The notes beneath the pieces are model-generated. The model did not search any database and was not told where the DNA came from. It worked only from the letters and a program-made list of their open reading frames with translations. Both the position numbers and the translations under genes were made by a program. DNA of 64,000 nucleotides from an uncultured virus (IMG/VR IMGVR_UViG_3300033121_001607) (taxonomy: Duplodnaviria; Heunggongvirae; Uroviricota; Caudoviricetes): the IMG/VR virus record IMGVR_UViG_3300033121_001607. The stretch is one strand, 5' to 3'. This document shows, in pieces, positions 1 to 64,000 of this stretch. Within the stretch, counting starts at the first letter, position 1, and the number at the start of each line of letters is the position of its first letter.

Positions 1-1091
1 TAAGCCAACCCTCCAATACGATATGTTCCAGAAAATGTTGCATTTATTAAAGAATGAGATAAATATTTTACTCCCGTTCTTTCAGAATATTCCATTTTAA
101 TATATGAAGGCTGAGAAACCATACCCAATTGAGTATTTGTATGTATTGGATGAAATAAATACAATGAAGCGTCATAAATGTTATATTCTATTTTTGGATT
201 ATAAAAATCAAGAGTGTTAGAAGGTATGATAAAGCTGCAAGAACTATCACTTGAGAAAATACAAGTATTTTGGCTCAAGTTACCTCTATCAAATGTAGCA
301 ATTTCACCCAATCTTGCATTTGAAGTTAAAGATCCAGGATAAAGTCTTCTTATACCGTCATTTGCCAAAACAAGCAAAGTATTGTCAATAGGTATCCAGG
401 TTATATCATACAAAACAATATTTGGGGATATTGAAGCATCAATATCTCCTCTAAAAACTAAAGCGCCAGAAAGCAATGCAAAATCATAAGAATATAACGA
501 ATATGTTGTTTCGCCTGTATTCTGATTTGTAGAACTAGTAAGATACCAAATTCTTGTTGCTCTACTAGTAAGACCAGTCTGAGGAAGGTCCGTACTTGGG
601 GCAAAAAGTTCAACCTCGCAACATCCTATTTGAGTATACAAGGGAATCTGAGGATATCTAAAAACATTACTACTAAGATCGTTTGTTATGGTTTCGTAAG
701 CAAACGTATCATATTTATCCGGTACTTGAGCTTCGCAATTCGTATTATAAGCGGCTGTTCTTATAAACTCAAAAATTCTTCTATTGTTAAGATTAATAGC
801 GTCTTGATATGTTTCAACATCAATAATCGCATCCGAAAGAGTTGAGATAGAAGGCATCATAACGAAATATCCAGGCGATCTAGACCTGTCAAATGAGCGA
901 ACAGGAACTTCAACAGGATAACAACCTACGAAATAAGAAGAATATGCCAAAACCGAATGAGGGTTAGCATTATCAGCGGGATCATTTGAGTTAACACTTG
1001 TTATAGTTGTCAGAGTATCGCCGCTCTCTCTATCCTTGATATTGAGAGTACAATGCCACCATTTTCTTTTTCCAATTGATTCACCAGGCAT
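1..1091 (-). CDS. Large hypothetical protein, partial (runs off window start); probable virion structural protein
   Basis: ATG at 1091 (MPGESIGKRKWWHCTLNIKDRESG...) with GGA upstream. The frame read stays open toward position 1 and is absent from the ORF track because no stop falls in the window. Ser/Thr/Asn-rich like its neighbour. Confidence 0.65.
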   Translation of the reverse strand, partial: MPGESIGKRKWWHCTLNIKDRESGDTLTTITSVNSNDPADNANPHSVLAYSSYFVGCYPVEVPVRSFDRSRSPGYFVMMPSISTLSDAIIDVETYQDAINLNNRRIFEFIRTAAYNTNCEAQVPDKYDTFAYETITNDLSSNVFRYPQIPLYTQIGCCEVELFAPSTDLPQTGLTSRATRIWYLTSSTNQNTGETTYSLYSYDFALLSGALVFRGDIDASISPNIVLYDITWIPIDNTLLVLANDGIRRLYPGSLTSNARLGEIATFDRGNLSQNTCIFSSDSSCSFIIPSNTLDFYNPKIEYNIYDASLYLFHPIHTNTQLGMVSQPSYIKMEYSERTGVKYLSHSLINATFSGTYRIGGLA

Positions 1092-1101
1092 TCTTTAATC
1101 C

Positions 1102-4100
1102 TTACGTTTCCTTCTGGTTGTAGTAATAACGATAGCAAATATCAATTTCTGGAGAAGTAAATAGACCTTGAGGAAAGAGAAGATTCAATCCAATAACTAC
1201 ATCGTCTTCTCTTACGCCATTCACCCAATTCTTAAAAGTATATCCAATACCAACGACAACAATTTCATTATTATTACAGTCTTTTATATTATCATCTGGG
1301 GGAAAACTAAATTGAGGTCTAACATATAGATATGAATTCTCCGAGTTTAGCATATTTCTTATTTCAAAAATATCAGTAACTGGAGATGTTCTATCAGGAA
1401 GAAGTAAAAACTCTCTATTGAGTCTCTGCATTAATGGCAAATTCGAGTTCAAACTAGAACAAGAAGCAAACTGAAGAGCGTCAAGCTGATTGCCAATTGG
1501 GAAATAAAATCCTTGAACTTCCGGAGTATAACTTGATTTAATAAGCAACAAAGCATTTCCATTCTTGAATGTTGGAATATTTGTTACCGTAATAAGTATT
1601 GGAGCATTAACCGCTATATTATAATTTATAGGAGTTGTCAAATTCAAGCAATCGACAAGAGTTTCATAAGTTAATTCAATTCTATTTTGTATAATCTCTG
1701 GTCCAGTTGGTTTTGGAGGATCAATAAGATTCCAGAAGAAATCGCAAAGACCAATATCATAAACGCAGGTATAATCATGATAAATGGTAACTCTTGCCGT
1801 TCCTTCGACTTTCGTTATTCTGCCTTTCACGAGAATATCAATATTCAAATAACATCCAACTAGAGATTCTTCGTCATTGTTTTGCGCTAACAATGAAGCA
1901 AGATATCTTTTAACTGCATGTTCAATTCTTAGAATCCAAACTTGAGGATTTCCAGGAACAGGTATTAAAGATATTGCATTTGCAATTTCTGACGGAAGAT
2001 TAGTAGTTATACTAAAATCATAGCCTTCATCGTCGTCAAATACATTTCTACTATAATAAGAACCAAGATGGAAAATATCTCCTGAAGAATCAACTGTAAG
2101 CGAAGCTTCTGGAGAAATAAGAACGTCCCAAGATCCTCTATTATCAAGAACAAGACCGAAAACTCTTGCCACCTTAGATTCGGTTTGAGATTTTGTATTA
2201 TTAGTTCGATTAACTGCCAAAAAGCCAAACTGGTCTAATTCTGCCGGTTTATTTGTTATCTTTAAAGATACTGAATCAAGAACGCACGAATCCTCAATTA
2301 TTACATCCATAATTGTTGAATAAACAGGAACCGATATCACAGCAGGAACCCCAAGACCCTGTTCCGTCCAAACACTCGTAAACTTAGAGTCAGTTGGTAC
2401 GAATGCATTCAGAGAGTAAGGATTGTAACCATTGCTATATCTTATTAATCCAGAATAACAAGATGCATTTGAAGTGTATGTTGTTACTGAATCTTCGGTT
2501 GTTCTGCTCTTGACTAAAAGATAAACAACATCAGCATCTAATGTTGTAAAACTAATCGGAAAAACAGTATTATAAACAGGTTCAAAAAAAGCGTTTGGAG
2601 CAGTATAAGGATAGAAAATACCGTCTTTTTCATATCCGCCAAGAGCAACTTGCACGCCGCTTGTGGTTGTTCCGTCACCAGAAGAACCACCTCCGCCTGT
2701 TGTTGCAAACGCAATATTATAAGAAAGAGTTACGCTCTCTGTTGGTATCAAAACATTCGAGATATTCGTTACTGTTCCATTTAGTGTTTTAGGAAGAGGA
2801 TTGGCTTTTATATCTCCAGTTGTAAATGGAGAAACGAGTCTTGAAGGTCTCGCATCCGAATGCTGATTTGTTGATAAATTTATGCTTACATCAATATTTG
2901 AAGCCCAATCATTTTGTATAGCATTCACCAAAGAAACGAGAGTGCTATATTGAGATAGTTGATATCTTCTAATATATGAAACTTCGGCTTGAGCATTCAT
3001 ATTTATATTACCCTGAGAAACTAAATCCCAAGGGCTAATCGGAGATGAATTAAAAAGGATAATCGAGTTGCCATAGTTTGAGTCAACAAGAGACGCTGTA
3101 ATATAATTCGAAGCACTAGAGTTTATAATATTCACAAACTCGCCTAGCGTTGTAAATGCGTCTCCTTGAACTTGAATAGAATTCGAATTGCTACCCGTTA
3201 GTTTGAACTTAGCAAAAGTATTTGCAACCGAAACGCCAGTTGAAGGCTGTAAAGTTGCGTTAACTGGTGCTGAATAATATTTTTCCCACAAAGAAGGACC
3301 GTAAGATCCAAAGAAAATGTTTGTAACAAGAGTAGCGGTTGGTGCGAAAAGAATGGTAGCCGGCAAGCCTGTATAAAAGGATATAGGAATGGAGCAGCTT
3401 ATTTGTAGTCTAGGCGGCAATAATGAATAAGACGGATAAGACCCTCTAACGCTTGAATTCGCTATAATTGCATTGAGTTGGTTTTCAATGCTTGTTGCAA
3501 CTTGTTGTATAGTTGAATTGGTTTGAGTATCAACAATAACAGGAAGTCCCTGTTCTAATAAACTTGTATTATATTGGGAATAATGCGTGCTGTCAGAAGA
3601 TATGTCTAATAGGCAGCTAGCATTAGAAGAGATTGCGTGACCATATTGAACCCTATTTTCAACCAAATTAACATATGTATTAGCAAGAGAAAATCCAAAT
3701 GGAACCAAAGCAAGATCTCTCCACTCAGATAAATCTGGAATTGACCATTCTAATACAAGGCCATAACTGCCGAATGTTTGTATAAGCCATTGCTCAAACT
3801 CTCTAAATGTTTTTCTTACAGGGCTAGAAGGATCTGTTATCAAATCATGGGGTATAAACTCTTTTTGAAAACTGGAAGAACTTGCATTTTCTGGTTCAAG
3901 AACAAAAACAATAGAATTTGGCGTGTTTGGTGCAGAAACTAGGTCCGAAATAGATTCGGATCTAATATCTCCCATTCTGCCGTATTGATATATTGTTACA
4001 ATATTAAAAGAAAGACCATTATGCCATAATGGGTATTGATTTAATAACTGACTCCTTACTTCTGCAACAAAATCCTTAACGGTCATATCATTGGAAAAAT

Positions 4101-5307
4101 TCTCGTATCTAAAAGTTTCCGGTCCATTATGATAACCAACAAGTTCAAAATAGTTATTTAGAGAATTTGTTCTATCTATATTTAGAGTTACAGATACAAA
4201 AACATTTCCAGTTTGATTCTGAATATTAAAAGGCCTTCTTACAGCGGTATTAGAGTCATTACAGTTGTAACTTAGCACAAGCTTGTTATTTCCAGAATTA
4301 GAAGAGCTAAGTCCAACGGAATTTGCTACATAAATGTAATATCGCAACATCTCGCCAGACTGCAAAGTTCCATTAGTGTATTTCGCAATACCATATTGTA
4401 TGGAATACTTAAGTCTTCTATATGTAGAAGCTTCTTTATAAGGGGTTGTACCACCGCCTGCTCCGCCACTCGGTAATCTCCACAAACCAATAGAGGCAGT
4501 CATGTTGAGATTCAAATTCGTAGTTATGGTTCCATCTGTTAAAGGTAACAAAGTAAGGTTTAATGGAACAATTCTTATGCCTTCTTGATTTGTAAAATCC
4601 TCAACAACATCAAGATGTAAAGTATAATCAGCAGGACTTACATTGTTATAATAAATAGTTGCCAAAGATATGTTTCTAGAAATTGACCAATTTTTCTGTA
4701 TAGATAATGCAGGAATAGTTTGTCTTATATTGCCGGCGTTGATAGACAATTCGCCATTATCAACCGAAACAATGATTGGATTTGGAAAACTCGAAGAAGG
4801 AGCATTACTGCCATCAAAATTCAGAAACGGTATTACAATATCATTACTTGGGACATCTACATTTGAATCTTCAAATGGAATATTTACAGTAAACTCTCTT
4901 ATGCCGGAATTTGCAATAGGAGTTAGATTTACTGTAAAGCTTGCAATATCATCAATTCCATTAGAAGCTGGCGTTTCAACTAAAAAAATTGAACTTCTAA
5001 TAATAGAAAGTTGAGAGTTTGTTAGTCCAGTCCCTGAAACTGTTATAACAGGATTTCCTGTTGAAATATTTCTCTTAACTCTAAATTGCCCGCTATAAAT
5101 AGTTCCATCAGGATCTTGACCAGGAACACCAACAACCGTCATTGTACAAACACTCGTTTCGGGATTTGGAACCTGAGACGAGATAGATATATTCAAAAGA
5201 AAAGGGCCGGGTTCCGGTATATCAACAGGAACTCCGTCATAGATCATTGAAGGACCAATAAACCTCTGTTCTCGAAAGTTTATATTTGATACATACGATT
5301 GAGCCAT
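1102..5307 (-). CDS. 1401-aa Ser/Thr/Asn-rich hypothetical protein, probable virion (tail/baseplate/fibre) protein
   Basis: Long ORF with beta-rich composition and Gly linkers (GGAGGG, GGGGSSG); no enzyme motif. The structural role is inferred. Confidence 0.5.
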   Translation of the reverse strand: MAQSYVSNINFREQRFIGPSMIYDGVPVDIPEPGPFLLNISISSQVPNPETSVCTMTVVGVPGQDPDGTIYSGQFRVKRNISTGNPVITVSGTGLTNSQLSIIRSSIFLVETPASNGIDDIASFTVNLTPIANSGIREFTVNIPFEDSNVDVPSNDIVIPFLNFDGSNAPSSSFPNPIIVSVDNGELSINAGNIRQTIPALSIQKNWSISRNISLATIYYNNVSPADYTLHLDVVEDFTNQEGIRIVPLNLTLLPLTDGTITTNLNLNMTASIGLWRLPSGGAGGGTTPYKEASTYRRLKYSIQYGIAKYTNGTLQSGEMLRYYIYVANSVGLSSSNSGNNKLVLSYNCNDSNTAVRRPFNIQNQTGNVFVSVTLNIDRTNSLNNYFELVGYHNGPETFRYENFSNDMTVKDFVAEVRSQLLNQYPLWHNGLSFNIVTIYQYGRMGDIRSESISDLVSAPNTPNSIVFVLEPENASSSSFQKEFIPHDLITDPSSPVRKTFREFEQWLIQTFGSYGLVLEWSIPDLSEWRDLALVPFGFSLANTYVNLVENRVQYGHAISSNASCLLDISSDSTHYSQYNTSLLEQGLPVIVDTQTNSTIQQVATSIENQLNAIIANSSVRGSYPSYSLLPPRLQISCSIPISFYTGLPATILFAPTATLVTNIFFGSYGPSLWEKYYSAPVNATLQPSTGVSVANTFAKFKLTGSNSNSIQVQGDAFTTLGEFVNIINSSASNYITASLVDSNYGNSIILFNSSPISPWDLVSQGNINMNAQAEVSYIRRYQLSQYSTLVSLVNAIQNDWASNIDVSINLSTNQHSDARPSRLVSPFTTGDIKANPLPKTLNGTVTNISNVLIPTESVTLSYNIAFATTGGGGSSGDGTTTSGVQVALGGYEKDGIFYPYTAPNAFFEPVYNTVFPISFTTLDADVVYLLVKSRTTEDSVTTYTSNASCYSGLIRYSNGYNPYSLNAFVPTDSKFTSVWTEQGLGVPAVISVPVYSTIMDVIIEDSCVLDSVSLKITNKPAELDQFGFLAVNRTNNTKSQTESKVARVFGLVLDNRGSWDVLISPEASLTVDSSGDIFHLGSYYSRNVFDDDEGYDFSITTNLPSEIANAISLIPVPGNPQVWILRIEHAVKRYLASLLAQNNDEESLVGCYLNIDILVKGRITKVEGTARVTIYHDYTCVYDIGLCDFFWNLIDPPKPTGPEIIQNRIELTYETLVDCLNLTTPINYNIAVNAPILITVTNIPTFKNGNALLLIKSSYTPEVQGFYFPIGNQLDALQFASCSSLNSNLPLMQRLNREFLLLPDRTSPVTDIFEIRNMLNSENSYLYVRPQFSFPPDDNIKDCNNNEIVVVGIGYTFKNWVNGVREDDVVIGLNLLFPQGLFTSPEIDICYRYYYNQKET

Positions 5308-5313
5308 CTATTT

Positions 5314-8001
5314 TCAAACCTTTACATACTTACCAGGAAGCTCTACGCCAACCTCAACTCGCTTCTTTTTGCCATTTGAATCTTCTAATATAACATATCC
5401 ATCAGATTTTGAAACAACTCTAAAAGTTTCTTCTTTACTAGGCTCAAAAGCTATACCTGAAGATTTGCTTCTAAATCTATCTCCAACAATAACCATTGAA
5501 GAAGAGCCAGGTTCTCTATAAATCATCGACTTAACGCCCTCCCATTCTGAAGGCGAACCTTCACCGGGGAGCCTGCCGCCAGTGCCAAATTCAGAAGCAG
5601 AACTTGCGTCTGCTTCTTTTACTCTATTATACCAGCCTTGCGACCTTTTTGGACTATACATATTCTCAATCTCCATTCGCATAGATTCAACAAACGCAAT
5701 TGCTTGCTGTTCGTCTACGATGTTACCGCCAAGCTGTTCTTCAAGAAGCTTGTCTTGAATATACTTAATGAAAGAAGGTAATCCCTTTGGGGGCTTAGGG
5801 GACAAATTCGGGAACATTTGCTGTAAACGATTACCGTCAACAAGCGGCTTCATCTGAATTGGAATGGGTCTATTCAAGTATTCTCTCATTTGCTCAGCAT
5901 GTTGACCCTTTAGATCGAAGTCAGGCTGATCGCCTTCCTCGGATTTTGCCATTGTATCTGCCTGAGCATGCATCATAACAAACTCCCAAAGATCCTTTCG
6001 ATCGCTACCTGGGATCTGTGTATCACGCATAAACTTGCCAATTGATTTATTAGTCCAAGAATCAGTATGAGGTCTCATGTGTTGGCGAACAACAACATTG
6101 ACGAACTTACGATCGTCTTCGCCAATACCAATTCTCTTCATAATAGCGTCAGCTATGTCGGCAGATTTATCTTCATGACCGACATAAGTATATTCGCCTG
6201 GATCGTGTTCTTTAGGCTTACCAATTTCAGGATGAGCCTTGCCATAATCATGAAAGACCGCAGCCATAAGCATATTGATTCGGTCCTTCTTGGAAATATT
6301 TCTCTGCTTCATTAGTTTATCAAGATTTTCTACAACTCTCAGTGTATGCTCAAGAAGATTAAACTTATGATGCCTATTCCTTTGATCCATGTTAAGAGGA
6401 AGAAGATTTCTTGTTTCTTCTGCGTCAAAAATAGCAGCGTCAAGTCCTGTTGCGAACATAGCTCGAATAGCAGCCGCAGGCCTTTCTGCGCCAAACATCT
6501 TAATAATTTCAGGACCAGCCCTTTCGGGCGCAACCTTACTCCTATAAGCGTTATGAACCTCAGGATCTCTCATCGCATTAAGAGTAAGTTCGTCAATATT
6601 TGCATTTGGATAACGACTATAGAAGCGGAAAACCCTAAGCATACGCAAAGGATCGTCCATGAATGTCTTTTTCGGATCAAGAGGCGTCCTAAGAACCATA
6701 GATTGAAGATCTTTGAGGCCTCCAACATAATCTTCAACCTGACCTGTATTGATATTATAGAACATGGCGTTGATTGTCAAATCTCGCCTTTGAGCGTCAA
6801 TTTTGGGATCGTCAGAAAGAGTCATTGTTGGAATACGAGAATCACCATAGCTCTCGTCTCGAAGATTAACAAAATCGATCTTCAAGCCACCAATATCAAG
6901 AGCCGTCGTTTCAAGATGCTTGGATTTTTCAACGTTCTGCTTTACAATATATGCAGAATCAACTTTAATAGGAGAGCCTGGAACCATCCTAGTGTATTCG
7001 ATAGCCTTGTTAACAAACTGTTGTCCGGTCATTTTGTCAAGAGCTATATCAATATCATCGCTTGGGGTTCCAAGAAGTTTGTCTCGAACCCAGCCACCCG
7101 CAACTCTGAAAGTAATACCCAAAGACATCTTTGTATTGATATCCATGAGAGTTGCAAAAATTGTTTGCTCTTGAGGGGTTAGATTGATTTGAGGCATTGC
7201 TGCTGCTTCTTTTTTACGTCCAATATGTCTAACTATACTATCAAAAAATCCAGAGTTAGCCCAATACTCGGCTGTATATCTTTCTGGCCTTCTTTTGTAT
7301 ATTTTACTGTCGGGATGTCTGTCCCATCTTATTGATAATACATCTTGCAATGCCTGTGTTGGGCTAATAGACCTGCACTTCTCTTTATGTATACCAAGAG
7401 AAGGTATATCAACTTCAAATAAATGCATTGTTCTTGCAAATTTATACTTATCTATGCCGGGTATAAAAGAGGTCGTATATACAGGACATCCGATGCCGGT
7501 TTCTTTGGAAATTGCCTCAACTACTCGAACGTTTTCGTACCCGCCTCCCTCAACAACGATGCAGTTAATCGCATCTGTTATATCGAGTTCATTGGAATCA
7601 AAAATCGCAAGACCACCATAGGTCTTGACTTCGCAACCATTCTTTTCTGCAATTTTGCTCGGGTCTAACGACAAGAGCAATCTGCATTTCTGTTCTTTGA
7701 AAATTCTATCAGAAGCAGTATTGGAAAACAATAAAATATTAGACGGAGCGGCAACTCTTTTTGTTTCTAATATTCTACGAAGCTGAACGATATCGCATGG
7801 ATAAACCGATTTGCCATAAAACTCTTTATTTTCAAAAACAACTTGCAATAAATGTCTTGGAGAAACTTGCAAGATTTTTTCCGTATCCCTAACAGAGAGA
7901 AAAGCGCAAATTATATCCTTAGCAAGATCTTCAGTCAGTTTCTGATTGCAATTTTGCTGATAAATCGTAATCGTGTCTTTGATGATTGTTTCGAAATCCA
8001 T
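5314..8001 (-). CDS. cca: Class II tRNA nucleotidyltransferase (CCA-adding enzyme) with HD domain, plus ~270-aa N-terminal and ~100-aa C-terminal extensions
   Basis: RVAGGWVRDKLLG..DDIDI, SKHLET, IDFVNLR, RRDLTINAMFYN and DDPLR motifs; HD domain HT..V...FHDYGK...GHE...HM. Confidence 0.9.
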   Translation of the reverse strand: MDFETIIKDTITIYQQNCNQKLTEDLAKDIICAFLSVRDTEKILQVSPRHLLQVVFENKEFYGKSVYPCDIVQLRRILETKRVAAPSNILLFSNTASDRIFKEQKCRLLLSLDPSKIAEKNGCEVKTYGGLAIFDSNELDITDAINCIVVEGGGYENVRVVEAISKETGIGCPVYTTSFIPGIDKYKFARTMHLFEVDIPSLGIHKEKCRSISPTQALQDVLSIRWDRHPDSKIYKRRPERYTAEYWANSGFFDSIVRHIGRKKEAAAMPQINLTPQEQTIFATLMDINTKMSLGITFRVAGGWVRDKLLGTPSDDIDIALDKMTGQQFVNKAIEYTRMVPGSPIKVDSAYIVKQNVEKSKHLETTALDIGGLKIDFVNLRDESYGDSRIPTMTLSDDPKIDAQRRDLTINAMFYNINTGQVEDYVGGLKDLQSMVLRTPLDPKKTFMDDPLRMLRVFRFYSRYPNANIDELTLNAMRDPEVHNAYRSKVAPERAGPEIIKMFGAERPAAAIRAMFATGLDAAIFDAEETRNLLPLNMDQRNRHHKFNLLEHTLRVVENLDKLMKQRNISKKDRINMLMAAVFHDYGKAHPEIGKPKEHDPGEYTYVGHEDKSADIADAIMKRIGIGEDDRKFVNVVVRQHMRPHTDSWTNKSIGKFMRDTQIPGSDRKDLWEFVMMHAQADTMAKSEEGDQPDFDLKGQHAEQMREYLNRPIPIQMKPLVDGNRLQQMFPNLSPKPPKGLPSFIKYIQDKLLEEQLGGNIVDEQQAIAFVESMRMEIENMYSPKRSQGWYNRVKEADASSASEFGTGGRLPGEGSPSEWEGVKSMIYREPGSSSMVIVGDRFRSKSSGIAFEPSKEETFRVVSKSDGYVILEDSNGKKKRVEVGVELPGKYVKV

Positions 8002-8003
8002 TA

Positions 8004-8222
8004 TTAAGACCTTTTTCTCCTACATCCTCCGCAACCAGGTTTCGCAGGCTTTGGAGCAGGAGGGGCTTGAGGCGCTGGCGCGGGCGGAGCAGTCGGCGAT
8101 GTTTTTGGTTGATTTGGAGGAGTTTGAGATTGAGAAATTAATGTTGCAGGCTTCATTTGTGGCGTTCCTAGACCAATCTTTTGAAATAATCTTTTCTTTT
8201 GTATGATATCATTTAGTGACAT
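8004..8222 (-). CDS. Small Pro-rich hypothetical protein with C-terminal GCGGC
   Basis: ORF tiles the gap between neighbours; PPAPAP repeats and a CxxC end. Confidence 0.55.
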   Translation of the reverse strand: MSLNDIIQKKRLFQKIGLGTPQMKPATLISQSQTPPNQPKTSPTAPPAPAPQAPPAPKPAKPGCGGCRRKRS

Positions 8223-8877
8223 TCAGTGTCTCCGTTTCCTTAACTACTACATCTAGAATATCTTGTATGGCTTGTTTAGCCTCTGGGCTTTTAGCATCAT
8301 TCCATTTGATTGTCATAACATTATTAAGCCTTTCAATCAATATCTTAACTGGTTCGTTTTCTGATTGCAATGCCTTAATACGCTCTTGGACCTTGGTTGC
8401 CTGATCAATAAGCTTTATTAGAGTCTCATGGCTTTTTCGCATTTCCTCAGGATTGGTTTGATGAATTGCAGAAGCAAGCATGTGTATTTGCTGATCAAGC
8501 AAGGAGGAATAAAGTCTTAGACGATCTTCGTCCTGCATCTTAATTTTAGAGTAATCTTCCAAATTCTCTGCATAAGCCTTTATTCTAGCTTCTATCATTG
8601 GTCTTTGATAATGCTGAACAAAATGATTATGAACGGCTTTGTCAGAAATATCTTCCTTCTTGCTCTTTAGCCATTTATAGACATAATGAGGATTCTTGCC
8701 TTCGGCAAACATTTCCTCAGCCTCTGTCCTGTAAATTGAATTACAGAGTTTGCAGTTTGTTTTGACTATAGGATGGCATGTTAGGTCTTTAGCGTAATCA
8801 ATAATACTAGAATACTCTCTTGGATCTTTCGCAAGAGCTTTTGTTTCTACTTTTTGTATGTCTTTATCTTCGGCCAC
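8209..8877 (-). CDS. Hypothetical protein with CxxC...HxHxxxH zinc/HTH-like N-terminus and helical C-terminus (possibly terminase small subunit-like)
   Basis: GTG start with AGGAG RBS; CKLC...ISDKAVHNHFVQH. Confidence 0.45.
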   Translation of the reverse strand: MAEDKDIQKVETKALAKDPREYSSIIDYAKDLTCHPIVKTNCKLCNSIYRTEAEEMFAEGKNPHYVYKWLKSKKEDISDKAVHNHFVQHYQRPMIEARIKAYAENLEDYSKIKMQDEDRLRLYSSLLDQQIHMLASAIHQTNPEEMRKSHETLIKLIDQATKVQERIKALQSENEPVKILIERLNNVMTIKWNDAKSPEAKQAIQDILDVVVKETETLNVTK

Positions 8878-8889
8878 AATTTTCTCCTA

Positions 8890-9288
8890 TTAGAACAAGC
8901 CTTTTTTAGGTTTGAGGTAATTTTTAGGACCGTCTGAGAACTCTTTCCTAAACTCTATAAGCTTAGAAATTCTTTTATCAAGCTCTACTGCGGCCTCTTT
9001 ACATAGATCAGCAAACTTCGAAGGAGAATCCATCGCAACTTTATCAGCTTGTTCCAAAAGCTCTATAACAATCGGAAATGATGAAATCTTCTTATTAGAC
9101 CTTAACTCGGCAACGACGCCTCTTGCTCCTCTTTGCGTTTGATAAACCAACCTTGCGCAGTAGTCAAGCATATCAGCAATGCCTGTTAAGGATTCAATTC
9201 TTGAATTAACAAGATTTCTGTCGGAAAAGTTCTCAATCTTAAAAGATTGATCCTCGTCAAAGATTTGCTGGCTCTTTTTGTACCACAT
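8890..9288 (-). CDS. Hypothetical protein (N-terminal MWYKKSQ)
   Basis: ORF coupled to the upstream stop (TAATG). Confidence 0.6.
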   Translation of the reverse strand: MWYKKSQQIFDEDQSFKIENFSDRNLVNSRIESLTGIADMLDYCARLVYQTQRGARGVVAELRSNKKISSFPIVIELLEQADKVAMDSPSKFADLCKEAAVELDKRISKLIEFRKEFSDGPKNYLKPKKGLF

Positions 9289-10016
9289 TAGTTCACCTTT
9301 TTGATTTGTATATCAAAGCTTTCTGTAGCGTCAGCAAAATCTCCGTTTGGAGACTTTTGTAATACTATGCCCTCTAAACTATCACCATTGACCTGAATAT
9401 AAAAGGCTTCCATACCTGTAAGCTCTCCCTTAACTGACATAGAGAACTTATTACCGAGTATGCTAAAAACGACTCTCATACCTTCTTCGCTTTGATAGAA
9501 GTTTTGAGCATTCTTAGCAATTGCTTTCGTATTAGCAACAATTCTTCTAACTTTTAGTTCTTTAGCGGCGGTCCTTATAGCCCCTCTTAAAGTTTCCATG
9601 TCTGTCTCGTATGTTTCTTCAGAAAGAGGAATCTTTACAAGTTCTTCGAGAATCGGGTTGTAAATACCAAAATCAACTTTTGCAGTTTTAGCTGTCTTAT
9701 CCTTACTCGCCGACATTTTCATTTGAGGAACAGAAGCAAAAGAAGTTATTCTTGAAAGTAAAGAATCCTTATCAAGGTGACAACCGTTCTTATCAATTAC
9801 AAACTCATTGTCCTTCTCAACCTCTCCTTCGGTTATATCATGGTCTTTTACATCTTCTACGCCTTCTGCGTCTTCGTCGCTACTAACAGACTCGCCTTTT
9901 CCTGCCTTCAAAAGCGCAGCCTCTAAAAAGTTGTCATTAATATGAACGCCATGCATATCAACCGTCTTGCCGTCGATAACCTCTTTCTGTCCTCTTGTTG
10001 AGGGTATATCAGCCAT
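9288..10016 (-). CDS. Hypothetical protein
   Basis: ORF with GGAGG RBS, overlaps the ruvC stop. Confidence 0.6.
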   Translation of the reverse strand: MADIPSTRGQKEVIDGKTVDMHGVHINDNFLEAALLKAGKGESVSSDEDAEGVEDVKDHDITEGEVEKDNEFVIDKNGCHLDKDSLLSRITSFASVPQMKMSASKDKTAKTAKVDFGIYNPILEELVKIPLSEETYETDMETLRGAIRTAAKELKVRRIVANTKAIAKNAQNFYQSEEGMRVVFSILGNKFSMSVKGELTGMEAFYIQVNGDSLEGIVLQKSPNGDFADATESFDIQIKKVN

Positions 10017-10653
10017 TCGCGTGCCTCCTAATATATTCAGCTATCAAAAGTGATTCGGCTTTACCATCGTCCTTCTTTAGCTCAAAACACTCCTTCAATT
10101 CAGGATACAATTTTCCGGCCAATTCTCTTGCTTTATCTTTTGCAAGTTTTTTGGCTTTATCCATATCCTGTTTGTGCTGCTTCTTTGCGTCCTTATGTTT
10201 TTTTCTATCAGTCGCAGACAGTCTATTAACTTCAATAGGCTTTAGTTTGAGAATATCAGGCTTATCAAGTTTTTTAAGCAAATCGTCAGGCCATTCGGTT
10301 TTCCATGTCAACGGAGTAATAAGTTTCAACTCAAAGCCTAGACACCCAATAATGCCCTTCCAAATACCAAATCCCTCTCCAAAATGGAACATACTCACAG
10401 TGCCCTGACCAGGCATGGCGGACACCTTTTCAAGACAAACTAAAACATTCTTACCTTGATATGACCTAAGAGTATCTGATATAAGCTTAACATTATATTC
10501 GTTTTTAGCTTTTGCTTTTCCAGTAGCTTTTGTCTTTATAACAGGAACGCCATAAACCTTAGTATCAATAATCTTTCCGTCTTTTTGAGTTATAACAGAA
10601 TAAGCGCCGCCAAGCCCAGGGTCTATACCAATAAAATGAAATTCGTCACTCAT
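10009..10653 (-). CDS. ruvC: RuvC-like Holliday junction resolvase
   Basis: IGIDPGLGG, LEKV..MPGQG..SMFHFG, P..WK and KDDGKAESLLIA, an RNase H-fold resolvase pattern. Confidence 0.8.
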   Translation of the reverse strand: MSDEFHFIGIDPGLGGAYSVITQKDGKIIDTKVYGVPVIKTKATGKAKAKNEYNVKLISDTLRSYQGKNVLVCLEKVSAMPGQGTVSMFHFGEGFGIWKGIIGCLGFELKLITPLTWKTEWPDDLLKKLDKPDILKLKPIEVNRLSATDRKKHKDAKKQHKQDMDKAKKLAKDKARELAGKLYPELKECFELKKDDGKAESLLIAEYIRRHANG

Positions 10654-10657
10654 GTAG

Positions 10658-10687
10658 ATAATCTCCTATTTCTAGGAAATTATCGAC
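10658..10687 (-). promoter_or_regulatory. GTCGATAA box overlapping an RBS-sequestering hairpin upstream of ruvC
   Basis: Minus strand GTCG-ATAATTTCCTA-GAAA-TAGGAGATTAT: 11-bp stem with a GAAA loop; AGGAG lies in the 3' arm. Confidence 0.65.
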
Positions 10688-10688
10688 A

Positions 10689-11624
10689 TTAGATACCTAG
10701 TGACTCTATAGTGCTTTGCAAGCCTTCTTCAAAAGTAAACTTGGGCTCATATCCAAGAACTTTCCTGGCAAGCTGTATTGAGGGGCATGTTCTCATAACA
10801 TCACCAGGCCTAAATGGAGCCTGTTCTATATCAACATTGAATCTCGAAGAAATCATCTCAAGTATTTCATTATTGCTAATTTCTGTTCCGCTAGCAATAT
10901 TAATTGGAATCCCTTTTAGATCACCTTCATATGTAGCTGCAAGAATGTTAGCTTGAACAATATCCTCAACATAAACCATATCCCGGCTTTGTTCTCCAGT
11001 TCCGTCTTTTCTAAGAGGCATATTATTTTTAATAGCATTTAGCCAAGCACTAACGGCTGTTGCATAGGCCCCTGTAAGATATTGATACGGCCCATAAACA
11101 TTGAAATATCTCAACGACACAGCATCAAATCCTTGAGTTCTGCTACTAAACTCAATAAGTTGCTCGCATAAGAGTTTTTGTAATCCATAAGGCGATTCAG
11201 GTTTCTTTTCAGAGCCTTCTGTCGTTGGAAAAACATTTGTATTACCATAAACAGCAGCAGAAGAAGCAAAAACAACTCGACCTATATTGGAATTTTTTGA
11301 TATCTCAGAGAGCATTATAAGCGTTGTTTCTTGAACATTATTTCTAAAAGATGCATAAGGTCTCTCAACTGAATAAGATACACTCGGTAAAGCTGCTAAA
11401 TGGAAAACAACATCAAAATCACTAAATTTTGATGTAATAACAAAAGACTTAAGATTTTGATTATAAAGCTTGAAAGAACCAGCTTTGGCTATAACTTCTC
11501 TTCGAAAAATATGCTGTTCCGTTCTACCCTCATCAACGATAACAACCTCCCACCCAAGCGATAAACACTTGAGAGCGAGGTTGCATCCTATAAAACCCAG
11601 CCCTCCACTAATAAGAACTCGCAT
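10689..11624 (-). CDS. NAD-dependent nucleotide-sugar epimerase/dehydratase (extended SDR)
   Basis: MRVLISGGLGFIG, HLAA, ASSAAVYG, YGLQK, RYFNVYGP; start placed at ATG 11624 after GGAG. Confidence 0.9.
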   Translation of the reverse strand: MRVLISGGLGFIGCNLALKCLSLGWEVVIVDEGRTEQHIFRREVIAKAGSFKLYNQNLKSFVITSKFSDFDVVFHLAALPSVSYSVERPYASFRNNVQETTLIMLSEISKNSNIGRVVFASSAAVYGNTNVFPTTEGSEKKPESPYGLQKLLCEQLIEFSSRTQGFDAVSLRYFNVYGPYQYLTGAYATAVSAWLNAIKNNMPLRKDGTGEQSRDMVYVEDIVQANILAATYEGDLKGIPINIASGTEISNNEILEMISSRFNVDIEQAPFRPGDVMRTCPSIQLARKVLGYEPKFTFEEGLQSTIESLGI

Positions 11625-12486
11625 TTTGTTTCTCCATAAATTTAGCAAAATCAAGATACTTAATATACTTTCTATTCAATCTATTTTGCTCGGAAGAGCT
11701 ATCATAAAGTTTTTCTAATATATTAATGGCGTTCTTGCCTTCATATACTATTGTGCAAACCTTGCCATTATTGTACGGTTTGCGCATTTTGCATTGTATT
11801 TCTTCAGAAATAAATTCGTTGAGAGATTCAATAAAATCATAAGAACCAATAAATGATATTCTCCAATGAATATATAATTTTCCCTTAGAAAAGTTCTTTA
11901 CAAAATAAACAGAACCGTCACCGTCAAAATATCCTCGAATAAAATGCCACATATATTCTTTTGGAATTTGAGGCATTTTTAGAATCAAACTTTTGCAAGA
12001 ATAGACTCCCAAAGCATTCAAGTCTTGCACATGCTCAAAATTTCCCACTCTCAATCGCATACACTTGCCGGATTTAGTTAGAGGTCCAGAATAATTAAGA
12101 ATAGTTTTTATCTTCTCTAAAGGTTCTGAATCTTTTTGAGTAATACTGTAAACATATTTGTTCTCTATATTCCCATCAGAACAAATAAAACCAAGCACCC
12201 ACGCCATATCTTTAGACCAAAATCTGAAAAAGTCATTTTTAGATGAATATAATATCTTATTATGTTTTCCGTATTGATGATTTAATCTTCCAGAATTAGA
12301 TTCTGAGTTTGTTCTTCTATTTATGCCAAAAAATTTCATCCAATTAATTATTGTTGCATGATTGACGCCTATCTTTTTAGATATTTTTACTGTTGACAGC
12401 ATATTATCAATATATTGATGTTTTAAATATTTTTCAATATCTTGCCCAACAATCTTCTCTATTTCTAACATTTTGTAACTTTTCAT
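11608..12486 (-). mobile_element. Free-standing LAGLIDADG homing endonuclease with N-terminal HTH
   Basis: Two motifs, LGFICSDG and IRGYFDGDG; C-terminal LNRKY; start codon uncertain (12486, 12471 or 12555). Confidence 0.85.
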
Positions 12487-12539
12487 ACTATATACATGCA
12501 ACGTACTGCACCCAAATCCTCCTGTAAATTCAGGAATAA

Positions 12540-12570
12540 AAATAAACCTCCACATAATGAAGGTTTATTT
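12540..12570 (-). terminator. 13-bp hairpin followed by a U-rich tract at the left edge of the HEG insertion (in transcription order)
   Basis: AAATAAACCTTCA-TTATG-TGGAGGTTTATTT followed by TTATT on the minus strand. Confidence 0.5.
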
Positions 12571-12600
12571 CCCAAGTCCACCAGTTATCAATACCCTCAT
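12565..12600 (-). pseudogene. 11-codon remnant/duplicate of the epimerase 5' end (MRVLITGGLGK*)
   Basis: AAGGTG RBS + ATG AGG GTA TTG ATA ACT GGT GGA CTT GGG AAA TAA; matches MRVLISGGLG at 11624. Confidence 0.8.
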
Positions 12601-12636
12601 AAATCACCTTATTAGGGCGTTAAAGGGTATTATAGC

Positions 12637-12966
12637 TTACTTTTTACCCTTAGCCTTTTTTGTATTCGTTTTTTTGGCTGCTTTTTCCTTCTGGGCGATC
12701 TTTTCAGGAAAGGTCACAGCGCCAAGAGCCGCTTCTTTTTGCAGACTAGAAAGCAGTATCCAAACCTCTCCTGCAATTTTACCTACTATTTGACGATATT
12801 CTGCGCCTGGATCTTTCTTAATTGCAACAACAGTAAAATCGTCGTTATAAGAGGAATTCTTGTAATGAAACTTCTGCCCAATCGGAAAGGCATGACTTTC
12901 TGCAATGCTTTTGCTAATAATTTCACCATGAAAAAGAATGGATTGATCTCTATCAGACTTTGGCAT
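12637..12966 (-). CDS. Hypothetical protein, Lys-rich tail
   Basis: ORF overlapping the dnaJ stop, with GGAG RBS. Confidence 0.6.
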
Positions 12967-14080
12967 TTTTCTTCTCCTTTTTAAGGTACTTCAATACAGA
13001 TTGCTTGAACTCGTGAGTCCTTGGAGTATTATCGACCGTTTCTTCAACAGCAAGCTTCTTGGCTATCTTTTGAACCTCTGCGGTATTGGTCACTGTTTCA
13101 ACAGAAATGATAACGATTATATTACCTCGACCGCCTTTTCGGTAAAGGCCTTTAGTATGAATTACAAATTTATCATTAGTAGACACTCCTGAAGGAATTG
13201 TAATTTTTTCAAAACCCCCTTCAAGTAATGGTATTTCTATTGTAGTACCAAGAATAGCTTCTGACATTGTAATATATGCTTCAATAACAAGATCGTAATT
13301 ATTCGTCATATCAAATAATTCGTGTTCTTCTGGATGAACTCGGATATAACAATCGCCCTTTCTACCTTTAGGAGATGAATGATAACCATGACCCGCAACC
13401 CGGAGAGCAGTACCGTAAACAAATTTAGAAGGAATATCAACATCTACCTTAACGTGCTTTTCTATTAAACCGCCAATACAGTCTTTACATAAATCGCTAT
13501 CATTAATAGAAAAACCAGAGCCTTGGCACTCATCGCATGACGAAACCATTTGCATAACCTGATTCTGCCCCATAACATGATTCATTACAATGCGACCAGA
13601 GCCTCTGCACTTCTTGCATTTATCTTTCTTAGCCCCCGCTTTAACTCCCTCGCCATTACAAGAACCACAAACTTCTGTTGTAGAGAAGCTAACGCTCTTC
13701 TTGACTCCGCAAATAGAATCTTCAAACGAGCATGAAACGTCGCAAAACGTGTCCCGTCCATGCATAGAACTATGCTGATTTTGGTTTCTAAAGAAATCTC
13801 TAAATACATCATTAACAGACCCTTGAAAATTAGAATAATCATTATTGAAGTTTATATCAGGTCCGCCTCTTTGCTTAAAGTGGTCATATTTTTGTTTCTT
13901 CTTGGGATCTGAAAGAACTTCATAAGCCTCATTAATCTCTTTGAATTTTTCTTCCGAGGATTGGTCTCCTTGATTACGGTCAGGATGGTACTTCATCGCC
14001 AATGAGCGATAAGCTTTCTTAATATCTTCTTCTGTTGCGTTTTCCGAGACTTCTAAAATGCCGTAATAATCTTTCATCAT
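12953..14080 (-). CDS. dnaJ: DnaJ chaperone (class A)
   Basis: [11 protein letters not shown] motif, four CxxC(xGxG) zinc repeats and a C-terminal domain. Confidence 0.95.
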
Positions 14081-14440
14081 TTATTCCGTATCTTCTGCGT
14101 CTTCGTCTAAGTCTTCGTCTAAGTCTTCGTCAATAATGTCTTCTAAACGAAAATCTTCACCCTCTTTTGAAATATCTTGTCCATTAGCAAAAGCCTGCAT
14201 AGCAGACCTAATAAAATCATCAAGATTAAGAATGTTGCTAGTAAGCGCCCAAACCCTTTCAAGAGTCTCAGCAATATCCCTTAGCTCAGCAGCGTTCTTC
14301 GGCAATTGTCCGTCTTCTACATATCGCTTATGTGTAATCTCGATTATCTTTTCGCAAATTTCAAGAAGACGATCATGGTCTATACCGTAATCATCAAGCG
14401 GCGGATTTTGATCATTATCTTTTGAATCTTTTTCTGACAT
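14081..14440 (-). CDS. Acidic hypothetical protein
   Basis: GGAGG RBS; DEDL repeat tail. Confidence 0.6.
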   Translation of the reverse strand: MSEKDSKDNDQNPPLDDYGIDHDRLLEICEKIIEITHKRYVEDGQLPKNAAELRDIAETLERVWALTSNILNLDDFIRSAMQAFANGQDISKEGEDFRLEDIIDEDLDEDLDEDAEDTE

Positions 14441-14449
14441 AAGAGCCTC

Positions 14450-14719
14450 CTAATTAATTTTATATCCAATATCAGTTTGAGACGAAGTAATTTGTATTTC
14501 TTCGGAAGGCTCTGCAATATTTTTAAGAAAATCCATAAGAGCGCTCTGAAATTCTTCATTCATTGATTGATAAGCGGTAGCAAGTCCTGCTATTTCGTTG
14601 ATTGCTTCTTGCGAAGGAGAAACAATAAGCTCTTGACAAGCATCATGCAACTTTATCATTGCAGAAAATACTTGCAAACATTTTGTTTGCACTTTATTCA
14701 AATACAAGCCTTCTTCCAT
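14450..14719 (-). CDS. Hypothetical protein
   Basis: ORF tiling between neighbours. Confidence 0.55.
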   Translation of the reverse strand: MEEGLYLNKVQTKCLQVFSAMIKLHDACQELIVSPSQEAINEIAGLATAYQSMNEEFQSALMDFLKNIAEPSEEIQITSSQTDIGYKIN

Positions 14720-14722
14720 AGA

Positions 14723-15880
14723 TTATATCCTTGTTTTGCTAAGAGATTTCAATATTTTGGATATTGAAGCAGAATCTGCTACAGAACAAATAGTCATAAA
14801 TATAATATCAGCAATTAAGCCAGCCTCCCCATGAGAAGCGCATGTTCTTGCTAAAATCAGGCAATCTTCAATGCATTTAACTATAAGATATAGATCTTTC
14901 CGGGAATAAAGCTCCACTTGAGGCTTCCTTCCATAATTACCAGAAACAGCCATAGAGCATGCTCTTTGATTCCAAACAGGAATGGGTTTATCTTTATCTT
15001 GGCCTGATTCTATTAAGTTGGTTTTGGTAATAGCTTTTAAACCTGAAGTCTCAAAACCAACTTTTCTAATAGAAGAAGTTTTTAAAACAGCCTCTTCAGT
15101 AGAAGCCCCATTCGCCAGTAATTCTTTCATACAAAGAAGCATGCGGTATTTCCAAGCCATCATTGGTAAGACTTCATTAATCGCCTTTATTGGATCAGAG
15201 TTTGAGGCAACGCATTTACTGAAAGCATTCAAGCACTTTTCATAGTTACGCTCATCACAAGCATTCATCAAACTCCATATAATAAAACTATTGTAGAATG
15301 CAGCGGTTGAAATAACATCTTCAAAAGAATAAGTCTTTTTACCCGGAGCATATAGCGTCAATCTTTGTAAAGTTGATTCCAAAGGATCAAGGGCTGTTTC
15401 TTTATTATCCTTAACAAGCATTGCATTTTCCGCAATAGCTGAAACAGCTTCTTGCTCAATCTCAAAACCAAGTTCTCTGGCTCGTTTATTTATCCAATCT
15501 ATCGCCGAATTGGATACTACAGAGTCCTCAAACTCATAGAGCTTACCAAACTTTTTGACTGTATTATATATAGCTCTTGCGTCAGACGGATTTATCATAA
15601 AGAAAATAGCCCATACATTGCCATCAAGTTTTTCTATAGCAAGCTTAAACTTATCTTTTTCGCTTTCCGTCATCTTGGGAAGCGCATGGATCACAATCAA
15701 ACGATTATCCGCAAAACACGAGTTTGACGAAAGCCATGTCATAAGCTTACTGAAGAGAGTGTTTTCGTAGCAGTCAAAAGACTCGGCTCCCTCAAACTTC
15801 TCTCTAATTTTAGAAAGTAACGGCCTTGCTAGGTAGTAAGCGCCGCTTACCCACGCTGCATTGTTCTTGTTTTCAGCCAT
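14723..15880 (-). CDS. holA: DNA polymerase III delta subunit-like clamp loader protein
   Basis: SCFADNRLIVI, WINKRARELGFEIEQEAV..IAE, LQRLTLY and IWSLMNA follow the HolA pattern; adjacent to dnaN and dnaX. Confidence 0.7.
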   Translation of the reverse strand: MAENKNNAAWVSGAYYLARPLLSKIREKFEGAESFDCYENTLFSKLMTWLSSNSCFADNRLIVIHALPKMTESEKDKFKLAIEKLDGNVWAIFFMINPSDARAIYNTVKKFGKLYEFEDSVVSNSAIDWINKRARELGFEIEQEAVSAIAENAMLVKDNKETALDPLESTLQRLTLYAPGKKTYSFEDVISTAAFYNSFIIWSLMNACDERNYEKCLNAFSKCVASNSDPIKAINEVLPMMAWKYRMLLCMKELLANGASTEEAVLKTSSIRKVGFETSGLKAITKTNLIESGQDKDKPIPVWNQRACSMAVSGNYGRKPQVELYSRKDLYLIVKCIEDCLILARTCASHGEAGLIADIIFMTICSVADSASISKILKSLSKTRI

Positions 15881-15914
15881 AATAAAACTGTCGCAGCCAT
15901 TTCTGGCTGCAACA
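15881..15914 (-). terminator. GAAA-loop hairpin with short U tract between dnaN and holA
   Basis: TGTTGCAGCCA-GAAA-TGGCTGCGACA-GTTTTATT immediately before the holA ATG. Confidence 0.5.
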
Positions 15915-15920
15915 ATCCAC

Positions 15921-17177
15921 TCACTCCTTCAGCGTTGCAAAGAACACTGAGTATCTTTCCTGAAGACCGTCTTCGCTTGGCTTGTTGAAGGCAAGATAAT
16001 TACCAACACCTTTAGGGTCAGCATAATGTCTTACAACAATAGGCTGGTTAGCGTCTTCAATTTCAAACTGCAAATGTTCCTCGTCATTAGAGCGGCTAAT
16101 AATCTCGCTCATATACTTAGAAACACAGTTAATCTTGACTTCCTTTTCTGTCTCATTTGTTCCAATATCTTCGATTGGAACCTTTCTGGAAGACTTCAAG
16201 GTATGATCTGTCTTTGTATTGATAACCTTTTTAGCAAGGTCAATGTTGAGAACGCAATTGTGAACCTTATTCTCTTCTTTGAGATCTACGCTATTAGTAG
16301 CAAGAATACCCTTGATAGCATTCTTCCAGTTTACGGCCTTTGTCGTCAACTTGTATTTGCTGTCTCGCTTGAGGAAACGATTCTCGTCGGGCCATTCAAC
16401 ATTCGGATCGCAAGAATAGATATTAACTCTAATTGCTCCGCAAGTAACACAGATATATCGCTCTCCGGATTCAATTAGAATCTGGTCGCAAGCGAGTTCC
16501 TTAAGCATACCGAGAAGGATAGTTGTCTGCTCATTAGGGAACAGCATCTTGATATCGCCCTTGGCGTCAGTCATATTAGCGCCATCAACTTCTACAACAG
16601 CAAAAATAGTTCCTGTGCCAGAAACAAATCGCAACGAGTTTGTTCCAAACGAACGAAGAACCCAATAAGTAAACTGCTTATATTGTTCTTGATCTCCGTA
16701 AGCAAACATAATCTTGCTAGCATAGTTCTGGAATATGTCTCTACGGATAGAAAGCTTTGTTGGCTTTTGTCCATCAGCATTTATATCATGAAACTGACAT
16801 GGAGTCCCAACAACCGGCACCGTTTGCGCTTCGTCGCTATCCGTTATGCTTGAAATTCTTACTGTTGAACCATTGAGGAGTTCGCAAGACACCTTATCAG
16901 AAGGCGCAAACGAAGAAAGAGCATTCTCAAGATCTACGGCATTGACAGTAACCGTTCCGTCCGTATCGCAAACGTAGTCAATGTTATATGTATTATTGCC
17001 AATTTCATTCGTCGCGCTAACCTTGCCGCCGTCCGCAATTGCCTGAATATAACCATTGACAACATTCAATGTAATCAAACCGCCAAACTGGTAGTCTTTC
17101 AGAATCCCTTTCGTCGCAACAACCAAAACGGGCTTCAAACCTTTGAGTAAACCGCCAACCTGAGCCGTAAACTTCAT
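15921..17177 (-). CDS. dnaN: DNA polymerase III beta sliding clamp, divergent
   Basis: MKFT..V..LLKGLK.V start, GTVTVNA..L, LRFVSGTG, WPDENRFL, KINCVSKYMSEII; size and three-domain spacing match DnaN; gene context. Confidence 0.75.
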   Translation of the reverse strand: MKFTAQVGGLLKGLKPVLVVATKGILKDYQFGGLITLNVVNGYIQAIADGGKVSATNEIGNNTYNIDYVCDTDGTVTVNAVDLENALSSFAPSDKVSCELLNGSTVRISSITDSDEAQTVPVVGTPCQFHDINADGQKPTKLSIRRDIFQNYASKIMFAYGDQEQYKQFTYWVLRSFGTNSLRFVSGTGTIFAVVEVDGANMTDAKGDIKMLFPNEQTTILLGMLKELACDQILIESGERYICVTCGAIRVNIYSCDPNVEWPDENRFLKRDSKYKLTTKAVNWKNAIKGILATNSVDLKEENKVHNCVLNIDLAKKVINTKTDHTLKSSRKVPIEDIGTNETEKEVKINCVSKYMSEIISRSNDEEHLQFEIEDANQPIVVRHYADPKGVGNYLAFNKPSEDGLQERYSVFFATLKE

Positions 17178-17190
17178 CGTAATCTCCTTG

Positions 17191-17982
17191 TTATTTCTTC
17201 TCTTCGTACTTCGTCAGAATCTCTCTGGCTTTATGCTTAATTCGGCTAAGAGCATTGTCTACCCCCTTGATATTCACCCTAACTTTAGACCTTTTATTGT
17301 TGATTTTTTCAGCTATCTCTTCATAAGAGTATTTTTGTGCATACAAAAGATATACTTCTTTCTCAAAACTAGAAAGCGATGATAACAATAAATCTTGCAA
17401 GTTCTTGTAATATTCATTTTCTGCTGTAAGTTCACAAATATCAAGAGCATCAGGATCTGAAAGAATATTGGATAATGAAACGTCTTCTTCGCCATCATTA
17501 TTTCTTGAAGATTCTTTATATATTGAAATTGATTGATTAAGTACTCTCTTTTTATTCTGATAAGAGGACTTAAACTCTGTAGCCAAATGTCTTCTTATAC
17601 ATAGAAGAGCAAACTTATCGAAGGGCGCGGGACCGTCTCCTGTTCCTCTAGCCCTGTCGTAGTCTTTAATTGCTTTATAACGAAGAGCATAAAGAGCTTC
17701 CTGCAAGATGTCTGAATATTCATATCCAGGTATATTAAATTTAGAAACTACCTTTTGAATCTTAGGCAAAAGCATTGATAACAATTCTTCAAATGCTTTA
17801 TTTATTTCTATTTCGTCTTTTGTTTTCCTGATATTATTGATCAGTTTAATGCATCTTAGATTATTTTGGTAATCTTGTTCTATTTTATCTTTATCAGCAA
17901 ATAGATTTTGTTTTTTTGCGGATAATGTCTTGCTAACTCTTTTTGCTCCAGCCTTGTTTGTGTTTTTCTTTGGTCTGGGCAT
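17191..17982 (-). CDS. Sigma-70 family sigma factor, SigH/ComX-like
   Basis: DILQEAL..L..AIKDYD, FDKFALLCIRRHL, LNQSISI, LSSFEKEV..YSYEEIAE..KGVDNALSRIKHK closely follow the sigma-H pattern. Confidence 0.85.
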   Translation of the reverse strand: MPRPKKNTNKAGAKRVSKTLSAKKQNLFADKDKIEQDYQNNLRCIKLINNIRKTKDEIEINKAFEELLSMLLPKIQKVVSKFNIPGYEYSDILQEALYALRYKAIKDYDRARGTGDGPAPFDKFALLCIRRHLATEFKSSYQNKKRVLNQSISIYKESSRNNDGEEDVSLSNILSDPDALDICELTAENEYYKNLQDLLLSSLSSFEKEVYLLYAQKYSYEEIAEKINNKRSKVRVNIKGVDNALSRIKHKAREILTKYEEKK

Positions 17983-17994
17983 CAGTTGATAACC

Positions 17995-19101
17995 TTATGC
18001 CGCTTTTGCCTCCGTCCTGTTGAAGATAATCGAGCAAACAACAAACTTTTCCAACATCGTTTGAGGATTTATGTTTAGAGAGATCCCCCTCATAACTTCC
18101 CCAAGCAAATCTATCATCTGTATTAGCAATGGAACAGATGTAGCTTGCGATTGTACAACGAATCTCTTTTTCTCTTCTTCAGTCAGAAACAAAAGCTTTG
18201 AAGTGTCTTTAGCGGTTCTTATAACCAGTAATGTTCTAATATGTCCAACAAGTCCATCAAGAACCTCCCCGACTTCGCGGCCATCTCCCAAAATCTGGTC
18301 AATGATACGCATGGCATTTCCTGCGTCGGGTTTAAGAATCATATCGACTATATCGAAGTAATTATTCTCATCAACTGCGGCTAATGACTGTTGCGCAATC
18401 TCGACAGAGAGCTTTGACCCGTTCGCAAAGGTTAGCATAGTTTGCAGATTTTGTAGAGAGTTTCTAACAGAACCTTTAGAGAGCTTGGCCGCTATTCGAA
18501 GCGCAGCTTCGTCATAATCAAGATTTTCTGCCTTTGCAACTCGAACAAGATTCATATACAACTGATCCCAAGAAACCTTGTTAAACCGCAATGGCATACA
18601 ACGACTATGAATCGTATCTTTCAAATCCTCAGCATTAGTTGTGCAAAGAATAAAGATACAATTTGGCGGCGGCTCTTCAATCATCTTAAGAGCAGCCTCA
18701 GCAGCAGCGCCTGTCAGCCGATGAGCCTCGTCAATAATAACAAAACGACGCTTAAGGGCTATGGGAGAGTAGCGTATCGTCTCTTTTAGGTCTCTGATTT
18801 CTTCAATCTTACCTTTAGAACCAGCGTCAAACTCCATAACATCAACGGACTTGCCTTCGAAAATTGCCTGAATATCAGGATCGCTTAGATCTGGCGTAAG
18901 AGTCATGCCGTTTTTGCCATTTACAGAAGCAGCAAAAATTCTTGCGCTCGAAGTTTTTCCGCAACCAAACTTGCCGCAAAAAATGTAAGCATGATGAAGC
19001 TTACCTGACATAATAGTATTGGTCAAAATCCTGGTAACGGACTCTTGCCCGATTAGATCGGCTATCTTCTTTGGTCTGTACTTATTGGCTAGAACGCTCA
19101 T
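17995..19101 (-). CDS. dnaX: DNA polymerase III gamma/tau clamp loader ATPase (gamma-length)
   Basis: LANKYRP, HAYIFCG..GCGKTS, IIDEAH, LKMIEEPP, TIHSRC, GSVRNSL. Confidence 0.95.
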   Translation of the reverse strand: MSVLANKYRPKKIADLIGQESVTRILTNTIMSGKLHHAYIFCGKFGCGKTSSARIFAASVNGKNGMTLTPDLSDPDIQAIFEGKSVDVMEFDAGSKGKIEEIRDLKETIRYSPIALKRRFVIIDEAHRLTGAAAEAALKMIEEPPPNCIFILCTTNAEDLKDTIHSRCMPLRFNKVSWDQLYMNLVRVAKAENLDYDEAALRIAAKLSKGSVRNSLQNLQTMLTFANGSKLSVEIAQQSLAAVDENNYFDIVDMILKPDAGNAMRIIDQILGDGREVGEVLDGLVGHIRTLLVIRTAKDTSKLLFLTEEEKKRFVVQSQATSVPLLIQMIDLLGEVMRGISLNINPQTMLEKFVVCSIIFNRTEAKAA

Positions 19102-19855
19102 TTTGGTTTCCTAATTTCTTCTGCAACCATTCCCAAACTACGTCTTTTGTTTCGACTATCCCTAACTCTGGCGGGACAATAATCACTCTATCTTCTAAAA
19201 GAGACCAATCATAACCGTCAAGAGCGGTTTCGCTTGGGTGTTCGTCTCCTTGACTAACGTTTCTAGTTAGCCTTACAACAAAACCGCCATGTTGCTGAAC
19301 ACCATTCAACTCAGAAGGAAATCTTAAATCAGGTATAATCGCATAATCAACTTTTTCTTTCGCAATAAGTCTAAAAGTTGCATGAACCCAAATATATTGA
19401 CTAAACATTCTTCTGCATATATCTGTTCCAAGAACCTGCATAAGTTCTCTACCAGACATATTGCCGGATTTCAAATTAATAGGAACGGCTCCTCCAGAAT
19501 TCTTAAGGGACCAATACAATCTTTCTGGAGAAAAATCGCCAAAACCAATTGAACTTTCAAAAAGAGGAACTTGACTAACTAAGTGTCTGCCTCCAAAATC
19601 AACACACCTACCTCCATTTTCCCATCTCATAAAATCAGGAAAATTCTCCCAGAGATAGTTTGTTTTTGTATTCTTTTGCTCGTCCGTTCCCCAAACTTGT
19701 TCAGGTCGCAGTCCCATAATGTCTACAAGAAAATTCTTGAGACCGTCAGCAAAACTATACTTCTTAACAGTACCGTTTAGATGGGGAGTTATATTACTAA
19801 GCAAAGTGTCTTTACCGCTTTGCTTCTTGCCAGAAAAACCAAGAACTATCGTCAT
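19082..19855 (-). CDS. Deoxynucleoside monophosphate kinase (T4 gp1-like)
   Basis: GFSGKKQSGKDT, SFADGLK, RELMQVLGTD, IPDLRFPSE, HPSETALD. Confidence 0.85.
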   Translation of the reverse strand: MTIVLGFSGKKQSGKDTLLSNITPHLNGTVKKYSFADGLKNFLVDIMGLRPEQVWGTDEQKNTKTNYLWENFPDFMRWENGGRCVDFGGRHLVSQVPLFESSIGFGDFSPERLYWSLKNSGGAVPINLKSGNMSGRELMQVLGTDICRRMFSQYIWVHATFRLIAKEKVDYAIIPDLRFPSELNGVQQHGGFVVRLTRNVSQGDEHPSETALDGYDWSLLEDRVIIVPPELGIVETKDVVWEWLQKKLGNQNERSSQ

Positions 19856-19868
19856 TTTGTACCTCCAT

Positions 19869-20324
19869 TCAAGCCAAAGGTACAACAAAATAAACAGACT
19901 TACCAACTAGCGATTTATGATTCATACTAGAGATAAGAGCGCCCTTATCGTCAGTCATATAAATCTTCGCCTCCTCTTTGGCAGCCCCTTTGTTCGTAAA
20001 CTTTGAACCAACATAGATTCTAACAGAAGCCTTCTCGGGCGCAAATTCCACAGGATCAGTAGAGCCAATTTTATAAGTAATGAATTTACCCCCTCGCCTG
20101 TTGCCTCCATAAATAACATCGTTATCTATAGCATTCTTTTTCCCAAGAACTTCAACAAAGTAACTTTCTATATTACGCATTTGTTCAAGAGCGGACAGCG
20201 AGTTGCCAAAATTGGCAGAAGTTACCAGTTGTCTTGCCTGAGCAATTGCCTTTTCGGGGGAATCAAACGTGCCGACAATAGATCCTGTTCCGTATTCGTC
20301 TTGATTCCAAAGTTGATATTTCAT
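19869..20324 (-). CDS. Hypothetical protein
   Basis: AAGGAG RBS before ATG 20324. Confidence 0.6.
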   Translation of the reverse strand: MKYQLWNQDEYGTGSIVGTFDSPEKAIAQARQLVTSANFGNSLSALEQMRNIESYFVEVLGKKNAIDNDVIYGGNRRGGKFITYKIGSTDPVEFAPEKASVRIYVGSKFTNKGAAKEEAKIYMTDDKGALISSMNHKSLVGKSVYFVVPLA

Positions 20325-20334
20325 TAGTTTCTCC

Positions 20335-20772
20335 TTATTGTTTCCAATCAATGTTTTCTTCGAGAATATTGGCAATACGAGGCTCGCTCATATAATCGAC
20401 GCCAAGCGTTCTGAGGATGATGCTATGGTCTCTCTTGTCAAACGGAATAGTATCGCCATCAACGGTTGGAGAAATCGAGAACAGAACGTCCGCAATAACA
20501 GCCGCCTTGCGGGCCTCGTCAAAAACATCCCAGTCGCTAGAATAGAGAACGACGAAATAAACCTTGGGACAGAATAAAGTGATTGGAGCCTTTACTGGCT
20601 TAAGATCCCAAACCTGATTCTTCTTTTCTGGTCGAGGCTTATTTACAATCTGCACAGCGGCAATCTGTTCAGGATCAATATCAGGAAAAACGCCTGGATA
20701 GCGGTCTAGAACCTTTTGCATAATCTCGACAAACTCTGGCAATTCCTTGTATTCTGGTTTAATCTTCGCCAT
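20335..20772 (-). CDS. Putative phage metallopeptidase-like protein lacking HExxH
   Basis: YFVVLYSSDW..FDEARKAAVIADVLFSI...KRD resembles the family; the catalytic HE is absent. Confidence 0.4.
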   Translation of the reverse strand: MAKIKPEYKELPEFVEIMQKVLDRYPGVFPDIDPEQIAAVQIVNKPRPEKKNQVWDLKPVKAPITLFCPKVYFVVLYSSDWDVFDEARKAAVIADVLFSISPTVDGDTIPFDKRDHSIILRTLGVDYMSEPRIANILEENIDWKQ

Positions 20773-20773
20773 C

Positions 20774-20986
20774 TTATATCCCTTTATCAAAATGAGATCT
20801 TGGGGTCACGTTCCCCCATTCAAATTCTACTTCTTTGTCGTCAACATTTACAGCATAGAATATGTCGGCATCAAAGTCTGCTATTTCAATCATTACACCA
20901 TTATCCGTCTTCTTTAGGCGCAATAATAGCGTACCGTCCTCGCTCAAGTATTCACCCGCTTTCAATCCTTGAATTTCATCTTTCAT
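20774..20986 (-). CDS. Hypothetical protein
   Basis: GGAG RBS; tiles the gap. Confidence 0.55.
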   Translation of the reverse strand: MKDEIQGLKAGEYLSEDGTLLLRLKKTDNGVMIEIADFDADIFYAVNVDDKEVEFEWGNVTPRSHFDKGI

Positions 20987-21713
20987 TGCTTTTTCTCCAC
21001 TCAGCAGTTGGTTTCATAAAACCAATTTCTTTCTCAATTAATTCTTGCTTGAATGGAGGCTCCCATCCAACTACACCAAGTTTTGCATCAAACTTTGTTT
21101 CTAAAGCATATGTCATAATAGCAATAAGCTGAACAGAGCCTAATTCGTTAGTAATCTCAAAACCCCATTTATATACAGATATTTTATTAACATTCGGTAT
21201 AACAAATGAATTTTTTGCTTTATGAGTAATAGCTGTATTTGTTCGTAGATTTTGCTCTTCGATTAGATCCCACCCTTCAAAAGTTTTAGGATTGCCATCC
21301 CAATCCGAATTAATTAAAATGGAATCTGAAGAATGTTTTGGCATAGACATCCTAAAAAAAGGAAGACTCTTTAGATGTTGAAAACACATCTTCTCGCTGT
21401 CTTTGCCAATATAAAAGAAGCAATTAAGGTTAAAAGCTTTAGCATGAATACTCCCAAACTCATTATATATGAATGTCATTATTGATCTAATACTTGCTAT
21501 ATCAGAATGATCAACTTTAGCATTCATACTTATGTCATCTTCTGAATTAAAAAGCATAGGTCTATCGTCGGTGTAAGTTACTGTAGCATTACCATTAGTA
21601 GAGATTCCAGTAAAAGTTGGGAGACCATCAATAGGTATGCTAACAGAAAACACAGTCCCATCAATACTTTGAGCAGGAATCGAGGTCATATTCCATTCGA
21701 GATTATCGCTCAT
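20976..21713 (-). CDS. Hypothetical protein
   Basis: ATGA overlap with the topA stop. Confidence 0.6.
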   Translation of the reverse strand: MSDNLEWNMTSIPAQSIDGTVFSVSIPIDGLPTFTGISTNGNATVTYTDDRPMLFNSEDDISMNAKVDHSDIASIRSIMTFIYNEFGSIHAKAFNLNCFFYIGKDSEKMCFQHLKSLPFFRMSMPKHSSDSILINSDWDGNPKTFEGWDLIEEQNLRTNTAITHKAKNSFVIPNVNKISVYKWGFEITNELGSVQLIAIMTYALETKFDAKLGVVGWEPPFKQELIEKEIGFMKPTAEWRKSNER

Positions 21714-23698
21714 TTCTTCTTCCTCTTAAAGAATTTTCGTTTGAACCCTTCGCCAGGAGCTTTAGGCTTTATTTCCTCTCCGTCAGAGTTTCTCATGCCT
21801 TTACACTTGGGATATTTCTCGCATCCATAAAAGTCTCCATATTTACTCTTTCTAAGAATCATCTTAGAAGAACAAGCAGGACAGCTATCTTTGCAATAAA
21901 CCTTTTCAACAACAACTTTTTCTTTTGGTTTGCCATCCTCGCCAACATTTGCTGTAAACTTACATTCCTTTACAGGACAAGCGAAGAAATCACCAAATCG
22001 ACCATGTTTAAGCAATAGCTTGGTATTGCACTTAGGACAATCAAAACCAGTTACAGCAAGGTTGTTCTTGGTTTGAGTGGCAAAATCAATATCTTTCTTT
22101 AGCCTATCCCAAAAATCAGTTAGAACATCAAGTTTCTTAAGCTCTTTATCGCCAATCTTGTCAAGCTTACCCTCCATATCAGAAGTAAAGTTCAAATCCA
22201 TAAAACAGAAATTTGACTTAACAAGAAAATCACAAACCCTCATGCCAAGATCAGTAACTTTGTACGAGTTACCGGCAAGTTCAATGTATTGTCTAGCTTT
22301 AAGCGTTTTTGTTATGCTTGCATAAGTGCTAGGCCTTCCTATTCCTGTCTCTTCATACATTTTTGTAATAGAAGATTTGGTATAACGAGAAGGCGGCTGA
22401 GTAAACTTCTGTTCAGAAGTAACGTCAATAACATCGCAATTGTCGCCAACACTTAAAAGCGGCAAAGGCTTATCTTCACCGGCAGACCAATGCCATACCT
22501 TCTTCCATCCGTCAAACAAAGAGACGCTACCTGTAGCTCCTAACTCGTACTTATCAACTTTGAAACGAGCAGAAACAGATAGGTTCTTAGCTTTCTCCAT
22601 TTGACTTGAAACGGTTCTGCGCCAAATTAGATCATACAATTTTCTCGAATCAGCGTCAGAAGAAACCTGAGTTACATTTACGTCAACAGGGCGTATAGCT
22701 TCGTGAGCGGCTTGCGCAGCAGCTTTATTGGAGTATACATTCGCCGTCTTTGGCAAATAAGTTTTGTCAAAGTTAGCTTGAAGATAAGTTCTGGTATCAG
22801 AGATAAACTGCGGAACAATTGTTACAGAGTCAGTTCTCATGTACGTTATATGACCATTTTCGTACAAAGACTGAGCAATCCTCATTGTTTTATCTTGGTC
22901 CCACCCGAGAACGGAAGCCGCCGTCTGTTGAAGCGTCGAAGTTGTAAAAGGCGCTCGTGGCGAAACAAAAACTTCTTTGCTTTCGTACTTAGAAACCTTT
23001 GCAATCTTTCCCCTAATCGCAGAAACAATAACATCAGCTTGTTCTTTATTCTTAACATCCATTTTATCAGGATCAACAAGAGATGCTATAATCTTTTCTT
23101 TCTTAGGAGTTAAGAGTTCAGCGTCGATTTCCCAAAATTCTTGGGGAATAAACGTTTGTATTTCTTTTTCTCTCTCGGCAAGAACTCTAAGAGCAGCGCT
23201 CTGAACTCTTCCTGCGGACTTGCCGCCAGTAGCAGATGTTGTAATAAAGCTGCACTTATAGCCTACCAATCTATCAAGGATTCGCCTTGTTTCATAGCTG
23301 TCTACAAGGTCATAATCTATGTTATGAGCATTGTTGATTGCGTCTTGAACCGCTTGCTTTGTAATGCTATTTGTCTTTGCTCGCTTAAACGGAATGCCTT
23401 TAGGAAGCTGACGACTTAGATGCCACGCGATAGCTTCGCCCTCCCTATCAGGGTCGCTCATGAGATAAACTTCATCAACATCTTCTGCGGCCTTAACGAT
23501 AGCCTTAACAACGTCTTCTTTACCGGGCATAACGTCATATTTTGGCTCAAAGTTTTTCTTGATGTTTACGTTAAGTCCCTTTGAAGGGAGGTCAATAACA
23601 TGACCAACCGAAGCCATTACCTTGTAATCTTTACCAAGGTATACGCCTATTTTCTTGGCCTTTTCAGGCGATTCAACTATAACGAGGTACTTTGCCAT
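21710..23698 (-). CDS. topA: DNA topoisomerase I (type IA) with C-terminal zinc ribbons
   Basis: LVIVESP, DPDREGEAI, SAGRVQS, catalytic ITYMRTDS, AHEAIRP, GIGRPSTY, CxxC ribbons. Confidence 0.97.
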   Translation of the reverse strand: MAKYLVIVESPEKAKKIGVYLGKDYKVMASVGHVIDLPSKGLNVNIKKNFEPKYDVMPGKEDVVKAIVKAAEDVDEVYLMSDPDREGEAIAWHLSRQLPKGIPFKRAKTNSITKQAVQDAINNAHNIDYDLVDSYETRRILDRLVGYKCSFITTSATGGKSAGRVQSAALRVLAEREKEIQTFIPQEFWEIDAELLTPKKEKIIASLVDPDKMDVKNKEQADVIVSAIRGKIAKVSKYESKEVFVSPRAPFTTSTLQQTAASVLGWDQDKTMRIAQSLYENGHITYMRTDSVTIVPQFISDTRTYLQANFDKTYLPKTANVYSNKAAAQAAHEAIRPVDVNVTQVSSDADSRKLYDLIWRRTVSSQMEKAKNLSVSARFKVDKYELGATGSVSLFDGWKKVWHWSAGEDKPLPLLSVGDNCDVIDVTSEQKFTQPPSRYTKSSITKMYEETGIGRPSTYASITKTLKARQYIELAGNSYKVTDLGMRVCDFLVKSNFCFMDLNFTSDMEGKLDKIGDKELKKLDVLTDFWDRLKKDIDFATQTKNNLAVTGFDCPKCNTKLLLKHGRFGDFFACPVKECKFTANVGEDGKPKEKVVVEKVYCKDSCPACSSKMILRKSKYGDFYGCEKYPKCKGMRNSDGEEIKPKAPGEGFKRKFFKRKKK

Positions 23699-23704
23699 AA
23701 CATC

Positions 23705-23712
23705 ATTTCGAC
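23705..23712 (-). promoter_or_regulatory. GTCGAAAT box 6 nt upstream of the SD-less topA ATG
   Basis: GTCGAAAT-GATGTT-ATG; same spacing as at dnaE-N. Confidence 0.6.
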
Positions 23713-23748
23713 AAAAAAGGCGTAAGGAAACAAATCCTCACGCCTTTT
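23713..23748. terminator. Intrinsic terminator, potentially bidirectional
   Basis: AAAAAA-GGCGTAAGGA-aacaaa-TCCTCACGCC-TTTT. Confidence 0.7.
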
Positions 23749-23777
23749 GAACTAATCAGGCATAATCATTCAAATAC

Positions 23778-23996
23778 TCAGTTATTAACTGTTGGAAGAT
23801 CGTACAAATTACGATTTGTTGTACTTTGCAAGTATGTACCTTGCGAACTTCGGACTACTCTAACGCCACCAATCGCTGATCGTCGAGCCATGCGAACGGC
23901 CTCGGCTCTAGAAACTCTCTTGTTTCCTGTCAAAACAAAACCAACTGTATGCCTCTTGGAATTGATAACTCTCTTACGAATCGTTGATACATTCAT
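23778..23996 (-). CDS. DUF3892-like small protein
   Basis: RVSRAEAVRM...GVRVV...YLQS...NLYDLP pattern. Confidence 0.65.
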   Translation of the reverse strand: MNVSTIRKRVINSKRHTVGFVLTGNKRVSRAEAVRMARRSAIGGVRVVRSSQGTYLQSTTNRNLYDLPTVNN

Positions 23997-24030
23997 TCTT
24001 TGTTTTCCTTTCTAATTGCCTAAATTAGTT

Positions 24031-24624
24031 CTAAAAATCAATATCATTCTGATTTTCTTCATCTAGAGGAAAATCAAAATCATTTTCGTCGCCTTTTTGT
24101 TTTTTCTTCTTCAAATCACGAAGAAGATTTTTCATTTCTGTAACACCTTTATTATCTGAAATATCAACCATAGTTTTAAGACGAAGCTTATACTCTAAAT
24201 CTAGTTCGCTTTTCTTAAGTAAGCTAAATAGTTTTTTATTTTGTAATAGTTTTTGAAAAGTAGGATTAGAGATTAACTCTATTAGATCCTGCTGTTCTTT
24301 TGCATTGAAAGAGTTATTTATTTCAGATTCAAGATCAAGCGTAAGACCGTTTAGAACCTCTATCAGAATGTTTCCATAGTTTTTATCATAACTATCGATG
24401 AGCTTGATGTTGATGGCTATAAGACATTCTTTAGTATACTCAAGCTCTTCTTCGTCTATATTGGGATTGCGATTTTTCGCATTCTCGACAACGGCGTCAA
24501 TCCTGGCTCTTATATTGGCTTCAACTTTAGTTCTTTCACTTGTAAATAAGCTATAGCCATCAATATAGGATCTAAAAGGTCTTATAAAGGCAATTGCAAG
24601 TTTTGAGGCCCAAGAAATAGACAT
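24031..24624 (-). CDS. Hypothetical protein
   Basis: ORF only. Confidence 0.55.
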   Translation of the reverse strand: MSISWASKLAIAFIRPFRSYIDGYSLFTSERTKVEANIRARIDAVVENAKNRNPNIDEEELEYTKECLIAINIKLIDSYDKNYGNILIEVLNGLTLDLESEINNSFNAKEQQDLIELISNPTFQKLLQNKKLFSLLKKSELDLEYKLRLKTMVDISDNKGVTEMKNLLRDLKKKKQKGDENDFDFPLDEENQNDIDF

Positions 24625-24625
24625 T

Positions 24626-25021
24626 TCATCTAGCCCCCTTTCTTGCTAATATCTCTTGCCTAGAAGGGGCAATTCCAACAAAACCAGAAGCCAGACCGGC
24701 GATATGACACCACGCCTTAACGGAACGGTCCATCTCCTTATCCGTCATATCGTCATTCATAACTAGCTCAGGATCTCTAAGAATGGGAGAATTTGTTGAC
24801 AAAACCCCATTAATTTGGAGACGTTTATAAGCGACTTCAATATGCTGCGGAAGGCAACCAATTGCGTCAGCAATATCCGTCAATTTATTTGACGAATGAA
24901 TAAGTTGAGCAAGACAAATGGCAACACCAAAACCTCCGTCTCTTTCGTCAAGACTAACTTCGTTTGTATTCCAATTATCACCGCAAATAGTTCGAACAAC
25001 TTTTTCGTAATGCGCTTTCAT
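24626..25021 (-). CDS. Hypothetical protein, possible winged-HTH
   Basis: LTDIADAIGC...VAYKRLQINGVL. Confidence 0.5.
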   Translation of the reverse strand: MKAHYEKVVRTICGDNWNTNEVSLDERDGGFGVAICLAQLIHSSNKLTDIADAIGCLPQHIEVAYKRLQINGVLSTNSPILRDPELVMNDDMTDKEMDRSVKAWCHIAGLASGFVGIAPSRQEILARKGAR

Positions 25022-25070
25022 TTACTTCTTCCAAAAAGGACAAATTTAAGAAGCCGCCACACTAGCAACT

Positions 25071-26159
25071 TCAATGAACTCTTGTTATCGCATGAGGAGT
25101 GCTTTCGACCCAACCATGATGAGAAATTTCTAGAAACACGGCCTTGTTTTGTAAATCATACAAATCAGAAGCACCAGAATAAGTCAAACCAGATCTAATG
25201 CCTCCTTCAAGTTCTGAAATTACTTCTTTGACAGAACCCTTTGCTTTAATCTCGATAGACTCTCCTTCCGCAGCAACGCCCATCTTGCCTATATCTTTCA
25301 AGAAATGCCTTGAAGATTGCCCTCGGTACATCTTGAAAGACCCGTCCTTGGTTGTAAATATCTCGCCAGGCGTTTCATCGCAACCAGCTAGCATACTTCC
25401 AAGCATTACGGCGTCAGCACCGGCAGCAATAGCTTTAACAATATCTCCGCCATTCCTTATGCCTCCATCAGCTATAATTCCAACATTAGCAAGACCTTCT
25501 CCCTCTAACGCTTGTCTAGCGCTTATAATAGCTGAAAGCTGCGGAACTCCATGTCCAGTAACTATTCTTGTGGTACAAACAGAACCGGAACCAACTCCAA
25601 CCTTAACGCAATGAGCGCCAGCAGACGCTAAATCAAGAACGCCTTCTGGTGTGGCAACATTACCAGCCATAATTGTTATATTAGGAATTTCCCTAAGAGC
25701 CTGAACTGTTTCAATCGCTTGCTCCATATGACCATGAGCAACATCTAAACAAATAATAGCTTTTGTTGGAAACTTTGGGTTCAATTGTTCAATTATTTCT
25801 TTTGCAAAAAGAATCCACTTAGAACCGCATCCAACACTAAAGGCTAGAAGATTAGCAGCGTTATGAACTTTCATAATTTCTTGCTTATAATCTTCTAGAG
25901 ACGGATAAAAACGATGAAGAATACCTAAACCACCGAGATTGGACATTTCTATCGCCATCTTAGAACCAGTTACGGTATCCATATTGGCGCTGATAAATGG
26001 GATATCTAAAGACACTCCTTCAGCAAGACAAGAGACAAGGCTAATGTGGCTATCCATTCTTGATTTGAACGGAGACCTTTGTGGTTTTAGAAGAACGTCA
26101 TTGAATGTTAACCATGACGAAGGCCAATACTGCTCGCCAGCGGCATTCTCAAACTTCAT
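25071..26159 (-). CDS. guaB: IMP dehydrogenase/GMP reductase family, CBS-less
   Basis: [57 protein letters not shown] departs from the IMPDH YRGMGS, so the GuaB/GuaC assignment is uncertain. Confidence 0.8.
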
Positions 26160-26170
26160 TTGCTCATTCC

Positions 26171-26590
26171 TTATTCGGGAGTTACAAGCTTCAATCTATT
26201 GATTGCCTCGGATTGAGCGGCATTAGGAACAATAATGTCAGGCTTGCTTCTAGCTTTGTCTTCCTGCTTCTTGCGCAAGTCGTCAACAACTTGTTTTGCA
26301 AGTTCTGGGAATTTTTCATAAGCTTCTTTGAGGGTTTCGCTCTCTATTGGGAATCGAACCTCTTGCGGGCGAACGTCTATGAGCAATGGTCGCCCATCAG
26401 AACCAGGAGCGTGAACTCCAACAGGAATGAGAATAATTCCAAGATGGACAACTCTTGGTTCTGGCTCTTTAAGCTCAGCAGCAATCTGCTCGTCCGTAGG
26501 AGACATTCCGCTTTCTGCGTCAACAAGCGTTAGTCTTTCGATTCTTTCGCCGTCTGGTCCAAAAAAACTCTCTACATTTCTAATCAGCAT
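26171..26590 (-). CDS. Hypothetical protein
   Basis: AAGGAG RBS. Confidence 0.6.
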   Translation of the reverse strand: MLIRNVESFFGPDGERIERLTLVDAESGMSPTDEQIAAELKEPEPRVVHLGIILIPVGVHAPGSDGRPLLIDVRPQEVRFPIESETLKEAYEKFPELAKQVVDDLRKKQEDKARSKPDIIVPNAAQSEAINRLKLVTPE

Positions 26591-26602
26591 ATCTTTGGCT
26601 CC

Positions 26603-27574
26603 TTATGCAACATCAATCGTCTTGCCAAGCTGGCGAATATCTGAATCCACCATAATATGACAAAGCTCTTTCATAGACGTTTTCGGAGACCATCCAAGCT
26701 TTTCACGAGCCCTTGAAGGATCGCCAAGTAAAAAGTTCACTTCTGAGGGTCTGAAATACTTCGGGTCAATAACAACATAATCCTTCCAATCAAGATTGAC
26801 CCTACAAAATGCTTCTTGCAAAAAATCTCTAACACTATAACTCTGACCTGTTGCAACAACAAAATCTTCAGGTTTATCCTGTTGAAGCATAAGCCACATC
26901 GCTTCAACATACTCTTTTGCATAACCCCAATCTCGCTTAGCGTCAAGATTGCCAAGACGAAGCTCTTTCTGTAAACCGGCCTTGATTCTCGCGACCGCCC
27001 TCGTTATCTTTCTTGTAACAAACGTTTCTCCTCGTCTAGGACTTTCATGATTAAAAAGAATACCGCTGCACGCATACATGCCATATGATTCTCTATAGTT
27101 TCTTGTCAAATAATGAGCGCAGGCTTTTCCGCATGCATAAGGGCTTTGCGGCAAAAAGGTTGTTAGCTCATTTTGAGGAGGCAATGCTGCGCCAAACATT
27201 TCGCTAGACGAAGCGTTGTATATCTTAGAGTCAAGACCCAAAGACCTTACAGATTCAAGTATATTCAACGTACCAAGAGCAGTTGAAGCTACAGTATAAT
27301 GAGGTATTTCAAAACTAACCTTAACATGAGACATAGCCGCAAGATGGTATATTTCGTCTGGCCGAGTTTCATTAATAACTCCAGATATACTTGTTTGATC
27401 AAGCATATCCGCATGATGCAAATGCAACTTATCAAAGATATGATCTATCCTTTCTGTGTTAAAAGAGCTAGACCTACGCAAAGTTCCATGAACTTCATAA
27501 CCCTTAGAAAGCAAAAACTCAGCAAGATAAGAACCGTCTTGGCCTGTTACGCCACTTATTAGTGCTTTTTTCAT
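26603..27574 (-). CDS. gmd: GDP-mannose 4,6-dehydratase
   Basis: [55 protein letters not shown]. Confidence 0.97.
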
Positions 27575-28488
27575 ACACCCTCTTTCGCTAAAGTTTGCTG
27601 AAGATACCAGTCATACGTTCTTCTAAGTCCTTCGTCTAAATCAACAAATGGTTCTAGAGCAAAAACGCTTGATATCTTTGAGATATCAACGTCTTTTCTA
27701 TGAATACCATCAAGTTTGCCATTATAATGAATGCTACCCCAATAGTTCGTAACTTTTGCGACCGCTTGAGCAATCTCTGCTATTGAATAATTTCTTGGAT
27801 TCGCAAAATTAAACTCGCCACTAATATCTGAATTCAGAATACGCAAAAGCATTTTAGCAAGATCATCAACATAAGTTAACTGTCGCAAAGGCAAGCCCGT
27901 TCCATAAAGCTCAACAATATCTTTACCCTCTTTTACGGCATTATGAAATTTAAGCATAAGCGCAGGAATGACATGGCTTTTCTGCAAATCAAACGTGTCA
28001 TGAGGGCCATAAAGATTGCTAGGATAAACAACAGACCAGTTTAAGCCATATTGCCGCCTAGCCGCTTCTATTTGAACCTGCATCATTCTCTTCGCAAAAG
28101 CATATCCATAGTTTGTCTTTTCTGGATAGCCCTTGTGAAGAACCTCTTCCTTAATTGGATAAGATTCTACAACAGCAGGGTAAACGCAAGTGCTAGAAAG
28201 AGCAATTACTTTTGGAATTCTCAGTTCTACACAGGCGTTGATAACATTTGTATTAATTCTGAGATTTTGAACAAAGTAATCGTATATAAAATCAGAATTG
28301 TCTTTAATACCACCAACTCTTGCGGCAAGATGAATTACGGCGTCGGGTTTGTGAGCGAAAAACAATCCGCTAACCCCTCTTGTGTCTCTCAAATCACAAT
28401 CCATAGAACTTAGATAAGTTGCATCAGGAAGAATTTTCTTCAGGGCATTCCCGACCATTCCAGTTCCACCTGTCACCAAAACTTTCAT
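27571..28488 (-). CDS. fcl: GDP-L-fucose synthase
   Basis: [45 protein letters not shown]; adjacent to gmd. Confidence 0.92.
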
Positions 28489-28498
28489 TTTATTCCTT

Positions 28499-28882
28499 TC
28501 AAAAACATTGTTCGTCGTCTTTGAGTTCATTTTCTAACTCTTCATCAAAGATAAAAGCCTCGTCCAAGACTTCAATTTCCGGAGGAGGCTGTATAAAATA
28601 ATGAATGCCATCATTTTGAGAAGACTTGGTGAAAGTCATTTCTCCGTCTCGAAGGATATTCTCTATTACAGGAAAGTCTACCGGGTCTATAACCAATTCT
28701 TGTTCAACCCTATTTATCTGGCAAAAACTAATTATTGTATAAACCTTATCCATTTCCATGCCAATTTCTTTTAGCTTGATCACTTTAGGCTTGCGCTTGC
28801 CTCTCTTGATTGGCTTATCATCCTTTGCCTTTTTAGCAATCTTATTCGGCTTGACCTCCGCTCTCTCTATCTTTCTCCTCAT
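28499..28882 (-). CDS. Hypothetical protein (basic N-terminus, acidic C-terminus)
   Basis: GGAG RBS before ATG 28882. Confidence 0.55.
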   Translation of the reverse strand: MRRKIERAEVKPNKIAKKAKDDKPIKRGKRKPKVIKLKEIGMEMDKVYTIISFCQINRVEQELVIDPVDFPVIENILRDGEMTFTKSSQNDGIHYFIQPPPEIEVLDEAFIFDEELENELKDDEQCF

Positions 28883-28958
28883 ACACACTCTCCATAATAT
28901 GACTGAACATATATTTTTCGGAGTTAGCACAGGAAGCAATTGCGCATTTCACCAAATA

Positions 28959-29642
28959 TTAAGGTAATCTGGGATTGAAGTTAGATCTTTTTCTGCGCTC
29001 GTATGTTCTTCCGTCTTGCCGGTAAAACGATTCGTTTCGCATATGAAGCTGATCCTTTCCTGTATAGTCAACCCAATCATGCTTGATTATGACCTTATCG
29101 AGATATACAGCTTTATTCATAGCATAAACAGAATCATGGAACTCATTATCGCAAAAAACGCTTATATAGCTTGTATGGTAAATATAGCCAAAATGGTCAT
29201 ACATAGGCTTGCCCATGATCGAAAGAGTTATCAATCGTTGCCCAACTCGACCATCATTATAATGCAAAGCGCCATTGAAATCTGGAAAATGCTTAGTCAT
29301 GTCATTATATATGATCTTATCGTAACCCTTTTCTACGGGCGTCATATCATCGCTCGCTAGTAAGAGAATTTTCCAATCGCTATGATGATGCATGTCGGCA
29401 TTTATAGCTTGAACTTTGGTTTTAGAGTTACCATAGTAGTAAAAAATATTCTGCCTTCCGCCGTTTGCTGGACTCAACCACCATTTCATGTCCTCATTAT
29501 TCATTGTAAGGTCATCAGAATCCATAGAAACAATAAATTTGACTCTTAACTCACCAGACAACATACTATAATACTTGTCAAACTGATTACGAAATTTGTC
29601 CGGACGCCCTCTTGTTGGGAATTTGATTAAAAGATCAAACAT
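28959..29642 (-). CDS. GT-A fold (GT2-like) glycosyltransferase
   Basis: IKFPTRGRP, DSDD, AINA, LLASDDM, FGYIY, FCDNE. Confidence 0.7.
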   Translation of the reverse strand: MFDLLIKFPTRGRPDKFRNQFDKYYSMLSGELRVKFIVSMDSDDLTMNNEDMKWWLSPANGGRQNIFYYYGNSKTKVQAINADMHHHSDWKILLLASDDMTPVEKGYDKIIYNDMTKHFPDFNGALHYNDGRVGQRLITLSIMGKPMYDHFGYIYHTSYISVFCDNEFHDSVYAMNKAVYLDKVIIKHDWVDYTGKDQLHMRNESFYRQDGRTYERRKRSNFNPRLP

Positions 29643-29643
29643 T

Positions 29644-30096
29644 TTACACTCCTGCCTCAGCAAAATGAGCAACAAAATCTGAACATATTGCATAAACTGG
29701 CTTTTGCTTCCAATTTTTGATATCATCTAAAGATAACAAAGGGATAACAGACTTTTCTGTTGCTTCTTGCAAATTGTGAGACCAAACCAATTTGGTGTTA
29801 GCAATTGCAACGTGATTTTCTTTTTCATGATAGAAAAGTCTTAAGTCACTATCAATCAGGTTATCCATAGCGGCAAAATTCTTTGTGTGAATCCAAAGCC
29901 TATTTTTACGGTCCAAAAGCCATTGCTTATCAACAGGATACTGAGGGTCGTCATGGCCTAAATAAAGCTGATCTGTAAACCAAACATCAATTTCAACATC
30001 ATATCCGCTATCAATAGCTTTTTGTATGTATTCGATCTTGTTTTCTTCAGAAGGATTTAGTCCTCTGATATTACCTCTGTGAGAAATAATTATCAT
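29644..30096 (-). CDS. Short glycerophosphodiester phosphodiesterase-like protein
   Basis: ISHRGN, ENKIEY, DVEIDV, LGHD, WIHTKN, ICSD. Confidence 0.75.
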   Translation of the reverse strand: MIIISHRGNIRGLNPSEENKIEYIQKAIDSGYDVEIDVWFTDQLYLGHDDPQYPVDKQWLLDRKNRLWIHTKNFAAMDNLIDSDLRLFYHEKENHVAIANTKLVWSHNLQEATEKSVIPLLSLDDIKNWKQKPVYAICSDFVAHFAEAGV

Positions 30097-30107
30097 AAAT
30101 ACCTTTT

Positions 30108-30455
30108 CTAGATTTCTTCGATGCGCTTAGCTTTATCGTCAATTATCAGATCATATAACGGTTTCTTGTCGCCCATTTCAAGTCTATGAAATTTAGCGCC
30201 CCACTTCTGTAGCTGAAGGGCGGTAAGCTCTCTCAAATAGCTAAGTCTTTCCTTATTGTGCGGCTGAGAGCTTCCTCTAGCTGTCCAATAAACAATTATC
30301 CAACCACTATCATATAGCTTGTTAATTTTTGCGATGTTAAAATGATTTGGGACGGCATTCTCGTATACTCTTTCATCATCAAAAAAGCATATCGTTTCGT
30401 CTATGTCAATAAACGCTGTTGGAACCTCATTGTTTTTTTGATGCGATTCTAGCAT
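30108..30455 (-). CDS. Small HAD-family (capsule-locus type) phosphatase
   Basis: FIDIDETIC, WTARG, KP.YDLIIDDK; start uncertain. Confidence 0.75.
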   Translation of the reverse strand: MLESHQKNNEVPTAFIDIDETICFFDDERVYENAVPNHFNIAKINKLYDSGWIIVYWTARGSSQPHNKERLSYLRELTALQLQKWGAKFHRLEMGDKKPLYDLIIDDKAKRIEEI

Positions 30456-31272
30456 TGTAAGTTGTCCAATAATCAAAACTTCTAACAAGATCATAATAAT
30501 TCCTAATCTTTTGAGGAGATCTCATAATCATTTGCCAAGCCTCAAATGTCTGCACTTCTTCTGGCGTTCCAAAAACAGTTACAAAATCGGTTGGGTATGC
30601 ATGAACATTTAATCCATCCTTGATGAGAAGATTATAGACAAGCGTAACATAAAACTCGCCTTTGTAATTGATATCAAGATTCATTAACTTTTGAAAGTAT
30701 TCGCGAACATAGCTACCCTTTTTGAAATAGTAAGTTCCTGTTGAGCCATGTTCGTTCCAAAAATTGTCAGAATACGGTTCTTTTTCTTTGATTTCTAGAA
30801 CTTTCTGATTATCGTCCTTAATGTGAGCCATAAACGTTGGACTCAAACGATGAGGATGAAATCCAACATGACTTAGTATACATCCGTCGCTATTGTTATC
30901 TTTGACCCACTTCTTGAAATGCTCATAATCCCAAAGGTAGGGATTGTCGCAGTAAGAAATGATAACTTCTTCATCATCTTCAACTGTATTCATGACGCCA
31001 GAATCCAAAACGGTAAATACTGGCCCTTTTTTGTGAGGAGAGATGGTAAGTATTTGGCAGTTTGGAGAAAGATTCTTGAGAATTTGTCTCATTTCTGTAG
31101 TCTCTAAATGAGTTGCATTGCATATAAACACAAAATCATCTTTAGGATCAAACATCTCGTAGATGTACTCAATAATTCTTTTGCCGTTGACCCGGATAAT
31201 AGGCTTAGGATCGGTATAGCCTGCTCTTACAAAGCGGTCACCAGTACCAGCCATAGGAATGATTACTTTCAT
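30427..31272 (-). CDS. Sugar-phosphate nucleotidyltransferase
   Basis: IIPMAGTGDRF...PKPII, YCD, EIKEK, GTYYF, GEFYV, FGTPEE. Confidence 0.85.
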   Translation of the reverse strand: MKVIIPMAGTGDRFVRAGYTDPKPIIRVNGKRIIEYIYEMFDPKDDFVFICNATHLETTEMRQILKNLSPNCQILTISPHKKGPVFTVLDSGVMNTVEDDEEVIISYCDNPYLWDYEHFKKWVKDNNSDGCILSHVGFHPHRLSPTFMAHIKDDNQKVLEIKEKEPYSDNFWNEHGSTGTYYFKKGSYVREYFQKLMNLDINYKGEFYVTLVYNLLIKDGLNVHAYPTDFVTVFGTPEEVQTFEAWQMIMRSPQKIRNYYDLVRSFDYWTTYNARIASKKQ

Positions 31273-32750
31273 AGTGTTTGCCTGTGTTTTTCTGATTCAA
31301 GACCAAGAATCATCTTAATTTGAGTATCGGTCAAATATCTGATTTTGCCAAGTTTAGAACCAACTATATTGATATAGTTGTGAGCGGCAATGATTTCTTT
31401 TTTGTTGACGTTGTTTAAAAAAACAGCAGCATCTGGGAAGGCAAACCGTGTATCAGAATCTCTACCTGCAAAAAGAATATCAAATTCCTCAATTCCTTCT
31501 TGATTTTTGATATATTTCTTTGCGATATCGTTGATTTCATTTACAAAAGCAATCGCTTCGTCAAGAGAATCGCTTGATACTACTACGCCATGATTCTCAA
31601 GAAGATACACGTCCTTACTCAAATCACTCTTTCGAAACACTTCAAACAGATCGTAACCAGGAGTTGCATACGGTATGTACTCATACTTCATATGCCCCCA
31701 AAGAGTATCTGAAATTTGTTTCGAGTTTTCAAGACAAAGCAAAGTGGTTGGATAAATAGAATGAACGTGTATAACGTACTTTTTTAGAAGCAAGTGAAAT
31801 CCGACCTCCATCGAAGGTTTCTTATGCTTCATCGCAATCCTATTCAAAATAAGACTTAGCTGAATCTCGCTTAAAGAGTTGAGAATCTGTCTTGAATCTG
31901 TTGGATGAACTATGGAATAACCGCTAAGGCAGTTGATGTCTTTGATATCATATCCTGAAGCTTTTATGATCATAAAATCACCAGTCTTGACGGAAATATT
32001 GCCTCCTCCATTCTGGCACATCTCAACGCTCTGACCAATAACTTCTGAAATCTTTGTGAAATCTTTGAAATCACAAAGATATGTTTGTATAAATTCTAAT
32101 AAACCTCTTGGAATAAACTTATTAGTGTTTTTCTTTATTAAAACAGAGATATCTACAGATTCGTGCTTATCTCCAAGATTCTTGATCTGAGAAATTGCAT
32201 CTATTTTGACGACCACATCAGCAAGACTAATCTGCTTCTCTTTCAACATGGCAGTATCATGGCTGCGCTTCTTGATTATTTCAAGAACGTCATTGTACTT
32301 ATAGCCTCTTTGCTCTGTATCCCTAATAAGCTTCCAGTGGGTCACTATGCTTTTGTCAACATCAACAAAGATTTTGAGATCTATGAGAGCGTTGCTGGTG
32401 TCTGTATAAAAGGCATGTAGCCCTTCGACGACAATAATTGGCTTAGGTTCCAGTTTTATAGGAGCATTAAACCACCCACTCTTATGATTATAACTAGACC
32501 TCCATATTGGCTTACCGCTTGCAAGAGCTTCTAAATGACTATCTCCAAGCTCTAGATTGTTGGCATTGGGGTTCAAATGAGTAATGCCGCTCCACATTGG
32601 ATTATGTCTTTCCCATCTATGAAGATCATCTGTACTAATTGCTAGTATGTTTTCTTCACCAAAGAACAAAGCTATAATGTTAGCCATTGTGGATTTACCC
32701 ACACCGGACTCTCCTGATATACCAATAATAAAGGGCTTTTGTTGTTTCAT
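31269..32750 (-). CDS. Phosphoribulokinase-like kinase fused to a class II aldolase/adducin-family domain
   Basis: N-half: GISGESGVGKST, DDLH, NPNANN, YNHKSG, VVEGLH, WKLIRD..QRG. C-half: GGGNISVK, IKASG, PSMEVGFH, HVH, PG, LENHGVVV. Confidence 0.85.
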   Translation of the reverse strand: MKQQKPFIIGISGESGVGKSTMANIIALFFGEENILAISTDDLHRWERHNPMWSGITHLNPNANNLELGDSHLEALASGKPIWRSSYNHKSGWFNAPIKLEPKPIIVVEGLHAFYTDTSNALIDLKIFVDVDKSIVTHWKLIRDTEQRGYKYNDVLEIIKKRSHDTAMLKEKQISLADVVVKIDAISQIKNLGDKHESVDISVLIKKNTNKFIPRGLLEFIQTYLCDFKDFTKISEVIGQSVEMCQNGGGNISVKTGDFMIIKASGYDIKDINCLSGYSIVHPTDSRQILNSLSEIQLSLILNRIAMKHKKPSMEVGFHLLLKKYVIHVHSIYPTTLLCLENSKQISDTLWGHMKYEYIPYATPGYDLFEVFRKSDLSKDVYLLENHGVVVSSDSLDEAIAFVNEINDIAKKYIKNQEGIEEFDILFAGRDSDTRFAFPDAAVFLNNVNKKEIIAAHNYINIVGSKLGKIRYLTDTQIKMILGLESEKHRQTL

Positions 32751-33649
32751 TCTAGCATGCCTGTTTTCCTGAGTAATTTTTCTGTTGCTTCCATTCGTCG
32801 CCTACAATTATCTTCATCCAAGAAATGTTTAAATGGTCTTACAGCATGCAGATTCTTGTATTGACCCGCTTTTAGTCCTTCTTCGTCAACAGTATATGCA
32901 ACTCTTTCATCATCATACATTGACGAGTGTACATGATTCCCATCAGTTCTACCAACTCCGCTTTTAAGGAAGAAACCCCTAAAATTAACCCTACCCTCAA
33001 AAATGCTTTTTCTCAGCGATCTAGTTGACCTAAGTTCTTCTGCGCACCACAGATTGTGTTGTTCTATGGGATCGCATTGTCTATAGCCTCTTGTTCCGTT
33101 GTATTGTTTACTCTCAACAATATGACGTATACTCGCCTCAAATGAGTCTTCTATTGAGAGAGCATTCTTCATCATATGGCCTTTTGCAACATGATACTGA
33201 GCAGGTAGATTAGTGTCATGTCCCAGGTCTTTTTGGTTTTGCGGCGTAATAATCTTATTTGCCCAACCGTAGGCAGTTCCATTTAGTTGTGTTATACCGT
33301 CCGCATCAAGATGAAGGTAATGATCGTCTGGATAGCTAGCAATGTCAGTTGTAAGCCAATCGGTAGCTAAAGGATACATATCCATATCCCCAATAATCCA
33401 TGTCGTATTTGGCTCTGTTGTTGTATGAAAAAACTTACTCCATGTAATTTGTATTAACAAAGGCCATTGATCCATAACCGACATTTCAATAACCTTGCCA
33501 TACTCCTCGCTCATGTCAACTTTATTTCTATCCCCAAAAAAAAGACAGACAGGCTCTATGCCTAGTTTTGTCTTCCATATTTTTGCGTTCAAATTCCAGA
33601 AAACACTAAAAGTCTCAGAGCTTGAAAATACAACTTTATCTATTTTCAT
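32747..33649 (-). CDS. Putative glycosyltransferase (DxD), paralog of 35206..36108
   Basis: KVVFS, LGIEPVCL, IGDMDMYPL, LPAQYHVAKG. Confidence 0.55.
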   Translation of the reverse strand: MKIDKVVFSSSETFSVFWNLNAKIWKTKLGIEPVCLFFGDRNKVDMSEEYGKVIEMSVMDQWPLLIQITWSKFFHTTTEPNTTWIIGDMDMYPLATDWLTTDIASYPDDHYLHLDADGITQLNGTAYGWANKIITPQNQKDLGHDTNLPAQYHVAKGHMMKNALSIEDSFEASIRHIVESKQYNGTRGYRQCDPIEQHNLWCAEELRSTRSLRKSIFEGRVNFRGFFLKSGVGRTDGNHVHSSMYDDERVAYTVDEEGLKAGQYKNLHAVRPFKHFLDEDNCRRRMEATEKLLRKTGMLE

Positions 33650-34535
33650 CGTATCCCTCCTGCTCTAATTGAAATACGCTTTTATATCTCTTTTTTCCTA
33701 TCATTGCAGGAAAGCGACTAAAAGCAGAATATCTGTTTGATGTAACATTTATTGAACTTTTTGTCATTGTTGCTATATCAAAATATGTTTGCTGCCATTT
33801 CTCAAGACCATCTGGAATGGTTATCAAGTTTTTGCCTTTTGAAAGCAAATAATTTGCAAACTCCTGTTTCTTTTCATCTTGGTCGCTGCAAAGAAAGAAA
33901 TAATCGTATCTATCAGAAAAAACATCAAGACACTTATATGTCAATTCATTTAGTTCTTTTATTTCATTAGAATGGATGTGCATCCCATCTATCTCTCCGC
34001 CTCTAACTTTATCTCCTCTACGAATATGAAAAGAAGAGAATCTATCAGGAAGCTTAGAAAGATGGGTATTAATCTCATCACAAAATCCAAACTCGCTAGC
34101 AATTAAATCCACACATTTTTGAAACTCATCAAATGTAGAAACCTTATCTTGACAATAAGACATCCAGAATCTTCTAGGGTCACTTCCCCCTCCTAAAGCG
34201 TATTCAAATGTTGGATAATTTAAGCGTATCAAACGAAGTTCTTCTAAATTGATAATCCAATCTTTCGTTTTACACCCCTCTACCATAATATAAGGCTCTA
34301 CCTTTACATTATTAGGAAATCTTATGTATTTTTTAACATTTTCAAGTTGAGAATCTACATAGCGAAACGAAGGATCAAGATTTCTAGTTTCTTGTTTTTC
34401 GTGTCCTCTATAAACAGTCCAGGTTAATAGTAAATTAGACTTATGTAACTTAGCATAAGTTGCCATAAAAAGAATATCCAAAAGCCTATCTCCTAGCCCG
34501 CTTTCTGTTGGTTTTGTCCAATAAATAGATCTCAT
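33636..34535 (-). CDS. Fucosyltransferase-like GT-B protein (GT11/GT23-like motifs)
   Basis: GLGDRLL, HIRRGDK, FLCSD, SAFS; gmd and fcl are nearby. Confidence 0.7.
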   Translation of the reverse strand: MRSIYWTKPTESGLGDRLLDILFMATYAKLHKSNLLLTWTVYRGHEKQETRNLDPSFRYVDSQLENVKKYIRFPNNVKVEPYIMVEGCKTKDWIINLEELRLIRLNYPTFEYALGGGSDPRRFWMSYCQDKVSTFDEFQKCVDLIASEFGFCDEINTHLSKLPDRFSSFHIRRGDKVRGGEIDGMHIHSNEIKELNELTYKCLDVFSDRYDYFFLCSDQDEKKQEFANYLLSKGKNLITIPDGLEKWQQTYFDIATMTKSSINVTSNRYSAFSRFPAMIGKKRYKSVFQLEQEGYDENR

Positions 34536-34536
34536 T

Positions 34537-35189
34537 TCAATTTTTCCTAAAACAGGCCAAAGTGTCTCTAAAATCAGGTATTAGATCTTGAAAATCAGAA
34601 AATCCTGCCTTGGCAACTATTTTTTGCATAAATCTAAATCCATATAAAACCAAGCCGCTCCTTTAGGAGATACATTAGAGTGTTTATATGGAAGAATATA
34701 CTCATCACCTTTATCCATATGGTCTGGATGCCTATTAAAGTTTGCAAATAATATAAAAGCATGAGATCCATGCTTCATCTTATGAAACAGATTTTTTAAG
34801 TATTCTTCTTGAGCTTCACTCGACAAATGACAAAAAACACCATAGCTAAAAACGAAATCTATACTATCGTCTTCAACCCCAGAACATAAAAAATCTTTAT
34901 TTTTCAAATGAATATAAGTACAATCTGCCTCAAACTTTTTAGGAATTACATCCAAGCATATAACATGCTTAAAGTTAGGAATAAGATAATTTTTGGTCCA
35001 CAATCCTCCACCGCAACCTATTTCAAGACAAATATGGTCTTTATTATAAAAAGGTTTAACAAGTTTATCAATGTCATTTCTAGAATATTTTACTACACCA
35101 TTATTGACGTAGCCTTCAAATGATTCTTCATAACCTCCTGGCCATATTGTATCAAAAACTTCAGCTTCTGTGTCTCTTGGAAATTCCAT
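34537..35189 (-). CDS. Class I SAM-dependent methyltransferase; in-frame stop at 34617, apparent C-terminus in the -1 frame to 34537
   Basis: LEIGCGGG, IDFVFSYGVFCHL; an A6 tract precedes the TAG; the -1 frame gives IVAKAGFSDFQDLIPDFRDTLACFRKN*. Confidence 0.8.
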
Positions 35190-35205
35190 AATTAATTACC
35201 TACCA

Positions 35206-36108
35206 TTATTTAAGTATTCCTGATAAATCAATTATTCTTTCTAAAGCATTAGCCTGTAAATTATAAGGCCTAACTTGGCAACAATGAATGTCTACTATCT
35301 TTTTCTCAATCAAAAAGTTTCTATGGTATTCGTAATCGTTATTATTCTTATTCCATTCCCAAATACGTTCCGCCATAGTGAAATTAATGCCATCATAGAA
35401 AATTTTGTTGGCTTTTATTGCATTATATATACACTCTGAAGTATAGTTTTCTTCGGCCAACCAGTACCACCAAAACTGTCCACAACCCTGGAACGGAGGA
35501 AGAATTTCGGTCTTCTTTTCTATAGGCCAGTTTGAGCCAAAGCCCATTCCATACTTATCAGCCTGATAAATACTTCTAACAACATCTTCAAATGATCTAT
35601 TCTGAAAGTATAGGTTGTTGAAGTTATATCCCTTAGCAACATGATAGTGAGCGGGTAAATCACAACCAGTATAGCCTCCCTGCCTGCCGTGAACTTCCGA
35701 GCCAAGAGCCGTAAAAGCGTCTGATCGTCCGCACCTCGGCATAGCAATACCGCTATTGTTCAAGCAAAGATAATGGTCATCAGGATAGGGGGTTATCTTA
35801 GTTATGAAATGATGCTTCTGCAAAGGAAGCAAGTCAATATCCCCAATCATCCAAATTGTTTCTGGCTCTGATATGGTGTGATAGAACTTACTCATTGTTA
35901 ACTGAATACCCCAAGGGACATCAGGTAATAGTTCCATTTCAATGATTTTGCCGTAGTCCTCGTTCATATCAGTATTTGCTTTTTTGCCAAAAAGAAGACA
36001 AACAGGTTCAATCCCAAGACCTAGTTTACAGAGCTTGGAATGCATATTCCAATAAGAACTATAAAGAGGGGGTTCTGATACCGAAAAAACAACTTTCTGT
36101 ATACGCAT
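35206..36108 (-). CDS. Putative glycosyltransferase (DxD), paralog of 32747..33649
   Basis: KVVFS, LGIEPVCL, IGDIDLLPL, LPAHYHVAKG. Confidence 0.55.
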   Translation of the reverse strand: MRIQKVVFSVSEPPLYSSYWNMHSKLCKLGLGIEPVCLLFGKKANTDMNEDYGKIIEMELLPDVPWGIQLTMSKFYHTISEPETIWMIGDIDLLPLQKHHFITKITPYPDDHYLCLNNSGIAMPRCGRSDAFTALGSEVHGRQGGYTGCDLPAHYHVAKGYNFNNLYFQNRSFEDVVRSIYQADKYGMGFGSNWPIEKKTEILPPFQGCGQFWWYWLAEENYTSECIYNAIKANKIFYDGINFTMAERIWEWNKNNNDYEYHRNFLIEKKIVDIHCCQVRPYNLQANALERIIDLSGILK

Positions 36109-36116
36109 AGGATTCC

Positions 36117-36791
36117 TTATTTAACTTGATACCAATGAACTTCTTTATCTTGAGGCCTTACCGGGATAAGCTCATAATTTAATCCGTGTTTATCCCAATA
36201 CTCATGCAGTGCTTTTTTGGCCCCAACAAGAGCGTAGTCATCAACGATTACGAAGCCGCCCTTTTGTATCTTTGGATGCAAATACTCAAGACATACCTTT
36301 GTTGATTCATACAAGTCTCCGTCAAGTCTCAACAGAGAAATCTTCTCTATATTATTGAATGGAAGCGTGTCTTGGAACCATCCTTCAATAAACTGATATC
36401 TACTCATATCAAGTCGCCATCTTGTTCCGATGTTATACTTGACTGATTCCAAAGAATGCGAAGTAACTCCACTAGACTTGAGAAGCTCCCTTAGGTCTCC
36501 TGGAACCGATCTGTTTGGATCTAGTGGGCCAATGCCAGGCTGATCTGTGTCATTCGGTCCAGCAAGAGGAATCCCCTTATAGCTGTCATAGGCATAGATC
36601 TTTTTGTTTGAACCTGTTGCCTGACAAATATAGCCCATAACCCCGATTTGGGCACCAGCAGCAACACCGCACTCAACAAAGTCTCCTTCGATATTATTCC
36701 TGATGGCTCTTAGCGCTAAATCGTGAGTATTTTGTATAGTGTCTTCGTTAGAATAGGCTAAACTAGCATAAGGCTTTAATTCTGGCTGCAT
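36117..36791 (-). CDS. TylF/MycF/NovP-family sugar O-methyltransferase
   Basis: EGDFVECGVAAG, DSY.G, GWFQDTLP, LLRLDGDLYEST, IVDDY. Confidence 0.9.
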   Translation of the reverse strand: MQPELKPYASLAYSNEDTIQNTHDLALRAIRNNIEGDFVECGVAAGAQIGVMGYICQATGSNKKIYAYDSYKGIPLAGPNDTDQPGIGPLDPNRSVPGDLRELLKSSGVTSHSLESVKYNIGTRWRLDMSRYQFIEGWFQDTLPFNNIEKISLLRLDGDLYESTKVCLEYLHPKIQKGGFVIVDDYALVGAKKALHEYWDKHGLNYELIPVRPQDKEVHWYQVK

Positions 36792-36804
36792 AAATTCTCC
36801 TTTA

Positions 36805-37638
36805 TTATCTCCATCCGCAACTTTCTTCTATTTTTGTGATAATAGAACACTTTTCTTTGTTACCGTACTCATTATAGAAATCGGATATTTCTCGACTAGA
36901 GAAATAACCTCTGGATGTGTTACAACCAGAAGCCCCGATGTAATTGGTAAAATTGTCTCCTTTTTCTCTTACCATTTGAGGAATATCTTCCATGTAAGCA
37001 TCAGTAACAATCTTATTACTTGAACGATCATTCGGTCCACTTAAGTTATGTATTAGCACTGAGTTTTGAAAACGAGGCCAAACGGCGTTCATAAGAAAGT
37101 CTTGATCGTAACCAAATCTAGTGTGACCAGATTCCGTATACATTCCTGTCATAAAAACATTAAGAGAAGGACATTCCATCGCTTCTAAAAACTTAGGAGA
37201 ATAAAAACCGCACATACCTCCCATAAGGGGAATGCAATGACTAACATTATCAGTTATGCCATGAACAGTTTTGCGGCTTGAAATAAATGATCTAACGCAT
37301 TGAAGCTGTCGAGGAGTTAAAATTGAATCAGAATCTCTGCAAAATACATACTCAGTATTCTCCCATATGGGCAACATTCTCCATAACATCATAGTACATT
37401 TTAATCTTTTTTGATAAAGCCTGCCTTCGTCAGGGACAACAAAAATATTTATCAATCCTTCATTAGCAAGTTTTTTAAGAACCGGACAATATCCCTCATC
37501 ATTAAGTTCATGATCTGTGTATATCCAAAAAGCCCAAGAAGAATCCCAATAAAAAGTAAAATGCTGCCTTATATTTGCAGCAAATCCAGGTGACCATTTC
37601 GCTTTGTCGCCAAACATGGAATAACTATTGACTTTCAT
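36805..37638 (-). CDS. Putative glycosyltransferase, paralog of 37635..38351
   Basis: SYSMFG, WRMLP, RDSDS, PLMGGMCG, DQDFL. Confidence 0.55.
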   Translation of the reverse strand: MKVNSYSMFGDKAKWSPGFAANIRQHFTFYWDSSWAFWIYTDHELNDEGYCPVLKKLANEGLINIFVVPDEGRLYQKRLKCTMMLWRMLPIWENTEYVFCRDSDSILTPRQLQCVRSFISSRKTVHGITDNVSHCIPLMGGMCGFYSPKFLEAMECPSLNVFMTGMYTESGHTRFGYDQDFLMNAVWPRFQNSVLIHNLSGPNDRSSNKIVTDAYMEDIPQMVREKGDNFTNYIGASGCNTSRGYFSSREISDFYNEYGNKEKCSIITKIEESCGWR

Positions 37639-38351
37639 TCTATTATTTCTCCAACATGAACACCGCTAGTCATTGGTGAATGATCTGGGAATGGTCTAAT
37701 ATCATGTTTCCCAAAAAATCTTATTGGATCATAAACATAATCAAAATCTGAATCTAATTTATCATCTTCAATTGTTCCTTGTCTATGTTCGCCTTTTTCA
37801 ACGATAAGGCCGTTACAATACTTATCATGAGCAAGTATTGTGTCTATATAGTTAGACCAAATCTGTGTTCTCAAAAAATCCTGATCACTTCCTTTATAAT
37901 CATTTGCAGACCATTGAGAAACGAGTTGCTCCATATTAGGAATAACTTTATCTCTACATCCCCACATCCCGCCAAGCATAGGTACATTATGCTCAATATG
38001 GTCTCTCATGCAATGAATCTTCTTATTGCTCAAAAGCCATTCATCAACCGCTGCTTTTTCTCTTTCATTCAATCTTGAATCAATATCTCTTGAAATAAAA
38101 ACATCAGCTTCAGAAGCAGGTAAAAATCTCCAAAACAAACCTTCCCAATTATCTTTTAGAGTATTTTTAATAACAACCTCAGCGCCAAAGCCTTTAATTT
38201 GCCGAATAAAATCCTTATTAACTTCTGAATCGCAATAAAACCTAACAATCCAACCTGGATATATTTTTTCTGCAAGATTGATGTTCTCAATACATCCATT
38301 AAGATATTTGAACGAGTTTCCCCAAACACTAAAAGATATAATCTTTAACAT
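37635..38351 (-). CDS. Putative glycosyltransferase, paralog of 36805..37638
   Basis: ISFSVWG, YPGW, WRFLP, SRDIDSR, MRDH..H, MLGGMWG, DQDFL. Confidence 0.6.
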   Translation of the reverse strand: MLKIISFSVWGNSFKYLNGCIENINLAEKIYPGWIVRFYCDSEVNKDFIRQIKGFGAEVVIKNTLKDNWEGLFWRFLPASEADVFISRDIDSRLNEREKAAVDEWLLSNKKIHCMRDHIEHNVPMLGGMWGCRDKVIPNMEQLVSQWSANDYKGSDQDFLRTQIWSNYIDTILAHDKYCNGLIVEKGEHRQGTIEDDKLDSDFDYVYDPIRFFGKHDIRPFPDHSPMTSGVHVGEIIE

Positions 38352-38354
38352 AAA

Positions 38355-39137
38355 TTATGCCCTCTTATTCAAATCCTCTTTAAGAGATTTTAGACGTTCT
38401 TCCATAGGTGATGAAACAATTTCATTATAAAGATCAGCATTTACGCTAAAAGAAGTTAATCTTTTATGATTCAAATGAAGAAAAGCACTATCTCGAATTT
38501 CGTGAAGATTAGTAAGTTTATTTATTCTTTCCCAAAACTCGCAGTCTTCGCTACCATAGCCATAAAACTTCTCGCACATTCCGCCTACACTAATAAAAGC
38601 TTTCTTAGTAAAAGCAATACTACCTCCTGAAAAATAATCAACTCTCTTACTACCTCTCCAAACAACAATATTGCGCATTAGTTCAACGTTGTAAATTTCT
38701 TTTCCAAGAAAACAACAGTCATAAGAATTCAAAAATATATCTATTCTTTGTAAATACCCTTTTGGAGGAACTACGTCAGCGTCATTCATAACAATCTTTG
38801 AATACATTGCGAACATAACACCAGCATTTATCGCGATACTCTTATTGAATGGCTTTGACAAACTTTTTGTAAATATCTTTTTAACTCTAGAATCATTTTT
38901 AAATCTATCAATATTTATTCTCTCAACAGAATCTTCTTCCGAAACAACAATTTCCATTGGTTCAACATTTTGTAATAAAAGTCTAGAAATACAGTAGTTA
39001 AGATTTGATTGTCTATCAACTCCCCGAATAGGAATGACGACAGTTATTCCTGAAACAGGCTGTACGGAAGCTGAAGAAAACTCAAAATGCTTTCGTATAT
39101 CAAGAGGAAGATTATTTATAGATCTGGGAAGTATCAC
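38355..39137 (-). CDS. GT2/GT7-like glycosyltransferase
   Basis: VVIPIR, FNKS.AIN.G, DADV, GGMCEKFYGYGSED, HLNH. Confidence 0.85.
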   Translation of the reverse strand: MILPRSINNLPLDIRKHFEFSSASVQPVSGITVVIPIRGVDRQSNLNYCISRLLLQNVEPMEIVVSEEDSVERINIDRFKNDSRVKKIFTKSLSKPFNKSIAINAGVMFAMYSKIVMNDADVVPPKGYLQRIDIFLNSYDCCFLGKEIYNVELMRNIVVWRGSKRVDYFSGGSIAFTKKAFISVGGMCEKFYGYGSEDCEFWERINKLTNLHEIRDSAFLHLNHKRLTSFSVNADLYNEIVSSPMEERLKSLKEDLNKRA

Positions 39138-39724
39138 CTAATTCTCCTATTAGATCTTTTAAAGGAACCACTATTTGGAGGGCCTCCTTTTTCATATAGA
39201 TAATGATAGACAACCCCGCTAATGAATCGCTCTTCTTTTAATAAAGGAAAGAGTCTTGTTGAATAATCCTTGTCCTCTCCAAAATTGGTTTCCGGAAACT
39301 TAACTTGTAAAGCAATTTCTCTTTTAACAGGATTTAGATGATTTGGGCAACGATAATAAATGTTGTTCTGTTCAAACCATTCTTTATATTTCAAAGAATG
39401 TATAAACATTCTTGGCCCTTGACCTTGAAACGTAATAATCCCTTGAATACCACAACAATCCGGATTGGATTCTATCGCCTCAAGAATTTTTTTGACATAA
39501 TCTTCAGAAACCAAATCGTCGTCATCAACAAATACTATATAATCTCCGGTTGCCTCTTCTAATAAAAGGTTTCTTTTGGCTCCAATAGCTATTTCTCCAT
39601 TATCTGTTTTGATAAGGACTTCAACAGAATCGTTTACTTGAGGCTGCAAGACAGTCATTAGTCTTTGTAGCTTATCTGCTCTAGAAGATAATGAGCATAT
39701 AAGTATTGAAAGTTTTTTATCCAT
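39134..39724 (-). CDS. GT2-family glycosyltransferase
   Basis: LSILICSL, IGAKRN, YIVFVDDDD, FGED. Confidence 0.85.
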   Translation of the reverse strand: MDKKLSILICSLSSRADKLQRLMTVLQPQVNDSVEVLIKTDNGEIAIGAKRNLLLEEATGDYIVFVDDDDLVSEDYVKKILEAIESNPDCCGIQGIITFQGQGPRMFIHSLKYKEWFEQNNIYYRCPNHLNPVKREIALQVKFPETNFGEDKDYSTRLFPLLKEERFISGVVYHYLYEKGGPPNSGSFKRSNRRIR

Positions 39725-39726
39725 GT

Positions 39727-40545
39727 TTACTTCCTATTCCTGAGCTTATGCGCTCTCTGTTTTTCATAAGACCTAACCCATCTATTCAATGCAATCGCTT
39801 TTTTATCATTAGGATTTGGCGAAAGCATTTCTTTTGATATTTGAGCATTCTGGTCCGCCAATCTTTGAAATCCTTTACCTTTTTCAACCGCGTGCCATTG
39901 AGTAAAATTACGCTCACCCCTATTAAATCCTTTTTCTTTCATCCAATTTCTTCCAAGATCTTTCAATATAACAGCCCTATGGTCGAATGGAAAATAAAGA
40001 AATCCTTCTGGTTTGTATCCGCCGCAAAGAGTTCTTATTTGAACTTCAGGATTATCGACTATGTTCATTTTTTCGGCTATCTCTCTGCAAAATGTTCCTC
40101 TTAAAAAACAGGGAGAAAGCCAAAAATTATTCTTAACATTCTTCCATGCTCTAAAAGCTAACTGCTGAACATGAGGAGGTATAAAAAACTGATTGAAAAT
40201 TGAAACCTTAAAAGGAGTTAGCAACTCCCAGTCGTCCTCTAAATGAAAACAATAGTACGTTTCAATCTTTGAAAAACACCACTTTACAGCAGCCGCAAAG
40301 TTAGGATTTTCAGGCATGTTGACAATGACATTGCCAAAATACTTTCTCGCGATATCTGCGACTTCTTGCCTTTTATGGTCGTCTCTTTTGTCAGGAAAGC
40401 TATCTATATTCAAAAGCAGAGTTGCTTGTTTGAAATCGAATCCCAAAAAATGTCTTGAAAAAGAAGCATAGGTTTGGTCTATGATTTCCGGCCGAGGCAT
40501 TGCGGTTGTTGTGAAAGTCAAAGTATTTTCAGTTATTGGGTACAT
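39727..40545 (-). CDS. Putative glycosyltransferase, tandem paralog of 40529..41302
   Basis: FTTTAMPRPE, NID, NFAAAVKW, HLEDDWELL, NPE.QIR, DLGR.W. Confidence 0.6.
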   Translation of the reverse strand: MYPITENTLTFTTTAMPRPEIIDQTYASFSRHFLGFDFKQATLLLNIDSFPDKRDDHKRQEVADIARKYFGNVIVNMPENPNFAAAVKWCFSKIETYYCFHLEDDWELLTPFKVSIFNQFFIPPHVQQLAFRAWKNVKNNFWLSPCFLRGTFCREIAEKMNIVDNPEVQIRTLCGGYKPEGFLYFPFDHRAVILKDLGRNWMKEKGFNRGERNFTQWHAVEKGKGFQRLADQNAQISKEMLSPNPNDKKAIALNRWVRSYEKQRAHKLRNRK

Positions 40546-41302
40546 CTTTCCCTCTAAAATTGCCATCAAGTTTCGATATATCTATTTCGCTATTTTGATC
40601 TTGTATTAATTGCTCTCTTGCTCTTATAAGAACATTAGGAACGAACTCCCAAGAAGTCCAAGTATCCATGCCTCTTGCAAATGGAGTATCCTTCATCCAT
40701 GTTCTTCCCAAGTCTCTAAGAATAATCTTATTGTCCTCATAAGGCCAATATATAAATGATTCCTCAACCTTATATGGATTGAGACCCCTAATCTGCCATT
40801 CGGGATTACGTTTCGTATGCATTTCAGCAGCAACCTTATGACAAAAAGAAGTCTTTAAGATTGACGGGCTAAGAACAAAACGAGGATCAGATTTTTTCCA
40901 AGCTCTAAAACCAACCTGTATAATCTTTGGGTCATCAAAAAAAGAAGCGACATACTCGGGTACGTCGCAAAGTAGTTCCCAATCGTCTTCTAGATTGAAA
41001 ACGAACTCTCTATTCGCATTTGAAAAAATCCATTTAACAGCAGCAGGGAAATTCCCTCTTATCTGTATATTTGTTGTTACTTCGCCAAAATACTCTTTAG
41101 CAATATCAATAATAGATTGAACTCGTTGAGCATGATCTTCGTAATGATGAGGAAAGTAGTCAATATTGATAAACAATGGGCATTTCTTCAAATCAAGCCA
41201 AGGAAGATATTGCTTGAAAGAAGAATACGTTTTAACAAGAAGCTCTGGACGAGGCATCGCCGTTGTTGTGAAACATATATTTTCAGAATTTGGTCTTGTC
41301 AT
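40529..41302 (-). CDS. Putative glycosyltransferase, tandem paralog of 39727..40545
   Basis: FTTTAMPRPE, NFPAAVKW, NLEDDWELL, DLGRTW. Confidence 0.6.
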   Translation of the reverse strand: MTRPNSENICFTTTAMPRPELLVKTYSSFKQYLPWLDLKKCPLFINIDYFPHHYEDHAQRVQSIIDIAKEYFGEVTTNIQIRGNFPAAVKWIFSNANREFVFNLEDDWELLCDVPEYVASFFDDPKIIQVGFRAWKKSDPRFVLSPSILKTSFCHKVAAEMHTKRNPEWQIRGLNPYKVEESFIYWPYEDNKIILRDLGRTWMKDTPFARGMDTWTSWEFVPNVLIRAREQLIQDQNSEIDISKLDGNFRGKDVPNN

Positions 41303-41305
41303 ACC

Positions 41306-41635
41306 TTAGTGCTTTATCATCTTAGACGGAGTAACCATGAGCCAAATCTCATTGTCCGCCTTTATATTTTCGTCAGTTTTCTCCGGATCTTTTAGCTCAG
41401 TATGAAACAAATTCTCTGCACAAATGCCTTCGCAAATAGAAAGACTATCCTTGTGGATGCAAACATATAATTTTTTGGTTGAGTTATCGATGTAGAAAAA
41501 TCTAAGAAGCTCTTTCATTGCGCTGATAACATTAGCGGTATCGTAGCCTTGTCTAAACTCGACACTATACTCTTCAAGATAGATGAAGTTTTTATGCATG
41601 ATTTGCCCTTTGTCAATAGTTCTAAATTTGGGCAA
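41306..41635 (-). CDS. Hypothetical protein
   Basis: TTG start with GAGG RBS. Confidence 0.5.
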   Translation of the reverse strand: MPKFRTIDKGQIMHKNFIYLEEYSVEFRQGYDTANVISAMKELLRFFYIDNSTKKLYVCIHKDSLSICEGICAENLFHTELKDPEKTDENIKADNEIWLMVTPSKMIKH

Positions 41636-41650
41636 ATCAATCCTCTAGAA

Positions 41651-42139
41651 CTATTCTAAAGCCCAAGGAATCCTGCGAAGTCTGTAAAAATACCTAATAA
41701 CATCATAAACCGCGCCTTTACCGCCGGAAAAGTGCGAAGAATAGACAGAGTGTTCGATGATTTCAGGCACGGCATCAGAGGGGCATCCAGAAAAAGCTGC
41801 CTCAACAATACACTTGTAATCATTCTCAGCATCACCAATATAAGCAACTTCCTCCCAGCTTAACTTGTTTTCAATTATGTACTCGCTTAGTTTTACAAAC
41901 TTATTATCACAGCCCGATAGAATAGGATACTTTTTACCAACTTTGGCATAAATTACCCTATCTCTTGAACCCGTTAGGAATACTATCTGAAAACCATTCT
42001 TAGCGGCTTGATCTATTGCGTACATATCTCTTGTGAAGAAATTCTTATATACATCGCCCGCCTCGTTAATATAATAATTTCCGTCAGTAAGCGTTCCATC
42101 TACGTCTATAGCTATCAGTTTTACAGTTTCAATACTCAT
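41651..42139 (-). CDS. kdsC: KdsC-type HAD phosphatase (KDO8P/KDN9P phosphatase family)
   Basis: DVDGTLTDG, F..RD, K, AYIGDAEND, P.DA, GGKGAV. Confidence 0.85.
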   Translation of the reverse strand: MSIETVKLIAIDVDGTLTDGNYYINEAGDVYKNFFTRDMYAIDQAAKNGFQIVFLTGSRDRVIYAKVGKKYPILSGCDNKFVKLSEYIIENKLSWEEVAYIGDAENDYKCIVEAAFSGCPSDAVPEIIEHSVYSSHFSGGKGAVYDVIRYFYRLRRIPWALE

Positions 42140-42993
42140 TCTTCAATCCTTAGTTTGGCTCTTTCAATCATTTCTTCTGCGGTCGGCTCTGGACCAGAAA
42201 ACTCCATAGCCTTTGCAACATTTTTCAAATCTCGACAAAGCTTTCGTAGGCCCTCAGGCTCAAGACTTGCAGCAGCGTCAGTATGACGGATAGTTCTATC
42301 GTCAACAAAATGCCGCTCAATAAACGTAGCACCAAGAACATATGCAGCTATATCCGCTGCGATACCATAACCGTGATTAGAAAATCCAACCTCAAAATTA
42401 TACTCATTAGCAAGTTTTAGCATACCCCTAATGTTCATAAGATATAGCTTATCAAATGGACAAGGATAAAGACTTGTACAGTGATAGACAACAAAACGAC
42501 CTGGATAGGGCTTTATGTAATCAAAAATACGAACTTTCTCATGGTCGAAAGTCATGCCTGTTGAAATATGAATATCGCCTTTATAATTGCTCAAAAGGTA
42601 TTCGAGGATTTTGAAGTTTTGATTACATGCGCTCGGTATTTTGATAAAATCAGGATTTAATGAAACAATCTCTTTAGCAGAGGTCATGTCCCAAACAGAA
42701 GAAGAATACTTAATACCAATCCCTTGACAATAAGACATAAGCTCTAGATGCTGTTCTATTGAAAATTCAAGAGCCTTACGATGTTCAAGATATGTAGGGC
42801 CGTAAGCAAATATCTGATTAGGATGAGGCTTATGCTTAATGGACTCGGGAACGCTTTCTTCAGGATTTCTTTTCTGAAATTTTACATAATCAGCGCCGCA
42901 AAGCTTAGCAAGACTTGCTAATTCCTTAGCTCGTTCCATTTGTCCTAAGTGTACCGCGCCGATCTCGGCAACAACTTTTGCAATAACAGTCAT
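42136..42993 (-). CDS. neuB: NeuB-family nonulosonate (Neu5Ac/KDN-9-P) synthase, no antifreeze domain
   Basis: AEIG..H.G, GADYVKFQKR, KIPSA, ISTGM, HCTSLYP, GFSNH, ERHF...TD..ASLEP. Confidence 0.92.
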   Translation of the reverse strand: MTVIAKVVAEIGAVHLGQMERAKELASLAKLCGADYVKFQKRNPEESVPESIKHKPHPNQIFAYGPTYLEHRKALEFSIEQHLELMSYCQGIGIKYSSSVWDMTSAKEIVSLNPDFIKIPSACNQNFKILEYLLSNYKGDIHISTGMTFDHEKVRIFDYIKPYPGRFVVYHCTSLYPCPFDKLYLMNIRGMLKLANEYNFEVGFSNHGYGIAADIAAYVLGATFIERHFVDDRTIRHTDAAASLEPEGLRKLCRDLKNVAKAMEFSGPEPTAEEMIERAKLRIEE

Positions 42994-43718
42994 AAACAGC
43001 TTCCGTAATAATCGTGCAACGATTGCATCATTACAAAATCTTCCATATTATCAATCTGAAGACTTTCAAACTTATCGGTTGGGTAAATTTCAACAACTCC
43101 AGAAACCCTACAACGAAATTCTAGATACTTGTCAATCTTTGTTATATAGATATTTCCATTGTCATGATAATAGTAGTCCCTATCAAAAAGTTCTTGCCTC
43201 ATTGGTCTATTCAGTACATCATAAGTTGGAATATAAGCGTGACCAACTCCTGTTTTCTTCCAAAAGAAAGGAGCAGAAGCAGTAACAGTTAATAAGCTAT
43301 CAGCCTCAGTCTCAATAAGCTTATCAAAGCACTTATCTATCAACCCGTCCCTTCTCGCAGGAGAAGTCGCCTGCAACATAACAAGATAATCAAATTCAGT
43401 ATAATATGGATAATTATTAAATAAATGATTAATGGCTTCTTCGGTTTTGCTTATTGGAGAACATAGTTCTAACGGCCTCTCAACTGCTCTGAAAGTCTTT
43501 TCGGGATGCTCAGAAGCAAACTTGTTGAATGCTTCAAAAACTAAAGGATCAATCGCTGAAACAACTATTTCATCTATATACTTACTTTGTGTTGCAGCAA
43601 GCAACGTCCACTCTAAAAGAGAGTGTTGACCAATCTTTTTGAACATCTTGCCAGGAAGGCCAACAGAAGCTGTCTTTCCAGGAATGAAAGCTATTACTTT
43701 TGAGTTATCGGGGAGCAT
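42990..43718 (-). CDS. neuA: NeuA-family acylneuraminate cytidylyltransferase
   Basis: AFIP...S.GLPGK, RP.EL, LQATSPAR, RPMRQE, NGNIY, SLQIDN.EDF. Confidence 0.88.
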   Translation of the reverse strand: MLPDNSKVIAFIPGKTASVGLPGKMFKKIGQHSLLEWTLLAATQSKYIDEIVVSAIDPLVFEAFNKFASEHPEKTFRAVERPLELCSPISKTEEAINHLFNNYPYYTEFDYLVMLQATSPARRDGLIDKCFDKLIETEADSLLTVTASAPFFWKKTGVGHAYIPTYDVLNRPMRQELFDRDYYYHDNGNIYITKIDKYLEFRCRVSGVVEIYPTDKFESLQIDNMEDFVMMQSLHDYYGSCL

Positions 43719-44472
43719 ATTTCTTTCTATTTCCATATGTTTTAATAACTTCAGACAAGCTAATCCTTGGAAAAACCTCAACAATTCCACCAGAGGCATT
43801 GAGTATTCTTCCTTGCATCAAACTTGGATTCATTTCAGCAAAATGATTCCAATATAGATCGTATGCAACACAATGATTATCGACAGGCTTATCTCTAAGC
43901 AGCCCCCTATTTGGCGAAGAAAAGATTCGGTTATTATACTCTACTGCTTTGGGTTGATTAGGAAACTGCCAATAATACCTATTCCTTCCTTCGTAACAAC
44001 CGTCCATACCAAGAAGAACAATAGGATCGCATCCCATGATATAAGCAATATGCATTGCCGAAGCAGCAGACGTTCTTGCTCCCATAATTGGCTTCTCTGG
44101 GTCGTCCGTCATAACAACATTTTCTTTGTGATAAATCAACCCATTTGGACCTGGCGAAGCCCATCCTACATGGTCATAAAAAAGAACTTCTTCTGGCCTA
44201 AAAATAGACTCATGGCCTTGAAGTTTTTCCCTATAAAGAAGCTTTATACATTTACTTTGCTTAGCCGTTACTTGCCAATAGTTCCAACTACAAACACCAT
44301 TGTCGTCGGTTACAAAATAATCACAGTTAGGGAACTTCAATAAACCAGAATTGGACGTAAAAACAACATAGTCCTTTAGACTATCTGTTTCAACATACCG
44401 TAGCGATGGGCCTGCTCCAACAACAAAACCAAGCTTACCCTTATGTTTATCCTTGAAATCACTCAGATGCAT
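43705..44472 (-). CDS. DUF115/Maf-like protein, probable nonulosonate transferase
   Basis: FKDKHKG, VVGAGPSL, AYIMGCDPIVLLGMD; directly upstream of neuA and neuB. Confidence 0.65.
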   Translation of the reverse strand: MHLSDFKDKHKGKLGFVVGAGPSLRYVETDSLKDYVVFTSNSGLLKFPNCDYFVTDDNGVCSWNYWQVTAKQSKCIKLLYREKLQGHESIFRPEEVLFYDHVGWASPGPNGLIYHKENVVMTDDPEKPIMGARTSAASAMHIAYIMGCDPIVLLGMDGCYEGRNRYYWQFPNQPKAVEYNNRIFSSPNRGLLRDKPVDNHCVAYDLYWNHFAEMNPSLMQGRILNASGGIVEVFPRISLSEVIKTYGNRKKYAPR

Positions 44473-44480
44473 TCAAGCCT

Positions 44481-45446
44481 CTATTCTATTACTTCCTCTT
44501 CTCTTATGAGGCGATTCTTTGCCATATTCAAATACTCTTGCTTGCCGTCTATACCAATGAACTTTCGTCCATTTCGCAAAGCTATAACACCTGTCGTACC
44601 TGAGCCACAGAAAATATCAAGAACCACGCTTTTGTCAACTTCATTTGTTTCGCAGCTACAAGTCTTGAACCATCCAACAGTCTTTGTATCAGTTAGATGC
44701 CTTCCCGAATCTCTATTAGCAAAACCCTTCTTATCAACTTTATTATGTATACCAGGACGAGTTGAATAGCGGGTTTTCTGAACTTGTCTTTCATAAGGAG
44801 AGCCGCATGTTTTACAACATCCGTGACCGCTTGTTGAAGCTAAAACGCAAGGCTCAACCAAACCTTGAGGAAAAACAGCAAAGTGAGCGCCCTTAAAAGA
44901 CGCAACAGGAACGGTCCAAACGTCCCTCTTGATTCGCCTCTTGAAAGAGCCGTCCGCATTGCGTTCAACAGCATTTTCTTTTATAGACTCTTGATCATAA
45001 TAATAGTTTTCAGATTTACCAAGAAGAAACAGATACTCATGCGAAGAAACTGGCCTATCTGTTACGCCGCCAGGAAGAGGATTCGGTTTGGCCCATATTA
45101 TGTCGCTTCTCAAAAACCAACCGTCTTTCCTTAGAGCAAAAGCGAGCATCCAAGGGATTCCCAAAAGATCTCCCTTCTTATAACCTTCACCAGAAGATCT
45201 TGCATAAGTATCGCCTATATTAAGCCAAACAGTCCCGTCATTTCTAAGAGTTCTTTTAGTCGCAGAAAACACACTAACAAGTTTAGCTATGTATTCTTCA
45301 GGAGTTTTTTCAAGGCCAATCTGATCTTGAAAATCATAATCTCGCAATTGATAATATGGCGGCGAAGTTATAATTGAGTGAACAGATTGATCAGAAATCT
45401 GTTCTAAACCTTTGTAAACATTGTCGCATATAAGACTGTGATTCAC
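44481..45446 (-). CDS. Beta-class N4-cytosine/N6-adenine DNA methyltransferase with CxxC insert
   Basis: ITSPPY, WLNIGD, DIIWAK, HEY, HFAVFP, DIFCGSGTTG; GTG start with AGGAG. Confidence 0.9.
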   Translation of the reverse strand: MNHSLICDNVYKGLEQISDQSVHSIITSPPYYQLRDYDFQDQIGLEKTPEEYIAKLVSVFSATKRTLRNDGTVWLNIGDTYARSSGEGYKKGDLLGIPWMLAFALRKDGWFLRSDIIWAKPNPLPGGVTDRPVSSHEYLFLLGKSENYYYDQESIKENAVERNADGSFKRRIKRDVWTVPVASFKGAHFAVFPQGLVEPCVLASTSGHGCCKTCGSPYERQVQKTRYSTRPGIHNKVDKKGFANRDSGRHLTDTKTVGWFKTCSCETNEVDKSVVLDIFCGSGTTGVIALRNGRKFIGIDGKQEYLNMAKNRLIREEEVIE

Positions 45447-45451
45447 TAGAC

Positions 45452-45477
45452 ATACTCCTGTTTCCAGGAGTATCGAC
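45452..45477 (-). promoter_or_regulatory. GTCGATAC box overlapping an RBS-sequestering hairpin upstream of the DNA methyltransferase
   Basis: GTCG-ATACTCCTG-GAAA-CAGGAGTAT: perfect 9-bp stem; AGGAG lies in the 3' arm. Confidence 0.65.
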
Positions 45478-45488
45478 TAGCTACGATT

Positions 45489-48400
45489 TTATCTTGCGCG
45501 AATCATTCTTATTGTATTCGCAAGCCCTGATTCCTGAAGAAAGCGGCTCTTCTTGGTCGGTTCAAAAACTATACCGCCATTCTTGAACCGTTGCATTCTT
45601 GTATCAGCAAAAGAGACAATCAATCTCTGCTCCGCCCTTGTCATGCCAACATAACAAAGTCTTCGTTCTTCGTCAAGACCATCTCTTTCCATCAAAGCTC
45701 GCTTATGAGGAAGCTGTCCCTCTTCAAGGCCAGGCATGAATACAACTGGAAACTCTAGTCCCTTTGAGGCATGAAGAGACATTAGGGAAACGGTATTTTC
45801 TTCTGTATCCTTATCAGAAGAACTTTGCAAAGCTATGTTGTTCAAATATCCAACAATGTCGTTGCCTCTCTTTTCTGTATACAGAGAACAGGCGTTGATA
45901 AGCTCTTGGACATTATCCTTTCTGTCGTCAAGTTCTTTTGTTTCATACTTAGATTCAAGAAAACGATAATATCCAAGTCGAACAACAATATTGTCCAAAA
46001 CATCGCCTATTGACATGCCTGTTCTATCAAATGAAAAAGCTGCATGAATTTCTTCGCATCCCTGTATAACCCTTGCTTTATCATTACCAGAAGCAAACTC
46101 TCTAACTCGCTTCATGGCTTCCATAAGATTAATGCCTTGCTCGTTAGCAAAGTTCTCAATCTTGCCCAAAGATACTTCTCCGATTCGACGAGAAGGTTTG
46201 TTAACAAAACGAGATAAGGCAGTTCCGTCAAAAGGATTGACAATAAATCGTAACATCGCAAGACAATCTCGAATTTCAGAGCGATCAAAGAAACTAAAGC
46301 CTCCAATAACTTGATAAGTCACACCAACAGCCATAAGACCTTGCTCGATGGCCCTCGACATCGCATTGATTCTATACAGAACCGCAAAATCATGAGGTTT
46401 ATAACCTTCATTATCAATCATATGCTTAATACGATGAGCAATCCATGCTCCTTCCTGCTCTGGTGTTGGTAAACAAATGCATTCAACAGGCTGTCCGCTT
46501 TCATTACCTGTTTTAAACTCAAGAGTTTGTTGACGATTCTTGTTATGCTTTATAAGCGTTGAAGCAACCTTAACAATCTCTGGTGTTGACCTATAGTTAT
46601 GAGGCAAATTGACAACTTTAGCCTTGTTGAGATTGATGAAATCTTCTATGTTCTTATAGCGAGCGCCACGCCATGAGTAAATGCCCTGATCTGGATCCCC
46701 GACTATAAGAACGTTATTATGTGCGCCAATTAACTGAACAATTCTAAACTGAGCAAAGTTTGTATCTTGAGCCTCGTCAACCTGTACAAAATCAAAACGA
46801 GTTTGCAGCTTACAAAGAACAGAACCGTCTTTTTCAAGGAGTCTAATCGTTTCAGACAATAAACCGCTAAAATCTATCTGATTGTTCTTTCTCATACGAA
46901 GAACATATTCTCTACAAACTTCGCCTTCGGCTTCATGTTTGAAATGAGAAGGAAAATCGTCCTCAGAAATGAGGTTTTCTCTAAGCTCATTAGCTTTCCA
47001 AATAAGGCTCTTTATCTGTTGCGCATTCCATTCATGACCCAATTGCCTAGCACACTGTGCCATCAAGCCTTCTTGGTCTTCATCATCAAGAATAATTGTA
47101 TTAAGTCCATAGCCAATATAAGATCCATACTTTCTGATAATTGTTGCGCAAAGAGCATGGAAAGTGCTTATGTAAACTTCTTGACCTTGCGTTTCGCCAA
47201 GCTGTTTACAAACTCTTTCTTTCATCTCATTCGCAGCTTTATTAGTGAACGTTATGCAAAGAATAGAACGAGGGCTATGGCCCTTCTCAATAAGACGAAT
47301 AACTCTTTCAACAATAACTCTCGTATTGTGATTTACAAATCCATTAGCAATAAAATTGTGAGAACCTTCCACAAAATAATCATAAACATGCTGTTCTCCA
47401 CCGTCAGACACAGACTCAACCTTACTAAATCCAAAATTATCAACCAAAAACATCAGTTGATCCAAATATTCAGATTCAATATTAGCTAAATCACAAGCCG
47501 ATCTTAATCTATAGGCAGCAGTTTCTGTCAAGCCTCGGCAAACTTTCTTAGACTTAGAACAATATCTTGCTAATCTAACAAAGCCTCCGTTTGCGTCATA
47601 AAAATGACTTGTTTTCGGATCGTAGTTATCTGGCTGCTTTTCCTTAATTTGGCTGTATATGCTAGATACTAAGTGATCTGCAAATGGGATGACCCTGTTA
47701 GGATTCGATTTTTTTGATGTAATACTTTTGAGTTGCTGTTGTTTTCTCGTAAGGCGGAATCCTAGATTCATTTCGAATCTGCGAACATCCTCACCTGAAA
47801 TATAAAGACGATAATATAAAGATCCATCAACTTCTTTTGTTCTTAACGAAGAAAATACTCCAAACCTCAAAAGAATAATTTGAATTTGCTCTATGAGTTT
47901 TTTGGAACAAAGACAAATTTCTACATTACCACCACTAACATAACCGTCAGTATCAAAAAGACCCTGCACAAGGCTGCCTAGTTCTCCTCTTCCTCCTGCA
48001 AGCATTTGCGGAGTAAGCTTCTTATCGCAAGCTAAACTAAAAAAGTTACCAAATTTTTGATGCAACTGTTCTTTGATATCCTTAGAGCAAATTACAATAG
48101 ATCTAAGCCCTACTCGTCTTTTGTCATAATATACTTTTGCGTCATATTCGAAGTATTCTTTGAATATTTCAACAAATAATGATTCAATCTCATCGTCATT
48201 AGTTGTTATACTAACTTCGTTTTTTCTTGCTAAATAACCATCACCTAACATCAAACCAACGGTATACCAAATATCATATACACTGGGATGCCGAATCATT
48301 GGGCAATCGTGTGATTTCTCCATTTGTAGGACAGCAACATCACCAACTTTAATATCTTCCAGTTTTTTCCATTCAAGTTCGCATTTGTTATTCAAAATAG

Positions 48401-48749
48401 CAATAGGATGATGATGTGTTCCTTGAATCGAATATCCTTGTTCGGTAATTATTTTGAGTGTTGATTTAATACCAGAATCAACAAAGTTAGTGATCCTAAT
48501 AGGACGATAATTGCTTTGATTCAGAGATTCTGCATCAAAAGCCCGTATCCATTCAACCTTATCATTTTCAATTGGAGAAAACCCATCGCTAAGTACAACG
48601 ATAGAATCACCTGTTATACATTTACCAGAACCAGGACAGGCGCATACGAAACACGGCCCCATAACATGATCAACAGCTTCTAGCTGTTCAGTGTTTAGAC
48701 TGATTTTTCTTTGAACACTCTCCGCAGGGCGGTTTGGATTGCTGCTCAT
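45489..48749 (-). CDS. uvrD: UvrD/PcrA SF1 helicase containing an intein
   Basis: PGSGK|T, ITFTNKAA, STFHA, VDEAQD, GDPDQ, NYRST, HASKGLEF, EERRLCYVGMTRA. Confidence 0.95.
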   Translation of the reverse strand: MSSNPNRPAESVQRKISLNTEQLEAVDHVMGPCFVCACPGSGKCITGDSIVVLSDGFSPIENDKVEWIRAFDAESLNQSNYRPIRITNFVDSGIKSTLKIITEQGYSIQGTHHHPIAILNNKCELEWKKLEDIKVGDVAVLQMEKSHDCPMIRHPSVYDIWYTVGLMLGDGYLARKNEVSITTNDDEIESLFVEIFKEYFEYDAKVYYDKRRVGLRSIVICSKDIKEQLHQKFGNFFSLACDKKLTPQMLAGGRGELGSLVQGLFDTDGYVSGGNVEICLCSKKLIEQIQIILLRFGVFSSLRTKEVDGSLYYRLYISGEDVRRFEMNLGFRLTRKQQQLKSITSKKSNPNRVIPFADHLVSSIYSQIKEKQPDNYDPKTSHFYDANGGFVRLARYCSKSKKVCRGLTETAAYRLRSACDLANIESEYLDQLMFLVDNFGFSKVESVSDGGEQHVYDYFVEGSHNFIANGFVNHNTRVIVERVIRLIEKGHSPRSILCITFTNKAANEMKERVCKQLGETQGQEVYISTFHALCATIIRKYGSYIGYGLNTIILDDEDQEGLMAQCARQLGHEWNAQQIKSLIWKANELRENLISEDDFPSHFKHEAEGEVCREYVLRMRKNNQIDFSGLLSETIRLLEKDGSVLCKLQTRFDFVQVDEAQDTNFAQFRIVQLIGAHNNVLIVGDPDQGIYSWRGARYKNIEDFINLNKAKVVNLPHNYRSTPEIVKVASTLIKHNKNRQQTLEFKTGNESGQPVECICLPTPEQEGAWIAHRIKHMIDNEGYKPHDFAVLYRINAMSRAIEQGLMAVGVTYQVIGGFSFFDRSEIRDCLAMLRFIVNPFDGTALSRFVNKPSRRIGEVSLGKIENFANEQGINLMEAMKRVREFASGNDKARVIQGCEEIHAAFSFDRTGMSIGDVLDNIVVRLGYYRFLESKYETKELDDRKDNVQELINACSLYTEKRGNDIVGYLNNIALQSSSDKDTEENTVSLMSLHASKGLEFPVVFMPGLEEGQLPHKRALMERDGLDEERRLCYVGMTRAEQRLIVSFADTRMQRFKNGGIVFEPTKKSRFLQESGLANTIRMIRAR
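47325..48620 (-). mobile_element. 432-aa intein with LAGLIDADG endonuclease in the UvrD Walker A motif
   Basis: Starts CITGDS after GSGK; T..HP block B; GLMLGDG and GLFDTDG; VYD; ends NGFVNHN before extein Thr. Confidence 0.95.
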
Positions 48750-49092
48750 GAATAGACCTCATTATTTCTTGATGACCTACCGTCCTATTTGCAACGCTTG
48801 CATTTATTCTAAAAAACTCTTCCAATTGTTTTGTATGCTCTCTAGCTTTCTCTATAAAGACAATTGGGCTAATATAGCCTATGTGAGTATGAAAAACCTT
48901 TCCGCTTTCCGAATACATTGCCTGTATATGCGGAAGTTCGTCTACATTATAGGTATTACATAACACTTCATTTTCAGCAACATCAACGTCAACATACTCA
49001 TACGCAATATCGTGATGCTGGAACGCCTTAATTAGAGCTTGGCATCGTTCGCATTCTGGTGAACCAAAGATTCGTATAGTAAACGAACTCAT
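48688..49092 (-). CDS. Glutaredoxin/thioredoxin-like protein
   Basis: CERC, YEYVDVD, LPHI; GGAG RBS. Confidence 0.7.
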   Translation of the reverse strand: MSSFTIRIFGSPECERCQALIKAFQHHDIAYEYVDVDVAENEVLCNTYNVDELPHIQAMYSESGKVFHTHIGYISPIVFIEKAREHTKQLEEFFRINASVANRTVGHQEIMRSIHEQQSKPPCGECSKKNQSKH

Positions 49093-49093
49093 G

Positions 49094-49444
49094 TTACTCT
49101 CCTTCGACATTTTTCTTTGAAACCCCAAAGTATTCACGAAGACCGTCGTTAAGGCCTTGATATTCCGCAACAGGAGAAGCTTTTGGCAGATTAGGTTCTT
49201 CGTCTATGACAAAATTAATATCTTTACCTGTCATATCTAAACAAAACTTATGTAATATTTCTGGAGTCGCTTTCCCTTTAATGTTAAGGCAGGAAAGAAG
49301 GTCTATACTAGGCCAAACATAAGTCTGTTCCATCCCAGAATCCGCAAACTTCAAAGTCCAACTAATAAGATCAGCATGCTCAAGGTATTTACTTTCAATA
49401 ATTTTAGCTTTCCTTGGGGGAAGCATCCTCTTTGGCTCGCTCAC
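49094..49444 (-). CDS. Hypothetical protein
   Basis: GTG start with AGGAG. Confidence 0.55.
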   Translation of the reverse strand: MSEPKRMLPPRKAKIIESKYLEHADLISWTLKFADSGMEQTYVWPSIDLLSCLNIKGKATPEILHKFCLDMTGKDINFVIDEEPNLPKASPVAEYQGLNDGLREYFGVSKKNVEGE

Positions 49445-50165
49445 GCTTCTGCTCCTTAAAATTTTTCAACATACTCATCATTCTTTGGATGACTCGTTCT
49501 TTATCAATTTTAGAGCCGCTAACTCGTATTTCCGAAAGTTTACACAAATTCTCTTCGCCCAAAAGATGAACAAGTATATGATCGTGATAGGTTCTATAAG
49601 AGCCGCCATCGTCGTCAGAAATAAATTCAGGCTTTACACCCATTCTCATTTCTATTGACTTAAGTTCTAACCACCAGTTGTCCGTATCTTTCTTTGTAAC
49701 TATTCTACCGTCAACAGTAGAAACAAGATTACATTGCTCTCGTATATCAGGATAAATAATCTTTAATCTCTCATATCTAGGCTTAAACTCTTCTTCTGGA
49801 GTAATGCCATAAACCCTACAGTTAAAAGGCCTCGTCTCATGCTGAGCGCACATATTTGTTTCTTTGTTTAAGAAAACACAACCCTTATCTTCATTTGGGT
49901 AAAGATATTTTCTCAAACATCTTTCTATCAGCGATTCAAAATCCCCGTCAGAAAAAGAAGACGTTACATTCTTCCATGTATTAAGAAACTCTGAATACAA
50001 AACTTGCGGGGTTTGCATTCGGCAGCACCAGGCCCCGCAACCGCCCTCTGATTCAGGCTTTCCTATATGTTCCATACAGCCTTTTGTATCTGGAATTTTA
50101 CTGTATAAAACATTCAAAGAAACTCTAGCTTCTTTTTCTTTTTTAGACGTAACCGAATAAAGCAT
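49404..50165 (-). CDS. YkgJ-like cysteine-cluster (CxxCxxCC) protein
   Basis: C...CGAWCC, CVFL...CAQH..RPFNCRVYG. Confidence 0.75.
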   Translation of the reverse strand: MLYSVTSKKEKEARVSLNVLYSKIPDTKGCMEHIGKPESEGGCGAWCCRMQTPQVLYSEFLNTWKNVTSSFSDGDFESLIERCLRKYLYPNEDKGCVFLNKETNMCAQHETRPFNCRVYGITPEEEFKPRYERLKIIYPDIREQCNLVSTVDGRIVTKKDTDNWWLELKSIEMRMGVKPEFISDDDGGSYRTYHDHILVHLLGEENLCKLSEIRVSGSKIDKERVIQRMMSMLKNFKEQKRERAKEDASPKES

Positions 50166-50773
50166 TATTGAAGCTCCCTTTTGTGATTTAACTTAGGATC
50201 AACAAAACTAATTGCAGCTTGAACATTAATGTCTTGAGCATCAATTCCTTCGCAGCAAAAACTAATGATTTTGGGTATCAAATCGACGGGATTGTCGGTT
50301 AGTTCATTGAAATTCACATCAAGATTATACAATCCATATTCTTCTATAAGATTCTTTCTATTGAATCTTATAAGAGAATGCATGTGTTCTATAAATTCTC
50401 TAGTTCTAAAACGTCCATATTTTACAAGGGAACTCTTAATCGCCCCTTCTTCTGGTCTATCTATAGATAAAATCCTACAATTTACATAAGGTAATACATA
50501 TTTATAACGAAAAGCTATCTGATATGATTTAAGACCCCAAAGCGGACTCTTATTTCGTTCCTCAAAATATGTCCTAAACTCTCGCTCTCTCTCAATCACA
50601 TCCTCTTTGCTCGCTAAAAGCTCAAAAGGAAGGTCTTCAAAATGACCCTTTGGATTAAGAGGACTTGGCCCCCTGAGATTGGAACCCATGCTTATGCCGG
50701 CAACGTGAAGCGCTCCAGCCAAACAAGACGAACCAGACCCCTGAGGGCCAATTATAAACACTGCGCGAGACAT
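50165..50773 (-). CDS. Sulfotransferase-family P-loop protein
   Basis: IIGPQGSGSS.LAG.L, NPKGHFED, WGLK, R.....S, FVDPKL. Confidence 0.7.
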   Translation of the reverse strand: MSRAVFIIGPQGSGSSCLAGALHVAGISMGSNLRGPSPLNPKGHFEDLPFELLASKEDVIEREREFRTYFEERNKSPLWGLKSYQIAFRYKYVLPYVNCRILSIDRPEEGAIKSSLVKYGRFRTREFIEHMHSLIRFNRKNLIEEYGLYNLDVNFNELTDNPVDLIPKIISFCCEGIDAQDINVQAAISFVDPKLNHKRELQ

Positions 50774-51366
50774 TAGATTGTTATGTTTTGAGGCGTTCTA
50801 ACAGAAACCGCAGGAGCAGAAGGAGCGGAAGGAGCAACAACTACTACTTCTTCTTTTGGAAAAGAAACACTAAGGGAAGTTTTATCCTGTTCCCTTTGAA
50901 CAAAGGGAGACGTATTATTGTTCTCTTGTAATTGATCAAGAAGCTTATTCAAGTCTTTCTTCTTGAACTTCCAAGAGGTTTCAGAAACCTCGTCAAACTT
51001 ACCAAGAGTCTGCAAATGATTTCGAAGTCCTTCGTCGTCAACAATTGTCCAGGCTCCCTTTGAAGAACGGACCTGTACTTTGCCAACTCCAGGGAAATCT
51101 AAAGTCTTATCTTTATTGCGCTGCATACATGCTTTGATGGCTTCTTCGAGTTTTTCAGCGTCAGACTCTTCTTTCTGAATTTGCTCGTCAATAGCGACAA
51201 CTCGACGTTTCTTGAGTTCTTTGAGAAACTCAATTTTCTTTGTCATATTTTGCAATACAAGTAGAACGTTTTCTATTTCATACTTATCCTGAAGTTGTTC
51301 AGTGCCATTGATGATGGCTTCAACTTTCAAATAAGACATTCCTGTTGCTTCGTCTTCGTAACTCAT
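50773..51366 (-). CDS. Mu Gam/Gp157-like host-nuclease inhibitor
   Basis: Coiled coil followed by KTLDFPGVGKVQVRS...KKDLNK. Confidence 0.55.
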   Translation of the reverse strand: MSYEDEATGMSYLKVEAIINGTEQLQDKYEIENVLLVLQNMTKKIEFLKELKKRRVVAIDEQIQKEESDAEKLEEAIKACMQRNKDKTLDFPGVGKVQVRSSKGAWTIVDDEGLRNHLQTLGKFDEVSETSWKFKKKDLNKLLDQLQENNNTSPFVQREQDKTSLSVSFPKEEVVVVAPSAPSAPAVSVRTPQNITI

Positions 51367-51375
51367 AAGGACTCC

Positions 51376-51687
51376 TTATCGTGGTGTAACTTTTAAAACT
51401 ATCGCCGTCTTATCTCCACCATCGAACGAAGCGCTATCGAAAGATGGCTCAACCACAAGATCTAAACCTTTTTTTGCCGCTTCGCCGCGAGCAATAATGA
51501 TTGCCTTCCAAGCATTATTCCCGGAGGACGCTCCAACTGTTTTAAGTTTGGCATGTCCATGTTTTGATACAACAGTTAAAACAGCAGAGGCTAGGCTCTT
51601 AACATATCCTTTTCTAAGTTCATCCGAAGTAAAAGAACCTTCTCCCTTTACTTTTAGAAGGGTGATATCAGGCTCAGTATTAGACAT
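51376..51687 (-). CDS. spoVS: SpoVS-family protein
   Basis: LLKV...SLASAV...VGA...NNAWKAIIIARG...GLDLVVEPSF....DG..KTAIVLKVTPR follows SpoVS over its full length. Confidence 0.85.
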   Translation of the reverse strand: MSNTEPDITLLKVKGEGSFTSDELRKGYVKSLASAVLTVVSKHGHAKLKTVGASSGNNAWKAIIIARGEAAKKGLDLVVEPSFDSASFDGGDKTAIVLKVTPR

Positions 51688-51697
51688 AACTAGCTCC

Positions 51698-52717
51698 TCA
51701 TTCTATAATACCGTAAAACTTCAATCGTTTCTGCATTAGGTCTGGATCATTCCAGGCTTTACTATTATGACATATCGACTGAAATTCACAATACCTACAA
51801 TCATAGCTATCTTTAGATATTGGACGAGGAGGCGGGAGTAATTTGTCTTTAGACATTTCGTTTAGTTTATAAGCCTGTTCCTTAATTTTTAGCCACATCT
51901 CTGGATTTCTATCAACCTTATAAATTTTTGTTGAAGAATCGTCTTTGTTCTCATAAATCAATATACCATAATCAAGGTCAAGAATGTTACTATAGATAAC
52001 TAACTGTGTTTTATAAACCAATGAAGGGCCGCTTTCGAGCTTTGATTTGAAACTATAAGAGTTAATGCTCTTCATATCCAAGACAATTGGTTTCTTAGGC
52101 AGGTCTTCTGCTCTAAAAAGAACATCAACCGCATTACCTTTCGAGAACATAGCTGTGTCAAATTGGGAAAAATCAAGAATTTGGTCGCAATGACCATGAA
52201 AATTGAGTTCCTTATCTTCAACCGTAATTTCATGATAATGAAACTTATTATTTCCGCAAACACACTCTTTTGGCTTAAAACAACCTATCTTATTATCAAG
52301 GCCATAAATCCTTGGTTTGAAATTTCTTGTAACTTCATCAACTTTCAATCCGTCTCTTTGAAGGATATCAGGATAATAATCGCCGTCATTGTCCCAAAGA
52401 TGACAGCACTCATTTGTACATTGCCAAATACCTCGCAAAACTCCTATTTCTGCAAAATAATGAGACCAACGAGCATGCATGCTATGGCCTGTATCAAAAA
52501 TTCTTACAGTCTTAGGCTCTATGTCGCTCTTATCAGGCGTTACAAGGCCTTGGTCTGAATACTTCTGATATTGAACCTTTCGCAAGCAGCCTCCAAACGA
52601 AGAGGGATGATATGAGGAATATCCGCGAGGAGGACCGTTGAGGTTCTTCCATTTCAGGAAAGTGTTCAATACGTTAATTACATTTGTTACTTCAGGTGGT
52701 TGTGCAACAGGAGGCAT
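51698..52717 (-). CDS. Cas4-like PD-(D/E)xK exonuclease
   Basis: HPSS..GC.R, G.SMH, GHCD, LDMKS, Q..Y, CRYCEF..IC. Confidence 0.8.
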   Translation of the reverse strand: MPPVAQPPEVTNVINVLNTFLKWKNLNGPPRGYSSYHPSSFGGCLRKVQYQKYSDQGLVTPDKSDIEPKTVRIFDTGHSMHARWSHYFAEIGVLRGIWQCTNECCHLWDNDGDYYPDILQRDGLKVDEVTRNFKPRIYGLDNKIGCFKPKECVCGNNKFHYHEITVEDKELNFHGHCDQILDFSQFDTAMFSKGNAVDVLFRAEDLPKKPIVLDMKSINSYSFKSKLESGPSLVYKTQLVIYSNILDLDYGILIYENKDDSSTKIYKVDRNPEMWLKIKEQAYKLNEMSKDKLLPPPRPISKDSYDCRYCEFQSICHNSKAWNDPDLMQKRLKFYGIIE

Positions 52718-52725
52718 ACATCTTC

Positions 52726-53502
52726 CTAATCTATCTCTATCTGAGAATATTTATTACTAAGACCTAAACAATACTTCTTCAATCCAAGCTCTTCAACTTT
52801 TGCTTTTGCTTCTCTAAGTAATTCTAGATAATCATTACTTGATTCTTTCTTTAGAAATTCGTCTGGATCTTTATGCTTTGGTAGAACAACAGGAATAAAT
52901 CGAATTCCTTTAGACTCAAGACCATACTCTCTGTACATTTTTACTGAACGGCTAAGATTTTTGAAACCCGAATCGTCAGAATCAAAACTCAAAAAAATAT
53001 CTCTACAATACCTTGCTATAATACACAGATGATAAGGACTAAAAGCGCTTCCAAGCAATCCAACAGTAACTCCAAAACCATATCTATGAGCGCATGCTGT
53101 ATCAAACTGACCTTCAACAACAATCGCCTTTTGATGCTTGATAATACTATCTTTTGCAACATTCATACCAAATAAAAAGAACTTCTTATCAAACTGTTCA
53201 TGCAAATGAGGCATCTTTGTTTTGTCTTTGCATCTAAAGTCTCTGGATGTAAGGATGATCAACTCGTCATGCTGGTCATATAATGGCATGATGAGCCTTC
53301 CGGCCCAATCATGCCCTTGCTTCTTCAATCTTTGAGGATAGTATCCAAAACGAAACTTCTTTATTACGTCGTCTGTAAGACCTCGTTCAACTCTTAGGTA
53401 ATTAAGAGTTTCTCGAACATCTTCGCTATCTTCTGTCCATAAAGTTTCTTGCGAAAGATTAACTATCGCCTTCCGCTCTACTTCTGGAAAATGAACCTTC
53501 AT
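52726..53502 (-). CDS. dnaG: DnaG-type primase catalytic core (TOPRIM), no zinc-binding domain
   Basis: YL..RGL, RLIMP, LFG, IVVEGQFD, FDSDDSG, KDPDEFL. Confidence 0.85.
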   Translation of the reverse strand: MKVHFPEVERKAIVNLSQETLWTEDSEDVRETLNYLRVERGLTDDVIKKFRFGYYPQRLKKQGHDWAGRLIMPLYDQHDELIILTSRDFRCKDKTKMPHLHEQFDKKFFLFGMNVAKDSIIKHQKAIVVEGQFDTACAHRYGFGVTVGLLGSAFSPYHLCIIARYCRDIFLSFDSDDSGFKNLSRSVKMYREYGLESKGIRFIPVVLPKHKDPDEFLKKESSNDYLELLREAKAKVEELGLKKYCLGLSNKYSQIEID

Positions 53503-54734
53503 ATTTCAGGATTTTCGACAACTTCTACTTCAGTTTCGCTTGATACACCGTCTTCTTCCTCAAGAATTTCACTTAGTTCGTCTTTCTTTGACTTTTGCTT
53601 ATTCGCTTTCTTCTTCGCGTTCTCCAGCTTCTCTTTGTTCTGTTCGATAAATGCAATATGCTTATCGTAGTTCAAAATTGCAGCAGGAAGAACAACTTCG
53701 GCTTGCTTAGCAGCGCCTTTGATTGCGTTGATAAGCTCGCCAACCTTATTCTGAGCAACCAACTCTGCTATAAACGCTTTCTTCCCCTCAACCTTCAAGC
53801 CGCCCCAAGAAAAGACGCCATTACGAACGCTAATAACTTTCGTTTGACGACCATACTCAAAAGCATTCTCTTCAACTTGAGGGAAGTAGTGTTCGTAGTA
53901 AATTGGAATACGAATACCGCCAAAGTGAGGAGCAGCAAAACGATTCTTCTGAATGAAGACGTTTGCCGAACCTGAAATCATTCTTTCCTTACCGTCGTCG
54001 TCTTCAATGTATCTATATCCATCCTTTGCGTTGACTTTATTCATCTTAAGGATTACCGAACAAGCATGGGCAATAGCCTTGCCGCCTGGATAACCTTCGG
54101 GATCTTTGAACATTGCCGTTGGAGAAATGCGAAGCTGATTAATGAAGATAACAAGCGTATTGTTTGCTGCTGCAAGACTACAAATCTTGTTTACGGTCTT
54201 GCCAAGCAAGCGGGCGAGCGCTGCCATTGTATCTTTATCAGCAGGATTCTCCATAACATAACGAGGAACAAGCGAAGCAACCGAGTCGAGAACAACAACT
54301 CCTGCCCCTTTCTTGCAGGCATCCATTACAAAATCCAAAGCAGACTCTCCATCAAATACTTTATCAGGATTGTTCTTATCGAACATTGACCTGCGACCAA
54401 TTTTTGCAAGATCAACTCCATTAATTCTTGCTAAAGACTCGCTGAAAGAATTCTCAACATCGACCCAAATCGGAATCTTTCCCATTCGCTGAGCATTACC
54501 GCAAATTGAATAAGCAAGAGAAGACTTACCGCCGCCTTCGCCACCATAAATCATGACAAGTTTACCAGTTGGTATGCCGCCTGTCTTGATCGAATCGCCG
54601 TCATTATTCAATAAACCGCTTGCAATAATGTAATCAAGCTCAGCATGCCCTGTAGGAATAAACTCGGTTGGATTACCCTCAGAACCAAACTCAAAACCTT
54701 CAAAATTCGCTAACGCTGTACTTTTCTTTGCCAT
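53499..54734 (-). CDS. recA: RecA recombinase
   Basis: IPTG..LD, GGIPTG, YGGEGGGKSS, DVENS, LDSVASL, FINQLR, PGG.A, KNRFAAP. Confidence 0.93.
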   Translation of the reverse strand: MAKKSTALANFEGFEFGSEGNPTEFIPTGHAELDYIIASGLLNNDGDSIKTGGIPTGKLVMIYGGEGGGKSSLAYSICGNAQRMGKIPIWVDVENSFSESLARINGVDLAKIGRRSMFDKNNPDKVFDGESALDFVMDACKKGAGVVVLDSVASLVPRYVMENPADKDTMAALARLLGKTVNKICSLAAANNTLVIFINQLRISPTAMFKDPEGYPGGKAIAHACSVILKMNKVNAKDGYRYIEDDDGKERMISGSANVFIQKNRFAAPHFGGIRIPIYYEHYFPQVEENAFEYGRQTKVISVRNGVFSWGGLKVEGKKAFIAELVAQNKVGELINAIKGAAKQAEVVLPAAILNYDKHIAFIEQNKEKLENAKKKANKQKSKKDELSEILEEEDGVSSETEVEVVENPEI

Positions 54735-54776
54735 TTTTATCTCCATTTCTCTATTTGCGTACTAATAGCTCATCGT

Positions 54777-54812
54777 AATAAAAAGGCCGTGGCCCAAGAG
54801 CAACCACGGCCT
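54777..54812 (-). terminator. Intrinsic terminator after the ssb-like gene
   Basis: AGGCCGTGG...CCACGGCCT followed by a T run on the minus strand. Confidence 0.75.
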
Positions 54813-54835
54813 GTTCATTACAGACTTACTTACTT

Positions 54836-55513
54836 TTAGAATCCAAGATCAAGCTTGCCCGAAGCGGCTTTTGCGGGAGCAGCGGTCGGTGCCGAAGCGG
54901 CTTGCGCCGGGGCCTTTGACTTGCTCGGGTAAAGCTTCTCTTCGATTTCGCTCTGAGGAGTAGGAGCAAACTCCTTAGCAAGATCCCAAAGATCCTGCTC
55001 TTTCAACATAGCCTTCTCTTCGTCGGTAAAAGGCGTTTGAATAACCGGAGTTGTATTGTACTCGGTACGTTTCTTATCGCCGCTCGCCGGAATCTTGACG
55101 GTGATCTCGAAATCTGCGCCGCCTCTATTACCAGGGTGCTGACCGGAAGCTTTTGCCCAACGCTTGATTGCATCAAATACGCTAGCAGGAGCCTCCATAA
55201 TCTTTAGTTTTCCGTCTGCTCGATCAATTACATTGACCGCATAACGAGGCTTGGCCTCAACATTATACTTCTGACGAATAATGCAGTTTGCAGGGTCTTC
55301 CGTAATCGCCCTGTTAAATCTCTTAGGATCGTCTGGATTTGCAACGTAATAGGCGTAAAAACTGCACGGGTCGCCAACAGGACGGATTCTATAAGTTGTA
55401 CCTTGGATGCTTCCGGTCAACTTAAGATACTTGCTATCACTGCCTCCGCCCTTACCGCCCTTCTTACCCGTCGAACCCGAATCAACATCATCCCAACCAA
55501 TTATCTTACTCAT
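54836..55513 (-). CDS. Phage single-stranded DNA-binding protein (gp32-like)
   Basis: YLKL, YRIRP, RYAVNVIDRAD..LKI, G.DFEIT, TEY; Ala-rich linker and LDLGF tail; next to recA. Confidence 0.7.
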   Translation of the reverse strand: MSKIIGWDDVDSGSTGKKGGKGGGSDSKYLKLTGSIQGTTYRIRPVGDPCSFYAYYVANPDDPKRFNRAITEDPANCIIRQKYNVEAKPRYAVNVIDRADGKLKIMEAPASVFDAIKRWAKASGQHPGNRGGADFEITVKIPASGDKKRTEYNTTPVIQTPFTDEEKAMLKEQDLWDLAKEFAPTPQSEIEEKLYPSKSKAPAQAASAPTAAPAKAASGKLDLGF

Positions 55514-55752
55514 TTCAAAACTCCTTGTCTCTGATACTCTGTTTATTTGAGTTCAGCTTTTTATTCTACGTCTTCTCGAAACCCTGAAACACTCAGAATC
55601 TCTCTTCTCTAGGTCTCTGTTTACTCTGTCTAATAAATAAAACATAACCTAAAACTAGCATTAATTTCTAACAATTTCAATATAATTTGTATGCATTTGT
55701 CGGCTATATCTCCTTTCTCTAATCTCTAGAACTCTAAAACTCGGATACTCTT

Positions 55753-55760
55753 AATTCGAC
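55753..55760 (-). promoter_or_regulatory. GTCGAATT box with AAAGG 15 nt upstream (sigma-H-like architecture), heading the long ssb leader
   Basis: AAAGG-TTTTTGTTGAATTTG-GTCGAATT. Confidence 0.55.
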
Positions 55761-55778
55761 CAAATTCAACAAAAACCT

Positions 55779-56951
55779 TTAGTCATCTAACCAACTTATT
55801 TTCCCTGTCTTTCCTGGACCGCTCATCGGCATTTTTGTCGAGGAAGACTGAGCTTTCACCGCCTCTTGAACCTCTAATCTATCAAAACCTTCTGCTGCAA
55901 TTTCTGGCGAAACAGCAGAACGAGCAGAAACGTTCTCAACAACTTTTTTAGCCTTATCGGACAAGTTTGCATAGTTCTTTTCGTGACTATCTGTAATATT
56001 CTGCTGCTTAAGCAGTTCAAGCGTTATACTAATCTTACGACTGAGAATTTCTTTCGACTCAAGCAGATTGTGGTAAACGTCTTTGGCTGCTTGCTCAAGA
56101 GCCTCAACCTCGCAGGCATACATTTCAATATCCTTCATATGATCATGAATAACGCCGTCTTGACGGGCCGCAGGCTTCTCATAAGTAACCTTTGCGAGAA
56201 CGCCCCTAAGCAATTCAACGCCTCTTTTAGAGGCAGAGCATTGACCTGTTGCCTGAATCTTAATTTCAACAACTCTATCGAGAAGGGACTGAATCTTATT
56301 GAGCTTATCAGCCATTCCTTCCAGGTCCATCAACTCAGTGCTTGTGCTAACATGACAAGTTCTAAGTTCATTCATAAGCTTATCAACAAGAAGAGGTTTT
56401 CCTCCTCTTGTTAGGGACTTAATAAAAGTCTGCTTTTCCGAATAGAAATGAGCGAACATTGGCGACGGAGGAACGAGAGTCCATCCGTCTTCGTCTGCTT
56501 TACTTGCGACCGAGGGAGTCGTTACGGACTCCTCCTTTGTCTCCTCAACTTCTTCTCCAGTGTTTGTATCTTCATTATGAGCGGTTTGTTTTTGCGCCAC
56601 GGGTTTACTCTCCTCGCTGACAGGCTTTCCAGAGAGAACTGACTGCTTGAGTATCTCCTCAAACGAGTTTTTGCCGAGTTCTGCGGCTGGTTGCTGAACG
56701 ATTTGTTCTTGTTTGATCTTCGCTTCATTGCTTTGCTCCTTTGCAACATAAGTAACCTCAATCATAGGAGCATCTTTTGCTAAGACTTCATTCAGCTTTT
56801 TTGATTTCTGCTCAAAACCCTCGGTGCCTCTGGCCTTTATAACCTCAGCATAAGAAGTTTCTTGGCTTTCGTCGTCTTCTTCTCTAATGTTCGATCCATC
56901 TTTAGGAATACCAAAGATGTCATCTAAAAGCTGTTCATTTATCGACGGCAT
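55779..56951 (-). CDS. Hypothetical protein (disordered N-terminus, coiled-coil C-terminus)
   Basis: Long ORF with AAGGA RBS. Confidence 0.6.
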   Translation of the reverse strand: MPSINEQLLDDIFGIPKDGSNIREEDDESQETSYAEVIKARGTEGFEQKSKKLNEVLAKDAPMIEVTYVAKEQSNEAKIKQEQIVQQPAAELGKNSFEEILKQSVLSGKPVSEESKPVAQKQTAHNEDTNTGEEVEETKEESVTTPSVASKADEDGWTLVPPSPMFAHFYSEKQTFIKSLTRGGKPLLVDKLMNELRTCHVSTSTELMDLEGMADKLNKIQSLLDRVVEIKIQATGQCSASKRGVELLRGVLAKVTYEKPAARQDGVIHDHMKDIEMYACEVEALEQAAKDVYHNLLESKEILSRKISITLELLKQQNITDSHEKNYANLSDKAKKVVENVSARSAVSPEIAAEGFDRLEVQEAVKAQSSSTKMPMSGPGKTGKISWLDD

Positions 56952-56970
56952 TTATTGTCTTCCTTTAACT

Positions 56971-57297
56971 TCAACCAAGAGCGTCAAAATCTTTCTTTTC
57001 TTCTTCAGTTAAGGCTCGTTTATTATTGTTAGTCGTAGAAGACACAAATGCGGAGAATCCATTAAGATTCAATTCTTCAAAAACCCTCTTCTGGGTATTC
57101 TCAAAATCCTCTCTCACAAGAGTTGTGATACCATCGCTTTTGGCTCGCAACATATCAATATTTTCCCATTCAACTTCAATCTGATGTTCCACAATAACAT
57201 CCATTGTTTCAAACTTTGCAGTATTGTATTTTCTGATAATGGCCTTGCGTACAACTGACTTTCTCATATTTTGATCTTGCGACATATTATTCTCCAA
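56971..57297 (-). CDS. Hypothetical protein
   Basis: ORF; the likely start is the ATG after GGAG (MSQDQ). Confidence 0.6.
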   Translation of the reverse strand: MENNMSQDQNMRKSVVRKAIIRKYNTAKFETMDVIVEHQIEVEWENIDMLRAKSDGITTLVREDFENTQKRVFEELNLNGFSAFVSSTTNNNKRALTEEEKKDFDALG

Positions 57298-57335
57298 ATA
57301 ACAATTCGTCTACTCTATCATTGTTTGCGTCTATT

Positions 57336-59312
57336 TCACCCAAAAATATTGCCTACAATGACACCTTTCTTCTTAGCTCTCTTCAGGTCTTCTCTAATAA
57401 TTTCAAAAGATTTAAGAACTTCTTCTCTATTTGGACTTCGACCTCCGCCTTTTGATGGCTTAAAGAAGCCAGCATTCAATAAAGATTCAAAAGATTTAGC
57501 ATCAACCATCTTCGTGTCAGTCTTTTCAGCAAACTCTTGCAGGCTAGCATAAGGCTGATGCTCTACAATATTAATTGCAGCATTATGACTTAGACCCTTA
57601 CACTTTATAGAAGGCATGATTTGCGATTTTGGAATACCATTTGCAGGATCTGCCTTCTTGACAATAAAGTATTCAAGTTTGCATTTATTAATTTGCCTTG
57701 GCAAAATCTCTATATTCATCTCTTTAGAGATTTTCTCAAGAGCATCAACCTTGTCGTAGTTTGAACGATTGATTTCAACATTAAGATAAGCTGTAAGAAA
57801 CTCTTCTGGAAAGTTTGCCTTCAAATAAGCAGTAACATAAGAGTTGTAAGCATAGCAGCAAGCATGCGCTTTATTGAAGCCGTAATCAGCGAATGGCATG
57901 ATTACCTTGTCCCAATAATCTTGAGCAATCTTCTCGTCTACATTATTTTCTTTTGCGCCGGAAATAAATTTTGCTCTATATTTCGCTAAAAGCTCTGGCT
58001 TCTTTTTACCAATTGCTTTGATAACGACGTAACCTTCAGGAATAGAGAAGCCTGCAATCGAGTTACAAATCTGCATAACTTGCTCTTGATACACAAGGAG
58101 CCCATAAGTCTTTTTGAGATAAGGCTCAACATATTTCTTTAGAGAAGGATGGAAATAATTGATAGATTCCGAACCGTGCTTGCGGTCGCAGTAAGTTGAA
58201 ATTGAGTCCATTGGACCAGGACGATACAGCGCAATACCTGCCATGATATCGTCAAGAGAGTCAACTCCCATGTTTACCATAGTCTTCTGCATTCCAGGCT
58301 CTTCGCACTGGAATACGCCTGTTAGCTTACCGCTCTTGTATAAATCAAAAGTCTTCTTGTCCTCAAGAGGCAAATCATAGATGTTGATCTTCAAACCATA
58401 GTTTTGCTCAACAAGTTTACAGCATCGACCAATAACAGAAAGCGTGCTAAGAGCAAGAATATCGAACTTAATCAGTCCAAGAAATTCTAGATCGTTATAC
58501 TCAAACTGAGTTGCAAAAGCGTATTTAACTTCGCCGTCTTCGGCTGTATCTGTAATCTTGCTTTGTTTAAGCGGGGCTATGCGGCCAAGAGGCTCATTTG
58601 ATATAACAATACCGGCGGCATGCACTCCGAATATAGATAAAAGTCCCTCAATACTCCTAGAGTGTTCAAGTATAGCAGGGTATTTCTCCATATAATATGC
58701 AAACTTTGGACACCATTTATAAGCATCCTGGACAGTCTTGACTGGGTGTTCATTTCCTTGATCATCTGTTACTTTCAAAAAAGCGCCATATTGAGGCGGA
58801 AGCGCATTCAATATTTCGTCACCAAGCTCGTTAGTCTTTGTTTTCCACTCGTCATAGCCCTTGAAAAAAGTATTCTCTGGATCTATAGCCTTGACCGCTC
58901 GACGAACAAACGACTTCATCTTAAGGCCGGAATACGTTCCAATATTGCCGACATGCTCTCTTCCGTAGGTATCAATAATGTATTTATACATTTCGTCTCT
59001 ACGTTCATAGTCAAAATCCGAGTCAATATCGGGGAAGCCTTTACGAGCAAATGCTCGACGCTTTGGCAAAAACTCCGAACCTTCGTCGGGCCTCTTATCG
59101 GTCATACCAAGAGCGTATGCGGTCCAAGAATTGATATCATTACGATGACCAACCTTACCATGAGAATGCTTCCAAATGGAATGAAACTTTTGTAGAACAG
59201 GCTTTTCGTCCAAACCTTCTATCTGCTCCATTTGAGCTAGTTCTTTCTCAATCAGAGGCAAAAGGGACTTATCCTTAACTGCCTCCAAAATTTCTTGCTT
59301 CATATCCGCCAT
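57336..59312 (-). CDS. dnaE: DNA polymerase III alpha, C-terminal part (catalytic palm, thumb, fingers, HhH)
   Basis: PDIDSDF, HAAGIVI, KFDILAL, GVFQCE, ALYRPGP, YQEQVM, YGFNKAH, YLKANFP. Confidence 0.93.
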   Translation of the reverse strand: MADMKQEILEAVKDKSLLPLIEKELAQMEQIEGLDEKPVLQKFHSIWKHSHGKVGHRNDINSWTAYALGMTDKRPDEGSEFLPKRRAFARKGFPDIDSDFDYERRDEMYKYIIDTYGREHVGNIGTYSGLKMKSFVRRAVKAIDPENTFFKGYDEWKTKTNELGDEILNALPPQYGAFLKVTDDQGNEHPVKTVQDAYKWCPKFAYYMEKYPAILEHSRSIEGLLSIFGVHAAGIVISNEPLGRIAPLKQSKITDTAEDGEVKYAFATQFEYNDLEFLGLIKFDILALSTLSVIGRCCKLVEQNYGLKINIYDLPLEDKKTFDLYKSGKLTGVFQCEEPGMQKTMVNMGVDSLDDIMAGIALYRPGPMDSISTYCDRKHGSESINYFHPSLKKYVEPYLKKTYGLLVYQEQVMQICNSIAGFSIPEGYVVIKAIGKKKPELLAKYRAKFISGAKENNVDEKIAQDYWDKVIMPFADYGFNKAHACCYAYNSYVTAYLKANFPEEFLTAYLNVEINRSNYDKVDALEKISKEMNIEILPRQINKCKLEYFIVKKADPANGIPKSQIMPSIKCKGLSHNAAINIVEHQPYASLQEFAEKTDTKMVDAKSFESLLNAGFFKPSKGGGRSPNREEVLKSFEIIREDLKRAKKKGVIVGNIFG

Positions 59313-59920
59313 TTATCGTCTCCAACAATAGTCAATCTCGGAAGAGCAGCGCCTGTTCCATAAATCCAAGAACCGATTTGATCTGCAACTCTATAACCGT
59401 ATGACCCTAGTTCTATTTTCGTCATAGGTGTTACTATATCACAACAAAGAGAACTCTGGCATCCAATCCTTTCGTCGTCAATAATTGGCTCAATCGAAAG
59501 ATCTTTACCTAAGACATTTTCCATGAATATTGCAGCCTTTTCAATCATGGAATCAACTTTGCCTGCCGTCTTTGTAGTATCGCAAAAATCATTACCAATA
59601 TATTCTATCAGTTCAACTTTGAAAAAATTTGGGAAATGAAGACCGTCTTTAAGATCATCATTCGGTCTAAAGCAAGGAGTGGCGCAGCAGTATTTGCCCT
59701 TAGAAAGTTTCTTATCAATAGCCATTTGCAAAAATGATTGTTCTCCAGAAGCGACAAAACCACTAGGATTAGATTTTACAACATCTTCCTTGCTCAAAAA
59801 AGAAGGAGTAGTTATTACAAGAGCGCCAAAAGACACCTGCCACGGCACATCAATATAAACATACCCAGCAAGCTCATAATAGGCAATAGCTTCTGCAACA
59901 ATTTTATAGTCTATATTCAC
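59300..59920 (-). CDS. Stand-alone class II aminoacyl-tRNA synthetase-like catalytic domain
   Basis: ASGEQSF, motif 2-like TPCFR...F.KVE, IELGSYG, motif 3-like GTGAALPR; no anticodon-binding domain. Confidence 0.6.
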   Translation of the reverse strand: MNIDYKIVAEAIAYYELAGYVYIDVPWQVSFGALVITTPSFLSKEDVVKSNPSGFVASGEQSFLQMAIDKKLSKGKYCCATPCFRPNDDLKDGLHFPNFFKVELIEYIGNDFCDTTKTAGKVDSMIEKAAIFMENVLGKDLSIEPIIDDERIGCQSSLCCDIVTPMTKIELGSYGYRVADQIGSWIYGTGAALPRLTIVGDDKWRI

Positions 59921-60165
59921 AATCTTGTTCCATCCATAAAAGCAGAACGAGTTGCAAGAGACATAATAATCAGGTCTTGCATAGTTATACTCGGATGCTG
60001 CCTTTCCAAATAACCTTGAATAGCTCCAACAATATCAGAAAGCTCAACAAGAGCCATTATCCTATTACTTTGTCTTTCAGCATCTTGCAGTTCTTCTATT
60101 TCTTCTTTTATCTTAGAAGATTCTCCATACTTACCTTTTGCAATTTTGGTTTTATGATATCCCAT
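59917..60165 (-). CDS. Small MazG-like (all-alpha NTP pyrophosphatase) protein
   Basis: KIKEEIEELQDA...VELSDIVGA (EExxE...ExxD). Confidence 0.6.
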   Translation of the reverse strand: MGYHKTKIAKGKYGESSKIKEEIEELQDAERQSNRIMALVELSDIVGAIQGYLERQHPSITMQDLIIMSLATRSAFMDGTRL

Positions 60166-60174
60166 ATTATCTCC

Positions 60175-61020
60175 TTAAAAACACATTTGTTGCTTATCCC
60201 CAGACATCGCATAAGAACTCTTTTTAACAATCAAAATTTCTTCCGCAGAATCTTTTTCTTCAAGAGTTTGCATATGCTTAACAACACTTTTCCTATAGAT
60301 TGTATAACCCTTACTTGCTGGATAAAGATTTTCAATACTTGGGCTATAATAATAGGATATTGCAATAGATCCCTGAACTCCATCTAAGTATTTAGCCATA
60401 TCTTCATGGATAAATCCATCAGTCATGTTGACATGATAAAACATCTTTTCGACATTCTCGTAAGGAGGATCAAGATAAAACAAAGCTTCTGGGCAATCCC
60501 ACTTTTTGATACATTCCTTATAATCAAGATTCTCGATATAGACGCCCTTGAAAAACCTAGCACATCTATCAATAAAACGAGGTAAACCCGCCCAAGATAA
60601 ACAAATATTCTCTCCCGTTCTTGAGACGCACCACGTTCCGTCCTCTTTCCCGAACATGGATTGTCTATTGTAAATTAGGTAGTTTCTTGCCCACTCAACA
60701 GGATTTTCTTTTATAAAATCTCGTTTTGATTCAATATATTCAACTGCTTTTTCGAAATCTTCTCTAGAATACGGCGTCAGTTCTACCTTCTCAATAAAAG
60801 CATCTTTATGTTCTCTAAGAACTCTAAATAAATTCCAAACATGACTATCTAAGTCATTATAGATTAAGCGATACTTGCCATCGGTTTTTGGCAAAACGAA
60901 GCCAACAGCAAAGCTTCCTCCAAAAGGCTCACAATACAGAGTATGCTTTGGAAGCAAGCTCTTAATCCAATCTCTAAGCTTAACTTTACCGCCAACTCTT
61001 TTTATGATTGTATCTGCCAT
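60175..61020 (-). CDS. Dam-like (D12 class) DNA adenine methyltransferase
   Basis: GGK, EPFGGS, YNDLD, YLDPPY. Confidence 0.9.
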   Translation of the reverse strand: MADTIIKRVGGKVKLRDWIKSLLPKHTLYCEPFGGSFAVGFVLPKTDGKYRLIYNDLDSHVWNLFRVLREHKDAFIEKVELTPYSREDFEKAVEYIESKRDFIKENPVEWARNYLIYNRQSMFGKEDGTWCVSRTGENICLSWAGLPRFIDRCARFFKGVYIENLDYKECIKKWDCPEALFYLDPPYENVEKMFYHVNMTDGFIHEDMAKYLDGVQGSIAISYYYSPSIENLYPASKGYTIYRKSVVKHMQTLEEKDSAEEILIVKKSSYAMSGDKQQMCF

Positions 61021-61520
61021 TTATTATCTTTCTTCACAACAAGAAGACCTTTATCAACTTGAACTCTTTTGACTTTATCCATATATTTTTCTTTCGTTAT
61101 ATGGTTAGTACAAAGTTTTTCTACTTCTGGAGATTTCTCGAAGTTTTCTTTTGTTACAAAGAAAGCGCCTTTACAGTCGTTGCTGATTTCGACATAATAA
61201 TCAACCTTGTTGTGACGAGGATTGTGACTAATGCTTTTTCGTCGCGCTATATCTATTCCTTCTTTTAGGAAGGGGCATGAAAGGCCGTTTTTCCAAGGCG
61301 TCTTAATAGAAACGTCAAAATAAATTGTTCGACCATTTTTGTCGCCTTTTACATCCCAGAATGAAGAGTCTCCATCAAGCATCTCTTTTTCTCTTAAACA
61401 GATGTTTGTATAATGCATGGCCTCAAGAATCTCTTTTAGAGCAGATTTTCCAGTTGGATCATAAATCTGATTTAACTGATCATCAAACTCTTTTTGATTA
61501 TCTAGAAACCTCATAATCAA
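61002..61520 (-). CDS. Hypothetical protein, possible PD-(D/E)xK nuclease
   Basis: WDVKG....IYFDVSIK..W resembles a D...(D/E)xxK core. Confidence 0.45.
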   Translation of the reverse strand: MIMRFLDNQKEFDDQLNQIYDPTGKSALKEILEAMHYTNICLREKEMLDGDSSFWDVKGDKNGRTIYFDVSIKTPWKNGLSCPFLKEGIDIARRKSISHNPRHNKVDYYVEISNDCKGAFFVTKENFEKSPEVEKLCTNHITKEKYMDKVKRVQVDKGLLVVKKDNKWQIQS

Positions 61521-62905
61521 TACCTATCTACGCCCCCGGCGTCTTCTGTTACATCTCTATCTTCAAATAGCTCTTCGCTGACAGTCTTCTCTTCAGTCTT
61601 TGTAACAACCTCTCCGAAGAAGTCCTGGTCTTGAACAAAATACTTGTCGTCGAAGCCAAGGAACCTCTCCCAAATCAAGTCATACTTCAACGGGTCTGGA
61701 CCATAAGCAATACCAAGCACTCTAAGAAGAACGCTTGCATAGCCTGAACCTCGACCGCAGCCAGTAAGGATTGATTTATTAGTAGCCTCTTGAATGTAAT
61801 CACGAACAATAAGGAAGTAAGTTGCGAAATCGTACTTATTGTTTTCCCATGCAACTCTAACGTCTTCAAGTTCTCTCTTGAGTCTCTCCTTATGAGGCTC
61901 GCTACGAGCCCATCCAAGCTTTTTCATACCTTCCCATGCAATATGGGAAAGATAATCGAACGGAGAAGCGAAACCTTCTGGGATTTTATACCTAGGCAAT
62001 CTCATACCAGAAGTCATGTTCTCAAAGATATCCTTAGCGTCTATCTTGTCAGCAACCATAACTGTATTGAGAAGAAACTCTGGATGAGAACCGAACATCA
62101 CAGACATCTCAAGAGCAGACTTAAGATAGAACTCATGATACGGGAAGTGCAATCTCTTTGGGTCATTGAGACAGCGGCTCGTACTCATACACATCAATAT
62201 CTCTTGCGAGGAGCCATGTTCTTTCTTGCAATAATGGCAATCATTTGTGGCGATAATCGGAACATTCATCTCGTTGCCAAGCTTTATGATATCAGGAATA
62301 ATAGCGGCTTCAGCCTCAATCCCATGATACATAACTTCTAAATGGAAATCTTCCTTGAAGATATCCTTAAAGAGGGCAACAGACTTCTTCGCCTGATCAT
62401 AACGATCATGAAGCAGATTCGCATTGATAACACTACTGAGACATGCGGAATTGCATATCAAACCTTCGCTATGTTCAGCTAGAAGGTTGATATCAATTCT
62501 CGGGTCAATGTATACGCCCTCCGTCCATGATTTCTGTGATAGAGAGCAAAGATTTTGCCAGCCTGCCCAATTCTTTGCGATAAGAACTAAGTGGCGATTA
62601 CCTTTTCTTCCGTCAGGTTGACCCTTAGCGATTTTGCTGCCGTCTTTTTTCTCGCCTCTCAAATGACGGTCTTTAGATAAGTAAAACTCGCAACCGATAA
62701 TAGGCTTTATGCCTTCTTTATTGCATTCTTGAGTAAACTTGACTGCTCCGCCCATATTACCGTGATCAGTTAATGCTAAAGCCTTAAACCCCATTTCCTT
62801 AGCAGCTTTAGGAAACTGAGATATCTTATTCAGTCCGTCAAAGGAAGAATATTCGGAATGATTGTGCAAATGCACAAAATCGCTGTTGCTTATGATTTTT
62901 GCCAT
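61517..62905 (-). CDS. dnaE: DNA polymerase III alpha, N-terminal part (PHP domain and first palm segment)
   Basis: VHLHNHSEYS..DG, LTDHG, GCEFY, HLVL, TNDCHY, YFLIV.D, GRGSG, DPLKYDLIWERFL; start ATG 62905 (or 62911). Confidence 0.93.
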   Translation of the reverse strand: MAKIISNSDFVHLHNHSEYSSFDGLNKISQFPKAAKEMGFKALALTDHGNMGGAVKFTQECNKEGIKPIIGCEFYLSKDRHLRGEKKDGSKIAKGQPDGRKGNRHLVLIAKNWAGWQNLCSLSQKSWTEGVYIDPRIDINLLAEHSEGLICNSACLSSVINANLLHDRYDQAKKSVALFKDIFKEDFHLEVMYHGIEAEAAIIPDIIKLGNEMNVPIIATNDCHYCKKEHGSSQEILMCMSTSRCLNDPKRLHFPYHEFYLKSALEMSVMFGSHPEFLLNTVMVADKIDAKDIFENMTSGMRLPRYKIPEGFASPFDYLSHIAWEGMKKLGWARSEPHKERLKRELEDVRVAWENNKYDFATYFLIVRDYIQEATNKSILTGCGRGSGYASVLLRVLGIAYGPDPLKYDLIWERFLGFDDKYFVQDQDFFGEVVTKTEEKTVSEELFEDRDVTEDAGGVDRY

Positions 62906-62911
62906 AGTCAT

Positions 62912-62919
62912 GTATCGAC
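62912..62919 (-). promoter_or_regulatory. GTCGATAC box 6 nt upstream of the SD-less dnaE-N ATG (62905)
   Basis: GTCGATAC-ATGACT-ATG. Confidence 0.6.
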
Positions 62920-62948
62920 GCTACACGACTCAGATTTAGAAAGAAACA

Positions 62949-63227
62949 CTAACCGTGTTTCTTGGGATCAAATCGTTCTCGAATACCCTTTTCTTTATCA
63001 TGAACCCACTTAGGCCGTGTTTTCCTAATATGGTCACGAACATCGGAACATCTGTCCCAGGCTGGTTTGCTGTCTCTAATAGCTGGCGCACAAATAGCTC
63101 TACGGATTGGCTTGCCGCTTTCAGGGTCAACAGTAAGAGCGTCGGCTTTTATGCTTTGAAAAACCTCAAACGTCTCGCCTGTTGGTTCGCCTTCTTTATC
63201 CAGTATTTCGTATATGTAGGTCGGCAT
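62949..63227 (-). CDS. FmdB-like protein, Cys-less variant
   Basis: MPTY.Y...GETFEVFQSI....LTVDPESGKPIRR. Confidence 0.65.
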   Translation of the reverse strand: MPTYIYEILDKEGEPTGETFEVFQSIKADALTVDPESGKPIRRAICAPAIRDSKPAWDRCSDVRDHIRKTRPKWVHDKEKGIRERFDPKKHG

Positions 63228-63448
63228 TAATTTTTACTATATCCTGCGCATTGAATAACAATGGAAGTAATAAAATTCTTTTTGTACACTTTCCATTCAA
63301 CTTGCCTGCCAAAGACAGTAATTCTTACAGGCTCAATTGGATTTGAACAATCTACTGTTTCGCAATCATTACATAACGGAGATACAACCCCAAGAGGCCC
63401 AACAGGAAGCCTATCAAGAGGAACAAGTTTGCACTTATACTGACTCAC
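63227..63448 (-). CDS. Small Cys-rich hypothetical protein
   Basis: CNDC...C, GTG start with GGAG. Confidence 0.55.
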   Translation of the reverse strand: MSQYKCKLVPLDRLPVGPLGVVSPLCNDCETVDCSNPIEPVRITVFGRQVEWKVYKKNFITSIVIQCAGYSKN

Positions 63449-63948
63449 TCGCTATCATCTCTCCTCTTAATTTTCTTTGTTACGTCTTGCGCTTTTTTGA
63501 GAGCAATTTGTCTTTCTTGCAAGATATTTCTTGCTTCTTCTTCAGTAAGTTCAGTTTGATCAGCCGCTGCTGACAGAGACACAGCCGGCGTAGCGCCATC
63601 AATCGCATTTTGAATATCATTCAGCCTTGCTTGCTCTTGACGGATTTGCTCTCTAACAGCCTCGGGATACTCAGATAAATCATCGCCATCATCTTGTTCT
63701 AAATTAACAATGGTTGGTCCATTTGTTATATTTTTGGGCTTAAATATTGGTCTTGAAGAAACCAATCTTGGTCTAGGCAAGGAAGAAGATTTTTGAGCAA
63801 CAGTTTTTTGCACCGGCAAAGAAGCTGAAACAGTTCGTTTGCCCTCAAGGACTCCTTGAGCAATCAAAAAATCGGTTATCTCAGCAAACATCCCAACGGG
63901 AAAGCTGATAGCGATTTCCCCATTTTCGTCTAAAACACCGATAGACAT
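63445..63948 (-). CDS. Hypothetical protein
   Basis: ORF overlapping the next start. Confidence 0.55.
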   Translation of the reverse strand: MSIGVLDENGEIAISFPVGMFAEITDFLIAQGVLEGKRTVSASLPVQKTVAQKSSSLPRPRLVSSRPIFKPKNITNGPTIVNLEQDDGDDLSEYPEAVREQIRQEQARLNDIQNAIDGATPAVSLSAAADQTELTEEEARNILQERQIALKKAQDVTKKIKRRDDSE

Positions 63949-64000
63949 GCCGCAATCAGCGGACTCATAAAGCCTTAGCCAAATGGAGAAAACAGCGTCT

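Follow-up and report, generated by a model that had tools for sequence, protein, structure and literature searches.

An uncultured member of the Caudoviricetes carries a phosphoribulokinase (PRK) fused to a class II aldolase, which leaves the question of what this fusion would be making. The sequence-only reading of this locus had answered that a Calvin-cycle-type kinase was repurposed, together with the genes behind it, to supply an activated ketose or pentulose to the adjacent glycosyltransferases. We analyzed the whole 64,000-nucleotide stretch (hereafter the window) and the related loci of other viruses and bacteria; the features discussed are collected in Table 1.

Table 1. Position and supporting evidence of the cassette genes and their surroundings in the window
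Feature	Position (nt)	Strand	Size and remarks	Evidence
PRK-aldolase fusion	31269..32750	-	493 aa, ATG start	Pfam PF00485 + PF00596
PRK-type kinase, N-terminal domain	32106-32750	-	about residues 1-215	PF00485, NF005655
Zn class II aldolase-fold domain with conserved C-terminal extension	31272-32078	-	about residues 225-493	PF00596
Sugar-phosphate nucleotidyltransferase, GlmU/RmlA-like fold	30427..31272	-	281 aa	PF12804, 27 bits
Minimal HAD-type phosphatase	30108..30494	-	ORF of 128 aa	HAD motifs, phrog_1238
Mini GDPD-like (glycerophosphodiesterase-fold) protein	29644..30096	-	150 aa	motifs, profile, AF2/Foldseek
Putative glycosyltransferase	28959..29726	-	directly 3' of the GDPD-like gene; likely start near 29642	phrog_14945, E 2.1e-12
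GT-A-fold glycosyltransferase, unnamed viral family "U300"	32747..33649	-	300 aa	AF2 + Foldseek, DxD
U300 paralog	35206-36108			
Glycan island around the cassette	26603..44472	-	~18 kb	Pfam

A genuine fusion at the head of a compact gene set

The fusion ORF is real: it encodes a single protein with two enzyme domains, and its phage is of the large, jumbo type. Both domains are carried by 119 of the best 120 listed homologs and the fusion is whole in 61 of 67 related viral loci; thus it is not an assembly artefact. The fusion, nucleotidyltransferase, HAD and GDPD-like genes all lie on the minus strand and are tightly packed, with 4-nt overlaps at 32747-32750 (between the U300 gene and the fusion) and 31269-31272 (between the fusion and the nucleotidyltransferase gene), and a gap of 11 nt from the HAD to the GDPD-like gene.

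The kinase half is a sister lineage of Calvin-cycle PRKs

The motif series of cyanobacterial/plant-type PRK reported from the letters alone is entirely present in the translation (DDLH 41-44, PNANN 61-65, YNHKSG 87-92, VEGLH 108-112 and WKLIRDTEQRG 139-149), as is a Walker A P-loop, GESGVGKS, at residues 13-20, in which G13, S15, G18 and K19 are invariant in the fusion-family alignment. Pfam matched PF00485 over residues 8-182 (E 8.9e-33, 114 bits vs a cut-off of 22), and the NCBIfam phosphoribulokinase model NF005655 scored 199.3 bits, below its cut-off of 236 and covering only profile positions 4-219 of 326. The top PDB matches of the fusion are the cyanobacterial PRKs 9qko/6hzk, at ~138 bits.

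Among 27 aligned fusion-family members R48, Y87 and H89 are invariant, and R143, D144 and R148 are kept in at least 90%. By motif these correspond to Arg64, Tyr103, His105, Arg159, Asp160 and Arg164 of CrPRK, listed in 10.1101/422709 as Ru5P-phosphate and catalytic residues; the mapping combined a gap-free alignment to Synechococcus PRK with that residue list. The position of CrPRK Arg67, whose conservation the same source gives as not strict, is occupied by Pro51 in the fusion kinase.

A kinase tree of 108 rows (quick search, SH-aLRT support) placed the fusions in a 28-row clade (support 98), nested within a 79-row clade (98) that also holds bacterial membrane-PRK fusions. This larger clade adjoins the canonical class II PRKs, which stay outside it (L125 and the archaeal loci), and Udk-like proteins form the outgroup; 13 of 14 rows labelled Udk-like fall on the outgroup side, and the other, L134, is a very long branch inside the PRK side. 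The PRK/UDK phylogeny that had been suggested as a check therefore does not group the kinase with uridine kinases. A salvage kinase for uridine or cytidine, joined by chance to an unrelated domain, is a scarcely credible reading of the N-terminal half: public pipelines do label the family "uridine kinase / ribulose-5-phosphate 4-epimerase" and PF00485 spans PRK and Udk alike, but the NCBIfam Udk models reach only 82 and 80 bits vs 199 for PRK, Udk-like proteins are the outgroup of the tree, and the PRK-specific sugar-phosphate ligands are retained.

The kinase thus forms its own clade, a sister lineage to the cyanobacterial and archaeal PRKs of the Calvin cycle and not a member of them. The idea of a repurposed Calvin-cycle-type kinase stands as far as the PRK type and the Ru5P-binding residues are concerned; it does not stand for membership in the canonical clade. 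Compared with class II PRKs (6hzk, 6kev, 9qko, 5b3f), the fusion kinase belongs to the same fold family, with about 40-45% identity over about 185-210 residues, and shares the P-loop, DDxH, YNH, EGLH and RDxxxRG motifs, the Ru5P-phosphate ligands and the catalytic-loop residues. Unlike them, it has a fusion partner, which is the aldolase-fold domain in this phage and a GT-C membrane domain in the bacterial versions, and its cassette has no RuBisCO partner and sits amid glycan genes instead of carbon-fixation genes. Since it also scores under the NCBIfam cut-off, lacks the C-terminal third of PRK and lies in a separate clade, its substrate may differ from that of canonical PRKs.

The aldolase-fold half is a distinct subfamily

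The fusion partner had been read as a Zn class II aldolase/epimerase domain, and our search agrees: all the listed motifs are there (GNISVK 250-255, PSME 312-315, HVH 328-330 and NHG 386-388) and PF00596 (Aldolase_II) matched residues 244-413 (E 1.2e-16, 61.6 bits vs a cut-off of 22.2). The Zn histidines H328, H330 and H387, the PSME glutamate E315 and the phosphate-pocket motifs GGNxSxK and SG (G250-N251-S253, S265-G266) are invariant in viral and bacterial members, and the conserved motifs align with HxH, NHG and PSSE of FucA. The nearest structure is PDB 3m4r (E 4.6e-29), followed by FucA; scores against NCBIfam models were low, both for FucA (24-31 bits, cut-offs 264-400) and for the haloarchaeal Ru1P aldolase NF053831 (E 1.1e-6, 28 bits, cut-off 300).

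The domain thus has the Zn histidine triad, catalytic glutamate and phosphate pocket of FucA, RhaD, AraD, MtnB and 3m4r (the N-terminal domain of a bifunctional aldolase/SDR). It forms a distinct subfamily, with a C-terminal extension of ~80 residues bearing an invariant P-D and E..R. FucA and AraD have catalytic residues contributed by a second subunit, Tyr113 in FucA and Tyr229/Asp120 in AraD; in the fusion no counterpart of FucA Tyr113 was evident, there being no conserved tyrosine at the aligned FucA "HYM" region.

Three candidate enzymes downstream

The nucleotidyltransferase matched phrog_3980 (E 3.6e-57) and, as a profile, PDB 4evw best (E 7.5e-21); NCBIfam matches to GlmU, RmlA and GalU were weak. 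It is 44% identical to the first half of a double nucleotidyltransferase of cyanophages S-SM2 and Bellamy.

The small HAD likely starts at Met14 (30455), giving a protein of 115 aa. Its family alignment retains DxDxT (D17, D19, T21), T58-A-R-G, K98 and D102/D107 as invariant residues; neither Pfam nor NCBIfam returned a family, while phrog_1238 matched with E 3.8e-21 and the top PDB match of the profile was 9iqw, a "capsule biosynthesis protein" (E 3.3e-19).

The GDPD-like protein had no match in Pfam. Invariant in its family are H6-R7-G8, E35-x-D37, G47-H48-D49, H70 and K72, and its profile matches the GDPD 7e0v over residues 2-52 only (E 0.0014). An AF2 model with pLDDT 95.8 returned GDPDs as its 6 best Foldseek matches and in 14 of the first 15 matches listed, all of these GDPD matches being weak (E 1.5e-3 or weaker, TM 0.4-0.6); the protein is ~100 residues short of a full (beta/alpha)8 barrel.

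Conservation of the cassette in viruses and a split version in bacteria

Synteny was scored in the 59 viral contigs where the fusion is complete and the sequence extends far enough downstream. Within 4 kb of the fusion, the nucleotidyltransferase was found in all 59 and the mini GDPD-like gene in 58, counts that overstate independent support because the loci were not dereplicated and include near-copies. The small HAD was detected in 33 of the 59 by phmmer and in 36 of 67 by HMM, and was not found by these searches in 26 and 31 loci, respectively. Of 60 viral loci, 32 have a GT-A gene as the immediate upstream neighbour of the fusion, GT61 is the cassette partner in cyanophages, and an SDR gene is frequently near the cassette. 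Two viral loci join further functions, as a HAD-nucleotidyltransferase fusion (L071) and a nucleotidyltransferase-RpiB fusion (phage Bellamy). The phage cassettes have zero membrane proteins.

Bacteria carry a split version, in which a membrane-bound GT-C glycosyltransferase and the kinase form one protein. Across 21 bacterial loci we found the aldolase in 18, the nucleotidyltransferase in 19, a HAD in 20, a GT2 in 20 and GtrA in 16; a remote GDPD-like homolog was also found in 21 bacterial loci. One protein, P0174, is a triple GT-C-kinase-aldolase fusion. Three-component Gtr-type glycosylation consists of a GtrA flippase, a GtrB-like GT2 and a GT-C transferase, and the bacterial cassette likewise has GtrA, a GT2 (weak, below-cut-off matches to the ArnC, PgfS and PpgS models) and a GT87-like GT-C domain; it departs from Gtr in fusing the GT-C to the kinase, and the phage version in being membrane-free, with soluble GT-A enzymes. 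The neighbourhood survey thus bears out the proposed link to glycan genes: of the 61 viral loci whose fusion is intact, 54 have a GT-A/GT2-like or GDP-sugar gene, and GT2 and GtrA occur in the bacterial loci as counted above. The fusion heads a five-function enzyme set, widely conserved yet unstudied, of which the GDPD-like protein is a core part and no bystander; our literature search found no paper on this cassette.

The bacterial HADs matched NF053830, RuBP 5-phosphatase, best (176.6 and 140.5 bits, under the cut-off of 330), the next family being well below; the small HAD of the window belongs to another HAD subfamily. In haloarchaea, RuBP has been shown to lose its 5-phosphate to a HAD enzyme and Ru1P to be the substrate of a Zn class II aldolase; the pathway is catabolic, obtains RuBP from nucleosides via R15P isomerase and ends in DHAP and glycolaldehyde (Sato et al. 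2022, PMC9700705). The cassette might then be a phage copy of this non-carboxylating pentose bisphosphate route, running Ru5P -> RuBP -> Ru1P -> DHAP + glycolaldehyde and draining pentose phosphates for energy or nucleotides. The enzyme types agree (PRK-type kinase, HAD, class II aldolase; PMC9700705), the bacterial HAD is nearest to RuBP 5-phosphatase and the aldolase half has its weak NF053831 match. We nevertheless consider such a shunt very unlikely: it leaves unexplained the invariably linked nucleotidyltransferase and GDPD-like genes, the bacterial kinase fusion to GT-C with its link to GtrA, and the location within a glycan island, and 3m4r and RhaD-type domains are closer to the aldolase domain than Ru1P aldolase is. 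In contrast to haloarchaea, the source of RuBP would here be a PRK-type kinase, and the genes are linked with those of a nucleotidyltransferase and of glycosyltransferases; every cassette score against the haloarchaeal-pathway models is far under the equivalog cut-off.

Glycosyltransferases and the surrounding glycan island

U300 matched neither Pfam nor NCBIfam. Its family alignment has an invariant G87-D88-x-D90, and its AF2 model (pLDDT 82.6) gave 126 PDB matches at E<=1e-3 in Foldseek, led by GT6 blood-group transferases and GT8 LgtC at TM ~0.4; we regard U300 as a candidate transferase for the cassette product. The putative glycosyltransferase at the other end had no Pfam match and has homologs in 12 related loci.

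The island further encodes a GDP-mannose dehydratase, a GDP-fucose-synthase-like SDR, two GT2s, TylF-type and class I methyltransferases, a NeuB / KdsC-like HAD / cytidylyltransferase / MptE-like set and six unnamed proteins of 240-300 aa, and its gene order is conserved in IMG/VR contigs L058 (92% identity) and L059 (65%). The Pfam scan of the 63 window ORFs identified no RuBisCO family member, in agreement with the sequence-only reading.

An activated sugar could in principle be destined for hypermodified bases of the phage DNA instead of a protein or polysaccharide, as large phages are reported to glycosylate DNA, with pentoses included (PMC12838424, PMC13326640), and genes for a dNMP kinase and two DNA methyltransferases are present in the window. 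There is only a slim chance of this: roughly a dozen genes around the cassette are glycosyltransferase-like or sugar-methylating, no base-hydroxymethylase or DNA glycosyltransferase gene was recognised within the window, the bacterial cassette is fused to an outward-facing lipid-carrier GT-C system, and the cassette also occurs in L065, a contig named as a giant-virus MAG.

A proposed route to an activated pentulose

Our leading reading, to which we give even odds, is that the cassette converts ribulose phosphate to an activated C5 sugar destined for a glycan that the virus makes. Judging from its conserved residues, the PRK-type domain would phosphorylate C1 of Ru5P, or of a close pentulose 5-phosphate, to a 1,5-bisphosphate. 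The aldolase-fold domain would bind the newly made 1-phospho-2-keto end in the manner of FucA and RhaD. It may then change the configuration at C3/C4 by way of an enediolate bound to the metal, epimerising the sugar towards a xylulose type; more broadly, this step may be an epimerisation or an isomerisation. The HAD phosphatase would remove the 5-phosphate, making furanose closure possible, a role suggested by the orthologous bacterial cassette because the best match of its HAD is the RuBP 5-phosphatase of haloarchaea. The nucleotidyltransferase would add an NMP to give an NDP-pentulose or NDP-pentose, the mini GDPD-like protein would take some phosphodiester step, and the adjacent soluble GT-A transferase would place the activated sugar onto a glycan made by the phage; the bacterial set would use this chemistry to feed the GtrA / GT2 / GT-C lipid-carrier route. 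The order of steps follows the fusions: kinase-aldolase, GT-C-kinase-aldolase, HAD-nucleotidyltransferase and nucleotidyltransferase-RpiB.

The scheme resembles NDP-heptose synthesis, in which a GmhA isomerase, a HldE/HddA kinase, a GmhB HAD phosphatase and a HldC/HddC nucleotidyltransferase act in turn: a monophosphate would become a bisphosphate, a HAD would take the distal phosphate and nucleotidyl transfer would follow. The nucleotidyltransferase profile also weakly matches "putative 6-deoxy-D-mannoheptose pathway" proteins (PDB 6jq8, 5xhw). The ADP/GDP-heptose logic invoked earlier holds insofar as kinase, HAD and nucleotidyltransferase occur together, but the analogy is imperfect: the kinase is of another family and, if PRK-like, acts on the non-anomeric C1 of a ketose, aldolase-fold and GDPD-like enzymes are additional, and the window has no isomerase. 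An NDP ester of this C1 phosphate would therefore be no ordinary glycosyl donor, and its juxtaposition with Leloir-type GT-A and polyprenyl-phosphate GT2 neighbours is a gap in the route. As for the donor foreseen for the adjacent glycosyltransferases, the PRK-type tree and the glycan linkage support it; its exact product and the aldolase chemistry are put forward as a model.

An alternative would be a non-glycosidic donor, NDP-1-pentulose or, after reduction, a pentitol, comparable to CDP-ribitol or CDP-glycerol. Transfer of a pentulose phosphate from it would yield a decoration in phosphodiester linkage, and the GDPD-like protein would edit or transfer this phosphodiester. It would suit a phosphate that a PRK places on a carbon both primary and non-anomeric, the core membership of a phosphodiesterase-fold protein, the SDR gene often nearby and the TagF-type glycerophosphotransferase fragment (PF04464) of one bacterial locus, L015. 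Nucleotidyl transfer to ketose 5-phosphates also has precedent, as in the CDP-D-xylulose of pneumococcal serotype 17F. A second case is CDP-ribulose, which ISPD is reported to produce (PMC4924997). We find this alternative unlikely, given that the conserved partners (GT-A; GT61 in cyanophages; GT2, GtrA and GT-C in bacteria) are glycosyl-transfer enzymes and not phosphotransferases, and that the conserved core has no reductase.

Returning to an activated sugar passed to glycosyltransferases, the cassette could provide the so far missing route by which keto-pentoses, for example xylulofuranose, enter glycosidic linkage, with the phosphate moved from C1 to C2, a possibility that we rate as decidedly unlikely. 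The PRK-type kinase would provide the C1 phosphate as a handle, the aldolase-fold domain would epimerise the bisphosphate and the HAD would free C5 so that the furanose closes; the nucleotidyltransferase and mini-GDPD would then shift the phosphate to the anomeric C2, for example if an NDP-1-ketose collapsed to a 1,2-cyclic phosphate that is opened to the 2-phosphate, leading to an NDP-ketofuranose donor. Our literature search found nothing on xylulofuranose biosynthesis or NDP-pentuloses. Xylulofuranose is reported in the N-glycans of chloroviruses MT325/TN603, its absolute configuration being given as undefined in a review (PMC9614988). If true, this keto-pentose route would be a new mode of ketose activation and would explain the xylulofuranose of those chlorovirus glycans.

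The kinase-aldolase fusion and its family

The ORF of 493 aa carries in translation every motif that the sequence-only reading had ascribed to a phosphoribulokinase (PRK) joined to a class II aldolase; Pfam places PRK at residues 8-182 (E 8.9e-33) and Aldolase_II at residues 244-413 (E 1.2e-16). The downstream genes were likewise as claimed: a GlmU/RmlA-type nucleotidyltransferase, a minimal HAD protein with DxDxT, and a GDPD-motif protein (HRG, ExD, GHD), with gene borders consisting of 4-nt overlaps or 11-nt spacing.

The family is not rare, the fusion matching 379 representative proteins at E <=1e-30 among 1.84 billion representatives, and both domains being found together in 119 or more clusters formed at 90% identity. 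Both were present in 119 of the 120 best-listed homologs, which share 34-92% identity and, one fragment excepted, measure 446-524 aa. Database names are generic only, for example "uridine kinase / ribulose-5-phosphate 4-epimerase", an annotation that misleads for these genes. Across 27 aligned members, the invariant positions of the kinase half were the P-loop, D41-D42-x-H44, R48, Y87, H89, G110-L111-H112 and K140; those of the aldolase-fold half were G250-N251-x-S253-x-K255, S265-G266, S313-x-E315, H328-x-H330 and N386-H387-G388, and a C-terminal extension of about 80 residues kept P439-D440, E487 and R490. When 50,697 phage records were searched by tblastn only four matched, with Udk-like hits each covering at most 37% of the query, and blastn of the 3.1-kb region against the same records gave no match; no cultured phage in this collection carries the fusion.

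Phylogeny and active site of the kinase domain

Of the NCBIfam models, phosphoribulokinase NF005655 gave the N-terminal half 199 bits, over positions 4-219 of 326 and against a cut-off of 236, while uridine kinase gave it 82 bits. The best solved relatives are the cyanobacterial PRKs 9qko, 6hzk and 6kev (about 138 bits), residues 4-187 aligning to 6hzk and 6kev without gaps, while uridine kinase structures score lower, at 59 bits or less.

A kinase-domain tree of 108 rows was built by IQ-TREE quick search with SH-aLRT support only. Its rows comprised 28 members of the fusion family, 34 bacterial proteins some 700 aa long, 32 shorter ones, canonical cyanobacterial and archaeal PRKs from genomes among them, and 14 that were Udk-like or scored weakly. 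The fusion proteins formed a single clade (support 98), nested with the ~700-aa bacterial proteins in a clade of 79 rows (support 98), and the canonical PRKs (from locus L125, Methanothrix and Archaeoglobus) fell outside it. A single row on a long branch, L134, which is probably a class I PRK, was placed wrongly. In this phylogeny, called for by the earlier reading, the Udk-like proteins lie on the outgroup side and the fusion kinase is not among them.

In the CrPRK and AtPRK structures described in 10.1101/422709, the Ru5P phosphate is bound by Arg64, Tyr103 and His105, and Arg159, Asp160 and Arg164 belong to the catalytic loop. By motif these match R48, Y87, H89, R143, D144 and R148 of the fusion, each of them either invariant or kept in 90% or more of the rows. 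Because these six residues are kept, the substrate is very probably a sugar phosphate, held as Ru5P is in PRK. Taking tree and residues together, the proposed Calvin-cycle-type kinase is indeed PRK-like, but represents a sister lineage of the Calvin-cycle PRKs and not a member of them.

Gene neighbourhoods in viruses

The viral survey covered 67 IMG/VR loci from the family alignment, 61 of them with the whole fusion; loci were not dereplicated, so that, for example, 61 GDPD-like matches reduce to 42 distinct sequences of 130-185 aa. In all 59 loci that extend 2 kb or more downstream, a nucleotidyltransferase homolog lay within 4 kb of the fusion; a GDPD-like protein did so in 58 of them. The small HAD was found in 33/59 loci by phmmer and 36/67 by HMM; its relatives, 7960 proteins, are nearly all named "hypothetical". 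The L071 group lacks the small HAD, and its nucleotidyltransferase carries at the N-terminus a HAD_2 domain belonging to the beta-phosphoglucomutase-like group. The commonest order is that of the window (fusion, nucleotidyltransferase, HAD, GDPD-like), and in three loci (L065, L066 and L090) a TylF-type O-methyltransferase sits inside the cassette.

Directly upstream of the fusion, a homolog of the 300-aa protein that we call U300 is present in 32/60 viral loci. U300 itself has no Pfam or NCBIfam family; its G-D-x-D motif is invariant and its model (pLDDT 82.6) matches GT-A glycosyltransferases of GT6/GT8 (126 PDB chains at E <=1e-3, TM ~0.4). The suspected link to glycan genes is borne out by the presence of U300, another glycosyltransferase-like gene or a GDP-sugar gene in 54/61 viral loci.

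The GDPD-like protein of the window is only 150 aa long, about 100 residues below the matched solved GDPDs, yet it is modelled with pLDDT 95.8 and retains the catalytic motifs. Its barrel may be of half size or completed by oligomerisation.

Gene content of the window

The window comes from an uncultured large phage. Its long ORFs are all on the minus strand, and no tRNA was found in it. Among the genes recognised with PHROG and Pfam are a split DnaE-type polymerase, a clamp loader, a RecA/UvsX-like recombinase, a primase-like Toprim protein, a UvrD helicase bearing an intein, a dNMP kinase, a topoisomerase and DnaJ. As had been noticed, RuBisCO did not turn up, no such family being found in 63 scanned ORFs. 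The closest DNA is that of L058 and L059, IMG/VR contigs of roughly 257 kb, whose protein identity at the locus under study is 92% and 65%, respectively.

Selected features of the window
Feature	Position	Strand	Remarks
895-aa protein	5314-8001	-	poly(A) polymerase/CCA-adding head domain and HD domain
IMPDH/GMP-reductase-family gene region	25071-28530	-	directly downstream of GDP-mannose 4,6-dehydratase and GDP-fucose-synthase-like genes
GDPD-like protein	29644-30096	-	cassette
Small HAD	30108-30494	-	cassette
Nucleotidyltransferase	30427-31272	-	cassette
Kinase-aldolase fusion	31269-32750	-	cassette
U300	32747-33649	-	4-nt overlap with fusion gene
Two tandem pairs of paralogous 240-280-aa proteins	36805-38351 and 39727-41302	-	without Pfam family
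Second sugar-activation set	41651-44472	-	KdsC-like HAD, NeuB-family synthase, CTP_transf_3 cytidylyltransferase, MptE-like protein
UvrD-type helicase with intein	45489-48749	-	Intein_splicing residues 63-475, LAGLIDADG_3 residues 260-330
DnaE-type DNA polymerase III alpha, split	57336-59312 and 61517-62911	-	two ORFs
Interval between DnaE halves	59300-61520		~2.2 kb
Dam-type N6-adenine methyltransferase	60175-61020		between DnaE halves

PHP and the beginning of the NTPase domain are encoded by one polymerase ORF, and the rest of that domain with fingers and HhH by the other; two unnamed ORFs accompany the methyltransferase between them. The helicase intein contains a LAGLIDADG homing-endonuclease domain, and in the 895-aa protein a 290-residue N-terminus without match precedes the named domains. 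The second sugar-activation set resembles a route to a CMP-nonulosonic (or ulosonic) acid, together with the matching transferase. The IMPDH/GMP-reductase neighbour of the GDP-sugar genes is kept in L058 and L059 and may tie guanine-nucleotide supply to GDP-sugar synthesis. The first tandem pair has homologs in 8 related loci, adjoining the cassette in L112-L120; the tandem-pair proteins may be additional unnamed glycosyltransferases.

Relatives in cyanophages and bacteria

Synechococcus phages S-SM2 and Bellamy carry contiguous genes for a double nucleotidyltransferase, GT61, class II aldolase, small HAD and GDPD-like protein, with identities to the window genes of 44% (nucleotidyltransferase), 29-32% (aldolase), 46-48% (small HAD) and 36-41% (GDPD-like). 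In the 12.7-kb regions of both phages, a search with the kinase HMM brought up nothing of PRK type; PfkB and GHMP kinases are located nearby and may serve instead, or the kinase may be encoded elsewhere. In Bellamy (L002:3776-4933) ribose-5-phosphate isomerase B (PF02502, E 3.9e-32) forms one protein with a relative of the window's nucleotidyltransferase, a fusion that directly ties this nucleotidyltransferase family to pentose-phosphate chemistry.

The closest kinase relatives in GTDB contigs are the ~700-aa proteins, having the PRK domain at about residues 400-600 after 400 N-terminal residues with 5-9 predicted membrane spans. This N-terminal domain resembles GT87/MptA-type GT-C clusters (protein atlas score 0.96-0.98, a lead only); a GT87 Pfam match was obtained for one member, P0249, which also has GtrA, as does P0217. 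Membrane domain, kinase and aldolase are united in a single protein, P0174. Among 21 bacterial loci with a ~700-aa protein, a stand-alone aldolase of the same subfamily was present in 18, a nucleotidyltransferase in 19 (mostly accompanied by another or fused into a pair), HAD_2 and GT2 in 20 each, and GtrA in 16. For two GT2s scanned, the top matches, which were weak, were polyprenyl-phosphate transferases of the ArnC, PgfS and PpgS type; for two HAD_2 proteins the best family was NF053830, ribulose-1,5-bisphosphate 5-phosphatase (176.6 and 140.5 bits, cut-off 330), the runner-up scoring 132 and 83 bits.

A conserved ~200-aa protein without Pfam family that has HR, ExD and HD motifs is also encoded in 21 bacterial loci. 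The viral GDPD-like HMM gave no match to this homolog at E <=0.01, the link being made via motif reading and hhalign only (probability 85%, E 5.8e-6, 65 columns). Since these tie the bacterial protein to the viral family, a phosphodiesterase-fold protein appears to be a core member of the set in viruses and bacteria alike. An HMM of the bacterial membrane domain found nothing in the window, nor did it find anything in the cyanophage cassettes; the GT-C part has no counterpart in the phage.

The aldolase-fold domain and a proposed route

For a profile of 36 viral and bacterial aldolase-fold members, the best match was 3m4r (E 4.6e-29), a class II aldolase domain that is uncharacterised, followed by FucA structures (E 1e-14 to 1e-9) and, with only E 1.5e-4, MtnB. 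All these members keep the Zn histidines, the PSME glutamate and the residues of the phosphate pocket, and no counterpart of the FucA second-subunit tyrosine was seen in the profile. FucA-type enzymes bind a 1-phospho-2-keto sugar at zinc, and this 1-phospho-2-keto group is what PRK makes; therefore the order kinase then aldolase-fold in the fusion suggests that the two domains catalyse consecutive steps.

From what is observed, namely which domains are present, the catalytic residues they conserve, the fusions and the synteny, we infer the following reaction steps. The kinase would phosphorylate C1 of Ru5P or of a related pentulose 5-phosphate, and the aldolase-fold domain would then work on the end bearing the 1-phospho-2-keto group, most simply by epimerising C3 or C4, because mere cleavage would destroy the sugar. 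The HAD would take off the 5-phosphate, the nucleotidyltransferase would yield an NDP-sugar, and the sugar would be installed by GT-A in the phage, GT61 in cyanophages or GT2/GtrA/GT-C in bacteria. For removal of the 5-phosphate a precedent in haloarchaea is described in PMC9700705, where RuBP phosphatase releases Ru1P in cyclised form and the enzyme acting on Ru1P is a Zn class II aldolase.

The weak point of this route is that the phosphate placed by PRK is non-anomeric, and there are three ways out. The cassette may make a non-glycosidic NDP-1-pentulose, a donor for phosphodiester-linked decoration, which would sidestep the difficulty; the true phosphorylation site of the kinase may differ from C1; or the nucleotidyltransferase and the GDPD-like enzyme may shift the phosphate to C2. 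For a pentulose as the product, xylulofuranose, free or methylated, is reported in PMC9614988 from N-glycans of chloroviruses MT325 and TN603; this and the TylF-type insertion in the cassette are leads, not evidence.

Novelty and significance

In the open-access literature we found no paper on the fusion, the cassette or an NDP-pentulose pathway, and none on PDB 9IQW or 9QKO; subscription work and supplements may differ. The logic of kinase, phosphatase and nucleotidyltransferase is already known from heptose activation; what is new are the enzyme families employed, the likely product and the extra steps assigned to the aldolase-fold and GDPD-like proteins.

PRK is regarded in PMC5241800 as one of two enzymes specific to the Calvin-Benson cycle. 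If our reading is true, this type of kinase has a large, so far overlooked second role in the building of surface glycans, spanning phages, a contig labelled a giant-virus MAG and numerous bacterial phyla. The cassette would then define a new nucleotide-sugar, probably of a pentulose or rare pentofuranose, and offer a testable candidate for keto-pentose biosynthesis in viral and bacterial glycans, and the physical joining of a lipid-carrier GT-C to the first cytoplasmic step in the synthesis of its own sugar would be an unusual pathway coupling.
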